NCBI RefSeq assembly: GCF_001194135.2
Contig: NC_068981.1
Coordinates: 9,300,391 to 9,361,812, forward strand
Source: Octopus bimaculoides
Taxonomy: Eukaryota
Reading direction: 5' to 3'
DNA length: 61,422 bases
Below are positions 1 to 61,422 of the stretch, piece by piece. Made by a program: the position numbers and the translations under genes. Every line of letters starts with the position of its first letter. Positions within the stretch are counted from its first letter, which is position 1. The notes below the pieces were generated by a model. It saw only the letters and a program-made list of their open reading frames with translations. It did not search any database and had not been told where the DNA came from.

Positions 1-15
1 TTATATATATAGATA

Positions 16-320
16 TCATCATCATCGTCGTTTAACGTCCGCTTTCCATGCTAGCATGGGTTGGACGATTTGACTGAGGACTGGTGAAACCGGATGGCAA
101 CACCAGGCTCCAATCTAATTTGGCAGAGTTTCTACAGCTGGATGCCCTTCCTAACGCCAACCACTCAGAGAGTGTAGTGGGTGCTTTTACGTGTCACCTG
201 CACGAAAACGGCCACGCTCGAAATGGTGTCTTTTATGTGCCACCCGCACAAGCCAGTCCAGGGGCACTGGCAACGATCTCACTCGAAAATCCTACGGGAG
301 CCAGTCAGGCGGTACTGGCA
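16..320 (-). mobile_element. 5'-truncated RTE LINE copy (3' UTR + GAT tail), young subfamily
   Basis: Reverse complement of the LINE 3' end seen at 55140-55310; nearly identical to 61195-61422 and 17366-17606. Confidence 0.85.
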
Positions 321-354
<34 letters not shown>

Positions 355-584
355 GGGGTGTATCGTTTTATTCTATTATTCCTATTACTAATTTTATGAG
401 CATTATCAGATGTGCAAAGCAATAAAATGGTTTTCCTTTGGACGTTTATTTTCATTATTCCTATCCTTATTCCTATTTCTGCTAGGCCTTTTGAAATAAC
501 TGCTATTGTTAGTAATGCCCATGTCATTAGAGCAACCATGGTCCACATTTTGTGCATAATACTTCTGGTTATACCCAGCTTTGC

Positions 585-727
585 TGATATATATAAATAT
601 ATACACATACACACATATATACAAACATATATACATACACACACACATATATATATAAACATACATATATATATACATTCGTGTACATATATACATATGC
701 ATACATTCATACACACATACATATATA
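585..727. repeat. Compound (TA)/(CA)/(TACA) microsatellite
   Basis: Direct reading; similar tracts occur at 321-354, 4030-4130, 32716-32755, 45908-45962 and 47920-48055. Confidence 0.9.
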
Positions 728-1997
728 CAGGGTGTGATGGGTAAATTGTCGCCGGTTTATATTTTTAATTTCATGCATGCACATTGCTTGTTTTTGATTT
801 TGTCAACTACACAGTATAGTAGGGTCAGCTGGGAACCATCTGTGAGAAAAACAGCACCATGATGCAATTCACTCTACCAGAAATCTGGAAACAACATGCT
901 GTACTTGTTGGCATTCATGCTGGAAGCTTTAATATGAACATTTCAGTGTTTGAGTGTCAATCTGAGGACAATGCAGAGGATCCAGAAAGAGTTGGATAGA
1001 TCTAATGATGATTACGAAGGTATGGCAGCTCAGAAAATTCAATCTGATCATTCTGATAAGAACTCGTGAATTTGTTGATGAGATCCAGGCCATGAATGAC
1101 AACGATCCCATTAAATCAATCAGGTCCATCACCAGGGACATGTTTCAGACAGGTAATGCATGAAGACATTCAGTATTCCTCATACAAGATGAGAAAGGGC
1201 CAATTTTTATCCCAAGCCATCAAGGACAAGAGGAAAGATCGCACTACAAAGCTTTTAAACAAACTCAAGCATCCCTTTTAACCGAACATATTTTGGTTTT
1301 TCTCAGACAAGAAAAACTTCTTCCAGGATCAGATGATTAACACACAGAATAACTGTTGCCTTGCCATATCCCAAAAAACATGTACCGAGAGTGATAGAAA
1401 TCAAACATCCAGTCGACATCATGGTGTTTGGAGTGATCATTAACAATGGCGACTTTATGCTTCCATTCATCTTCACACACGGCCTCAGACTCAACACAGA
1501 GGCCTACAGCAAGTGCCCGAAGGAGGTAGTGCTGCCCTGGGTGAACAGGGTGGCTGCTGGAAGACCCTATGTCTGGCAACAGGACTCTGCACCATGCCAC
1601 ACAAGCAGGAGAACCCAGTCATGGCTGTCAGATAATTTCTGTGACCACATCACCCCTAACATCTGGCCACCTAACTCCCCAGATGCCAACCCCCTTGATT
1701 ATTATGTGTGGGGCACAGTTGAGTGAGAGACCAACAAAACTCCAAAGACGAACTGAAGGCAAGGATTATGGCAGCATTCACCAACTTAAACAAGGAGACT
1801 GTCAGAAGAGTTGCAGGAGATTCTGAAGTCATCTGGAGGCTGTGGTTGAAGCCAATGGCGATTTTATTGAATAAATTTACTCTTGAGTATTTCAAGATAT
1901 TTTTATGTAATTTTGGTAAATATATCTGTTAAAATGAGATGTCAGTGTTATGTTCATTTTTGCGTAATTTAGACGACAGTTTATTCACCGCACTCTG
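728..1997 (+). mobile_element. Tc1/mariner maT (DD37D) element, full length but degenerate
   Basis: Imperfect TIRs (cagggtgtgatgggtaaattgtcg / cgacagtttattcaccgcactctg) flanked by TA. Transposase QQDSAPCH...WPPNSPDANPLDY has 37 residues between the 2nd and 3rd Asp. Frameshifts present. Confidence 0.9.
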
Positions 1998-2009
1998 TAT
2001 GTATGTGTG

Positions 2010-2285
2010 TATGTGTATTTATATATATATATATATGTATGCATACATGTTTATATCTATGTGTCTTTGTTTTGACCCCGTCATTGCTTGACAATAAGGG
2101 TGTCTTTGTTTTGCTTCAGTGCTTGTAACTGAGCAGTTCTGCAAGTGAGACTCACAGAAGAAGTACCAGGTTTTAAAAAATTAGGAAAGGACTTGGGTTT
2201 CTTTGCTTGACTAAAACCCTTCAAGGTGGTGCTCCAGTATGACTGCAGTCAAATGACTGAAACAAGTAAAAGATAAAAGATGATA
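2010..2285 (+). mobile_element. Degenerate tRNA-derived SINE (body and tail)
   Basis: Ends in cagtcaaatgactgaaacaagtaaaagataaaagat, the tail of the family at 49470-49870. Confidence 0.65.
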
Positions 2286-2371
2286 ATGAATGCTTCACTT
2301 GATGAACACAAATCAGAATGAGAAAAAATATACAATCTTTAGTGAAACGTTTCAGAAACAGAATACATTAC

Positions 2372-2430
2372 CATCATTATAAGTGCATGTCTCACGACCA
2401 TCTTCATCAAGTTTCCCTGGCAGATGGAGT
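2372..2430 (-). CDS. shq1: SHQ1 coding exon 3 (LHLPGKLDEDGRETCTYNDG)
   Basis: Acceptor tttcacAG (2432-2431). Phase 2 start completes the Arg codon from exon 2. Aligns to SHQ1 [23 protein letters not shown]. Donor G|GTAATG at 2371. The next exon was not found in the window. Confidence 0.9.
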
Positions 2431-4149
2431 CTGTGAAATGTTAAGAATTATAGTTTAGCAATGATATATCAAGAAAAATGAAACAAGGTCACATATTTAA
2501 AAGATATTAACCTCTTAGTATTACTTTGTCAAATGTAATGTTTATTTATTCACATTGTTTTCAACTAATCAATTTTCATCTTGTAGCTTTGAGATGTCAA
2601 TGATGTGACTGTGTATTTTCAAAATGACATCGTAGGGTAGGTGTGAAAGGCATGATCTGGCCAGTTTGAACATAAAACAAGTAGAATATTTGAGCCAGAT
2701 CTGGACAGATTAAATGTTAAACGATTGGTTTCAAATTTTTGCACAAGGCCAGCAATTTCAGTTAAGTCAATTACATCAAGCCCAATGCTTGACTGGTATT
2801 TTATTTTATCAATCCCAAAAGGATGAAAGGCAAAGTTGAGCCTGGTGTCATTTGAACTCAGAACATGAAGACATTAAAATACTCAAAATTGTCGATCTTC
2901 AGTATCCACTCAAATACTAGACTGGATCCATTGCATGGTTGTAATTATAGTATAACCTAAAGTGACACATTAATTGGTACATAAGTGTATATAATATATT
3001 ACAAAGTAGAATGTATGTGAAGCCACAGTGCTTGACCAGTTATCTCACAGCCATAAGTTCAACTTTCATCGAAGCCATTGTGTTGTCTTTAAAGTAAGGC
3101 ATGAAAAACCACAGTTCGCTCAGTTTGTTCTGACCAACATAAAACATAACTTCATTCTCATTACATGAAGCAGTTGGTTGTTTAATTAATCAGGTGGCAC
3201 AGGGAGGCACTCTCCTCCAAGGACTAGTGTGATGGTGTCATAGTTTACAAAACATAAAAGAAATTCACAGGAGACCATTTTTATTAATGAGTAAATAGGG
3301 AATAAATAAGGGAAGGTCTAGCTCTTTAATTCCAGTGAAAAGTTCGATAATTTTAACTGGTGTAAGAAGTTCTGGTAATTGTGAGAGAGATAGTGATGTT
3401 GTTGTTGTGACAATTGAAGTAAAGGCTATACAGGACCATTAAGTTCTTTCTATCTTCTTAGTCAGGAGGGAAAGCTGTACCCATGACCCTTCAAAGGGGC
3501 CCTAAGATTGGTAGGGAAAAGGGAGGGAGCTTTCCTCAAACCAGAGACCTAAGCTTGCGACAGTACACCCCACTGCACTAGTACCAAAGAGCCTGATGTG
3601 AGGATCAAACTTGGTGATGGACTAACTCTACTACCTAACCAGGCTATGATTGAACTTAGAACACAAACATCCAGAACAAATACTGTATCGTGTCCAGTTC
3701 TTGCAACCCACTAAAGGATGAGGGGCAAAGTTGGTGCAAAATAAACAATGTTTAAGGCCAAAGGGAAATGGAGAAGGTGGGAGCCAGAGATAATTGGTAA
3801 CCTAACCTAGAAAGTCACTTCAAGAATATACAGAATGGAAGGATGTGAGAAGACCAGGAGAAAGAGAGATAAAGAGGTAGCATGAGATAATCAGTAGGGA
3901 CCCAAGATATTTTAGGTTTAAAATGTCTTAATTTTTTTAATTATTTATAGGAAGCACACAAAGAAAATGCCTTCATTTAGAGACCCACACAAATGCAGAT
4001 ACATCCAAAAACAAGTACTTAGGAATATACATGCATACATAAATATACTGATGACATACATACATATGAACACTGATATACATATACACATACATACATA
4101 TGTATATACTGATACAAACATATACATAAATATACCAATATTCACATCA

Positions 4150-4290
4150 GCATATCTGAGTTCAAATTCTGCCGAGGTCGATTTTGCCTTTCATCTTTTC
4201 GGGGTCGATAAATTAAGTACCGGTTGTGTACTGGGGTTGATCTAATCGATTGCACCTGCTCCCCAAAAATTTCAGGCCTTGTGCCTAGAG
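4150..4290 (+). mobile_element. tRNA-SINE with Meta/Sauria-like central domain
   Basis: B-box-like gagttcaaattc followed by gaggtcgattttgcctttcatcttttcggggtcgataaattaagtacc. Degenerate opposite-strand copies at ~2745-2866 and ~34320-34410. Domain name is from recall. Confidence 0.65.
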
Positions 4291-4785
4291 TCATCATCGT
4301 TTAACATCCATTTTCCATGCTGGCATGGGTTGGATAGTTCGACTGAGGGTTGGTGAGCCAGAAGGCTGCATCAAGCTCCAATCTGATCTGGCAAAGTTTC
4401 TACAGCTGGATGCGCTTTCAAACGCCAACCACTCCAAGAATATAGTGGGTGCTTTTACATGCCACCAGCACGAAGGCCAGTCAGGCGGTACTGGCATCAG
4501 CCACACTCAAATGGTGCTTTTTACATGTAAAAAGGCATATAAAACACACCCACTACACTCTCAGAATGGTTGGCATTAGGAAGGGCATCCAGCAGTAGAA
4601 ACATTGCCAGATCAGATAGGAGCCTAGTGCAGCCTTCTGGCTCACCAGTCCTCAGGCAAACCGTCCAGCCCATGCCAGCATGGAAAGCAGACGTTAAACG
4701 ATGATGATGATGATGATGATGATGACACGAGGGCCAGTCAGGTGGTACTGGCATTGACCATGCTTCAATTGTGCTTTTTACGTAC
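4291..4785 (-). mobile_element. RTE 3' UTR copy interrupted by an opposite-strand copy of the same family (4528-4724, +)
   Basis: The minus copy stops at ttttacatg (4527) and resumes at acacgagggccagtcagg (4725). The insert ends in gttaaac(GAT)n. Confidence 0.8.
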
Positions 4786-5710
4786 CAGTTATCTTTCTTA
4801 TAAACCAGAATCACTTCAGTTGATTCCCATCCTTCATTCTTACATTGTCCTGCTTCATTCACGAATTACAGCAATCACCCCGACCTCCTATGTTACCAAA
4901 TTCTCTCTCTCTCCCTCTCTATCGGACCACTTCATAGGGACTGACCCCCATGACCGCTTCTTCCCTTTGCACTATATTATTATTATCTACACTCACTCTT
5001 TCAACCCACACTCCATCATCACTCTCTCTCTCTCTCTCCTGATGTTCAATCTACTGTACTGCCACTCAACACCTCCATCTCATATACATTCCTAATCCCT
5101 AGTCATCACCTACTCTCCATTACCTTCTGTCCAACTCGTTTTTATCAACACCTCTACCACCACCACCACCACCCTGGTTCATCATCTCACCACAACAAAG
5201 CATCATAGAATCTGACTTTCATCCTGAGAAGACATTGATAGATGACAGAGGTAAACAGCTCACTGGATTCCATCCTGACTGTAATTGCTTTCAAAACATC
5301 ACTTCCACAGAACTTTCTGAGTATTTCAAGAGAAATGCTTCTGGTAAGAATGGTTAAATGATATTCTGAAGATCTACCAAACATGAAAACAGAATCAAAT
5401 CAACGAAGAAGGCTCTACACCAATTTCCAACCTGCTTCTAGCAGTCAAGTCTCCCTTAAATTCCACTTTTCTGTCCTGGACGAAAGGCAGACCACATTAG
5501 ATAATGCAATCGTAGTTTTACCATCAGTAATGGTCATGGTTGGAATACCTTGATAATAGGTATTCTTCATACAGACTGACTAATTAGGATGTTGGTTGAT
5601 GGTGATGAAAATTGAAAAAAATTAATCAATAAAAGTTAACACATCTTAAAGTCCAAGAACTTGATAAAACTATTTCATGCAAACAGTTTCAAATAGATTT
5701 GATAACTTAC

Positions 5711-5778
5711 CGTAAATAATAGGGTGTGGAATAAAAGATGAACTCATCATCATCAATAAGAATTTCTGTGTCAGAAAT
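5711..5778 (-). CDS. shq1: SHQ1 coding exon 2 (ISDTEILIDDDEFIFYSTPYYLR)
   Basis: Long pyrimidine tract plus AG (5780-5779), phase 0 start. Aligns to SHQ1 [23 protein letters not shown]. Donor CG|GTAAGT at 5710. Confidence 0.92.
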
Positions 5779-6082
5779 CTGAGAAAGAAAGAGAAAACAG
5801 ACAAAAAAAGATTTCAATTCAAAACTGATAAATTCCTCACTGTAGAATATGATTTCCTCACACTTCCAACTTTGCTACTAAAGAGTAGCAACTATCCAGA
5901 AGAAATTGTGGGGCAACAGAGGAATTTGGCTCAGATTATGGAGTTTCACATATTTGTTCCAATTTGAATTTTGTTATCCTTCAAGGGTTGATTACACAAG
6001 CTATTTCAATCAATAACACATCCAGTTGAAAATTTAGGTCTCTTCTTACAAAGACAGCAGAAAGTTCCTTGACTTCTATACT

Positions 6083-6114
<32 letters not shown>

Positions 6115-6126
6115 TACATACATATA

Positions 6127-6540
6127 TATCATCATCATCATCACTTAACGTCCGCGTTCCATGCTGGCATGGGTTGGACGGTTTGACTGAGGACTAGCAA
6201 GCCAGGAGGCTGCACCAGGCTCCAATCTGATCTGGTAAAGTTTCTACTGCTGGATGCCCTTCCTAATGCCAACCACCCAAAGAGTGTAGTGGGTACTTTT
6301 TACGTGCCACCAGCACGAGTCTCAATCAGGCAGCACTGCCATCAAACACGCTCAAATTATGCTTTTTACATACTGCTGGCACAGGAGCCAGTCAGGTAGC
6401 ACTGACATCAGCCACGCTCAAATGGTGTTTTTTATGTGCCCCCAGCATGGATGTCAGCAGGGCTTTTTACGTGCCACCAGCACAGGCATTGGTCATGACT
6501 ACGATCTCACTTGATCTGCCGAGTCTTCTCAATTGCAGCA
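6127..6540 (-). mobile_element. RTE 3' UTR copy with ~65-nt repeats
   Basis: catcatc tail, conserved 3' end and several ggtgctttttacgtgccacc...agccagtc units. Confidence 0.8.
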
Positions 6541-6546
6541 TACCTC

Positions 6547-7185
6547 CAAAGAGAGACGACTGCGCGGGTATGGCCATGTGTTTACGTATGGATGAGGACA
6601 GTTGTGTAAAAAAAAGTGTCACACACACTAACAGTGCAACAAACCTGTGGCAGGCATAGACCCAGGAAAACCTGGGATGAGAGGGTGAAGCCCAACATTC
6701 CAAGGTCATGCTTCACCACCTCATCCCATGTCTTCCTGGGTCTACCTCTACCACAGGTTCCCTCTACTGTTAGGGTGTCACACTTCTTCACACAGCTGTC
6801 CTCATTCATACGCAACACATGGCCATACCAGCGCAGTCGTCTCTCTTGCACACCACATTTGATGCTTCTTATGTCCAACTTTTCTCTCAGGGCACTCACA
6901 CTTTGTCATATATGCACACTGACATTACACATTCACTGGAGCATACTGGCTTCATTTCTTTCAAGCCTACACATGTCCTCAGCAATCACAGCCCATGTTT
7001 CACTGCCGTGTAGCATGGTTGTTCACACACATGCATCATACAGTCTACCATTCACTCTGAACAAGAGGCCCTTTGTCACCAGCAGAGGTAGGAGCTCCCT
7101 GAATTTTGTCCAGGATATTGATTTTAGCAGCTATGCTCTCAGAGCATCCTCCCCCCGCTACTGACTTGGTCACCTAAGTAACAGA
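6547..7185 (-). mobile_element. RTE ORF2 C-terminal fragment with fold-back inverted duplication
   Basis: Translation LREKLDIRSIKCGVQERRLRWYGHVLRMNEDSCVKKC..RGRPRKTWDEVVKHDL. Arms 6547-6691 and 6710-6848 are inverted copies. Confidence 0.85.
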
Positions 7186-7359
7186 AGCTATCGACTATAT
7201 AATACAAAAAGAAAGACAAAGAAAAAACAAAGCAAGAGAAAGAGAAACAAAGAAAAGTTGGAAGAGATAGTTCACTGCCAGGTAGGAGATCTCTGAACTT
7301 ATTACATTATTATTTAAAAAGTACAATGACTGATAAAACAACAAATGCCAACAACTTAC

Positions 7360-7434
7360 CTTAGCAAGTACAGCATCAATTATAATGTGGAGGAAATCAT
7401 CATCTTGACTAAGTTCAAATCGCGGAGTCAACAT
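7360..7434 (-). CDS. shq1: SHQ1 homolog, first coding exon (MLTPRFELSQDDDFLHIIIDAVLAK)
   Basis: Matches the SHQ1 N-terminus (human [26 protein letters not shown], recalled). Ends AAG|GTAAGT with the donor at 7359. A candidate acceptor (ttcctcataacAG, 7448-7447) lies 12 nt before the ATG, implying an upstream UTR exon. Confidence 0.93.
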
Positions 7435-7984
7435 TATGCTTCTGTCCTGTTATGAGGAAGACACAGATAACCATTAAAAGGATGATGTCTAAACCGGCCA
7501 AATCGGGCCCAAAAATTCTACTTGTTTTAAGTACAACTGACCAGATCCAGCCTCTCACACCTATCCTACAATGTCATTCTAGAAATAAATTATTACATCA
7601 TCGAAATCTTGAAACTATGAGATAATGCAGGATTAATTAAAAACAATACGAAGAAGCATTACATTTGACAGAATAATTTGAATGCCAAAGGGTTAAATAT
7701 TAAAATATTTATCCAAATAAGAAACACATCAAATGTCTACCCTTATTATCCTTTTAACTTGTCTTATTATATTGCACATGTATGTGGTCTGAGCACCTAC
7801 CATAAATTAGGCCCAACTAATTACAGAAATCAGCTGGATTATTGTCTATCAAGTATTTTTGATGAGTTGTCAATAAATCAAAGGTGAACTTTTTATCTGC
7901 TGGATGATATCTTCTTAAATCATTATTATTATTTGATGAAAATTCTCAGCTTATTTTACTGGGTAAGATGGAAAGTGTCAGCTG

Positions 7985-8500
7985 CCCACAGCCAGCAAAC
8001 TAAAGTGACATTTGTTTACTGATCGTGCTTCAAGAACCCTGCAGAGAACTCTTGCAGTTCCAAGCAAGGATGATTTTCGTAGGTGTTCTATCTTTACATT
8101 TGCACCAATCTTTTTGAACCATGTTGGTAGTTGAATGCTGATACTTCCAATCATGCCACCTACTACTGGTATCACACCTCCACTCTCTTCATTGCCCACA
8201 ACCTACATATTTCCCACTTCAAGTCATCAAAGTTATTCATTTTTTCTTCTTCTTCTTTCTCTTTGATCCTGTTGTCCCCAAGACATGCTACGTCGATTAT
8301 CGTGCAAGTATTTTCCCTTTTGTTCACCACAACAATGTCAGGTCTGATCAGACGGTCACACTGAATCATTACATCCCACAGGATTTTCAAATTTTCATTC
8401 TCTGTAACTTCTTCTGGAGTTTGGTCACATCACATTTTTGCACTTTGTAGGCCATCATTTCCACGGAGCTCCCAATGGATCGTTTTTACCACATTGTCCT
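7985..8500 (-). mobile_element. R4/Dong-like (RLE-type) non-LTR retrotransposon 3' fragment
   Basis: KILWDVMIQCDRLIRPDIVVVNKRENTCTIIDVAC..KEKEEE..DLKWEICRLWAM + VIPVVGG..HLRKSSLLGTARVL, a restriction-like endonuclease (RPD..D..E.K) C-terminus; frameshifted. Confidence 0.82.
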
Positions 8501-8506
8501 ATCGTC

Positions 8507-9440
8507 ATCATCATCATTTAACGTCTGCTTTCCATGCTGGCATGGGTTGGACGGTTTGACTGAGGACTGGCGATCCAGATGGCTGCACCAGGCTCCAATC
8601 TGATCTGGCAGAGTTTCTACATCTGGATGCCCTTCCTAGTGCCAACCACTCCGAGAGTGTAGTGGGTGCTTTTACATGCCACTGGCATGAGGGCTAGTCA
8701 GGCAGGACTGGCAACAGCAATGCTCAAAAGGTGTTTTTTATGTGCCACCTGCACAGGAGCCAGTTCAGCAGCACTGGCAACGACCTTGCTCAAATGTTGT
8801 CTTTCACATCCCACCGACACAAGTGCCAGTAAGGTGATGCTGGTAATGATCACGCTTGAATGGTGCATTTTACATGCCACCAGCACGGGAGCCAGTCAGC
8901 GACCCTGCTCAGATGGTGCTCTTAACACTCCACTAGCACGGATGCCAGTCAAGCAGTGCTGTCATCAAATTTGATTTCGATTTCATATATATCATCATCA
9001 TTGTTTAACGTCTGCTTTCCATGCTAGCATGGGTTGGACGATTTGACTGAGGACTGGTGAAACCGGATGGCAACACCAGGCTCCAATCTAAATTTGGCAG
9101 AGTTTCCACAGCTGGATGCCCTTCCTAACGCCAACCACTCAGAGAGTGTAGTGGATGCTTTTATGTGCCACTGGAACAAGGGCCAGTCACACAATTCTGG
9201 CAATGACCACGCTCATAAGGTGTTTTTATGTGCTACCTGCACGGGAGCCAGTCCAGTGGCACTGGCAACGACCACACTGGAATGTTGTTTTTCACATGTC
9301 ACCGGCATGGGAGCCAGTCCGTGGCCCTGGCAACAATCACACTCGGATGTGGTTTTAACGTTCCACTGGCACAAGTGCCAATCAGGCAGTACTGTCATCA
9401 GCCGTGTCAGCGATTTTGCTTTGTTTATACTTGCCTCAAT
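8507..9440 (-). mobile_element. Two adjacent RTE 3' UTR copies (8507-8990; 8992-9440)
   Basis: Two catcatc tails, each followed by the conserved 3' end and 4-5 ~65-nt units. Confidence 0.8.
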
Positions 9441-9806
9441 AGGTCTTCGCAAGCAAAGTTCACTATCAATATTTTCTCTATCTTCCATGCTTATAGTTCT
9501 TTCTTTTGCCAGCTTGATACCAAAGCAAAGCTATCACCCATGTATTTACAGCTTGGATTTTTATTATTATTATTGTTGTTGTTGTTATTCGGTATTCAAT
9601 AGCTTCAGGCAAATTTCTACTGTATCACCTGCTACACCTCTGTGTTGCTGAGGTGTGTGTAGCATGTGTGTTCCTTTTTTTTTTTTTTTCATTGTTGGGG
9701 GAGTACAAACTCTTCTTTGTATTACATTGCATCAGTTTGTTTTGTTAGGGGCTTCAGCTGGAGCCTTTTGTGGTATTAGCATTTGTATTGTGTGTGTGTG
9801 TGTGTA

Positions 9807-10055
9807 ATGTGAGCCCATGTTTCACTGCCGTGTAGCATGACTGTCAACACACAGGCATCATACAATCTGTCTTTCACTCTGAGGGAGAGGCCCTTTGTTA
9901 CCAATATTCTTATTCTAGCAGCTATGCTCTCAGAGCATCCACCCCAGCGACTGACTTGGTCACCTAGGTAATAGAAGCTATCAACTACTTTCCCCCCTGG
10001 CATTTGATGGAGTCTATTTTCTGTACATTTTTGGTGCTTATTGTACCTGTACACC
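9807..10055 (-). mobile_element. RTE RT fragment
   Basis: VVDSFYYLGDQVSRWGGCSESIAARIRI..KGLSLRVKDRLYDACV..MLHGSETW. Confidence 0.8.
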
Positions 10056-10273
10056 TCTCACACACAAAAACTAATTTCACTATTAACCTTCCTCTGATAT
10101 TGCTGCACCTTTTATGTGTCCATAACTTACACCGGGTACATAAGGGATATCAGTTGGTCTGAGCATACTGCACCCACAATAACGGGCAATACAAAAATCA
10201 TGGGAAACTAAACAAGATCAATCAGCCATCCCCTGCATATCATCATCATCATCTGAAATACAGATACAAACTG

Positions 10274-10530
10274 TTGTCCTTCAATGCCTGTAATTTATAC
10301 AAGGTACATCTTTTTGACTCTTACATCAAAAGTATCAACCCAGATTTCATCACAGTCATGGAAACATGGGCACATTCTGCACTCTGTGATGGGGTTTTCA
10401 GTATAGCCAGCGACAACCTGTTCCGCAAAGGCCGCATTAATCACCATGGTCGGGGTGTGATGGTCTACGTTCGTTCAAACCTATCGGCAATTCGTTGTGA
10501 TGATTTGAACCAATCTCAACAGGAAGTATT
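10274..10530 (+). mobile_element. CR1/L2-type APE endonuclease remnant
   Basis: SFNAC..INPDFITVMETW..FRKGR...GRGVMVYVR, N-terminal APE motifs. Confidence 0.65.
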
Positions 10531-10799
10531 CTACTTGGAGTTGTTTACCGCCCCCCCCCCCCACAAATTATCATCAAGACACATAACTTTTTGATATCCT
10601 CAGAGTTGCTGCATGTATCTGACTCATACACTGTTCACTTTCCAGTCATTTGTACAATACTGCATATGCCTTATGCACACTTTTAACAAGTTGTAGTGAA
10701 CCTGAGCACTGTATACAATAATTTCATTATTATTATCTTATGGAATTTCTACCTATGCCTTTCCTACAGATCGAGCAGGGCCATCTACCTGAGGAGATT

Positions 10800-12050
10800 T
10801 GTGTTTGCTTTCCTACTTAATGACACTTTGATTTTAGCTAGGTTGAATCTAACGCCCTTCGATTCTAGGCCTCGCTTCCACACCTGAAACTTCTTCTCTA
10901 GTTCTGGTACTGATTCAACTATAAGAACAAGGTCATCAGCATAGAGGAGCTCCCAGGGACAGCCTTGTCTTAAATTCCTGTTATTGCCTTGGGAACTAAG
11001 CTGAACAAGAGGGGACTGAGGACTGATCCTTGGTGAACCCCTACCCCTACCCAGAATTCTTTGCCATACTTGTTGCCAACCCTCGCCTTACTGACAGCAT
11101 CTCCATATAAGGCTTGTACAGCTCCCACCAACCACTCATCTATCCCTAGTTTCTGCACTAACCACCAGATAAGGGAGCAGGGACCCTGTCGAAGGCTTTC
11201 TCCATGTAAAGGACAGCCAAGAGGTTTATCGTTGACTACTTCTGCAGCTTCCTTACCTGAAATATAGCATCAGTGGTGCTTTTCCCTGGCACAAACCCAA
11301 ACTGCAACTCATCTAAACTAACTCTCTCCCTAATTAGTTGGGCTATAACCCTCTCCATGACTTTCATCAACTGATCCAACAATTTGATACTTCTGTAATT
11401 ATTTCCATCTAAGATGTCTCCTTTACCTTTGCAGCAATTGACTATGGTGCTGCTACACCAGTCATTAGGTATGATTCCTTTGTGTACCACCTGGTTAACT
11501 ATACAGGTGACTAGACCATAACCTACACTGCCAAATATTTTAAGCATCTCAAATGTGATTCCCGAAGGGCTGGGGGATTTTCCTATCTTCCTATTCCTAA
11601 TTGCTTTATTTATTAAGCTACGGTCAATTCGAGTAGCTGGTCCCTCAGTTGGGCTAACATTTGGCAGACTCTCCTCCCATTCTTTCTCTTCGTTTAGCAG
11701 CATTTCATAATGGTATTTCCAAGCCTCTTTCTCTGCAGAATCATTAAATGCAAGGGAATCATCATCCATGCAGACATATTTCTCTCCTTTGGCATCACGA
11801 TTTTCTCTCACACATTGTCTTGCAATCCAAAACACTTTAAGTGTTTGATCCTCACGTCACAGAACATTGGCAAACTTCTTTTCTGCTACTTCTCTGGTTA
11901 ACTATACCTACCTCCTAGCTTCCTTTCTGGCTATCTGACACAATTCCCTGCTATCCCCACACTTCCTGTCCTTCCAGACCTGTTTCTTTGCCCTAATGGC
12001 CTTGTCTACAGCATCATTCAACCACATCACCCTCAGTCTAGATGGGACTT
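10800..12050 (-). mobile_element. RTE RT-domain fragment
   Basis: KSPSPSGITFEMLK..IPNDWCSSTIVNCCKGKGD..NYRSIKLLDQLMKVMERV..QFGFVPGKSTTDAIF and GVHQGSVLSPLLF; frameshifted. Confidence 0.88.
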
Positions 12051-13221
12051 ATAGATTATAGAAATCAATACGTAATCTCTTCCTTCAAATCTAATAGGGA
12101 TTAATTCATAGTTACATTTGATCTAAATCTTTTGAACCAATGACTTCATCATTATCTAAAAATATATAATGACAGACTAATTATTCCTCATAATATTTTA
12201 ATTTCACTCTTTAATTCGCTTTTTTCACATCTAATTTGCTAAAGTAGAACAAGATGTCTCTTGATAGAGTCAAATTAATAATGGAAAGCAATTTCCTCTT
12301 AGGGGTATTTTATCACAATAAAACAACACTCACATCCAGTTACTATATTATTGTGTAAAAAAATCTAGTGCTGAGAGCATGACATGTTCATATATTGAAA
12401 CTTTGCTTCAGATACTGAAGTGCATGAGTCTGCTCCCCCTCTATGTCGCCCCTTGTGGGTAATAAAAAATTCGCATGAGTCTGCTCTTATTTCTCACTTG
12501 TCTAGTAACGTTATCCCCAGTCAACTATGAATCCAGTTGCTTCAAATGTGGTGAAAAAAATTAACCCTAACCCTAACACTAGTTTTGTGAGATTTGGCTG
12601 TTATTTCTAGCATGTAAATAGCCTGCTTGGGGGGGGGGGGGNNNNNNNNNNNNNNNNNNNNNNNGAAATGTTTCAAAATTTTTTTTTTCAGAATCGGAAT
12701 CTCCATAGCCTAAAACGTGGGATTCCGTAAAAAAAATTAATTAATAAGGGGGGGAAAGGTTCAGATTACATATAGTCCGTCTCTACCCTAATAACATTAA
12801 TAACACCAATACTGTCGGTAATACTACTATTAGTGACAACAGCAAGTATAATAGTAATAATAGCAATTGTACACATGGACAGTATATCATTAATGGCAAC
12901 AGCAATAATAATAATAATGTAGGTACTCATAATAATAATAATTATTATTATTATAAGACCAGTCCATAAAAGAGAATAGATAGGTCTGGAGAGAATGGAA
13001 AAGAGGGGGTAGCAAAAAATCATATCGGAAGGTTAAAAGAGAGGCTAGACATTAGGTTTATCTAGCTAGGGCAGAAACAGAAAGGAAGAGGTTTGCCAAT
13101 GTCGTATATATATGGGACTAAGGGGCTAATGCAGTTACGCACCTCTCCTTGAAAAATACATCTTTTGCAAAAAAAATTTTCGGATTCCTACGTTTTAAAT
13201 GTCTGAGATTACGAATAAGCA

Positions 13222-13251
<30 letters not shown>

Positions 13252-13252
<1 letters not shown>

Positions 13253-13414
13253 CAACGGGCTTCTTTGAGTTTCCGTCTACAAAATCCACTCACAAGGCTT
13301 TGGTCGGCCCAAGGTTATAGTAGAAGACACTAGCCCAAGGTGCCACGCAGTGGGACTGAACCCGGAACCATGGGGTTGATAAACAAGCTACTTACCACAC
13401 AGCTACTCCTGCGC
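13252..13414 (-). mobile_element. tRNA-derived SINE (head and first half)
   Basis: Minus strand reads gcgcaggagtagctgtgtggtaagtagcttg...ggttccgggttcagtccc (A/B-box-like) then ggccgaccaaagccttgtgagtgg, ending at (TA)n. Confidence 0.8.
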
Positions 13415-14326
13415 GTAGAACTTCGTAAATTATTTATCTCATGACAATAATTTTATCAATATCTCTCAGCAAATTTTTCATAAAGAAGTGTGAAATTTTT
13501 AGAAAGTTCTGCGGAAACAAAATAAAAAATGGGGCACCAAAGTGTTGTCCTCCTCCAATGTATCACTGCTTTTAAGCCGGCTGGGTGTCGTTGCAGATTT
13601 TTTATAAATTCTGTTTAACATTTTAAGTTCAATAAACGGGATTCAAGACATAAAACGAACGTTTTCTTGGTTATTTGGACGTCCAACCTAATTCATTTCA
13701 TTTGTTATCATTTAATGTTTACAGGAACCAGCAATCTGAATTATTTCGGGAATTAGCACATAAAGCACGACAGGCCACGATCGTGACAGTCAGGCACAGT
13801 TCGACGGGCCCCAATAGATGCATTTAATTTAAGGGGGTTTGTTGGGGGTCTAATGTCACTGAAAAGCTCCGATACAACCAGGAATGCAAGAGGACAAATA
13901 GTTCAACTAATGATATTTCAGATTATGCAAATCTTGCCTCAATTATTATACTAAAAAGATATTTTAACTATGGTAGTCTCAGTTCATGCTATGTAAGTGC
14001 AAATCCCAGCGCTTTATGGGTTAACCTGATTAACTTCATAGATTGATAGATTTTGACACATACCATCTGTTTTGAAGTCTAGTGTTTAACTTTATCAATT
14101 AAAATCCACACACACATAAACAGTGAATGGTTTTCATTGAATGTTTTAACATTTATCACCGTCATTTTTGGTTAAACTAAAAATAAAAGGCTGAGATTGA
14201 AGTCAGATTCATTAACACACAAGGAAAGAATTACATTAAATAAATACAAACAAAATATATATTTTATAACAGTCTTTTGTGTCTGTCCAATTTTTACATA
14301 AAATTATCTGAGGTAAATAAACTTAC

Positions 14327-14570
14327 AAACAAATAAAACAACGGAATCCGAGGCAATTAGTGACGTTCTGCGATGACAGAGAATAATAGAGATTGTTTAG
14401 AGTGGAATATGTTTTGCTGCATTCATTTAAATACTTCTTCTTCGGTGAGAAACTTAAATAAAATCCAAGACGTAAATAAACACCGAAACTTCCAAATAAA
14501 TAAAGACACAAACACCACGTGGGTTTTATATTGACACTTGACTTCCTTCGCTTCCACTTCCGGTCTGCTC
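14327..14570 (-). promoter_or_regulatory. Putative shq1 promoter / non-coding first exon
   Basis: Unique CpG-containing segment with an ETS-type CACTTCCGG (14555-14563) and further CTTCC copies, E-box CACGTG (14516-14521) and a minus-strand GTAAGT donor at 14326. shq1 needs an upstream UTR exon. No transcript evidence. Confidence 0.35.
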
Positions 14571-14708
14571 TGCAGTTAATTACATTTAAAATGACTAATT
14601 ATTTAAAAGATATAATTAAGCATAATCAAGTTTTGTTTCAGACCTTTTATAAGTTTAATCGTTACAGTATCTTCACTCGGCTAAAATTACTACACTGCTA
14701 TTATAAAC

Positions 14709-15187
14709 GGCATAACTACAGGGTTTTACCCCCCCAGACTTTGGGAGGTCATAACTTTCAGAAAAATGAATATTTTTTAATGAAATTTTCTATGCATATA
14801 GTATTTACTATGTAGAATCCGAATATAGAAAAATTTCCGGTGAAAGTGTTTTGGAATGAGGGTGGGGGACAATTTTCGGAAATTCCAACAGAGTCCACTT
14901 AAATTCTTCTTAACTTCCAGGAAAATTAATATTTTTTCGTGAAATTTTCTACAAATATACCTTGATGTATGTACATTTCGAGCATGTAGGAATTTTGAAG
15001 GAAACAACTGCAGGTTATTTTTGAGAAGCGTTCCCCACTCGGTGGTGTTTCGGAGCAAGTCGTCCATAATTGTTTCATTTTTCTCTATTATGTGCGTATG
15101 TGCATCCGTAGATTTCTAGACAGTGAAGAGAAGCCGTCATAAGAAAACCCTCCCAAAGTCTGGGGGGTAAAACCCTGTAGTTATGCC
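14709..15187. mobile_element. MITE with 39-40 bp TIRs and a perfect 8-bp TSD (TTATAAAC)
   Basis: TIR ggcataactacagggttttacccccccagactttgggagg at 14709-14748 and its inverse at 15149-15187. TTATAAAC at 14701-14708 and 15188-15195. Confidence 0.92.
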
Positions 15188-16714
15188 TTATAAACTACAA
15201 ATGACAATAATTCTAGAGTTCCATAATCCCTGATGTATAAGTTTTCTTCAGCCCATTTCATGTTTAGAACATTTGAATATGCAGCAAAATATCTTTTATC
15301 TTTAGGCTAAAAATAATAAGTGATAAAGTCAATGTTACTATTTTACCCCAAAGATGAATTTGCTGAAAACATTTTTATGAAATAAACAGTAATATTTTAT
15401 ATAGAAAAATGTTTTGTGTTGCCAAGAATTTTATGGCTATCTTTCAGTATTAGTAGATAACGTTATTCACCCTCTTTTTCAGCCTAGCCTCTTTATTTCA
15501 TATAATTTGACAATGATGGTTCAAAGAAATTAATAAAAGTGCTCCTGTCGTACCAGTACAATGTAAAAAGCACTCGTAGCCATGTCACGTAAAAGCACCC
15601 AACACATCTGTAAAGAGTATCCAGCCGTAGAAACTTTGCCAAAACAAACAACTGGAGCCTAGGCTCCTGTCAATCCGTTCTACCCATGCCAGCATGGAAA
15701 ACAGACATCAAATGACGATGATGTTGTACAGAGAGAAGCCTAACAATAAATGTAGTGAAGTGACACAACTCTGGAATCCAGATCAAAACCGTTCAATCTT
15801 TGAATACAAGGTTTTTTTTTTTTAAACTCTTTAATTTCGTAATATACACTGTTCAAATAACAAATTACCTGAGTAATCCTCAAGAAAAGTCTAACTTCAA
15901 AGTTCAATGTTTACAAAACAAAAAATAGAAAAATATGGTTTTCCTTGTTGAATATAAGAGAATTGTGAATTACACGTTTTTAAGTTGCTCAAGCATTAAA
16001 ATATGGATTTTCTAAGGCCTTAAACCACATAAGGTCACACTATAAGCAACACCAGGCCTTATTATCCCACACCACACTACATGACCTCACTGTTTGCTTT
16101 TTCAGTAGAGACCATACTATACACAGCACTCAACCACACATGACAAGACTACACCACACCAGCACACATCATGTTACCAGGCTAACGAGGGTTGGCCTCA
16201 TTCAGTTGACTACTAGAAATAGATGCCAAATGGCTTTCATATCATACTACCATTCTACAAAAGAGAGAACATGTTAGATATTGCAGTTTTAGATATACTG
16301 TACTGAAAAAGCAGACAGTGAGGTCATATCTGGAACACCTTTGATCATTACCCTATAATATAGGACCTATATATCAAAGTGTATTTTTCATGTAAAGAGT
16401 TTTAGGCTAAAGTTCAAAGGTTCATTTTAACAGCAGGGCTACTTTTGAGGGGCTGCAGGTCAAGGTGTAATTTTTATCAGTAGCTAAATGATCTCATAAA
16501 TAAATAAGAGAAAATTAAATATCAGTAATTATAATTTCAGTGGATGTGTCACAGTCACATTACACATGACTTTTTTTTTTTTTTTTTTTTAATTTTTGGG
16601 GATTCCTTTCAACAAGAGACATTACGATTTTGTCAATAGATAAATAAATTCTGTGTTTAAAAATATGGAGATTATGATTGCCTTGCTCAGTATGTAGAAA
16701 AGGAGTAGGTAGTA

Positions 16715-17574
16715 ACTCTATAAGATGTACCCGGTGCAAGCTATGGACACAAGAGGTGCAGCAACATTAAAGGCAGGTTAACTAGCAAGTTAGTTTTTGT
16801 TTGTGGCAGATGTTCAGGTGCAATAAAGACTGTAAACAAACAGGAAACAACTTCTATCTCATTCCAGGGTGAAAAACTAGAGGTAGTCGATAGCTTCCGC
16901 TATCTGGGCGACCAAGTTAGTAGTGGGGGTGGGTGCGCTGAAAGTGTAGCTGCTAGAATAAGAATAGCCTGGGCAAAGTTTAGAGAGCTCTTACCCCNNN
17001 NNNNNNNNNNNNNNNNNNNNNNNNNNNNNNNNNNNNNNNNNNNNNNNNNNNNNNNNNNNNNNNNNNNNNNNNNNNNNNNNNNNNNNNNNNNNNNNNNNNN
17101 NNNNNNNNNNNNNNNNNNNNNNNNNNNNNNNNNNNNNNNNNNNNNNNNNNNNNNNNNNNNNNNNNNNNNNNNNNNNNNNNNNNNNNNNNNNNNNNNNNNN
17201 NNNNNNNNNNNNNNNNNNNNNNNNNNNNNNNNNNNNNNNNNNNNNNNNNNNNNNNNNNNNNNNNNNNNNNNNNNNNNNNNNNNNNNNNNNNNNNNNNNNN
17301 NNNNNNNNNNNNNNNNNNNNNNNNNNNNNNNNNNNNNNNNNNNNNNNNNNNNNNNNNNNNNNNNNNCATAAAAGACACCATTTCGAGCGTGGCCGTTTTC
17401 GTGCGGGTGACACGTAAAAGCACCCACTACACTCTCTGAGTGGTTGGCGTTAGGAAGGGCATCCAGCTGTAGAAACTCTGCCAAATCAGACTGGAGCCTG
17501 GTGTTGCCATCCGGTTTCACCAGTCCTCAGTCAAATCGTCCAACCCATGCTAGCATGGAAAGCGGACGTTAAAC

Positions 17575-17606
<32 letters not shown>
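16715..17606 (+). mobile_element. RTE fragments either side of an N gap (RT fragment 16715-16997; young 3' end 17366-17606)
   Basis: GEKLEVVDSFRYLGDQVSSGGGCAESVAARIRIAWAKFRELL before the gap; conserved 3' end with a long (GAT)n tail after it. Confidence 0.8.
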
Positions 17607-17608
<2 letters not shown>

Positions 17609-18015
17609 CTGAAAAAAATTTCAAAATTTCAAGTTTATTTAAAATTCCACCCTTTCCCTCCTGGTTTTTGTACTACCCATACCTGCTCAACACAAACCTT
17701 CCAGAGGTTTTTATATTCCACCATTCATTTTGTTCATGCATGGATTTATGCTGACCAACAACCAGCAGATGAGATGAGGGAGGCCTCAGTGTGGTTGCTT
17801 AACATGTTAGAAACAACAGCTAAATTTCTCTCAGACCACCCACCTCTATTGTTATATAAAATAAAGGACAATATAGTCCAACATATAGAATAATGTAGAT
17901 ACAATCATAAGAAATATGATTTTCCAACATTTTATTCTTTTTTAAAATCACAACTCCTTACCTTCTGAGATAGCAATGCTCCTGAAATATCTAATTTAAG
18001 TAGGGAAACCAAGTA

Positions 18016-19244
18016 TTGGGTCATCCCATAAATATTGCAGTTTTTTCATTTGCATGAACTAAAAGTTGGAGGGGGGATGGGATAAACTACCTACATCAAT
18101 TTGCTATAAAAGCAGGTAGTAATTTTACCTTGTCCTTATTCTTAGTGCAAGTTTTGAAGAGTGCAGTCCGATTTTTAACAGTTATTTTTTCAAAGCTATA
18201 ATGGAAGTGACAAAGAAGCATATTCAGCATATTTTGCCAGAAAATACGAGGAATGTTAATGCAGTATATGGTGATCGGACAATAAGCGTAAGCCAGTGTC
18301 AATGGTGGTTCCAGAAATTCTGAGCTGGAAACTATAGCCTAGAAGATGAGACTTGTCCTGAAAGGACATCCTGCAAACCCTGGTGGAACAAAATCCCATC
18401 ATAACTGTTGAGGAACTAGCAGAGAAGCTTGGATTTAGTCAGTCAACCATTCATTGACATCTGAGTGCCATCGGAAAAGTCAGCAAATTGGATCAATGGT
18501 TTCCTCACAAACTTTCCAATACTAATCGTGTGCAGAGACTGAATATGAGCTCTTCTTTGCTGTCACATCTCACAAATGAACCTTTTTTGGACCAAATAGT
18601 GACTAGTGACGAGAAATGGGTTCTCTAGGAAAATGTCAACCACAAAAGACAGTGGGTAGGAAAAGGAGAAACACTGGCACCCCAGGCTAAAGAAGGTCTT
18701 CACCCATGTAGGGTGTTGTTATCTGTTTGGTGGCATATGAAAGGTTTAGTCTACTTTGAACTTTTAAACCCAAACCAAATGATAACAAAGGAGATCTACT
18801 GCGAACAGCTTGAGTGGCTTAAGTCAGCGCTAGAAGAAAAACGACCATCTTTGGTTTCATTACGGAAGGTGTTCTTCCATCAGGATAATGTTCAGCCACA
18901 TACGAGAATGACATTCCAAAGGCTGGAGCAGTTTGAATGGGAAACGATGCCCCACCCACCATATTCGCTGGACATTGCTCCACCTGATTATCATTTATTC
19001 TGTAGTCTTCAAAATCATTTGGACGGAAAAAATATGAATTCTGTAGATGAGGTCAGAACAGTACTGGAGGAGTATTTTTCATCACGGACAAGTGAATTTT
19101 GGAAGAGGGGCCTTGCAAGTCTATCAGATAGATTGAAGAGCATTGTAGAAAATGAAGGAGAGATTTTAAAAGAACTTTGGTTATCTTAATTTTGAGAAAT
19201 AAAAGAAGTATAAAAATAAAAACATTATTTATGGGATGACCCAA
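18016..19244 (+). mobile_element. Mariner (DD34D-type) element, full length, inactivated
   Basis: Perfect 19-bp TIRs ttgggtcatcccataaata / tatttatgggatgacccaa flanked by TA. Motifs IVTSDEKWV, VLLSVWW, FHQDN and HPPYSLDIAPPDYHLF. In-frame stops upstream and a one-codon deletion between the last two Asp. Confidence 0.93.
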
Positions 19245-19339
19245 TATATATCAAATGCATCATATCTTAATGCAAAAAAAGATTCCTAGCTCAACATCTA
19301 ATATTGACAATAGAAGAAATGGGAAATTTGTGGACAGAA

Positions 19340-19745
19340 GGAGGTCTGTTATACCTGAGAGGGCAAAGTTTCAGATCAAAGAGAAAGACCAAGAAAGAGA
19401 TCCTGCGAGACCTTCTGTTTGCTGATGTTTGTGCTTTGATTTCTCACACATTTGAGAAAATTCAGGAAATGTTTGACAAGTTTGCTGTGGAAGCTCATGC
19501 ATTTGGACTGACTACCAGCATCAAGAAGACTGAAGTTTCATTCCAACCAAGGCCTGGGGCAAGACATACTCAAGACTCAAACATGAGGATAAACAACAAG
19601 CCACTCAAAAGGGTCACATCATTTAAATATCTTGGAAATACAGTAAACTTTAAGAGTTCTCTTGATGATGAAATCAATATTAGGATAGCTAAGGCTACAA
19701 GTGTTTTTGGAAGACTTTCCCATCATTTGTGGGATGAATACGATG
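19340..19745 (+). mobile_element. RTE-BovB-like RT fragment (distinct from the dominant RTE family)
   Basis: LRDLLFADVCAL..FGLTTSIKKTEV.FQP.PG..FKYLGNTV..DDEINIRIAKATSVFGRL..LW. Confidence 0.82.
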
Positions 19746-19869
19746 TCAGTCGTCATCATTATCATCGTTTAACGTCCGTTTTCTATGCTGGCATGGGTTG
19801 GACGGTTTGACTGGGGACTGGTAAGCCAGGGGGAATCACCAGGCTCCAATCTGATCTGGCAATGAATAA

Positions 19870-20148
19870 TGATCTGGGTACTGTCTGTGAGAAAAACAGC
19901 ACCATGATGCAATTCACTCTGCCAGAAATTTAGAAATGACATGCTGTACTGCTTCACATTTGCACCAGAAGCTCCAATACGAACAGGTGGTGAACACGGA
20001 ACAACTGTTGGTTTGCTGTGTCCCCAAAACATGTACCAAGAGTGATAAAAACCAAACATCCAGTCAACATCATGGTGTTTGGAGTGATCACTAGTGATGG
20101 CAATGTTATGCCTCCATTCATCTTCCCACATGGCCTCAGACTCAACAT
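19870..20148 (+). mobile_element. Internally deleted maT fragment (same family as 728-1997)
   Basis: Joins sequence similar to ~830-940 directly to sequence similar to ~1360-1495; preceded by a short RTE tail (19752-19862). Confidence 0.75.
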
Positions 20149-20234
20149 GGAAGGGATCCTTATATATATCTAATATATTTTATTTTAAAAGCTAAGGGAA
20201 GTAACCTATTCACCCTTGGAAAAGATCCTTATAT

Positions 20235-20525
20235 CATCATCATCATCATCATCATTGTTTAACGTCCGCTTTCCATGCTAGCATGGGTTGGACGATTTGA
20301 CTGAGGACTGCTGAAGCTAGATGGCTGCACCAGGCTCCAATCTGATTTGGCAGAGTTTCAACAGCTGGATGCCCTTCCTAACGCCAACCACTCCAAGAGT
20401 ATAGTGGGTGCTTTTACGTGCCACCGGCACGAAGGCCAGTCAGGCGGTACTGGCAACGGCCACGCTCAAAATGGTATATTTTATGTGCCACCTGCACTGG
20501 AGCCAGTCCAGTGGCACTGGCAACA
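20235..20525 (-). mobile_element. RTE 3' UTR copy
   Basis: Same conserved 3' end and repeat units as other copies. Confidence 0.8.
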
Positions 20526-21459
20526 AAGTAATATTCTCTGGGAATGCACAAAAGCCCTTTTCAGAGTTATTTACTTTAAATTGTTATTCTCATACCTGAT
20601 AAGCCTGTTATTATGTCACATGTTTCACGATTTTAGTATACATACCTTATTAATATTTCCTCCTATGTTCTATATACTCTGGGAACGCATTAAAGCTCTT
20701 TTCGAGGCTACTTTATTTGGATTCTTACTATTAGGTAACTAATTTCATGTTATTACATAACTGACTTCACAATTTGGGTATTCATAGCTTATTGGGAATT
20801 CCTAAAACAAGATCCTGTGAAAAAAACTGTTTTAAGGGCTACATACTTTGTATTAGTGTTACTGGATTAGCAAAACAATTATGAGAATGGGACCAAGGGA
20901 TAAGCCCTGCTTTCCTGGGAATTACCAGGTACGTCAGCTCCGCTCGAAACGTCAATTTCTCTTTCTTTCCTTTCCCGAGCATCCAGTAACACAATCTGTA
21001 TCACGTCCTCACATTGTTTTTTTGTCGTTTTTNNNNNNNNNNATGTGGCTGACCCCTAGGGGTGGATGTTACTGTTGCTTTTAGCCCCAGGAGGACATCT
21101 CCTCCAGCTGGCTTTTATATATATATTGTTTGTAGAAAACAAATCTGGAGAAGAAGCACACTCTAAGATGTAGAGCAATGTATATTTTAATGGGGAAGGC
21201 CATTTTATGGGATTACCCTGGGTTTCCCATTCATAAAGGGTTTAGCATTATGGCATATCATCAAACCCGAAAACCTGTTGGCCTAAGACCTCCTCAAAAT
21301 ATGGAGGGGGAAAAAATCTCGTTACGAAAGTAAACAACATCTTCCTTTGCTATTGATTCCTGGCCATGCTGCCTTCTTGCGGTCTCCAAAACGCTACGAA
21401 GATACACAATAGGGATCATCTTTCTTTGCCGTTGGCTATCGATTTCTGATTATGCTGCC

Positions 21460-21800
21460 ATCTTGCAGATTCCAAAAAGTTAGCAGGAATTTCCTAAAAT
21501 GCAAACATGTCCTGAAAATCTCTATTCAGGAGTTAAGGATACTCCCTAGTTTGAGTTAGTCTTTTAGGATTCTTGTGCATTCAGCTATGCATAACTTGCA
21601 ATGTTTCGTTCCATTAATGTAAGGGCCTGGGGTTCAAGGATTTTCCATGAGATTGAGCAGAGGATCCCATTGTCTCTTAGTTGCCAGATGTGACTGGCCA
21701 GTGATGTTATGTATCTCCTTTCCAGAAATCTGAAGGAGGACCTATGGTTGGAGAGACGTTGCTCGAGAGAATTTCCAGTACATCCAATGTATTTTCCGTG
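21460..21800 (-). mobile_element. Penelope-like element GIY-YIG endonuclease remnant
   Basis: KYIGCTGNSLEQRLSNHRSSF..TSLASHIWQLRDNG..ISWKILE followed after a frameshift by CKLC..E..ILNS..CLH..KFLL. Probable terminal-repeat sequence (cgaaacgtc) at ~20760-21030. Confidence 0.8.
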
Positions 21801-22024
21801 GGCACCTGTTGTTGTTATTGCCAATGTTGTTGTTGTTGTTGGAGATGGGGCTGCTGGTGTTGGCATCACTGGAGGTGGTGGTAGCGTTGGTTATGTTATC
21901 ACCACTGTGCATGTTTTAGGTACTGCACCCAGGGTAATCCCATAAACTGGCCTTCCCCATTAATATATCTATATATGAATACGAGATGGCTGAACGTTAA
22001 ATGATGATGGTGAGGATATATATA

Positions 22025-22054
<30 letters not shown>

Positions 22055-22061
<7 letters not shown>

Positions 22062-22223
22062 GCGCCCTTTTAAAGCCTAGCCAGGCTCATGGGCCTGGTT
22101 TCCATGGCGTATGTGTTCCCCAGCTGGACGGGACGCCAGTCCATCGCAGCGTTACTCATTTTTGCCAGCTGAGTGGACTGGAGCAACGTGAAATGAAGTG
22201 TTTTGCTCAGGAACACAACACGT
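22055..22223 (-). mobile_element. SINE body running into an N gap (V/AFC-like core)
   Basis: Minus strand gtgttcctgagcaaaacactt...ctgcgatggactggcgtcccgtccag resembles conserved SINE cores; family assignment is from recall. Confidence 0.55.
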
Positions 22224-23141
22224 NNNNNNNNNNNNNNNNNNNNNNNNNNNNNNNNNNNNNNNNNNNNNNNNNNNNNNNNNNNNNNNNNNNNNNNNNNNNN
22301 NNNNNNNNNNNNNNNNNNNNNNNNNNNNNNNNNNNNNNNNNNNNNNNNNNNNNNNNNNNNNNNNNNNNNNNNNNNNNNNNNNNNNNNNNNNNNNNNNNNN
22401 NNNNNNNNNNNNNNNNNNNNNNNNNNNNNNNNNNNNNNNNNNNNNNNNNNNNNNNNNNNNNNNNNNNNNNNNNNNNNNNNNNNNNNNNNNNNNNNNNNNN
22501 NNNNNNNNNNNNNNNNNNNNNNNNNNNNNNNNNNNNNNNNNNNNNNNNNNNNNNNNNNNNNNNNNNNNNNNNNNNNNNNNNNNNNNNNNNNNNNNNNNNN
22601 NNNNNNNNNNNNNNNNNNNNNNNNNNNNNNNNNNNNNNNNNNNNNNNNNNNNNNNNNNNNNNNNNNNNNNNNNNNNNNNNNNNNNNNNNNNNNNNNNNNN
22701 NNNNNNNNNNNNNNNNNNNNNNNNNNNNNNNNNNNNNNNNNNNNNNNNNNNNNNNNNNNNNNNNNNNNNNNNNNNNNNNNNNNNNNNNNNNNNNNNNNNN
22801 NNNNNNNNNNNNNNNNNNNNNNNNNNNNNNNNNNNNNNNNNNNNNNNNNNNNNNNNNNNNNNNNNNNNNNNNNNNNNNNNNNNNNNNNNNNNNNNNNNNN
22901 NNNNNNNNNNNNNNNNNNNNNNNNNNNNNNNNNNNNNNNNNNNNNNNNNNNNNNNNNNNNNNNNNNNNNNNNNNNNNNNNNNNNNNNNNNNNNNNNNNNN
23001 NNNNNNNNNNNNNNNNNNNNNNNNNNNNNNNNNNNNNNNNNNNNNNNNNNNNNNNNNNNNNNNNNNNNNNNNNNNNNNNNNNNNNNNNNNNNNNNNNNNN
23101 NNNNNNNNNNNNNNNNNNNNNNNNNNNNNNNNNNNNNNNNN

Positions 23142-23240
23142 TGCTACCATTGTATACTTCCAAGTATATTAAAGGTTTCATACAGGTTCAGGGTTGACTT
23201 ATGAAACCTTTAATATACTTGGAAGTATACTATGGTAGCA
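23142..23240. other. Near-perfect hairpin, 41-bp stem / 17-nt loop
   Basis: Arms 23142-23182 and 23200-23240 are reverse complements with one mismatch. Confidence 0.9.
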
Positions 23241-23699
23241 TAACGAAAAACGATGCCCCGCTTTCAGTAATTAATATATATAAATACATGTAAATATGTG
23301 TGTGTGTGTGTGTTAGCTAATATGACGAGATGTTGGGAAGGTTAATAAAAATTGGAAAATTTTAAATGTACAATCTAAAAAACGGTGTTTCTAATTTCCA
23401 CGGAATAAGAATAAAGAAACGGTGATTATGGTGAGGTATTCGGCCTTTTACTGTTGGGAAATGTCCAGCGCAATCGAAGAGGAAGTTAATGAGTTTGGTC
23501 TCACAAAGTTAACTCACAATGTGTGTGTTCATGCTCCGAGTCAACGAAGAAACCTTTATATGGTAGTTCAACTGCTAGAAACAGCAACAAGACCTACCTT
23601 AAATTACATTTGTTCTTAAAAGGGAACCCAAAAAGTGTAAGAGATAATGTTGGGACGGTTTGAGCGATAAATCTGTGACTTTACAATTAGTAATATATC

Positions 23700-23863
23700 T
23701 GTTCAGGTTCCCTCGAAACCTTTCCATCGTGGTGTCTATCGATTAAAGTAGGTAAAAGTTGATTGCAGCTTCACGAGATTTACTCGGAGACAAAGGTTTG
23801 ACTGTTTAGTCAACATCAACAAATTTAGTAATTAAGTTCTGACACAATTTCAGTTGAGGTCAG
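23700..23863 (+). promoter_or_regulatory. Putative non-coding first exon/promoter of the uncharacterised gene
   Basis: Unique CpG-containing stretch ending in a CAG|GTGCGT donor at 23864, upstream of the acceptor at 24500. The start coordinate is a guess. Confidence 0.35.
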
Positions 23864-24505
23864 GTGCGTGCGTGTGTGCAGGATCGTTTTAATCCACAAA
23901 TTACTCTATGGAAACCTTTCATTAACCGACGTCTCCCTTTTATTGTTGTTGCTACTCGGGTTCACAGAAATAATTATAATATTAATTATGAATAATAATA
24001 ATAATAATGATTATGCTTAAAAAAAAGTATCGAACTTTTTATGTATATTGATTCGGTTAAAGTAAGAAGCTATGATTTCGAAAATAATATTTACTTTTAT
24101 TGATTGCGTTTGTGGAGTTGTAAAGAGAGAGTAAGGTGGACGACCTGTTGCAGATATAAATATCATTTGGTAGGCTGACAGACATATGTTCAGGTGTGGA
24201 AGGTAATGACAGCTGAGACGAAAGCTTTTTAAAAAGTTTTGAAGAAGGTAACCTCCCGCCAACCGAGAAGTAAAGTTTTACACTTCTTCGTTGAATGCCA
24301 TGTCTTTAATTTTCGTGTTGACTATATTAGGCTAAATTCACTTCCATTGTCAGCCCATACTTTATTAGACGAACACTGCTACCTCCTCCGTCCCATGAAA
24401 ATCTTGCCTAATAATCCCAATCCGTTTGAAAGTGTAACTACTTTCTAGTTCAATAACAGAATTAGGAGATTTTATTGTGATTTTTCTCGGTCCTGAACAG
24501 GTGCT

Positions 24506-24904
24506 ATGTCTTCAAAGAAGGAAAGGCGAACGATACTCGCTTCTATTTGGTCGCAACCGACAGTCCACGAATTGGATTTTTTCGACAAGGGGAAATATCT
24601 GGTTGTGACTTCAACCTACAAAGATATCATAAAGTGGTGGATGAATGTTCTGAAAGTATTCTACCCACAGGAGACCTATCGAGAGAAAGGAGACCTCATC
24701 AAGTTGAAGCCAGTTAGTGGGGTCACTTTACGCCTCAATAAAACTTCGGGAGTGATGAGAATCGAAGGGAAAAACCATTGGGTTTGGTTTGTCGATAATT
24801 TTGCCAACATCCTGGAACAAGGAAATGTTGATGCCGAGTCACTTGCTGAACAATCGGATACATCTGTTACAAGATATTTACATTTGGATAAAAACCTCGA
24901 CGAG
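24506..24904 (+). CDS. Uncharacterised protein, first coding exon (133 aa)
   Basis: Long non-repetitive ORF with globular composition. Acceptor tttttctcggtcctgaacAG ends at 24500, 5 nt before the ATG. Consensus donor GAG|GTAAGT at 24905. Confidence 0.85.
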
Positions 24905-26477
24905 GTAAGTAGTTAACAATTTTCTTCGTCTTAAAGGTATAAATAATTGTTCGTTTAACTCCTTGTCAGCTGGTCCGTTCTGACCATAATTTTCAAACAT
25001 TTTATTTCATTTTATCTTATCCAATTTGTCCTTCATGTAATTTGAGGGAAATTTGGCCACTATTTTTAGAAGGTCACTGATTTAAATCCTTCCAATTTTA
25101 TTTAAACTCAAACTGATACAGATTAAAAGAAGGGAGAATATTGTTGTAGACTTGAATTTAGAATAGTTGATTCATCTTTTCCTTATTTGTACAATCATTA
25201 ATTTAATTAAAATTGCATGTTATCAAGTTAATACAACACACAAACGTTATAGTTTTATATTTCGGGTTGGTTACTTGTTTGCCCCTCCCCTCAAAAAATG
25301 ACCATACCGAAATATACCAATATCTGTTTCAGCACACGGTTTCACATCAGGAATCTTGCAACACAAATTCATAAACTTAATTCTTATTAAATCTGATAAT
25401 ATAACATTCGTTCCACCTAACTAGATATTATTATGACTGAAACTCAATAGCCACCCTAGTTGAATTTAATTTTAATTATTTCTATTTTAGCTTTTTGCAG
25501 CTGATTTCTTCACATATCAATATTTACCTGCAATATTTGAAAGCTTATGGTGTTGGTGGTTATTTTTGTAGTTAAAAACAAATTTACAACACAGGTTGGT
25601 TGTTGTAAAGTTTGAGGACAAGATAGAATCTAAAAACAGAAGTTTGATCAAAAGGAAACTTGTTAAACATCCCCGAATCATTCTTTAATTTTAATTAATC
25701 CTGACCTCATTGAAGGCACCTGTTGCTTTTTTTTATTTTTGTTTTTAATGTAGTTGTCTGGTGAACATTTAGAAAAATGTTCTGTTAATATATTGAAGTT
25801 TCATGGATTATGAAAATCTTTATAGAATAATTAATCAGATTGACCTATTTGATAGTCTTTCCACCTCCCACGTGTTACTTTATTTTAATACATAATACTT
25901 CATTGTTTATAAATCTCTCTGGCATATCACAACCTACTTAAAAGGCGGGATGGTCACCTCTGAACTACCTTTGCTCTATATAGGCTGGTTCTTACTGGGC
26001 CAAACGACTGTGACTACGAAGGCAGGAAAACTACTTCCTGATTGCCACTAGAACTTTCAAGGTTTGTTTTATTATAAAAGAAAATTCACGAATGAAACGA
26101 TTTATTAATACATGGTGCATGGTGGAGGAGCGGTTTAATATACACAGATATATCAAATTCGCTTTATATTTCATGAAATTAAAGTAAATATCATGATTTT
26201 GTGTTTTCGTTAACGGTTATTCCGCAGTCTCCGTAGAACTCTCATCCATTCCCAGTGTGATGACAATTCTAAACAGTTAATCTTCGATAAGACGGTCAAA
26301 AATCACCNNNNNNNNNNNNNNNNNNNNNNNNNNNNNNNNNNNNNNNNNNNNNNNNNNNNNNNNNNNNNNNNNNNNNNNNNNNNNNNNNNNNNNNNNNNNN
26401 NNNNNNNNNNNNNNNNNNNNNNNNNNNNNNNNNNNNNNNNNNNNNNNNNNNNNNNNNNNNNNNNNNNNNNNNNNNNN

Positions 26478-26572
26478 GCTAGCTAGTCTTGAGTGGTTGA
26501 TCCTAACCCTAACCCGCGTGTGCAAATAAATACGTGGTTAGGGTTAGGATCGACCACTCACGACTAGCTAGC
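26478..26572. other. Hairpin, 37-bp stem / 21-nt loop, with (CCCTAA)-like units in the arms
   Basis: Arms 26478-26514 and 26536-26572 are reverse complements with two mismatches. Confidence 0.88.
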
Positions 26573-27785
26573 GCGGACGCGCGACTGCGCGTTCGGGACC
26601 GTGCTGCTTTAGTAGTACCCTTTATTGGAAAACTGATAGAACTGTTTTTTCCAATCAGCTTCGTCATGTCGCCAGGTCAGGCCAAATCATATCTTTTTTT
26701 ATAGAGCTGCCGTATGGACCCAAAGTATTTAAAGCTGTCCACTTATACAAGTTTTTTGTTCAAGCAGCATGGTATTGGTTGCTTGTAGTCAAGTTGTTTA
26801 AAATTCTTGCCCTTCACTGACCTAATTTCCAGTTTGTTAGTTCCTGACGCTCTTCCCAGTTTGCTTATTGAGTTCCGAGAATCCTTGCAATCTCCCATGA
26901 GATCGATATGAGCAAGTCATGGGTTACAAACAGGCCATCCCCCGACGCAAACAAAGTGGAGGCCATATAGTGTCTCCTCTGGAGTAGTTTTTTCCCAGGG
27001 AAAACATATCTTAAATATGCAGGCAATCTTTCTGTATTAGTAGATAGCATTCACCTACAAAATGTTCCCTCATGACATAGAGCCTGAGCTGAAAAGGAAG
27101 GCGAATGACGGCGTCTACAAATACCGACAGATTGCCACATATATGTATACTAGCAGCTAAGCCCGGTTTCATCCGATCGGTTTGGATGATGTGGCTGTAA
27201 AACCTGCTCTGTGTAAGCATTCGACTTGTTTGGACATGCTTATGTTAAAAAACAATTTTTTAGAATGCCTTTTTTTTCTGTCAAAACGCTAAAACTAACA
27301 GACCAACAACAAAAAAGACAACCAAGATTCAACCAAATCCCAAAATAAACCCAAATACTAAGCGAACAAAGATGAACCCTCCCATTTCCATTGCGCGTGC
27401 ACACACATTTACATACACACACATATATTCACACAGTTGAAATGCTGTTTGATTTATTTTTTTCAGCATACAATTTTCATCATCCCCCTACCAAGTATGG
27501 CTTCACCCCTTCCTTCCTTCCTTATTCATCTATCACACCTTCTTTTCTCATTCATAAACACAAGAGTATTATTATAGTAGATTATCTCGGTAACCAGTTG
27601 AACTATGAAAAAATACAAAGCCTGGCATCATTCTACACATCTGTGTAATTTTTCGCGCAATTCCACCCAGCCGTTTGACCGTGAATCCCAAGACAAGAAA
27701 GAATTGCCCATGTCAAATTTGTATGTATAGATTTTAATGTGTGTGCGTACATTTTTCTTTATTAATTGGCAGATGATTCAGTGAT

Positions 27786-28063
27786 TCAAGGGCTGACAGT
27801 TCTGTCTATTGGCACTTATCAAACTGGTTTCAAATCAAGGGGCTTGCATTTATATACTGGTTATAAGGTATTTCCAAGAATTGTTCTGAAACATGTTATA
27901 AAAACAGTTACAATGTCATGTGGATAATGCATATTTTTCAAATGGTTTACTAATTACGCCATTCAATAATCAACAGATAAAGAAATTTAAAGATATGTAT
28001 GCATGCCCCCATGATTTGAAACCAGTTTGATAAGTGCCAATGCATGAAACTGTCAGCCCTTGA
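27786..28063. mobile_element. Fold-back/MITE-like element
   Basis: tcaagggctgacagtt/aactgtcagcccttga plus a perfect 27-bp ggcacttatcaaactggtttcaaatca inverted pair (27811-27837 / 28012-28038). No clear TSD. Confidence 0.72.
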
Positions 28064-29129
28064 GTCGTTCTGTAACTTCTGCTGATTTAAAAAGAAACAT
28101 AAATATAATTTGTGTTTTGAATTCTATTTTCCTGTTTGCATCACTAAATGTGTGTTGGGGTGTGGGTATGTCTGTATGGTTAAGAAATTTGTTCAATCTC
28201 ACGAAATCTGAAAAGATCATTGTATGTGTGTTTGCATCCACTTTGTGCTTTCAAGGCTGTGTGGAATAAGATATCCCCTGCTTGAAAAACAGGTAAGGTT
28301 TAGCGACAGGAAGAGTATCCAGTTGTAAAACACTGCCTCAATAATGTATTTGTGTAACCCATGCAAGCATGAAAAAAGTGGATATAAAAACGTGAGCTAA
28401 ATATTTAATTGTATAACTTCTTTTATAAGAATCCTAATTTCTTATAAAAGATGATTTTATTGATGATTATCAACAAAAAATACTTAATCTTGCGCAACAC
28501 CCTGCTTGACATTAAGCAAGTTTGATTTTACCAATGTAACAAATCCAGTGCCCCACCCTACGCTTTTGTGTCTTTTATTTCTATAGCTTAATTAATGACT
28601 TACCTTCTCACTACCTCACATTCCGATACCCTCTCAGATACAATGCCTAATTAATCTTCTTTAGAGCAACATCTTTTCAGGAATGTTTTTTTCCCCCTCT
28701 AGTATTGAATTGCAAACCTTCAAATGAAATATTAATCCCACCGCCTGCATCTATTTACTTTTATTCCTCAACAGGGATTAATAAGCTTCTGACCTCTGCT
28801 TCACACTAAAACTACTGTCACTACTTCATTAGTTACTACCATTCGTTCAGCAAGATCATAAGTGATTGTAGACAGCCTCTTCCTTTTTGTTTGCTTTGTA
28901 TCTTGTATAACGAAACTGAATAACTGAATACAATGTGAAATAGAAGGAACATTGATAGCAATACAGGCTGAGTAAAAACACAAAGAAAAAAATAACTATA
29001 AAGCTAGTGTCTTATTATGAATTAAGACTTGGTAAGACCTTGTGTGTCTTATTCTGAAATAAGAATGGCATAAAGTTTTGTACTTGACCACTTAAATAAA
29101 AGAGCAAAAGAATAACTAAAAATTTGTTT

Positions 29130-29445
29130 CAATCATTTGACTGTGACCACCCTGGAGCACCGCCATTAGTCGAGCAAATTGATCCCAGGACTTATTCTTT
29201 GTAAGCCTAGTACTTATTCTATTGGTCTCTTTTTGATGAACAGCTAAGTTACAGGGACGTAAACACACCAGCATCGGTTGTCAAGCGATGTTGGGTGGGG
29301 ACACACACACACATACATGACAGGCTTCCTTCAGTTTCTGTCTACCAACTCAAGGCTTTGTAGAAGACACTTGTCCAAGGTGTTACCAAATGGGACTGAA
29401 CCTGGAACCATGTGGTTGGTAAGCAAGCTACTTACCACACACCCA
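29130..29445 (-). mobile_element. tRNA-derived SINE, near full length
   Basis: Same head, (TG)n and tail as 49470-49870. Confidence 0.8.
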
Positions 29446-30749
29446 CTCTTCCTGTGCCTATACATTGAACAGTTAAGGGATATAAAGCTAAAAGTAAAGT
29501 TTAGTTAGTCGCCGGTGTCAGAAAACTCAACTACTTGAGCTTACCGTGTGTCCCAAAAAGATAAGTTATTTGGTATTGACTGGCAACCAAAAGTTCATGC
29601 GCACTAGAGTGGCTAATAGCATAATCTGGCTAAAATGAAGATCCTTGATACCTCACAACCAGAAGTAAATAGTTCTGCCACAAATAACACAGTGAACAGT
29701 GTCTGTATTGCTAGAGATGCTTGAAGGCAGTGTTAGGTGGGTAGGTTCTGCTATCTGTAAGTAGCAAACTTTGTCTTTCCATAAGAAAGTTTCTATGAAG
29801 TGAAATTCAAAAGTGTTAAAATAATCTGCAATGATATGAAGTATGTTGAAACAGTTCATTGAATGGGAAATGTTGAAGTAAAGAAAGAATGTGAGTATGA
29901 AAGGCACTGAGTGGTGTTAGACACTAGAATTACTCTAGCTGTGTGAGCAAAGGTGGTGGTGTCTGTGAGTCAGTGATGGTAGGTTCCTATATATAGCAAT
30001 CAGCTTAGTAAGAAGTAATTATACCCAACCTGAAAGTATTGGGTTTGTCAAACAATCTCACAATACATGTTGCTATTTAGCTGCAGGTTGGTCTTCATTC
30101 AGCAAACTACAATCAAAAGTGGTCCAGCAGTGACCACCCCATCATATTTTTGCAGACAAATATAACTAGGACCATATTATCCAGTGCATACTTCTCTTTT
30201 TAAGATGCTAGGGATTTGAAGGATATTCAGCTGCTATTTCTTGCAGATAGACCTCTACTATACTTGTATGGCACATTCATCTCTCATGGATTCGTACATC
30301 AGGGCCAGGGTAACATGGTGCACTTAATTGTGAACCATGTTACTCTTATTTTGCTGTGTCATTTCAAGGCATGAGCACACTCAGCAGTTGCCCAGGGGCC
30401 CCTATTCTGAACTATGTGGCTTGCTGTCAATAAGTAAATTGTATCGATTTGCCCCACGGGACCTATAATGCTACAGAAATAACCCTCTTATCATGAATTG
30501 ATATGTGATAAAACAGATGAGTGATCGGTTGAAGATTCTGCTTGGACTGCAAAACCACACCTCAGTGACCACCCACAAATGCTCAGCTGCTCGGAATGCA
30601 CTGACTGCAGCTGATGTTTATATGACTGCAAATAGGCTGCATGTTTTTTTATGTGGCTGTATCTACTCATACCCATTAACATGAGACCAGTGAAGGGAAA
30701 CAATATGAAGGTGCATGATCCAAACAAACATCATAGACAAAAGAATGTT

Positions 30750-30845
30750 CCGCACAGGAAAAGGTGAAGATGATCAAGGAAATATATGATGGTGGAAGCT
30801 TCAGTGGTTCAGGAGTTTGGTGTTGATGAATCTACCATTCGTTCT
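30750..30845 (+). mobile_element. pogo/Tigger-like HTH_psq remnant
   Basis: EKVKMIKEI..GG / SVVQEFGVDESTIR across one frameshift. Confidence 0.5.
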
Positions 30846-31899
30846 GGAGTGTGTGGAGACAATTCATTTATCTCAATATCTTTTTGAAACTAAATCTCAA
30901 CATTAAATGAGGACAGATATACTATAACTCAACATAATTTACAGCAATATATACTTTTTTGACCAGCTAAGTTAATCTTCTTCCCACATGAAGTTGAAGA
31001 AGGTCATTATTTAATTCTAGCTTCTGGGGCAGATGATAAACCAATATCTGATTAGAACAGATACCAGTTTCTGTGAGTTGGCAACTCATAGGCTCTGGTA
31101 AGGTTTCTCGTCAATCAGGTCAGTGTAGAATTATAGTCTGTTGCCTGGAGACAGTAAACTCAGTGTAAGATCACAGCCACTGAACCACTTCCCTCTAGTT
31201 TCTCTTTCTCTTTTATGATACAAGATACTGAGTCAATATTTTGTAGGAGAGCGTTTTGTGACTCCTTATATTAGTCATATTTTTTATTTTCTTTGTAAAC
31301 AGTAAAAAAAAAAAAGAAGTTTTTATACTTTTGTCAGGAGGGATGGGTAATGCCCAGATTCCTTGACAGGGCCTTCAACATTGGGGGCTGGGAAGAATGA
31401 TACATCATTATCATCATTGTTTAATATTCAGTCTCCATGCTGGCATGGGTTGGATGGTTTGACATGGAGCTGTCTGTTGTGGCATGGTTTCTATGGCTGC
31501 ATGTCCTTCTTAATGTCAACCACTTAGCAGAGTGTTGGCTGCATTTTATGTCTCACTGGCATGGGTGTGTTTACACAACATCAGCACGGGTGCATTTGCA
31601 TAGCATCGACACAGGTGCACTTATGCAGCACAGGCATGGGTGCTTTTCAAGTGGCACTGGCACCTGAAAGGACAAGCCTGTTGATGTGGAAGACAGGGAT
31701 TTTACTTAGCTTGACATGTCTTCTCAAGTACAGCAAATCACCACATCTCCTGGTCCCTCTTTATTAAAGATAGGGTACATATAAATGGTGCAGCAAAATT
31801 CAGTCAAACTTTAGTAACTACTGCTGTATCTGTAAAGGAGTATGCAGTCTGGTGTTGTAATGATGAAAGACAATGCCTTTACAATTAGCAAGTGTTGGG

Positions 31900-32200
31900 T
31901 TCTGGTGGATTGCTACATTTAATTGATCTAGCTGGTCTCATCCAAAATGATTCTGTCCATGGGAAGAAGTCTGTAAAAGATGACTTCCTTCCAAATTGAA
32001 AGCATAATCTTTTTTAGGTGAAGTCCTGCATTGGAAGTTGTTTGTAATGGTTCACTGCATTTCGCTCCTGATTGTTTTCACTTCACATAGTTATAGACAA
32101 TCCATTTTCCACCCCTTGTCACCATTCTCTTCAAAAAAGGGATTGTTTTCTTCACATTTCTGCAATGAATCACTGATGGAAAAAAGTTAGTCTCATTCAA
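31900..32200 (-). mobile_element. Mariner transposase remnant
   Basis: SISDSLQK.EENNPFLKRMVT.G.KWIVY...GLHLKKIMLSIW. Confidence 0.7.
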
Positions 32201-32711
32201 TTAATGTAAGACCCAAACACTGATGTATTTGATGCAAATAGTTTACAACACTCAATTTGTATTTTTTGAGAATGTCTACAATCATCTTGGCTGTATAATG
32301 GGGGTTGGTGTCATTTTGTCACTGTTAATCTTGGTTGGCCAACCAGAGCAAGGACCAAAAAATTTCACAATGAAAATCTTGAAAACCAATTCTGGCACAC
32401 ATGTCCTGTAACAGCATCCCCTCTGTACATAGAGCATATCTTCCTGCAGTTTTCTATTACCGTCTTGACTTTTTTTAAATGAAAAACCATGAGATGTTGA
32501 TATTGGTCATTTTGGTTCTTGATTTTTCAAGGTGATCCTAAGTATGCAAAATATGTCTCATTGCATTTTTATGTTGAGCTTCCTTGAAGTGTCAATTATC
32601 TAAATGTAGATGTGTAAGAGATAGACTGGAGTTAGCTACCTATTAGAGTGCTTGAAGTTTAGTGTTGAAAAAACCAGATGTATATTTCATATATCACCCA
32701 GATAATGGCAA

Positions 32712-32758
<47 letters not shown>

Positions 32759-33678
32759 TTACCATCATCATTTTGCTGGCATTGGTTTAGACAGTTTGAC
32801 AAGATCTATTGAACCATAAAACTATGTCAAGCTCCACAAAATTAGCTTTAGCTTGGTTTCTATAGCTGGATGCCCTTCTTAATGCCAACCACTCAACAGT
32901 GTGTACTGGGTGCAAGTGATTTACAAGAAAAGAAAGGAACAAGAAGAAAAATGGGGGTGGGAATAAAAAAGAAAAGCCTTCTTGACTATATGAGGTAGGG
33001 TAGTGTTTGAGAAGTGGAGGAGGAGTAATGGTTCTGTGCCAAGAGTTGAGATACTAGTGTGATGGAAAAACAAGCCCTAGATGTCTTGTGATAAAGATAT
33101 AAGGCTGAGTAATGGAAAGCTGGAAAAGAGAGCCACAAAAGGTATTTATAATTCTGCTTGCATGGATCAGACAAGAGTATGTTAGGGTAGAGTATGACCA
33201 GATACTCTTCTTGATCCTAACCCTTGCTCGTTTCTTAGCAGTTATACTCACTCTGTTTATCGAAAAAGCAGCTCCAACATGATTATTTGGATCACTAGAA
33301 GCAAATGACATTGTATGAATGATACTTTTGAGCTTTTTGCTTAAGTAGATCATGCAACATGTCAAGAAGCTCTCATATTTTCCTCACTGCACTGGAAGCA
33401 AACAGCGCCGTCTACAGGAAGTCAAAACCATTGTTTACAACTAGCGAGACATGTGAAGACAGGGAGAAATATGGACTTATGCACACAGTCACACCTATGC
33501 ATGTGCACACACATACATGTGCATGTATGTATACACCATGGGCTTCTATGAGTTTCTGTCTACCAAATCTACTCGCTAAGGTTTAGGGGTACAGCAGAAG
33601 ATAGTTGCCCCAAATACCACGCAGCAGCAGTGAACTCAGAACTACACGAGATACATAGTGAACTTATAAACCCTACAG

Positions 33679-33931
33679 CAGTGGCTCCCAACCTTTTCCA
33701 GGCTGCTACCCTCTTGGCACCAAGGCCACATTCCTAGTACCCCATCCCTCACCACTACCCCTACAAACATAGATCACTTTCTGCAGCAAATTCAAAACAG
33801 CTGTATCTCACAAATAAAACTTAACCTAATTAACTCTTTTTTTTTTTTTTTTTTTTTTTACACCCCATTATCACTCCACTTTTCTTCAAGGCCTCCAAGG
33901 GGGTAGTACCACCCACTTTAGAAACCATTTG
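33679..33931. mobile_element. hAT/Charlie-like MITE
   Basis: Starts cagtggctcccaacctttt and ends ccactttagaaaccatttg. 8-bp TSD ccctacag/ctctacag with one mismatch. Confidence 0.75.
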
Positions 33932-34921
33932 CTCTACAGTTTTGTGTGTGTTTTCTGGTGTGTCTCTTTGTCTTGACATTGTATGAATGTCAATGTCAGA
34001 CTAGTGATGGCTTTCATTTCCAATCTTCCATGGCCATGGGAAATATTACCTTATTTGGAAATGGGTGAGGGTTGCCGACAGAAATGACATCCAGCTGTAG
34101 AAAATTTCCCTTGATAAATTCTGTCCAACCTATGCAAGCATGAAAAATTGGACATTAAAACAATGAAGGTGATATATATTTACTGTTGCCTCTGTCAAAC
34201 CATTCAACCCATACCAGCATAGCAAACGGACATTAGATGATTTAGATGATGATGATGATACTAATGAACAACAAAAAGTCATGCAAGAACAATAATTCTG
34301 AGGCAAGAGACTAAATAGATACCATTGACCCAGTACTTGACTGCTGTTTATTTAGTCAACTCAGGGAGGATGAAAACTGAAATTGACCTTGGTAGGGTTT
34401 GAACTCAGAATGTAAAGTGTTGTTAATAATATTAAAAATATATAGAAGAATTAGATTAAAAAAGTTGAATTAATTGCTAATATATTTATTGTAAATAATG
34501 TTATTGTAAGCACTCTAAGGAATGGTTTGTAGTTACCCATTAAGTGTACGATGAGTAATTCAGGTCCATCAAGGAATCATTTAAATATTCTGATTAGCAA
34601 ATGTGGATAGCTTATATTGCTTAATTAGTATATGGGGTGCAAGGACTCTTTGAGGACACTGAATTATTAATATATTACTCTCACCAATTAAAAGGTTTCA
34701 ATTTCCTTCAGATTCACCATGGTAAATAAAATGCTAACACAAGGAATGAAAATATGACAGTCATTATTTCCATATGTGCAAAACATGGCTGTTTAGAAAT
34801 TGCCAACTTTCTAAATATTACAAGATCCTTTGTATACAAAATCATAGGTATTAGCTGCCCCTGATGGGAATCTTTCAACTATGTTAAAAACAGAAAGCAG
34901 TCTAGATGTTGCAATACTATA

Positions 34922-35797
34922 CGTAGTCTGATCAATAAGTATTTAGACTGTTGCTATAGTAATGAAGCTAAAGCATGGAGAGTGAAGCCTCTTGGCACAG
35001 ATTGACCTTAAACTCTGCTGTGCATGTGCACTAAGTTTTAACGTTCTAGCTAACTTCTGCTGTTTACAGCAGTGCTTGGAAGGAAGGTGTGTAGCATGTG
35101 ATTGTTGCATTGACTATGACAGAAGCTGAGCAGAGAATCTGCATCAAATTTTGCCAAAAGCTTGGTGATACCTGCTCAGAGGCCTATGCAAAGTTTTCAT
35201 AAAGTTTTCATTGTTCTCGATACAATCAAGGAGATCTTGTGCAACTGAAACCCAAGTGTCTGTTTGGCCAGCTGAAAACAGTTTTGGCACAAACTTGGCA
35301 GACACACGTCTCATAACCAAATCTTCAGTGTTAATGGACTGAACTGTAACTTATCCGATAATTCACGGATGGTGATTCGACAATTTCTCCTCACAGCTGC
35401 ATGCACATCTGTGATGTTTTACTCGGTTTTGCTGGCTGCAGGTCTCCCAGAATGTTCGTTAATATCAACATTTTTTTGGCCATTTTGGAAATGTCTGAAC
35501 TATCCATACACTAGTGTGTGGTTCATACACTCCTCTCCATACACTTTCTTCAACTTTGCATTGGCCTCTGAGCAGATATCACCATGACAACTTTCTCTGT
35601 TAGGATCAATACAATGATCACACACCACACATGTTCCTTCCAAGCATTACTGTAAACAGCGGAAGTGAGCTAGAATGTTAAAACTTAGTGCACATGCACA
35701 GCAGAGTTCAAGGTCAATCTGTGCCAAGCGGCTTTACTCTGTATGCTTTAGCTTCGTTACTATGGCAACAGTCTAGATACTTATTGATCAGACTTCG
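34922..35797. mobile_element. Mariner derivative with two inverted 5' ends
   Basis: TA-flanked, with inverted arms of >160 bp. Both arms reach into the transposase start (EQRICIKFCQKLGD..SEAYAK on +). The minus strand continues ..HSGRP..RITIREL..MRRVSAKFVPK. Confidence 0.85.
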
Positions 35798-36189
35798 TAA
35801 AGACTGCAGTTCAACCAACAGGTTCAAAACCTTATTGATGATGATCCTGGAAAATCAATGAGGGCAAGTTCCAAAGAACTTCACGTGTTGGAGAAATGTG
35901 CTGCACGAAGATAGTTGATGCAAGTTGTATGTACTGAGTAGAGGTCAATTAATGTCTGCAAAGACACCTGAAAACTGTTTGATCTGCTCTGAGCAGTTAT
36001 TTAGTAAATGAAAAACTCTCACAAGCATGGCATGCTTTGGTTCTTCTTTGATGAGAAAAACTTTGACTAAGAGGAGAAATAACAGATGGTTATGTGTAGA
36101 TCCTTGAGGTGTCCCTAGAGTGACGTGCACTAAATTTTCAGCAATTGTGATGGTTTTAAGAGTGGTGAGCAATGAAAATCATCATGCTA

Positions 36190-36620
36190 CTGTGGATTTT
36201 CCAGGGTTTTAGAATTAATGCTGATGGATATGTTGCAGCACTGCAGACAGTTGTTTAGCATTGGTTGGATGAAATATGCAGTGGAAGGGCATATGAGTTT
36301 CAACAAGATTCAGTACCTTCTCACAAAGTCCACATAATCCAATAATTAATATCAGACAATCTTAACAATCATGTAACACTCGACTTATGGGCTCCAAATT
36401 CATCAGATTAAAATCCCATGAACTACATTTGGAGCATTTTTGAAAGGGGAAATTAATTGACTTTCTCATAAAACAATAGCTTCATTGAAGGTTGCCATTG
36501 TCTGGGTGATATCTGAAATGAATAAAGACCATTCAGTGTAGGATGTCAATAATTCTGCATTGAAGCAGTGATTGAAGGTGGATTCATAAAACAGTTTTAT
36601 ATGAAAGTTTATTGAGATCA
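36190..36620 (+). mobile_element. Degenerate maT (DD37D) transposase fragment
   Basis: GFRINADGYV..GRAYEFQQDSVPSHK..LWAPNSSD.NPM.Y with stops. Confidence 0.65.
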
Positions 36621-39574
36621 TGTGCACACGTTTTTATTAGAATACATTCTGTTCTTGCTAGATTAGAGTTGTTATATCAAATTATCAAATATGCCCTCAA
36701 ATGCTTCTTGCACCCTATTTGTTTCTGTTTTAATGTTTCACGATTATGTTATGTTTTTGTTGCAACTTTTTGCAAGTTAGATAATTTTTTTAAAAGGGTG
36801 TGACTGTAACAGCAGCTATTGGCTTGCCAGTTAACAATCGATTTCAAATATTTAATCTGACATTAGCTAATCTCTTAATCGCATTAATTCAACCAAAGTT
36901 TATAGCAAATAAAGCTAATCTCAGACAATATGCAAGACTATCACAAAGTATGTAATGTCCCAAACTATTCGATTTAGATTTCTTTAAACTGAATCTTACA
37001 TTGGTAAGAGTCAAGTTTGTAAAGATTGTTTTCCATTCTTCAAAATAGAATTTGGTCAGTAACATACTACATTGTTGTTGTATCTCTTTGTAATAATGGT
37101 TTAAATTTTCTTCTTCTGGTAGCTCTTCAAAGCAGGAATTACTCAAGTTCTGGAGTAATAGCTATTTAAAAACTAATTTGTCTTGTGTTTTATGGGTTAT
37201 AGAGCCACTAAGACAGCAATAAGCATTAACTATTACTACGTTGATCCTTAAGCATTTGGGTTTTGGTGCCTCTGATATATGGTTCCTGTTTGCAGTTTGA
37301 TAGAAGATTCACAAACTAAGTGGGAAAGACACCTTCACCAATGCAATACAACTTGTCTCCTCTCTCTGCTTATTCTACCACTACTTCAATGGCCTCTGTT
37401 CCTCTGAAATAGCAAGTTGCACACTTCAGCCACACTTTTCACGCTCCAAATACTGCAATAACGTCTTATCCTCATTTTGGCATAACATCAACCCTCTTAT
37501 CAATGTCCATCTTTCATCTTGGTATCCATCTTCTGGCGTTCCTTATCAATGTCTATCTTTCAAACATTGATATTCAACTTGATCTTCAACCATATTGTTC
37601 TCAGAGGTTTTACAACGATGAGATTACTTTCTCTTCCTGCTGGGTAAGGGAAGAAAACCAAACTATTTTTACCCCACAAGCTGGAGGTAAGATTAGTTAA
37701 CAACAATGAAATGGATTGACTCCATCACCCACTTCACCATCCTGGTACTTTTAGTGGAGTCTGGCCAGATCTCTGGTCTGAGGATAACTTGCCTCTACTG
37801 AAAACATTCATGAGTGATGTCCATCTATTGAGACAAATCTTCAATGATGACACAGTGCTGACAATAAAATGTTTGTTGATTAATTAGATCGCTACCAAGT
37901 TGGATTGAAATAACAGATGCCAACATTGAACAGCTACGTCAGGTATCACATTACTTATTGTGGCCAGAATGTGTAGCGCTGATGATGTAGTTGTTGTTGA
38001 GGTTAATGTACCCCTTCCCCAAAATTACTGGCATTCTATCAAAATTTGAAACCAATAAAAAATGCACCAAATAGAAATGGTTTTTGTAATTTGTCTTCTA
38101 AACTAGAATCTCTAATTATGTTCTTCCACTATTTTTTAATGTTTCCTCTATCAGAATTAAGATCTTTCTGAACATAAATTATTGTTATCTGAATTATTGA
38201 ATCAAGTATTTTGTTACAGTTGGATGCTCTTCTTAACAATAATCACCCAAATGTGAAGTCTGGCTTAATATCTACTTACAGTCAGCTTGATAAGAAAATA
38301 ACATATTTTGCCTAAAGGTACATAACATTGCTGCTATTAAGCAAGATTTGTTTTTCAGTTTCCAAACCAGTTGTTCACTTGAATTTCATGAAAAAAGCAT
38401 TTACTTAGACTTTTGAACTGTTAATGTCTGAAATAGCACTATTTCTTTATATCACTTATATCAAAATATCTTCAACTGTTGAATTCCTGGATAAAACACT
38501 TAAAATTCAGCCTACCTCAATAGTACCTGTGGTTCATAAAATAAGTTTAGCGAATTCTGTTGGTTGAGAAGTAACAAAATTGTATACAGCTTGAACCAAT
38601 CTATCACTTGGAAGTAATCATTCAAACTTGTAAAATCACTCCATTAACCTTCTAGTGTGTTTTGATGTGATATTCTGGCATAGCCAGTAATGTAACCTTC
38701 AGGATATATTGTATCTTACTACCCTTTTTGTTCTTGGTAAATTCAAAATTTATGACAAGACCCCATCACTAAAATACTGTTGTTTCTTTGAGTGACTAGA
38801 TGGGTAGTCCTTAGTAAATAGCACATGGTTGGCTTGTTCATATGAATGGCCAAAAGGAAGCAGGATGGCTGACGGAAATGAAAACCGTGGAAGTTTTCAA
38901 AGCAGAGAACATGACGTCTCAAGCTACGAGCAAAAGTAAAAGCCATTATGAGCTAAATTAAAAGTAGTTTTCAAAACAAGAACATGACGTCTTTAGGTAT
39001 GAGAAAAATTAAAAGACGATTAGGAAATAGCCTTTTAATTTTGCTCGTATTGGCTTTAATTTTGCTTGTAGCTCAAGCCATTGTGTTTGAACTATTCAAG
39101 CTGAAAGTTTTTATGCCTAGGATGATAACATTACTTTTATAGAATTTCTCTAAGGTGAAAGCTAGCTGGTGGTTACTGTAAGAAAGTAGGTGTGCATTAG
39201 TTCTAGTTCAATGGAAGCCATAATGGTCATTGAGAAAACAGAGAAATTCATTTTGTCAGTGTTACAAATTAAAATTAAAGTTAATGAATCTTTGATCAAA
39301 AGTTTAAAATATTTTAGCAAGCACTATGGAGTAAGGTTAAGTTTTTGGCAAGTGAGGTCTATAAGTTGATTATATTCATATTTCAAGTTAATTTCCATTC
39401 CTGCCTCCTGTTAGTAATGGTCTAAAGTAGTGGTTAATAACCTAAGAAATAACTCCTGCTTATGGGTGTTCTGAGCTCACAGTTTAAGGGAGCGCAGGAG
39501 TAGGGGTGTTCTGTGTTTAGAGTGTGACGAGTTTTAATAGAAATATTTAAAATAAGTTTAAAACATAACCCTAA

Positions 39575-40270
39575 TCCAGTGTAAGCTATGGACACATAAG
39601 AGGTGCAGCAGCATCAAAGGAAGATTAACCGGGAAGATAGCTTTCATGTGCGGCAGATGCACAGGGGCTATAAACACCACAGATGCTCAGAAAAGAGACT
39701 CCATCACATGCAAGGGGGAGAAACTAGAAGTAGTTGATAGCTTCCGCTACCTAGGTGACCAAGTTAGTAGTGGGGATGGATGTTCTGAGAGTGTTACTTC
39801 TAGAATAAGAATAGCCTGGGCAAAGTTCAGAAAGCTCCTACCCCTACTGGTGACAAAGAGCCTCTCACTCAGAGTGAAAGGTAGATTGTACTGCCATGCT
39901 TCATGACAGTGAAACATGGCCCCTGTGCTGGTGGCACGTAAAAAGCACCCACTACACTCTCGGAGTAGTTGGTGTTAGGAAGGGCATCCAGCTGTAGAAA
40001 CGCTGCCAGATCAGACTGGAGCCTGGTGCAACCTCTTGGCTTCCCAGACCCCGGTCGAACCGTCCATCCGTAGTAAGTGAAACATGGACCATGACTGCGG
40101 AGCACATGCATAGGCTCGAAAGAAATGAAGCTAGCATGATCCGCTGGATGTATAATGTCAGTGTGCATACATGACAGAATGTAAGCGCCCTGAGAGAATT
40201 GTTGGACATAAGAAGCATCAGATGTGGCATGCAAGAGAGACGTTTGTGTTGGTATGGTCACTTTGGTAAA
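39575..40270 (+). mobile_element. RTE RT fragment containing a 156-bp tail-less 3' UTR insert (39920-40075)
   Basis: RT translation on both sides. The insert is flanked by the direct repeat agtgaaacatgg (39908-39919, 40076-40087). Confidence 0.8.
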
Positions 40271-40702
40271 GGTCTTGTCATGGGAATGTGATAAATACCA
40301 AACAAAATGCATTTCAAGTGTGGTTGTCTTCTCAACTTTACTTTCATTCTCAAAGTTTAGGCATGATATAACAACAACTACGTCTCTAACATAGGGGTAG
40401 AGAAGACTGTTTTCAAACAAATAATCTATCTTCCAGTTTCATGTTGATGACTAAAATTAATTAGGATATTGCCATGGGTTTTTTATGTTGTTCAAAAATT
40501 ATTAGCCAATTACTGAAAGGTTAAGAAGATATAGACTTCTTTCCTTAATGAGTAAAAAACAAAATTGTCTTAATATCAGTTATATAATTAAAATCTGCAC
40601 CTTTGAAATCCTGTTTCTACAGAATTTTATTATTCTATGGATTTTCAAAAAACCCTGCAGAACTGAAGTCGTTTCATTAATATTTATTCAATAATATTTA
40701 CT

Positions 40703-41250
40703 TCATCATCATCATCATCGTTTAACGTCTGCTTTCCATGCTGGCATGGGTTGGACAGTTTGACTGAGGACTGATGAGCCATAAGGCTGCACCAGGCTCA
40801 ATCTGATCTGGCAAGGTTTCTACTGCTGGATGCCCCTCCTAACGCCAACCACTCTGAGAGTGTAGTGGGTGCTTTTACGTGTCACTGGCACGAGGGCCAG
40901 TCAAGCGGTTCTGGCAACACCCACGCTCAAAAGGTGTTTTTTTACGTGCTACCTGAATGGGAGCCAGTCCAGCAGCACTGGCAACGACCACACTCAAATA
41001 TTGTTTTTCATGTGCCATTAAAGCAATGATCACGCTCAAATAGTGCCTTTTACGTGCCACTGGCACGGGAGCCAATCAGCAGCCCTGGCAACGATCATGC
41101 TCGGATGGTGCTTTCAATGCTCCACTGGCACGAGTGCCAATCAGGCAGTACTGTCATCAGCCACGTCAGCGATTTTGATTTCACTTGCCTCAACAGGTCT
41201 TTGCAAGCAAAGTTTATTGTCCAATGAATGAAGGGGTACTCATAAGTGGG
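40703..41250 (-). mobile_element. RTE 3' UTR copy with ~5 repeat units
   Basis: Conserved tail and units; extends into the post-ORF region cttgcctcaacaggtctttgcaagc. Confidence 0.8.
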
Positions 41251-42217
41251 CTGGTTACGCTGTTATTATACTGATTTTAACACTATTTTTCAATAACCTC
41301 AATCTCTTGCTGATTAGAATAAATGTGATGAAATAAGATTATATTCGTCAAAATAAAATTAAATTTATAAAACCTAGAATTTCCATATAAATCAGATATT
41401 ATACAAGATAACCATATTTTGAATATCTGTTCCAGTTGAGTCTGCTATGTTACAAGCATTAAACTAGTTAGAGTTTTCAAACTTGGAACATATTTTCATT
41501 ATCTGTTTTGTAACTGGTTGTATATATTATATAGCAGCAGAATGTGATATTTAGAGAGTTAGTGTATACATTATTGACGTTAAAGAAAAGAATATGAAGA
41601 AAGTGATGTTGTGAATGTTTTTATTTGAAGTTTTTTTACTGTAACAACCATCACTTTTTGTTCATTGTGTCTGGAATGGCAAATTTAGTGGATAACATTT
41701 TCTTAAACCTTACTGAAACTGTCAGGGAGCTCCTAAATATCTATTTAACCTGGTTAATACAACAGCAAAATCCTTTTCTGTAATATTACTATCATCTAAT
41801 ATGATAAATGTAAAAAACTAATTTCTGTGTCTGTGTGTCACACTTTGACCCCACCCCTCTCTCACTAGTCAGTGACACTAAATGTGTGAGAGTAATAGTA
41901 GGCATAGAGATGGTGAGGGGATGGTAAAGACAGAGAGAAAGGAAGAGAGAGAGAGAGAGAGAGAAAGAGACAAAGAAATTTAGGGAGAGTAATGATGTTT
42001 TAGTAGTGTTGATGGTAGCAGTGGGAGTAATAAGACAGAGAGAGAGAAAGTGGGAGATGATTTACAACCTTGTTTAACCATATCTCTTTGACAGAAATTC
42101 CTGTGGCCAACATACTGAACACTATCATTTTCGTTTTATTTTTTGCTTTCTTTAATACACACACACACACACAAAATACACTTTAATTGAAATAAAGTTT
42201 CCCCAAAATTAAACATA

Positions 42218-42789
42218 TCTAATATAATAAATGTGAATGTCAGTGTGTCACACTTTTTCAACTTTAATAAATCCTTTCTACAGGAAGGAAGCACAAGGCC
42301 TCAAATTTTGGGGGAAGGGATTGTCAAAACTCAAAACCTAATGGCAGACAAAATACCTCTAAGCATTTTGCCTGGGATGCTAACAATTGTGCCAGCTCAC
42401 CGCCTTAATATAATGTAATAAATGTGAATGTCAGTGTGTCACACTTTTTCAACTTTACTCCTAGAGGCCGTAGATCACCATATCTTACCATTTTGGAATC
42501 AGGCTGACTCTGTGAGTAAATTAAAAACATTCCAGGCTGAATCCGGATCTGTAATCCTGAAATTTTGGATTCCTATGTTTTCATTACTGCGATTGTTTTC
42601 GGTGATTTTTTTTTGTTTTTTTTTTTGTTTTACATTACTTTTTGCGACGAATCTGATCCTCATTGGGATAGGACTCTGAAGGAAGCATTTGCAACAAATT
42701 CTCCAAAACAAGTCAGAGATCGGATCGCAGGTCTTCCCATTCGAGGTCAGTTGCTTAAAAGCTGTCGTATAGGGTGGCTTTTGAGCTAG
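42218..42789 (+). mobile_element. Non-autonomous Helitron with reiterated 5' end
   Basis: A|TCTAATATAATAAATG start, repeated at ~42410 and ~41795. RepHel remnant HWDRTLKEAFATNSPKQVR. Weak 3' hairpin aaaagctgtc..gggtggctttt followed by CTAG|T. Confidence 0.65.
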
Positions 42790-42889
42790 TTTCACATATT
42801 TTAAAATCTTCAGTTTTCAGACAGAAGAAGTGTGGGGAGGGAGAAGGCATCTACAAATGCTAATCAATAAAATACAAAGTAAATCTACA

Positions 42890-43440
42890 ATATGACATCA
42901 TATATTTGCTGCTGTATGACATCATGGTTTTGTCAGTAGAAGTCATTGTACAATTGCTGACAAAACACGTTCTATATTATTAGCTGGCATCAACAAACAG
43001 CATGTATTTGCTTGCATGAGGCATTTTATATTAGCAGAAATGAACAAACATTATGTATTGGATGGCACAAGACATTATATATTTGCCTACATCAAAGACA
43101 GCATATTTTCTGTGCTGAGACATCATATATTTGCTGTTACAAAACATCATATCGTTATTGTTACGAGAGATCAGTTATTGTGTGCCATGAGATGTCATAT
43201 ATTTCCTGTTAACAAACTACATATAGAACCTGCCATGAAACCTCATCTATTTGCTAGCACATTTACTTCTGTGATATCTCGTGCATTTACCAGCATCAGG
43301 CAGCTTCTGTTTCCTTACACAATACCTCACTTGTGTGCTGGCCTCAGGCATCATTTATCTGTTGCCTTGAGACATCATGTAATTGCTACCATTGGACATT
43401 ATATATTTACCAGCTTGAAACACAATGTCTTTGCTTATCC
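42890..43440. repeat. Degenerate 24-nt tandem repeat (~20 units)
   Basis: Consensus approximately (a/t)tgagacatcatatatttgctg(t/c)(t/c); ORF 43016-43516 shows 8-aa periodicity. Confidence 0.8.
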
Positions 43441-44748
43441 AACTTACTGGACCTGTGGACTGCTCATAAGCATTCAAGTTACTGTCTATATGTTGTATAT
43501 ATTCAAACAGAGCTGACTAAGTCTACTCAATATCAACCACTTAATGGATATATATATAATGTGTTATATACACTAAACAGCCTACAGCATGGAATACACA
43601 CACACATACACACACACACGGCTTTTTATTTATTTAGTATCACATGCAGGTTTTTTATGACACATTATAGTTTCTCACAGGGGAATCACTAAATTGACTT
43701 CCTCTCACACTCACCTGAGGGCACAAAACCTTACATTTCCAGGACTGGAGGAAATAGGGAGAACACAAGTGAAGGAGAAAATCTCTTATGTTGACTTGAA
43801 GCCAGTTTCCTGCCTCTTTTCCTCAAAAACTTCTGTTTTACAGTTTGATAGATCTTGTAGATTACAGCCTGCTTCTGCTCTTGTTGAGTAGACTGAGAAA
43901 ATTTATGTCAGAGTGGTAGTTACTTTCAATAATACTACATACATTTGCTACCCTTTCTTTATTTTCAGCAATGCTGTCTAGGAATTTCGTTCAGATGCTG
44001 ATTTTGTTGGACTTTTTCTCAATCAATACCTCACCATTTTCTAAGAAGTTCTTTTACCTGAATGGATCTTGTAATAATTATGAATTCATTACTTTTTCGT
44101 AACAAGTAGACTATATTTAATCATTGAGACATTTGTAGAATTGTCACAAATAAATTTGAATATTCAATGTATATTCTTTATGAATAACAATTTCTTCTGA
44201 TACATCATTTTGCTCCAAATTACAGTTGAGTTTTACATTTTACACACACAAACATGCGTGTATATCATTCACATGGTAGTGTGTGAATAATATTCTTAAG
44301 GTCAAATTTTGCTCACTTGCGGCCAATTTCACACTTTACCACTAATTCAGTTTCAGCTCAATCTTAATTCATTTTTTTTGCACTATGATGGACCCATTGG
44401 TAAGCTACATTTTCACATAAAATAATCGAAATTTGGTTCAGTAGAAAAAAAAATTATAATAAAAAGTGTAGGGCCAAAAATGGGGGAGTAACGCCTGATA
44501 TTTACTTTGATTCATAATTTCTTAGTTATTTGAAAAGCAAATTATGCTTTAATTATATATTTTAAAAAGACCTCAATGAGTCGAAGTTTTTTGGGGAAAA
44601 CCCCATTAAAAGATATTAGATAGAAAAACAAGTTATTGCAATTTTAAGTGATGAAAAAAAAAAAACGTGATAATTTGTTTCTAACTTTTACTCAATTTTA
44701 ATTTGTTTTTGCACTATGATGGGGCAGTGGTAAGCTATTGTGTGTGTA

Positions 44749-44787
<39 letters not shown>

Positions 44788-45083
44788 GATTGATGTTATT
44801 TGTGTGGCCCTAAGACTTTATTCTACTTGTTTTGTCCCTTGTCTGTTTACTCACGGTCTCGTCTTGAGCCCATCTTATGTTTTGGTCCCATTCCTGGCAT
44901 GTTTCTTGCTGGTGCCTCCAGAGTGGAAGCAATATTATCGATAATGGCCGAAATTGTGCTTTGACCCTCTGGCCGATAACTGAAGAGGAGTTGGTGACTT
45001 ATGTTTTCTGTTCGTCTGTATTTAGTATATATTCATATATTTATTTACTACATGTTTTTTTTAATTTGATATATATACATATA

Positions 45084-45906
45084 TAATCATCATCATCGAT
45101 TAATGTCCATTTTCCATGCACGCATGGGTTGGACGGTTTGACTGAGGTCTGGGGAGCCAGTGGCTGCACCAGGCTCCAATCTGATTTGGCAGAGTTTCTG
45201 CAGCTGGATGCCCTTTCTAATGCCAACCACTCCGAGAGTGTAGTGGGTGCTTTTTACATGCCACTGGCACAGGAGCCAGTACTGGCATCAGTCACGATCG
45301 GTTGGTGCTTTTTACGTGCCATTGGCACAGGAACCAGTCAGGTGGACCTAGTATCAACCATATTCGGTTGGTGCTTTTTATGTGCCATCGGCGTGGAAGC
45401 CAGCCAGGGGGCACTGGCTCCAGCTACGATATTGGTTTTACTTGACTCAACAGGTCTTCTCAGGCATATCATATTGCCTGACGCATCAGGAGTATTGTTA
45501 ACAGGGCTGGATGTACATGGCTGCGATCTCATTTTAGTTGCTGGGTCTTCTCAATCACAGCATATCACCAAAGGTCCCGGTCTCCTGTCATTGCCTCTGT
45601 CAGGCCCAATGTTCGTAGGTCATGCTTTACCATCTCATCCCATGTCTTCCTGGGTCTACCTCTTCCACAGGTTCCTTCTACAGTTAGGGAGTGGCACTTC
45701 CTCACACGGCTGTCTTCATTCATATCTAACACATGGCCATACCAGTGCAGTCGTCTCTCTTGCACACATTCAATGCTTCTTGTGCCCAACTTTCCCCTCA
45801 GAATACTTACACTCTGTCATGTTTGCACACTGACATCACGCATCCAGCAGATCATACTACCTACATTTCTTTCAAGCCTATGCATGTCCTCAGCATTCAT
45901 GGCCCA

Positions 45907-45910
<4 letters not shown>
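45084..45910 (-). mobile_element. 5'-truncated RTE LINE (ORF2 end + 3' UTR)
   Basis: QERRLHWYGHV..RGRPRKTWDEMVKHDLRTLGLTEAMTGDRDLW is contiguous with the repeat-bearing 3' UTR and tail, showing that the SINE-like copies are LINE 3' ends. Confidence 0.88.
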
Positions 45911-45966
<56 letters not shown>

Positions 45967-46214
45967 TAAAATAACGTTGACCACTAACGTGGACAATTAA
46001 TGTGCTAGAAATAGATCACATCTTGTGTCTATTAAGACCTAAATTGCTCTCAGCATGAAATATAGCAGTATACCAAAACGTAAGCAGGCAAGACATTTAA
46101 AATCACCTTAAAAAAACACTATTAAACAGGTACCGGTTTCGGATTTAACAAATCTTACCGATTGTCCATTCCTCTTCAGCCTGATTTGTAATGTAATATA
46201 TGATGTGAATTAGA

Positions 46215-46230
46215 ATACATTACTAATGAT

Positions 46231-46263
<33 letters not shown>

Positions 46264-46280
46264 GATCATTAGTAATGTAT
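46215..46280. repeat. Palindrome: perfect 18-bp inverted arms around (TA)14
   Basis: atacattactaatgatcc (46215-46232) and ggatcattagtaatgtat (46263-46280). Confidence 0.9.
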
Positions 46281-46299
46281 CCAACAGAAAAGATGTTTT

Positions 46300-46720
46300 T
46301 CTGTATGTCCTGTTAAACATGCTCAGTGATACACATTAACCGCTTATAGTGTTTTCCAGACCGGAGTACATGTTTATGCGCACACCCAAAGACAAAAATT
46401 ACTGTCAATGCTATTTGAAATTTTTACTCCACGTATCAATCTTATGATTCATACAATTTGGTTTGCTTTTGTGATATAAGACATCTGGAGATATTTATTG
46501 CATAGTATTCACTCTGTCAGATATTACGAATATGTGAATGGGTTAGTCCATGCTTTTGAAGCTCTATAGAGGCCACATGTACCCTGCAACCTCTCCCAAA
46601 ACATTCTTCTCCAAAATATCATGCAAGAGATCCCGAAGTTGCATATTAAATACTTTGTCAGTTAAATCTAGTCTGTCCTGGATAAAGTTTGTCTGTGATA
46701 CCGGTCGAGCAACCCCCCCA
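46300..46720 (-). mobile_element. Helitron Rep (HUH) domain remnant
   Basis: QDRLDLTDKVFNMQLRDLLHDILEKNVLGEVAGY then IELQKHGLTHSHI (46567-46529), matching the Helitron motif EFQKRGLPHAH. Confidence 0.8.
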
Positions 46721-48067
46721 ATTTAAAATTTTGATTCTATTTACCTTAAAGGGATCATAGTGAATTGATGAACATATGCAAATCGAAATCAGATATAGAC
46801 AAACATTAAAGTGAAAAGAATGTGTTTTACTTATGTTTACCTGAAATGAGTGTAAATAATAATTAAATGTAAATTAAATGAAGACCATTTTATGAGGAAC
46901 AAACATTAATATGTTTAATAATTATTGTTATAAAGCTTAATAAGGAGCTCAAATTTCATCCCTCCTCCCCGAATTTTAAATTTTGAACTTTTTCATCCAT
47001 TTATTTGTTTGTTTATTTATCCCTATCCATTTATTCATGTCTACATACATCTCTGCCTGTCTATATACATCTTTTTATATCCATATCTATATGCTTATTG
47101 AATTTAAAATTTTGAAAACATGGTTTCTTGCATATTTGGAATCTCTGTCATGGAAAAAAAAATATCAGAAAGGCCTGTTTGTGTGTGTGTGGGGGGGATG
47201 GGGGTGACTGTGCTAGGTCTGTCGCAGAGACGGTGAAATTTAAAAAAATTTAAATTTAGGAGAAGGAGGGGTTGAGGTGGGGATTTTAAATTTGAAAAAG
47301 GTCGTTTAAAAAAAAAAATTGGGAGTAGAGTGAAATTTGAAGTTTTTTTTTTTTTTTTTGCCTATTTGTAATCTCCAACATTTAAAATGTAGGAATCCGA
47401 AAAAATTTCTCTTAAAAAAAAATGTATTTTTCAAAGAGAGATGTGTTTCTGCATTAGCTCCAATTTTTCGATATAGGTAGGACAATGGGTTTTTTATGTT
47501 GAAGTTGATCTGATGTGCATTTCATCCACGAAACCCTAGGTTGCTGTTTTTCACAAGGGTTTTTGTGGTTTCTTTACATTATGTGTCTATCTGTAGCAAT
47601 TGCAACTTCGAAGATATTTATTAGCCATTCAAGGAAAACAAAAAGATCGTTAGATTCACTACAACATTTAATTTTCAAAGACAACTGCAGCATGGAAGAT
47701 GCTTGTAAGCCATTTAAGAACACACAAAAAAATGTAGAAGTGAATCTATCGTTTTATTGTGTGTTCTCAAATGGCTTACAATTATTTCGCACGCTGCAAT
47801 TGTTTTTGTTTCCGCACACAATCTCAGATCAAGTCACTTGCTATGCAAGTACATTTTTGTAATTTAATTTTCACTTATGTCAGAATTTTCGTTGCTTGAC
47901 CGGTAAAAAAATTTTTTGTATATTATATATTATATGTATATATTGTATATGTATGTATATCATATATATTATATGTATATATTATATATATGTATTATAT
48001 ATGTTATAAGTATGTATTATATATTATTTATATACTATGTATGTATTATACATATACTATAAGCAAC

Positions 48068-49435
48068 ATTTGAGTGCGATCGTTTCCAGCTTTGCCTTAC
48101 TGGCACTTGTGCTGGTGGCATGTGAACAAAACATTGGACTGACTCCTGTGCAGGTGGCACATAAAAAACACCATTTGAGCGTGGCTGTTGCCAGTACTGC
48201 TGGACTGGCACATATGTGGCAGATGTTCAGGAGCAATAAACACTGAAAATGTGCAGAGAGCAACTTCTGCCACATTCCAGGGAGAAAAACTAGAAGTAGT
48301 TGATAGGTTCCGTTACTTAGGTGACCAAGTCAGTAGCGGGGGAGGGTGCGCTGAAAGTGTAGCTACTAGAATAATAGCCTGGGCAAAGTTCAGAGAGCAC
48401 CTACCTCTGCTGGTGACAAAGGACCTCTTGCTCAGAGTAAAAGGTAGGCTGTATGACGCATGTGTGCGAACAGCCATGCTACATGGCAGTGAAACATGGG
48501 CCTTGACTGCTGAGAACATGTGTAAGCTCACAAGGAATGAAGCCAGTATGCTCCGATGGATGTATAATGTCAGTGTGCATACCCGACACAGTGTGAGTAT
48601 CTTGAGAGAAAAGTTAGACCTAAGAAGCATCAGTTGTGGTGTGCAAGAGAGACGATTGCACTGGTATGGTCATGTGGCAAGAATGGATGAGGATAGCTGT
48701 GTGAAAAAGTGCCACAGCCTAGCAGTTGAGGGTACCTGTGGAAGAGGTAGACCCAGGAAGACCTTGGATTAGGTGGTGAGGCACGACCTTCAAACATTAG
48801 GCCTTACCGAGGCAATGACTAGTGACCGAGACCTTTGGAAATATGCAGTGCGTGAGAAGACCCAGCAAGACAAGTGAGACCATAACCTGTGGCCTTGACC
48901 AGGGGTGTAGCCAGCCCACTAACGCATACTTTTCCTTCTTTGGACACAAAACCCTGCTTGCGAAGGCCTGTTGAGGCAAGTGAAATCGAAACTGAACCAA
49001 ATTTGATGACATCACCTGTGCCAGTGGGGCGCTAACAGCACCATCAAAGTGGGATCACTGCCAGAGGAGCGGTCTTGCTCCCATGCCGGTGGCACGTGAA
49101 AAGCACTATTTGAGTGCGATCATTTCCAGCTTCACCTTACTGGCACTTGTGCCGGTGGTGTGTGAACAAAACATTGGACTGACTCCTGTGCAGGTGGCAC
49201 GTAAAAAACACCATTTGAGCGTGGCTGTTGCCAGTACCGCCAGACTGGCCCTCGTGCTGGTGGCACATAAAAAGTACCCACTACACTCTTGGAGTGGTTG
49301 GCATTAGGAAGGGCATCCAGCTGTAGAAACTCTGCCTGATCAGATTGGAGTGTGGTGTAGACATCCGCTTCGCCAGTCCCCAGTCAAATCGTCCAATCCA
49401 TGCTAGCATGGAAAGCGGACGTTAAATGATGACGA
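48068..49435 (+). mobile_element. 5'-truncated RTE LINE with a copy of its own 3' UTR segment at the 5' junction
   Basis: ORF 48188-48772 is the RT C-terminus; the 3' UTR and tail run to ~49435. 48068-48209 is a direct repeat of 49108-49249. Confidence 0.88.
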
Positions 49436-49469
49436 TATATGTATATATATATAGACATACATATTGTGT

Positions 49470-49870
49470 ACTCTTTACTCTTTTACTTGTTTCAGTCATT
49501 TGACTGTGGCCATGCTAGAGCACCGCCTTTAGTCAAGCAAATCAACCCCAGGACTTATTCTTTAGATGCCTAGTACTTATTCTATCAGGCTCTTTTGCCG
49601 AACCGCTAAGTTACGGGGACCTAAACACGCCACCATTGGTTGTCAAGCGATGTTGGGGGGGACACAGACACACACATACATATAATCCGTCTACTAAATC
49701 CACTCAAGGCTTTGGTCGGCCCGAGGCTATAGTAGAAGACACTTGTCCAAGGTGCCATGCAGTGGGAATGAACCTGGAACTATGTGGTTCGTAAGCAAGC
49801 TACTTACCANNNNNNNNNNATGAACCTGGAACTATGTGGTTCGTAAGCAAGCTACTTACCACACAGCCAC
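49470..49870 (-). mobile_element. tRNA-derived SINE, full length
   Basis: tRNA-like head near 49870, internal (TG)n and tail gcatggccacagtcaaatgactgaaacaagtaaaagagtaaagag; contains a 10-N gap. Confidence 0.82.
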
Positions 49871-49924
49871 TCCTGTGCCTATATATGTTATATCTATTAT
49901 ATATCTATATATATAGTATCTATC

Positions 49925-49958
<34 letters not shown>

Positions 49959-50164
49959 TATCATCATCATGGGTTGGACGACTTGACTGAGGACTGGTGA
50001 AACCGGATGGCAACACCAGGCTCCAATCTAAATTTGGCAGAGTTTCTACAGCTGGATGCCCTTCCTAACGCCAACCACTCAGAGACATATATATAATATA
50101 TACATTATGTATATATATGTAATATATACACACATTATAAATGTAATATATACATACATTATAT

Positions 50165-50550
50165 ATAACCTGATTAACCATGTGAGTGAATAAGCTGTAT
50201 CTCATTGTGCCTGATATTTTAATCATCTTGGCAGTGACATCTGATGACATCTCAGTCATCATATCCTTAATTGCCCTAACTATTATACTGTTATCAACTC
50301 TGATGGCTGGTCCCTCAATTGGTTTGATATTTGCAAGACTCACTCTCTCTACCAATTATTCTCCCCATTCAATAACCTTCCGTAATGGCACCTCCATGCA
50401 TCTTTCTTCTCCGAGTTGCTAAATGCAAGCTTATACCCATTTGAACATTTTTCCCCTACCACATTGCGATTCTCTCTGATACACTGCTTTGCTATTCTGA
50501 ACACCTCACACTAGAATATTGTCAAACTGCTTACTTTCTGCTATTCCTTT
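50165..50550 (-). mobile_element. RTE ORF2 fragment
   Basis: SLANIKPIEGPAIRVDNSIIVRAIKDM..TAKMIKISG..MVNQV; preceded by a short young 3' end (49958-50085). Confidence 0.75.
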
Positions 50551-51959
50551 TGCTACGAAAGTGTTAAAAACAGCATCCATCTTGCCCACTCACTGAAAAT
50601 TTTGTGTTGGAAACAGTTAAAATGTTTTCTGTTTCCATCTCATCAATTGTGCTTTTAACAAAATTAGTCAACACTTAACTCGATCTGTTGTGAAACAAAA
50701 AAAAAAAAANNNNNNNNNNAAAAAAAAAAAAAAAGAAAAAAAGAACAAAACACACACCGTACTCAATAACTTTTTTTAAATTCTTTTAAATATGACAACA
50801 CAGTTCTTAGTTCCAAAAATTTCAGCGAAAATACAATTTTTACTTCACAAAATGAAAGACTAACTTTAAAACAATTGCTCGATATCCAAAAGCATCCAAT
50901 CAGAATCGACGTGGTTTGTGTACAAAACCACAAAATTGAATCTCTAAATACAGCTGTATTCCCATAGGTTTCACTCCTGATTTAGTTTTGAGTTACACTC
51001 TATTTTAAAGGAGTAATGAGGTAAAGATGTGAACAGATTAACTTGGTTAGTTTGAATAAATGATTTCATCATTTCCAATACTACAACTCATAGAACATGT
51101 ACTGCAGGCCTGAAGACAAATTGTATCTCATTAAAGAGAAGCTCTTAACAATATGTTGTGATGGTCATGACTCTTATACTGTTGCAGTTAAAGCTACTCC
51201 ACCATAAAAACACTTTCATTGTTGTTTTAATTTGATATATTGTCCTCTTATTATAATGTCATCACAAGTTTGACATCTGGTCTCACTTGTAGCACTTATA
51301 CACTCATAGCTAAGTATTTCTCTTGTTTTTAATTGCCTTATTCATTCAAACTCATCTATTCTCTAAAATAATTCTTGTTTGTTCTGCCCCTGCTATGACT
51401 AACCTTGTTTCTTGGCTACATGTATATACATATTTCGTACTTTTCTTAAAAATAATTCTTTCTTGTTTACTCTACCCCTTAAAATGGCTTTTTCGTGTCC
51501 GTGGTTGCACCCACCCTTTCCCACCAATACCAGAAATCTCTTTCTCTTACCAGACATCCAGTTGCCCTTCCCCTGTCATATTGGTAATCTTGCCACCCTC
51601 TCCTTTCTCTCCCCCATCTCTGGACTAACTAAACCAGATAGCAGCCCACTTACCCCCGCTCTCTTTTTTTTATATTTATATCTGCAGCATCATTAATGCT
51701 TACGCCCACAAGACTCATAACGCTTATATTTATAATGCCCCAAACACTTTCATATACAATGCTTCCTTACCCCCCCCCCCCNNNNNNNNNNNNNNNNNNN
51801 NNNNNNNNCAGTAGAGGCAACAACCTTAACAATTCTAACATGTTTGAATGACGGTAGGTTAAAAGCAAGAACAACTATTATGACATCTGTTACCAAACAA
51901 TCACAGGAACCTTCGTTTCAGGTGCTGAATAACATCTCTCCTTCCTGTGTTACCTCCCA

Positions 51960-54900
51960 TATCTCTTTCCCAGTTTTCAGAGTTGGCACTGTAAATGTAG
52001 GCACATTGAGATTGTAGAGATGCTTGAATGGAGATGTGTTGATGTATGTTGCATACAAGAGGTAAGGTGGAGAAGAGCTTCAGCCAGTTCTTACAGGCAA
52101 AGCACACAGGTATAAACTCTTCTAGGAGGTAATAGTGATGGAATAAGGTGGGTGGGCAGACTACTTGCAGAGAAATGGGTGGATAAGGTCATAGGGGTAG
52201 TGAGAGTGTGCGATAGATATAATTAAACTAAGGCTAGTCTTGCAGAATGGTATAGCTATAATTATCTTTGCCTACACCCCACAAGCGGGCTTACCAAATG
52301 AACAGAAGGATTACTTTTAAGATGTTCTTCTGCAGGCTACCTCAAAGACAAGTGACAATGATCTCATCTTTGTGGTTGGAGATTTTAATGGGCATGTCAG
52401 ACAGCAACCTGGTATTTTCCATGGAGTTGGTACCAGAAATGAAGAGGGAACTAGGCTCCTGGAGTTCTGTGATGCAAATAACCTATTAATCTGCAACACT
52501 AACTTCTGGAAGCCAGCTAGCCACCTGATAACCTATCAATCAGGAAACTCTGCTAGCCAGATTGATTTCATTCTCACCAGACAGGGGGATACATGGTTGC
52601 TCTTAAATACAAAGACCCTCCTTGGTGAAGAATGTACCCCCCCAGCATAGGCTAGTCATTAGTAACTTCAGACTTGAGGCCAGAAAGATGCCAAAAAGCA
52701 GACCAATCTGGAAAAGGACTTGGAAGCTTAAGAACCCTTCACATGGTCAGAGATTTAAGGATATCCTTACCGAGATATTTGATGATAGGGAGGAGGAGCT
52801 ACAGTCATGTGACATAGAAAGCAGCTGGGAATTCCTGCGAGACAGCTTGCTGAGTGCCACAGACCAAATCTGTGGCTGGTGCAAAGCCCCTTCCAGACCT
52901 AGGGTAAAATGGTGGCGGAACAATACTGTAGACAGGGCCATTAGAGCAAAGAAACAGGCTTGGAAGAGTAGGGGTAGCAGGAGAATGTATCAGACAGCCA
53001 AAAGGGAAGCTAAGAGACAGGTATATATAGTCAAGGGAGTAGTAGAAAAGAAGTTTGGTCTTCACATCACTGAACATTGGCAAAGAATTGAAGTATTTCG
53101 GATTGCAAGACAGTGTGTGAGAGAAAATTGTGATGTCATAGGAGAGAAATGTATCTGCATGGATTGGTGCCCCTGCGTTTAATGATTCTGCAAAGAAAGA
53201 GGCTTGGAGATGCCATTATGAAGGACTGCTGAATGTGGAGAATGAATGAGAGGAGGAGAGCTTGCCAAATGTTGACCCAGTTGAGGGACCACCTACCCGA
53301 ATCGACAGTACCCTGGTAGATAAAGCAATTAAGGATATGAAGACAGAGAAAGCACCTGGCCCATCAGGAATCACTGCTGAGATGCTTGAAATATCGGGCA
53401 GTGTGGGTTATGATATTGTCACCTGCATCGAAAATCAGGTTGTACATGAAGGAGTCATACCCAATGGCGTAGCAGCACCATAGTCAACAGCAGCAAGGGT
53501 AAAGGTGATGCTTTAGATAGAAATAAATATAGGGGTATCAAATTATTGGATCGGGTAATGAAAGTTACAGAGAGGGTCATAGCTCAACTAATTAGGGAGA
53601 GAATTAGCCTAGATGAGTTGCAGTTCAGTTTTGTGCCAGGCAGAAGCACTACTGATGCTATATTTCTGGTAAGGCAACTGCAGGTTAAATATCTAGTCAA
53701 AGATAAACCTTTGTACTTGGCTTCTGTTGACTAGGGAAAAGTCCTCGACAGGGTCCCCCAATCCCTCCTCCCAATGCAGATAGACGAGTGGTTGGTAAGA
53801 GCTGTACAAGTCCTGTAAAAGGATGCTGTCAGTAAGGTGAGAGTTGGCAACGAGTATAGTGAAGAATTCTGATAGAAGTGGGGGTTCTACAAGGATCAGT
53901 CCTCAGCCCCCTCTTCTTCCAGGCAATAACAGGAATTCAAGACAGGCTGCACCTGGGAGCTTCTCTATACTGATGACCTTGCTCTAATACCTGGGTCACT
54001 GCCAGAACTAGATGAAGTTTAAGGTGTGGAAGCAAGGCCTAAAATTGAAGGGCCTTAGGGTTAACCTAGCAAAAACCAAAGTCTTAGTGAGTAGGAAGGC
54101 TGTCAAATCATAAACCCCTTCAGGTAGATGGCACTGCTCAATCTGTAGAAGAGGTGTAGGTAGAAATTCCATAAGACGTATCCAGTGTAAGCTATGAACA
54201 CATAAGTGGTGCAGCTACATCAAGGGAAGATAGTTTTCATGTGGAGCAGATGCACAGTGCCAATAAACACCATCGATGCTCAGAAAACAGACTCCATCAC
54301 ATGCCAGGGAGAGAAACTAGAAGTAGTTAATAGCTTCCGCTACCTAGACGACCAAGTTTGTAGTGGGGGTGGATGCTCAGAGAGTGTTACTACTAGAATA
54401 AGAATAGCCTGGGCAAAGTTCAGGGAGCTCTTACCACTGCTGGCAACTAAAGGCCTCTCGCTCTGGATGAAAGGTAGACTAATATGCATGTGTGAACTGC
54501 CATGCTACATGGCAGAGAAACATAGGCTGTCACTGCTGAGGACATGCGTAGGCTTGAAAGAAATGAAGCTAGTATGATCCGCTGGATGTGTAATGTCAGT
54601 GTGCATATATGACAGTGTAAGCACCCCGAGAGAAAAGTTGGGGATAAGAAGCATCAAATGTGGTGTGCAAGAGATGACTGCATTGGTATGGTCACGTGTT
54701 ATGTATGAATGAAGACAGCTGTGTGAGGAAGTGCCACTCCCTAACTGTAGAAGAGGTAGACCCAGGAAGACATGGAATGAGGTGGTGAAGCATGACCTTC
54801 GAACATTAGGTCTCACAGAGGCAATGACTAGTGACAGAGATCTTTGGAGATATGCTGTGATTGAGAAGACCTGGCAACTGAGATCGCAGCCACGCTTATC

Positions 54901-55310
54901 TGGCCCAGTTAAGAGAACTCCTGATGCTTCAGATGATATGATATGCTTGAGAAGACCTATTGAGTCAAAACCAATTTTGTAGCTGTGGCCAGTGCCTCGA
55001 CTGTCTCTCATACTGGTGGCATGTAAAAAGCATCATCCAAACATGGCCAATGCCAGTACCCCTCTGACTGGCTCTCATGCCGGTGGCACGTAAAAAAACA
55101 CCATTTGAACATAATTGATACCAGGCCCGCCTGACTGGCTCCTGTGCCGGTGGCATGTAAAAAGCACTTGGCGTTAAAAAGGGCATCCAGCTGTAGAAAC
55201 TTTGCCAGATCAGATTGGAGCCTGGTACAGCCGTTTGCTCTCCAGACCTCAGTCAAACCATCCAACCCATGCCAGCATGGAAAATGGATGTTAAACGATG
55301 ATGATGATCA
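51960..55310 (+). mobile_element. Near-full-length degenerate RTE-clade LINE (APE + RT with Cys-rich insert + 3' UTR)
   Basis: APE motifs (VGDFNGHV, RNEEGTRLLEFC, QIDFIL), RT motifs (QFSFVPGRSTTDAIF, QGSVLSPL, LLYTDDL), a CxxC insert, C-terminal RGRPRKTW, the repeat-bearing 3' UTR and a (GAT)n tail; many frameshifts and stops. Confidence 0.93.
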
Positions 55311-56838
55311 TCATGACTTTGTACCGACCGCCTACTGTCACTGCAATCATTAAATAATGCCATTCAAGCTGGTAAATCTCTTTCTAGGAGTTTACTGATC
55401 CTCAATGGCCATGTCTCTTGCATTACTAACTTCTCCCTAACAAAAAATAAAGAAACCTTTTATGTACTGCAGTAGAAATACTTGTACCAACTTAGTTTTT
55501 TAATACCAAAATATCAAACCAATATCGAAGGCTCGGCTATCTCCATTCAGCTATTTTTCTGGGGTTAAAATTGTTTAGGTGAGTTTCAACTTATAAACAG
55601 AAGGTCGTTAAAGATGTTTATTGTTGAGTATTTGTTGGTTTGAAGGTGAAATAATTTACATTCACAGAATGGGATCATGTTGATGTATTCAGTTCATCTT
55701 TGAAAACCTAATACAGTCCAGATCATCTTCATTTAACATTTGTTTCCCATGCTGGCATTGCTTGGATGGTTTAACTGAAAACTGGCAGCTGCGGAACTGC
55801 ACCAGGTTCCAATCTGATTTCGCATGGTTTCTATGGTTGGATGCTCTTCCTAATGCCAACCACTCCAAGAGTGCATGTGCCACTGGCATGGGTGTCAGTT
55901 ATGTAACACCAGCACTGGCTACAACTATGATCTCAATTGGCTTGACAGGTCGTCTCAAGAACGGTATATTGCCGAAGGCCTCAGCTACTTGTCACTACCT
56001 CTGTGAGGCCCAACATTCAAAGGGTGCCAGTTACACGATGCTGGCATCGGTCACGACTGATTTCACTTGGCTTGACAGGTCTTCTCAAGGATGGCATATC
56101 ACCCAAACCATGGTACCTGTTGATATCTTCTTTGTCTCTAGATACATTGACAATATCACAGTTAACAAACAGTGATTGTCTTAAAATAAAAGACAGAGGA
56201 CACAATAACAACATCCAGACGATACAACAAAACAGTTTTCTTCTTAATGTCCACATTACTAAATACCAGTCTTTTCAGATATAAAAATATTACTCCTTCG
56301 TGGGGTATTTTTTTCTTTTTTCAAGAGAATTAACTGAAACTCCAGATGAAATATTGTTTGCTTTAAAGAAAGAGAATAGAGTGGAATTACTCAACAACAG
56401 TAACTTCTAACTGGCTTTGGTTGATAATTCAATCTATTCTGTGAATATGTGACATACTCCATCTTCAAGTGTTATGGAATATATAATGTAAAATTCCGAG
56501 GTTTTCTCTCCGGTGTACCAAGAAATTTTACTAGTGATTGCAGTTATGAGATATGTAAAGTGAATTTAATGTGTAATTGCTTGGAGTATGCAAATTCTAG
56601 GTAGAGATTTTTTTAAAAACCTGTCTATAGTAACTTTTTCTTTCAGCAAATTATGTGAAATAACTGTAAAACCAAAAACATTAATAACAGGATTTACAGA
56701 TAAAACAAATTTTAGTCTTTTAGAATATGATCAAAATCATTAGAGTGAGAAATATTAAGTATATTTGGATGATTGACTTTTGAGATTATTAACAAAACTT
56801 GTAACTGATTTTATCTTCTCTTGTTTTGTCCATTTCAG

Positions 56839-57384
56839 GTTCAAGAATTCATTGATATGATTCCAGAAGGTGGTGGCATCATGTGTCATGATTTTATCTT
56901 ACAACTTTGGAAATGTCTGCTGGATGATTGGTTTGGAGTTGGTGCCACTGTTTATATTGTGACACCACAGATTGACCCGGAACGCGTGTTCAGCATATAT
57001 TTACTAATGATAAGGAATAAAGGAACTGGCTTTAATGTAACTCTGTTGACACCAGAGAAAGGGCCAGATCGTTTCAGTAAAGTTCTGGATATAGCCAAGC
57101 AGTTGATGAAAAAGACTCGAACATCAAGACATACCTTGCTTGTATCTGATGTAAAACGCGAGTGGGTTACTAACAAATTAACAATTCGCCATGAAGAATT
57201 CTCCACTAATTTCATAGCTGCCTACAAAGACCACGAAGCAGAAGTGTTGACAACAACTGCTTATTTCCACAAAAGTCATTTTAACTTTAACCTGAAAGAT
57301 ACAGTCACATATAATAAGTTACCAACATCTGAATTACGACGTAACTATCTTCTTCCTTTAGGGTTTGGAGAGAGAAATTTTTGA
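56839..57384 (+). CDS. Uncharacterised protein, last coding exon (181 aa + stop), degenerate PLD/Nuc-like domain
   Basis: Acceptor ttgttttgtccatttcAG (56837-56838), phase 0 matching the 24904 donor. The joined read is ...HLDKNLDE|VQEFIDMIPEGG..., and the frame stays open to TGA at 57382-57384. PLD-like pattern VYIVTPQID...VTLLT...FSTNFIA..D...EVLTTTAYF. Confidence 0.82.
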   Translation, partial: VQEFIDMIPEGGGIMCHDFILQLWKCLLDDWFGVGATVYIVTPQIDPERVFSIYLLMIRNKGTGFNVTLLTPEKGPDRFSKVLDIAKQLMKKTRTSRHTLLVSDVKREWVTNKLTIRHEEFSTNFIAAYKDHEAEVLTTTAYFHKSHFNFNLKDTVTYNKLPTSELRRNYLLPLGFGERNF

Positions 57385-58669
57385 ATTCTGGTTACTATTC
57401 TCTTTGTGAATTTGAGCAATTTTTGGTATTCTACCAGGGACATTAGAATAAGGAACAAAAGTTTCCAGTTTTGAGAAGACATTCCAGATATAAATTCACC
57501 AACACTGCTGGGTGTGTTTAACTTTCATTTCCTTTGACCATTGCTCAAGGTTTGATAATTATGACAAGTGAACTATTTGTAAGAGCAAATTTTGAGGTTG
57601 AAAGAACCAAAATATATTGTAACTTAGGGTTTCAGCAACATGGAATGAATGAATCCCCATAGAGGAAACTGTTTCACCCATCAAAGGAAGATTTCTCAAG
57701 AAAAATTTGTTAAGGGCAGTGCTGTAATGTCTGTTTCTCCTGTCTTACTAATCAAACTCGATTTCTGTGTGTGTCTAATTTATTTGCTCAGTATTTTTAT
57801 TTCGATATGCAAATGCTGTATATATATAAACGAAACAATGCAAGCATGGAAAAGCAGCTGTTAAAATAATGACGATTCAGGATTTAGTTTCTATTCTTGC
57901 TCCACAATGAAATCTTTCATCTGCCATCATTTTCAGGAAGTTTGTGACTTGAAAAACAAAAACTTGGGGACATCTTCTGTACTTACAAAGCTGCACTGAG
58001 ATTATCATTTCAATAAACCTTTGGTGAAATATGCTGATAATAAAGAAATATTTCTATTTTGTTCTATTGAATAATTCACTTTAGCCCAGCCATGTAGAAT
58101 GTACTGAATTGTGTTCAAAATGAAGATGTTGACCATGTGTTAACACAACAGGTAGAAACAGGCTTGTAATCATAATTATTGCAATAGCAATCTAATTACA
58201 AAGCATTTGCACTTTACATCTAATTTAGCAATTCCTATGTCTAAAAGTGAACCACTTAAAACTAAAAATAATTGGTTAGCAGGGAAAATGTGTCAGGTGT
58301 TTGAAGGAAATCTATAGAGGTGGCAGTAGTTATAGGAACAGGCAGAGAGAGAGGACACTATAGATCTGTGATCCAGCAACTGGTGTGTGTGTGTGTGTGT
58401 GTTGGTTAGTGTAGCTTAATAATACAGTAGTATTCCAGACATGCAGGAGTTGTCAGAGCTTTAGTCTTAGGTGTGTATTTTCACTTCCATTGTAAACAAA
58501 ATAATGATCTCTGCTGAGGATTCAAGAAAACTGCTGCAAGTCTCCTGTAAACATCCCTTCAATGCTAGATTGGGGCAAGATTTCATTAAGTACTCTGAAA
58601 AACCAATTTAATGTTATAGTGGGAAATGTTTAAAATCCAGAAATTTTCCCTCATGTATATACATTTGCT

Positions 58670-58980
58670 TCTCAATCACGTGACTCTGTGTTTAGTCCCA
58701 CTGCATGGCACATGTCTTCTACTATAGCCATGGGCTGACCAAAGCCTTGTGAGTGGATTTGGCAGATAGAACCTGGAAGAAGCCCATTTTGTGTGTGTGT
58801 GTTTGTCCTCTACCACCACTTGACAACTGGTGTTAATTTGTTTATATCCCTGTTACATGATGACACAAGAGACTGATATAATAAATACCAGGCTTTTAAA
58901 AGTAATTACTGGGGTTGACCCTTTGAAGTGGTGCCCCAGCATGATTGCAAATCAATGACTGAAACCAGTCAAAGCTACAC
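58670..58980 (+). mobile_element. Degenerate tRNA-derived SINE
   Basis: gtttagtcccactgcatggcac..gaccaaagccttgtgagtgg..(TG)n..atgactgaaac. Confidence 0.72.
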
Positions 58981-58989
58981 ACACACACA

Positions 58990-60830
58990 CACACATTATA
59001 TTTCATGCTGGGATGTTGGTTCATCTGATATTGTGGATAGGAGAATGTTCAAGTCCTTTTTGAAGACATTCACATTGGGTAAGTTTCTTAATTTTTGTGG
59101 CAGAGTACTGAAAATTTGTGAACCCCAAGCTGATATTAGATGGAGTGGACAGTACCTTTTAGTGTAGTAACATTGGATTGTTTGAAGCTGCACAATTATT
59201 TTCACATTGTGCAGTGACCACAGGGGTCAACATGACTTCTTGGTCCTTAGAATCCATCTTGGTAATGTGCACATGAAATGATGCATCATTACATATGCTG
59301 TATGTGACTCTAGGAATGCAGTGCCTCCAGGTCCTATACATGTAGGTTGTGGTGCTGCTTGAAAATTTCCAGCATTAAGTTGCATGTTGTTTTGTTCTGT
59401 CCACATATATTGCATTCAGGTGCAGCTGCAAAAGCTTGTCACACTGTAAGGGTTCTTTATTGTCTGTAATAATTTTGTGTCATCAGTGTAGTTAGTGGTA
59501 CTACCTGTCTGAATGACCATAGGCATGTCTAAAAGAGCAACTATAAACAGTAATGGTCCTAAGACAGTTCCCTGAGTGACCCCCATTCAGAATTTGTTTC
59601 TCTAGAGAGGGCACTATCAATTGCAACTGCCCAACTATCATGTAGCCACTCTCCTAGGTCACCATCAATGCCACGCTCTCAGCTTGTGACATGTGCCACG
59701 ATCTATGTTGTCAAAGGTTTTTTTGCAAAGTCAACATTTAAATGATTGAGCAGCTGCTTCAAAACCCAGTCATCTGCGCCATGAGGGCTGGGTGAGGCAG
59801 CTTCTTCCTGACTGAAACCAGGCCGAGTAACACTCAGCAAGTCATTTCCTTCTTGAAACATCATCAGTTTCCTTCTGATGATTTGTTCCATGGTTTTGCT
59901 GAAATGTCTTCCTCTGAAATGTCAAAGAATTCAACCAGGTTTATTTATTTACATGTGTCCCAGGGGAGAGGGAGGTGAAGACACTTTCAGATTGTTCACT
60001 GAGTACATCACTTATCCTTTTGGGGTCCGTAATCAGTGAGCCATTCTCTTGGAACAATGGTCCTATTTTGTACTGTACTACGGCTGTTTCCTTTGCAAAT
60101 CTATAGAAAGCTTCAGGGTTTGTTCTAATACTTTTAACAACTCTCTTCTCTGGTCTCTTTTCTTTTCATGAGAGAGTTTGAGTTTGCTTTCAATTTCCAG
60201 GAATGTCCATCTTAACTTTTCACTATCCTTCAGTTGCCTACGCAATCACTTTGAGACCTTTGTTCTGCATCTTATAAGGATTTTCCTATTTCTCGAGTTT
60301 TAATCTTTGGTTTTCATGTTTAGTGCATATAGCTGGCTCGTTGACATAAACTGAGTTTTAAGTCCTTGTCTTACATAAACCGTTGGGCCTGTTTTGCTGT
60401 ACATCTCTTTGCAAATTGATTTCCTGTTTGCTTTATGGAAATTCAAGTCGGATATGGCTTTGAGTACTTCTTATCTTATAGAGTAGATGCCAGCAGCTCA
60501 CCTAGGATCAGTATTAGTTTTACAATGTTGTAGTTTGAGAAAGCTGTTCGTGCCATCTTCACATTATAGATGAGGTCTATATTATTTGTGAAACTAAGAT
60601 GCAAGAGGTTGCTGCTCTTGGTTGGTTGGCAAATGTAACTTGTTCCAGGAATAACATATTAGAAAGTTCAAGTTCTGCCCTGGTTTGTTCAAGAGAGGAC
60701 GTGGCCTACAGGCTATTTAACATTTGGGAAGTTGAAGTCTCCTTAAGAGGAGCATATTGATAGGTTGGTCCTTTTCTGTATGCCTGAGGCTATCCTCATT
60801 CTACATACAACTACTTAGCTTTATATGTAT
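58990..60830 (-). mobile_element. Degenerate CR1/L2-group LINE
   Basis: MEQIIRRKL..NDLLS..GF..DWVLKQLLNH.NVD..FAK, GTVLGPLL, NNMQLNAGNFQ and C-terminal GSQIFSTLP..FKKDLN..DEPT. The right boundary is approximate. Confidence 0.78.
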
Positions 60831-61194
60831 CATTAAAGTGTTATAAACCAAATTCGAGTGTGACAACTGTACTAATGATATGATATTTTCCAAGAAATAA
60901 CCTTAAAGGTTAAAAGCTTATCTGGTCCAAATATTCTGCCAGTTTTATGTTCAAATCAATCAGACCCTGCCTCTTGCACATGGATTCTGTAATTCTAAAA
61001 ATAAACAAACACATTATGAAGTTTTAAGTAATGAAAAATTGTAAATAGGATTAATAGAAAAATAAAAATATAATTAAGTAATTAAAAAATAAAAAAAGAT
61101 TATTTAAAAAATCTATATCAATAGATTTTTTTAGAAACCAAAAATTCAAGAATTATTTTTCTGTACAAAAATGAAAAAAATGTTTTTTTATATA

Positions 61195-61422
61195 TATCAT
61201 CATCATCATCGTTTAACGTCCGCTTTCCATGCTAGCATGGGTTGGACGATTTGACTGAGGACTGGTGAAACCGGATGGCAACACCAGGCTCAAATCTAAT
61301 TTGGCAGAGTTTCTACAGCTGGATGCCCTTCCTAACGCCAACCACTCAGAGAGTGTAGTGGGTGCTTTTATGTGTCACCCGCACGAAAACGGCCACGCTC
61401 GAAATGGTGTCTTTTATGTGCC
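61195..61422 (-). mobile_element. Young RTE 3' UTR copy (truncated by the window end)
   Basis: About three substitutions relative to the copy at 16-242. Confidence 0.88.

What the first reader, a model, noticed from the sequence alone, without database searches (positions are those of the whole stretch)
56839..57384. Orphan gene encodes a candidate catalytically dead PLD/Nuc-fold (pseudo-nuclease) domain
Seen: an intact 181-aa exon joined in phase to a 133-aa exon, with no stops or frameshifts although all surrounding TE ORFs are decayed. Established: PLD-superfamily nucleases (Nuc, Zucchini/PLD6, BfiI, DISARM DrmC) have the pattern [beta]xIxSP(F/Y)I...VxLLT...HxK(x4)D(x6-8)G(S/T)xN(F/L). Inference: here ATVYIVTPQID...FNVTLLT...FSTNFIAAYKDHEAEVLTTTAYF (motif at 57199-57282) keeps the hydrophobic scaffold but has H->S, K->N and N->Y at the catalytic positions. 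A conserved single-domain PLD pseudo-enzyme could act as a nucleic-acid or lipid binding adaptor, or a regulatory partner of an active PLD/Zuc-type nuclease (small-RNA or innate defence role). I recognise no named gene.
Basis: partly seen in the sequence, partly recalled or inferred. Interest (0 to 1): 0.75.

Follow-up and report, generated by a model that had tools for sequence, protein, structure and literature searches.

The report
Conserved mollusc PLD-fold pseudo-nuclease gene
This is a real two-exon octopus gene, conserved across molluscs, whose protein keeps the shape of a phospholipase-D-type nuclease but has lost the residues that do the cutting, so it most likely works by binding rather than by cleaving.

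Summary
Exon 1 (24506-24904) and exon 2 (56839-57384) have canonical GT/AG sites and join in phase 0. The 314-aa product is identical to NCBI's "uncharacterized protein LOC106874202" of Octopus bimaculoides. A contiguous transcript contig from another cephalopod spans the same junction. Argonauta hians has the same two exons, and dN/dS against it is 0.03.

The gene is not an orphan. Full-length orthologues at 55-62% identity occur in gastropods and bivalves, and more distant relatives occur in brachiopods, nemerteans and annelids. None has a name or a Pfam hit.

- AlphaFold2 plus Foldseek returns almost only PLD-superfamily folds, though with weak E-values.
- Relatives and their consensus hit Pfam PLDc_2 and RE_NgoFVII just below threshold.
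- 21 of 84 relatives carry an intact F-H-x-K...T-S-A-N-F motif at the exact columns where the mollusc group has F-S-T-N...T-T-A-H/Y-F.

The H->S, K->N and N->Y mapping is therefore correct, and the loss predates the split of the mollusc classes sampled (cephalopods, gastropods, bivalves).

It resembles the substrate-binding TBP-like domains of RnlA and RNase H3, but not significantly.

The function is inferred: a non-catalytic, probably nucleic-acid-binding, PLD-fold protein. It is an undescribed family of a known kind and of moderate interest.

The parts
24506..24904 (+). Coding exon 1 (aa 1-133), from the start ATG to the donor GACGAG|GTAAGT
   Evidence: 100% match to the NCBI 314-aa model. 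(aligned to a cephalopod transcript contig and to Argonauta exon 1).
24506..24838 (+). N-terminal alpha+beta domain (aa 1-111), order a-b-b-a-b-b-b-b-a, with the family-wide motif V-T-x-K-x-N-x-x-[ST]-G-x-[LM]-x-[IV]-x-G-K-x-H-x-x-W-F. Possibly a TBP-like fold.
   Evidence: AF2 pLDDT 92.7, pTM 0.85. Foldseek best hits are BamC, RnlA TBP1/TBP2 and the RNase H3 N-domain, all with E>0.01. The domain is shared with the ~390-aa paralogues.
24905..56838 (+). Single intron of 31.9 kb (GT...AG), filled with TE fragments and assembly gaps
   Evidence: Argonauta has an intron at the same codon position.
56839..57384 (+). Coding exon 2 (aa 134-314 plus the TGA stop at 57382-57384)
56887..57381 (+). PLD-like alpha/beta domain (aa 150-314). 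Helix 151-166 then strand 170-174 ('ATVYIVTPQID') form the usual PLD N-terminal helix-strand unit.
   Evidence: AF2, Foldseek PDB, sub-threshold Pfam PLD-clan hits in relatives, translation.
57199..57282 (+). Degenerate HKD-type motif FSTNFIAAYKDHEAEVLTTTAYFHKSHF. S255 (57202-57204) replaces His. N257 (57208-57210) replaces Lys. T272-T273-A274-Y275 (57253-57264) replaces T-S-A-N. H277, K278 and H280 (57268-57279) are invariant in the 23-sequence full-length alignment A1 (one short Logan fragment each has D or N at H277).
   Evidence: translation. (column-by-column alignment with HxK-intact relatives).

Best explanation
LOC106874202 is a functional two-exon gene under strong constraint. Its 314-aa cytosolic or nuclear protein has two domains.

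- The N-terminal alpha+beta domain (aa 1-111) is possibly of the TBP-like type that positions nucleic-acid substrates in RnlA and RNase H3.
- A short flexible linker follows.
- The C-terminal domain (aa ~150-314) is a single PLD-superfamily domain of the Nuc/NgoFVII/PLDc_2 type.

The protein belongs to an unnamed family found so far only in Spiralia. The family's ancestral state carried a working HxK...(T/G)SxN phosphodiesterase motif.

In the common ancestor of the mollusc classes sampled (cephalopods, gastropods, bivalves), this orthologue changed His->Ser, Lys->Asn, Ser->Thr and Asn->His (Tyr in cephalopods). It has kept those replacements essentially unchanged since. Without the nucleophilic His and its Lys partner it cannot use the PLD phospho-histidine mechanism.

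It therefore most likely acts as a pseudo-enzyme. It would retain the phosphate-binding pocket, and probably the homodimer typical of single-HKD proteins, to bind a phosphodiester ligand without cleaving it. Nucleic acid is the most likely ligand.

Shown: gene structure, conservation and constraint, fold class, and residue mapping. Inferred: loss of activity, dimerisation, the ligand, and the biological role.
For: Gene model: canonical splice sites, phase 0, and identity to the NCBI model. A contiguous cephalopod transcript contig spans the junction. Argonauta has the same exon structure.

Constraint: dN/dS is 0.03 in both exons. Identity to gastropods and bivalves is 55-62% over the full length, with 83 invariant columns.

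Fold: AF2 gives pLDDT 78 and pTM 0.78, and the C-domain is mostly 81-93. The Foldseek PDB list is dominated by at least nine different PLD-superfamily protein families. The BFVD list includes a PLD phosphodiesterase, a NucT-like nuclease and a PPK C1 domain.

Sequence link: PLDc_2, RE_NgoFVII and Tyr-DNA_phospho are the only Pfam families hit by more than two of 46 family members (9, 6 and 4 members). The HxK-subfamily consensus hits PLDc_2 at 5.4e-5 and RE_NgoFVII at 2.2e-4, covering nearly the whole domain models. Two relatives have precomputed PF13091 hits, and UniRef names one 'Phospholipase D-like domain...'.

Motif: 21 of 84 aligned C-domains have H, K and N at the columns where all but two of the 31 mollusc orthologue sequences aligned have S, N and H/Y (the exceptions: one T for S; one low-quality fragment, P0030, with F). 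The NJ tree puts those mollusc sequences in one clade, with HxK-bearing sequences outside it.

N-domain: very confident model. RnlA TBP domains and the RNase H3 N-domain bound to an RNA/DNA duplex are among the Foldseek hits. RnlA_toxin and DUF3378 appear among weak Pfam hits. In those enzymes TBP-like domains bind substrate (PMC8266594).
Against: - No Foldseek hit reaches E<1e-3, and TM-scores are low (0.2-0.3 normalised to the full-length query).
- The octopus protein itself has no Pfam, NCBIfam, PADLOC or PDB sequence hit.
- The profile of the family against PDB sequences finds nothing.
- The N-domain assignment is statistically inconclusive. The best hit is BamC at 3e-2, and the two TBP-type Pfam hits are singletons at E~0.1.
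- The loop holding the invariant H277-K278-x-H280 is modelled with pLDDT below 50, so the pocket geometry is unknown.
- Invariance of the replacement residues could also mean a new chemistry rather than pure binding.
- No expression, binding or activity data exist for any member.
Confidence: 0.6

Rival explanations
1. The protein is still an enzyme. The active site has been rewired: the invariant H277/K278/H280 in the loop just after the old GSxN position, together with S255/T256/N257, would carry out a phosphoryl- or other transfer reaction.
For: S255, T256, N257, T272, T273, H277, K278 and H280 are invariant or nearly so across cephalopods, gastropods and bivalves. Scaffolding pseudo-enzymes often relax at former catalytic positions, and this one does not. 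K278 is specific to the mollusc clade and a few neighbours.
Against: H277 and H280 (F-H-x-x-H-F) are also conserved in relatives that keep HxK, so they are not a replacement set. H275 is Tyr in the three cephalopod sequences sampled. To my knowledge no PLD-superfamily enzyme works without the HxK histidine. The loop is poorly modelled.
Confidence: 0.12
2. The PLD-like domain is a membrane or lipid-binding module, as in MITD1, and the protein is a membrane adaptor unrelated to nucleic acids.
For: The MITD1 C-domain is among the top structural matches (4a5z, 2ymb). The MITD1 PLD fold binds membranes without catalysis (PMC11962514 citing Hadders et al. 2012).
Against: The nearest sequence-level neighbours are nuclease-type single-HKD domains (PLDc_2, RE_NgoFVII, TDP1), not lipid PLDs. 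The N-domain resembles substrate-binding domains of RNases rather than a MIT domain. Reading the sequence shows no amphipathic or TM segment.
Confidence: 0.13
3. It is a regulatory subunit that forms a heterodimer with an HxK-intact paralogue and poisons or tunes its composite active site.
For: Single-HKD PLD proteins build one active site from two protomers (established for Nuc, Zucchini and BfiI; my own knowledge). Bivalves and gastropods have both the pseudo-enzyme and paralogues, some of them HxK-intact. For example, Potamilus has P0007 and P0199, and Haliotis has P0004 and P0056.
Against: No paralogue from a cephalopod appeared among named hits in three searches, yet the cephalopod gene is under dN/dS 0.03. 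The Haliotis and Babylonia paralogues have themselves lost the His. The absence is not conclusive, because the searches are word-indexed or unnamed.
Confidence: 0.1
4. The PLD resemblance is spurious. The domain has another alpha/beta fold, and the motif alignment is coincidental.
For: All Foldseek E-values are above 1e-3. All Pfam hits are below the gathering thresholds. There is no PDB sequence hit.
Against: Three independent kinds of evidence converge on the same superfamily. The extended motif (helix-strand 'IxxxP', HxK strand, hairpin, (T/G)SxNF, then N-x-E/D before the next strand) matches in order and spacing.
Confidence: 0.05

Closest known systems
Single-HKD PLD-superfamily nucleases (Pfam PLDc_2 PF13091, RE_NgoFVII PF09565): Nuc, Zucchini/PLD6, BfiI, NgoFVII, SauUSI nuclease domain
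   Same: One PLD-type alpha/beta domain of about 165 aa. Family relatives carry HxK...(T/G)SxNF...NxE in the same order. These are the best Pfam near-hits, and the structures are in the Foldseek list.
   Different: The octopus and other mollusc orthologue lacks His, Lys and Asn. The whole family lacks the (x4)D spacing and scores below the Pfam thresholds. It has an N-terminal alpha+beta domain rather than a TM anchor (Zucchini), a B3-like DNA-binding domain (BfiI) or a helicase (SauUSI). It has been found only in Spiralia.
PLD-fold pseudo-enzymes: MITD1 C-domain, FAM83 DUF1669 (e.g. FAM83B, 4urj), PLD5
   Same: PLD fold retained, catalytic residues lost, and function by binding (membrane for MITD1; CK1 for FAM83, from my own knowledge). 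Both are among the top structural matches.
   Different: No sequence similarity to either. The partner domain is different: it is neither a MIT domain nor a long disordered tail. The replacement residues are themselves invariant. Close relatives with an intact motif still exist, which gives a dated loss event.
TBP-like substrate-binding domains of RnlA/LsoA (TBP1/TBP2) and of RNase H3 (DUF3378)
   Same: About 100-aa alpha+beta unit placed N-terminal to a nuclease-type domain. A strand-turn-strand '[ST]-G-x-L-x-I-x-G' is followed by a long helix. These domains appear in the Foldseek hits (6y2p, 6y2r, 7aex, 4py5) and as weak Pfam hits.
   Different: The similarity is not statistically significant (E 0.04-0.4), and BamC scores slightly better. 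The catalytic partner domain here is PLD-type, not HEPN or RNase H.

Membership tests
PLD superfamily (Pfam clan of PLDc, PLDc_2, RE_NgoFVII, Tyr-DNA_phospho, PPK C-domains) | PLD-type alpha/beta sandwich fold | tested here: met
   The AF2 model retrieves at least nine distinct PLD-superfamily protein families as its top PDB matches, with probabilities of 0.7-0.98 but E-values of 0.01-0.2. BFVD adds a PLD phosphodiesterase, a NucT-like nuclease and a PPK C1 domain. The hits are consistent but individually weak.
PLD superfamily | Sequence match to a curated PLD model above its gathering score | tested here: not met
   The octopus protein has no Pfam hit at E<=10. The best relatives and the subfamily consensus reach 22.9-23.5 bits against PLDc_2 (cut-off 27) and 21 bits against RE_NgoFVII (cut-off 23.8). 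Two relatives have precomputed PF13091 hits.
PLD superfamily | Catalytic HxK...GSxN (HKD) motif | tested here: not met
   Octopus has S255-T-N257...T272-T-A-Y275. The motif is intact (H, K, N) in 21 of 84 aligned family members. The family therefore qualifies, but this protein is a degenerate member.
PLD superfamily | Phosphodiesterase activity via a phospho-histidine intermediate | not testable with these tools
   Requires a biochemical assay. Absence is predicted from the lack of the His.
Single-HKD nucleases (Nuc/Zucchini/BfiI type) | Homodimer that builds one active site from two HKD motifs | not tested
Zucchini/PLD6 | N-terminal mitochondrial transmembrane anchor plus an intact HKD motif | tested here: not met
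   The N-terminus is hydrophilic (MSSKKERR...) and folds as a globular domain. The HKD motif is lost.
MITD1 | N-terminal MIT three-helix bundle followed by a PLD-like domain | tested here: not met
   The N-domain is alpha+beta with six strands. There is no MIT Pfam hit.
FAM83 (DUF1669) | Match to DUF1669 at the N-terminus | tested here: not met
   No Pfam hit. The PLD-like domain is C-terminal. The only similarity is structural, to 4urj.
TBP-like domain of RNase H3 (DUF3378) / RnlA N-terminal domains | TBP-like half-barrel fold with significant structural or profile similarity | tested here: inconclusive
   Foldseek: RnlA 6y2p at E 0.04, 7aex with rmsd 4.0 over 80 columns, RNase H3 4py5 with rmsd 3.7 over 77 columns at rank 40; BamC scores better. 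Pfam RnlA_toxin 0.068 and DUF3378 0.12 each hit one of 25 members. The profile against PDB sequences finds nothing.

The most novel reading that the evidence does not exclude
The unnamed spiralian family (TBP-like substrate-recognition domain plus single-HKD PLD nuclease) is an animal nucleic-acid-targeting defence or surveillance system. It has diversified in bivalves and gastropods, with repeated loss of catalysis. The mollusc-wide S-T-N form, which includes the octopus gene, would be an ancient, essential nucleic-acid sensor or inhibitor derived from it. That would be a lophotrochozoan counterpart of the way vertebrates use PLD3/4 or Zucchini, arrived at independently.
Probability: 0.12. 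Interest if true: 0.65.

Novelty: new variant of a known kind. Interest (0 to 1): 0.42.

Why it matters
The result gives a fold, a family and a dated loss of catalysis to a gene annotated only as 'uncharacterized'. The gene is under very strong constraint (dN/dS 0.03) across an entire phylum.

It defines an undescribed spiralian branch of the PLD superfamily that has its own partner domain. Active-looking and dead members sit side by side in this branch. That makes a natural series for studying how phosphodiesterases turn into binding proteins, with straightforward reversion experiments (S255H, N257K, Y275N).

If the N-domain does bind nucleic acid, the family becomes a candidate for mollusc-specific RNA/DNA surveillance.

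The finding does not overturn anything. PLD pseudo-enzymes are already known (MITD1, FAM83, PLD5), so the interest is moderate.

Tried and rejected
- Direct searches with the octopus protein found nothing useful: Pfam, NCBIfam and PADLOC, PDB by sequence and PDB with the orthologue profile.
- The only 'hit' was the cardiac troponin C N-lobe (E 0.005) over aa 104-173. I considered an EF-hand-like helix-loop-helix around PEGGGIM and rejected it. The loop lacks the Ca-ligand positions, it is G-A/C-V/I-x-x-G in the wider family, the aligned second helix is the first helix of the PLD domain, and AF2 confidence there is low.
- The profile of 46 diverse C-domains and the subfamily consensus gave only noise against PDB sequences (CERT PH domain, RRF).
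- The N-domain profile against PDB sequences gave one designed protein at E 0.58.
- dN/dS against the more distant cephalopod transcript failed because dS is saturated, so Argonauta was used instead.
- The UTRs of the foreign transcript and the Argonauta flanks align to the window only through repeats. I therefore obtained no UTR exon or synteny information.
- A literature search for the locus name found nothing.
- A horizontal or viral origin was considered. HMMER scored the family profile against all 1.84 billion representative proteins and listed 108 hits at E<=1e-3. BFVD matches are weak.

Full report
**1. What is in the sequence**

The region 56839-57384 is open for 181 codons and ends in TGA. 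It follows a polypyrimidine tract and a canonical acceptor (ccatttcag|GTTCAAG).

The proposed upstream exon runs from an ATG at 24506 to 24904 (133 codons) and ends at a consensus donor, GACGAG|GTAAGT. Both exons are whole numbers of codons, so the junction is phase 0.

The conceptual 314-aa product is 100% identical, end to end, to NCBI 'uncharacterized protein LOC106874202 [Octopus bimaculoides]'.

The rest of the window is repeat-rich and contains assembly gaps. Its longer open frames are fragments of mariner-type transposase, DDE_3 and reverse transcriptase.

**2. Is the gene real and constrained**

- Twenty-three full-length homologues align colinearly with no gap at the exon junction.
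- Two independent 1.9-kb Logan contigs (SRR27666068 and SRR27666076) from another cephalopod encode the orthologue (86% identity) as one uninterrupted 945-nt frame. Against the window they split into two blocks that meet at 24904/56839. I read this as cross-species transcript support for the junction.
- The Argonauta hians orthologue has the same two coding exons, the same phase-0 junction (GACGAA|GTAAGT ... TTTCAG|GTGCAA) and a 41-kb intron.
- Octopus against Argonauta gives dN 0.03, dS about 1.0 and omega 0.03, alike in both exons. Substitutions fall 16/6/116 over codon positions 1, 2 and 3.
- Against the more distant cephalopod dS is saturated, with positions at 44/21/174.

The gene is therefore under very strong purifying selection.

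**3. Not an orphan**

Orthologues of 310-322 aa at 55-62% identity occur in gastropods (Haliotis, Patella, Littorina, Lymnaea, Elysia, Candidula, Lottia) and in bivalves (Potamilus and many transcriptome contigs).

HMMER scored the orthologue profile against every one of 1.84 billion representative proteins and found 108 relatives. They include:
- full-length but more distant proteins from the nemertean Tubulanus and the brachiopod Lingula;
- a paralogous group of about 370-405 aa in annelids (Owenia), bivalves and gastropods;
- many proteins of about 170-230 aa that contain only the C-domain.

Every source name is 'uncharacterized' or 'hypothetical'. The exception is one UniRef label, 'Phospholipase D-like domain...', for a scallop paralogue.

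**4. The fold of the C-terminal half**

The AlphaFold2 model built on the orthologue alignment has pLDDT 78 and pTM 0.78. The C-domain (aa 150-314) is mostly 81-93 per ten-residue block. The exception is the loop 274-285.

Its element order is helix, strand, helix, strand, helix, helix, three consecutive strands, the low-confidence loop, a further strand, then a final helix.

Foldseek against the PDB gives no match below E 1e-3. The top of the list is nonetheless almost entirely PLD-superfamily: TrmBL2 C-domain, polyphosphate kinase 1, MITD1, Streptomyces PLD, FAM83B, the SauUSI nuclease domain, vaccinia F13, human PLD2 and BfiI. Probabilities are 0.7-0.98. The viral library adds a PLD phosphodiesterase, a NucT-like nuclease and a PPK C1 domain.

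At the sequence level the octopus protein hits nothing. Among 46 diverse family C-domains, however, the only Pfam families hit by more than two members are PLDc_2 (9 members), RE_NgoFVII (6) and Tyr-DNA_phospho (4). All three are PLD-clan models.

The consensus of the HxK-bearing subfamily reaches 23.5 bits against PLDc_2 (cut-off 27) and 21 bits against RE_NgoFVII (cut-off 23.8). The alignments cover most of each model.

I regard superfamily membership of the family as well supported, though still below curated thresholds.

**5. The catalytic motif**

I aligned 84 C-domains. The family consensus is:

F-H-x-K-F-I-(8-9 residues)-A-E-V-L-V-T-S-A-N-F-H-x-x-H-F-(3)-N-x-[ED]

This is the HxK strand, the hairpin, the (G/T)SxN turn and the downstream N-x-E of PLD enzymes.

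Twenty-one sequences have H, K and N all present.

The mollusc orthologue sequences, octopus included, read:

F-S-T-N-F-I-A-A-Y-K-D-x-E-A-E-V-L-T-T-T-A-[H/Y]-F-H-K-S-H-F

A neighbour-joining tree places the S-x-N sequences in one clade. Its successive outgroups are Lingula (N-x-R), Tubulanus (N-x-N), two H-x-N sequences, and then H-x-K sequences. The loss therefore predates the divergence of cephalopods, gastropods and bivalves. The other main clade shows several further independent losses.

- The family never had the (x4)D spacing.
- H277 and H280, just after the motif, are family-wide features, so they are not new substitutes for the lost His.

**6. The N-terminal half**

Residues 1-111 form a very confidently predicted alpha+beta domain (pLDDT 92.7, pTM 0.85). 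The ~390-aa paralogues share it, with a conserved V-T-x-x-V-x-x-x-[ST]-G-T-L-x-I-x-G-x5-W-F element.

Foldseek finds nothing significant. The best matches are BamC, the two TBP-like domains of RnlA, and, lower in the list, the N-domain of RNase H3 in complex with an RNA/DNA duplex and phosphoglucomutase C-domains.

Pfam RnlA_toxin and DUF3378 each appear once among the noise-level hits of 25 N-domains.

In RnlA and RNase H3 these TBP-like domains bind and position the substrate (PMC8266594, read).

I treat 'TBP-like nucleic-acid-binding domain' as the leading but unproven reading.

**7. Mechanism**

PLD enzymes need the motif histidine as nucleophile, with the lysine beside it (established for the superfamily). 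A protein with Ser and Asn at those positions cannot use that chemistry.

The replacement residues and the neighbouring polar residues are invariant or nearly so across the mollusc sequences sampled (T256, T272, T273, H277, K278, H280, D287; a few short fragments differ). This argues that the pocket is still used. My inference is that it binds a phosphate-bearing ligand.

Several features favour nucleic acid over lipid: the nuclease-type affinities of the domain, the RNase-like partner domain, and the absence of any hydrophobic anchor.

I therefore propose a dimeric, non-cleaving, nucleic-acid-binding pseudo-nuclease, with overall confidence of about 0.6. Confidence is high for 'PLD-fold, catalytic residues lost' and much lower for the ligand.

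The rivals are:
- a rewired active enzyme;
- a MITD1-like membrane binder (PMC11962514);
- a heterodimeric regulator of an active paralogue;
- a spurious fold call.

The heterodimer idea is weakened because no cephalopod paralogue appeared in any search. That absence is not conclusive.

**8. Comparison and novelty**

Functionally the closest analogues are the PLD-fold pseudo-enzymes MITD1 and FAM83. By descent the closest are the single-HKD nucleases of the PLDc_2/NgoFVII type.

The protein is a degenerate member of the PLD superfamily, but of no named family. It fails the motif test and the curated-score test, and it has a different partner domain from each named relative.

No paper mentions the locus.

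I classify it as a new variant of a known kind: an undescribed spiralian PLD family with a distinctive architecture and an ancient, well-dated catalytic loss. Interest is moderate (0.42). The prediction is sound and testable, but pseudo-PLDs are not new, and the biological role is unknown.

Noticed in passing
window 9067-9651, 16900-17520(-), 20347-20742, 39869-40420(-), 45129-45833, 55762-56175: The same short peptide-like stretch (…LQSDLAEFLQLDALPNANHSESVVGAF…) recurs in open frames on both strands at six or more places. This is evidently one dispersed repeat family (SINE/MITE-like). Its copies also account for the only blastn matches between the window flanks and the Argonauta locus.
   Followed up: partly
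window 18713-19189 (+), 1361-1726 (+), 11236-11835 (-): Decayed transposable-element fragments: the C-terminal part of a mariner-type transposase (Pfam Transposase_1, E 1.7e-15), a DDE_3 fragment (E 0.005) and an RVT_1 fragment (E 6e-5). The LINE-like frames at 19304-19810 (upstream of the gene) and at 48188-48772, 52622-53182 and 54206-54577 (inside its intron) have no Pfam hit.
   Followed up: partly
window 12642-12664, 16998-17366, 22224-23141, 26308-26477, 51782-51808 and three 10-nt runs: Runs of N (assembly gaps). Five of the eight lie inside the 31.9-kb intron, so the true intron length and content are uncertain.
   Followed up: no
aa 104-173 of the protein (window 24815-24904 and 56839-56958): There is a weak sequence match to the N-lobe EF-hand pair of cardiac troponin C (E 0.005), centred on the invariant PEGGGIM loop. 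I judge it spurious, but the GGG loop is invariant in molluscs and modelled with low confidence, so its role is unexplained.
   Followed up: partly
L003 58973-62121 (-) (Argonauta hians BAAFZT010000003.1): The gene downstream of the Argonauta orthologue, on the opposite strand, is a RAF-type kinase (RBD, C1_1, Pkinase). The octopus window ends about 4 kb after the stop codon, and no matching coding sequence was detected there.
   Followed up: partly
related proteins P0007/P0199 (Potamilus), P0004/P0056 (Haliotis): Individual bivalve and gastropod genomes carry both the S-T-N orthologue and a ~390-aa paralogue. Many paralogues have independently lost His or Lys (Q-x-K, D-x-K, S-x-S and others), so catalytic decay recurs in this family.
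   Followed up: partly
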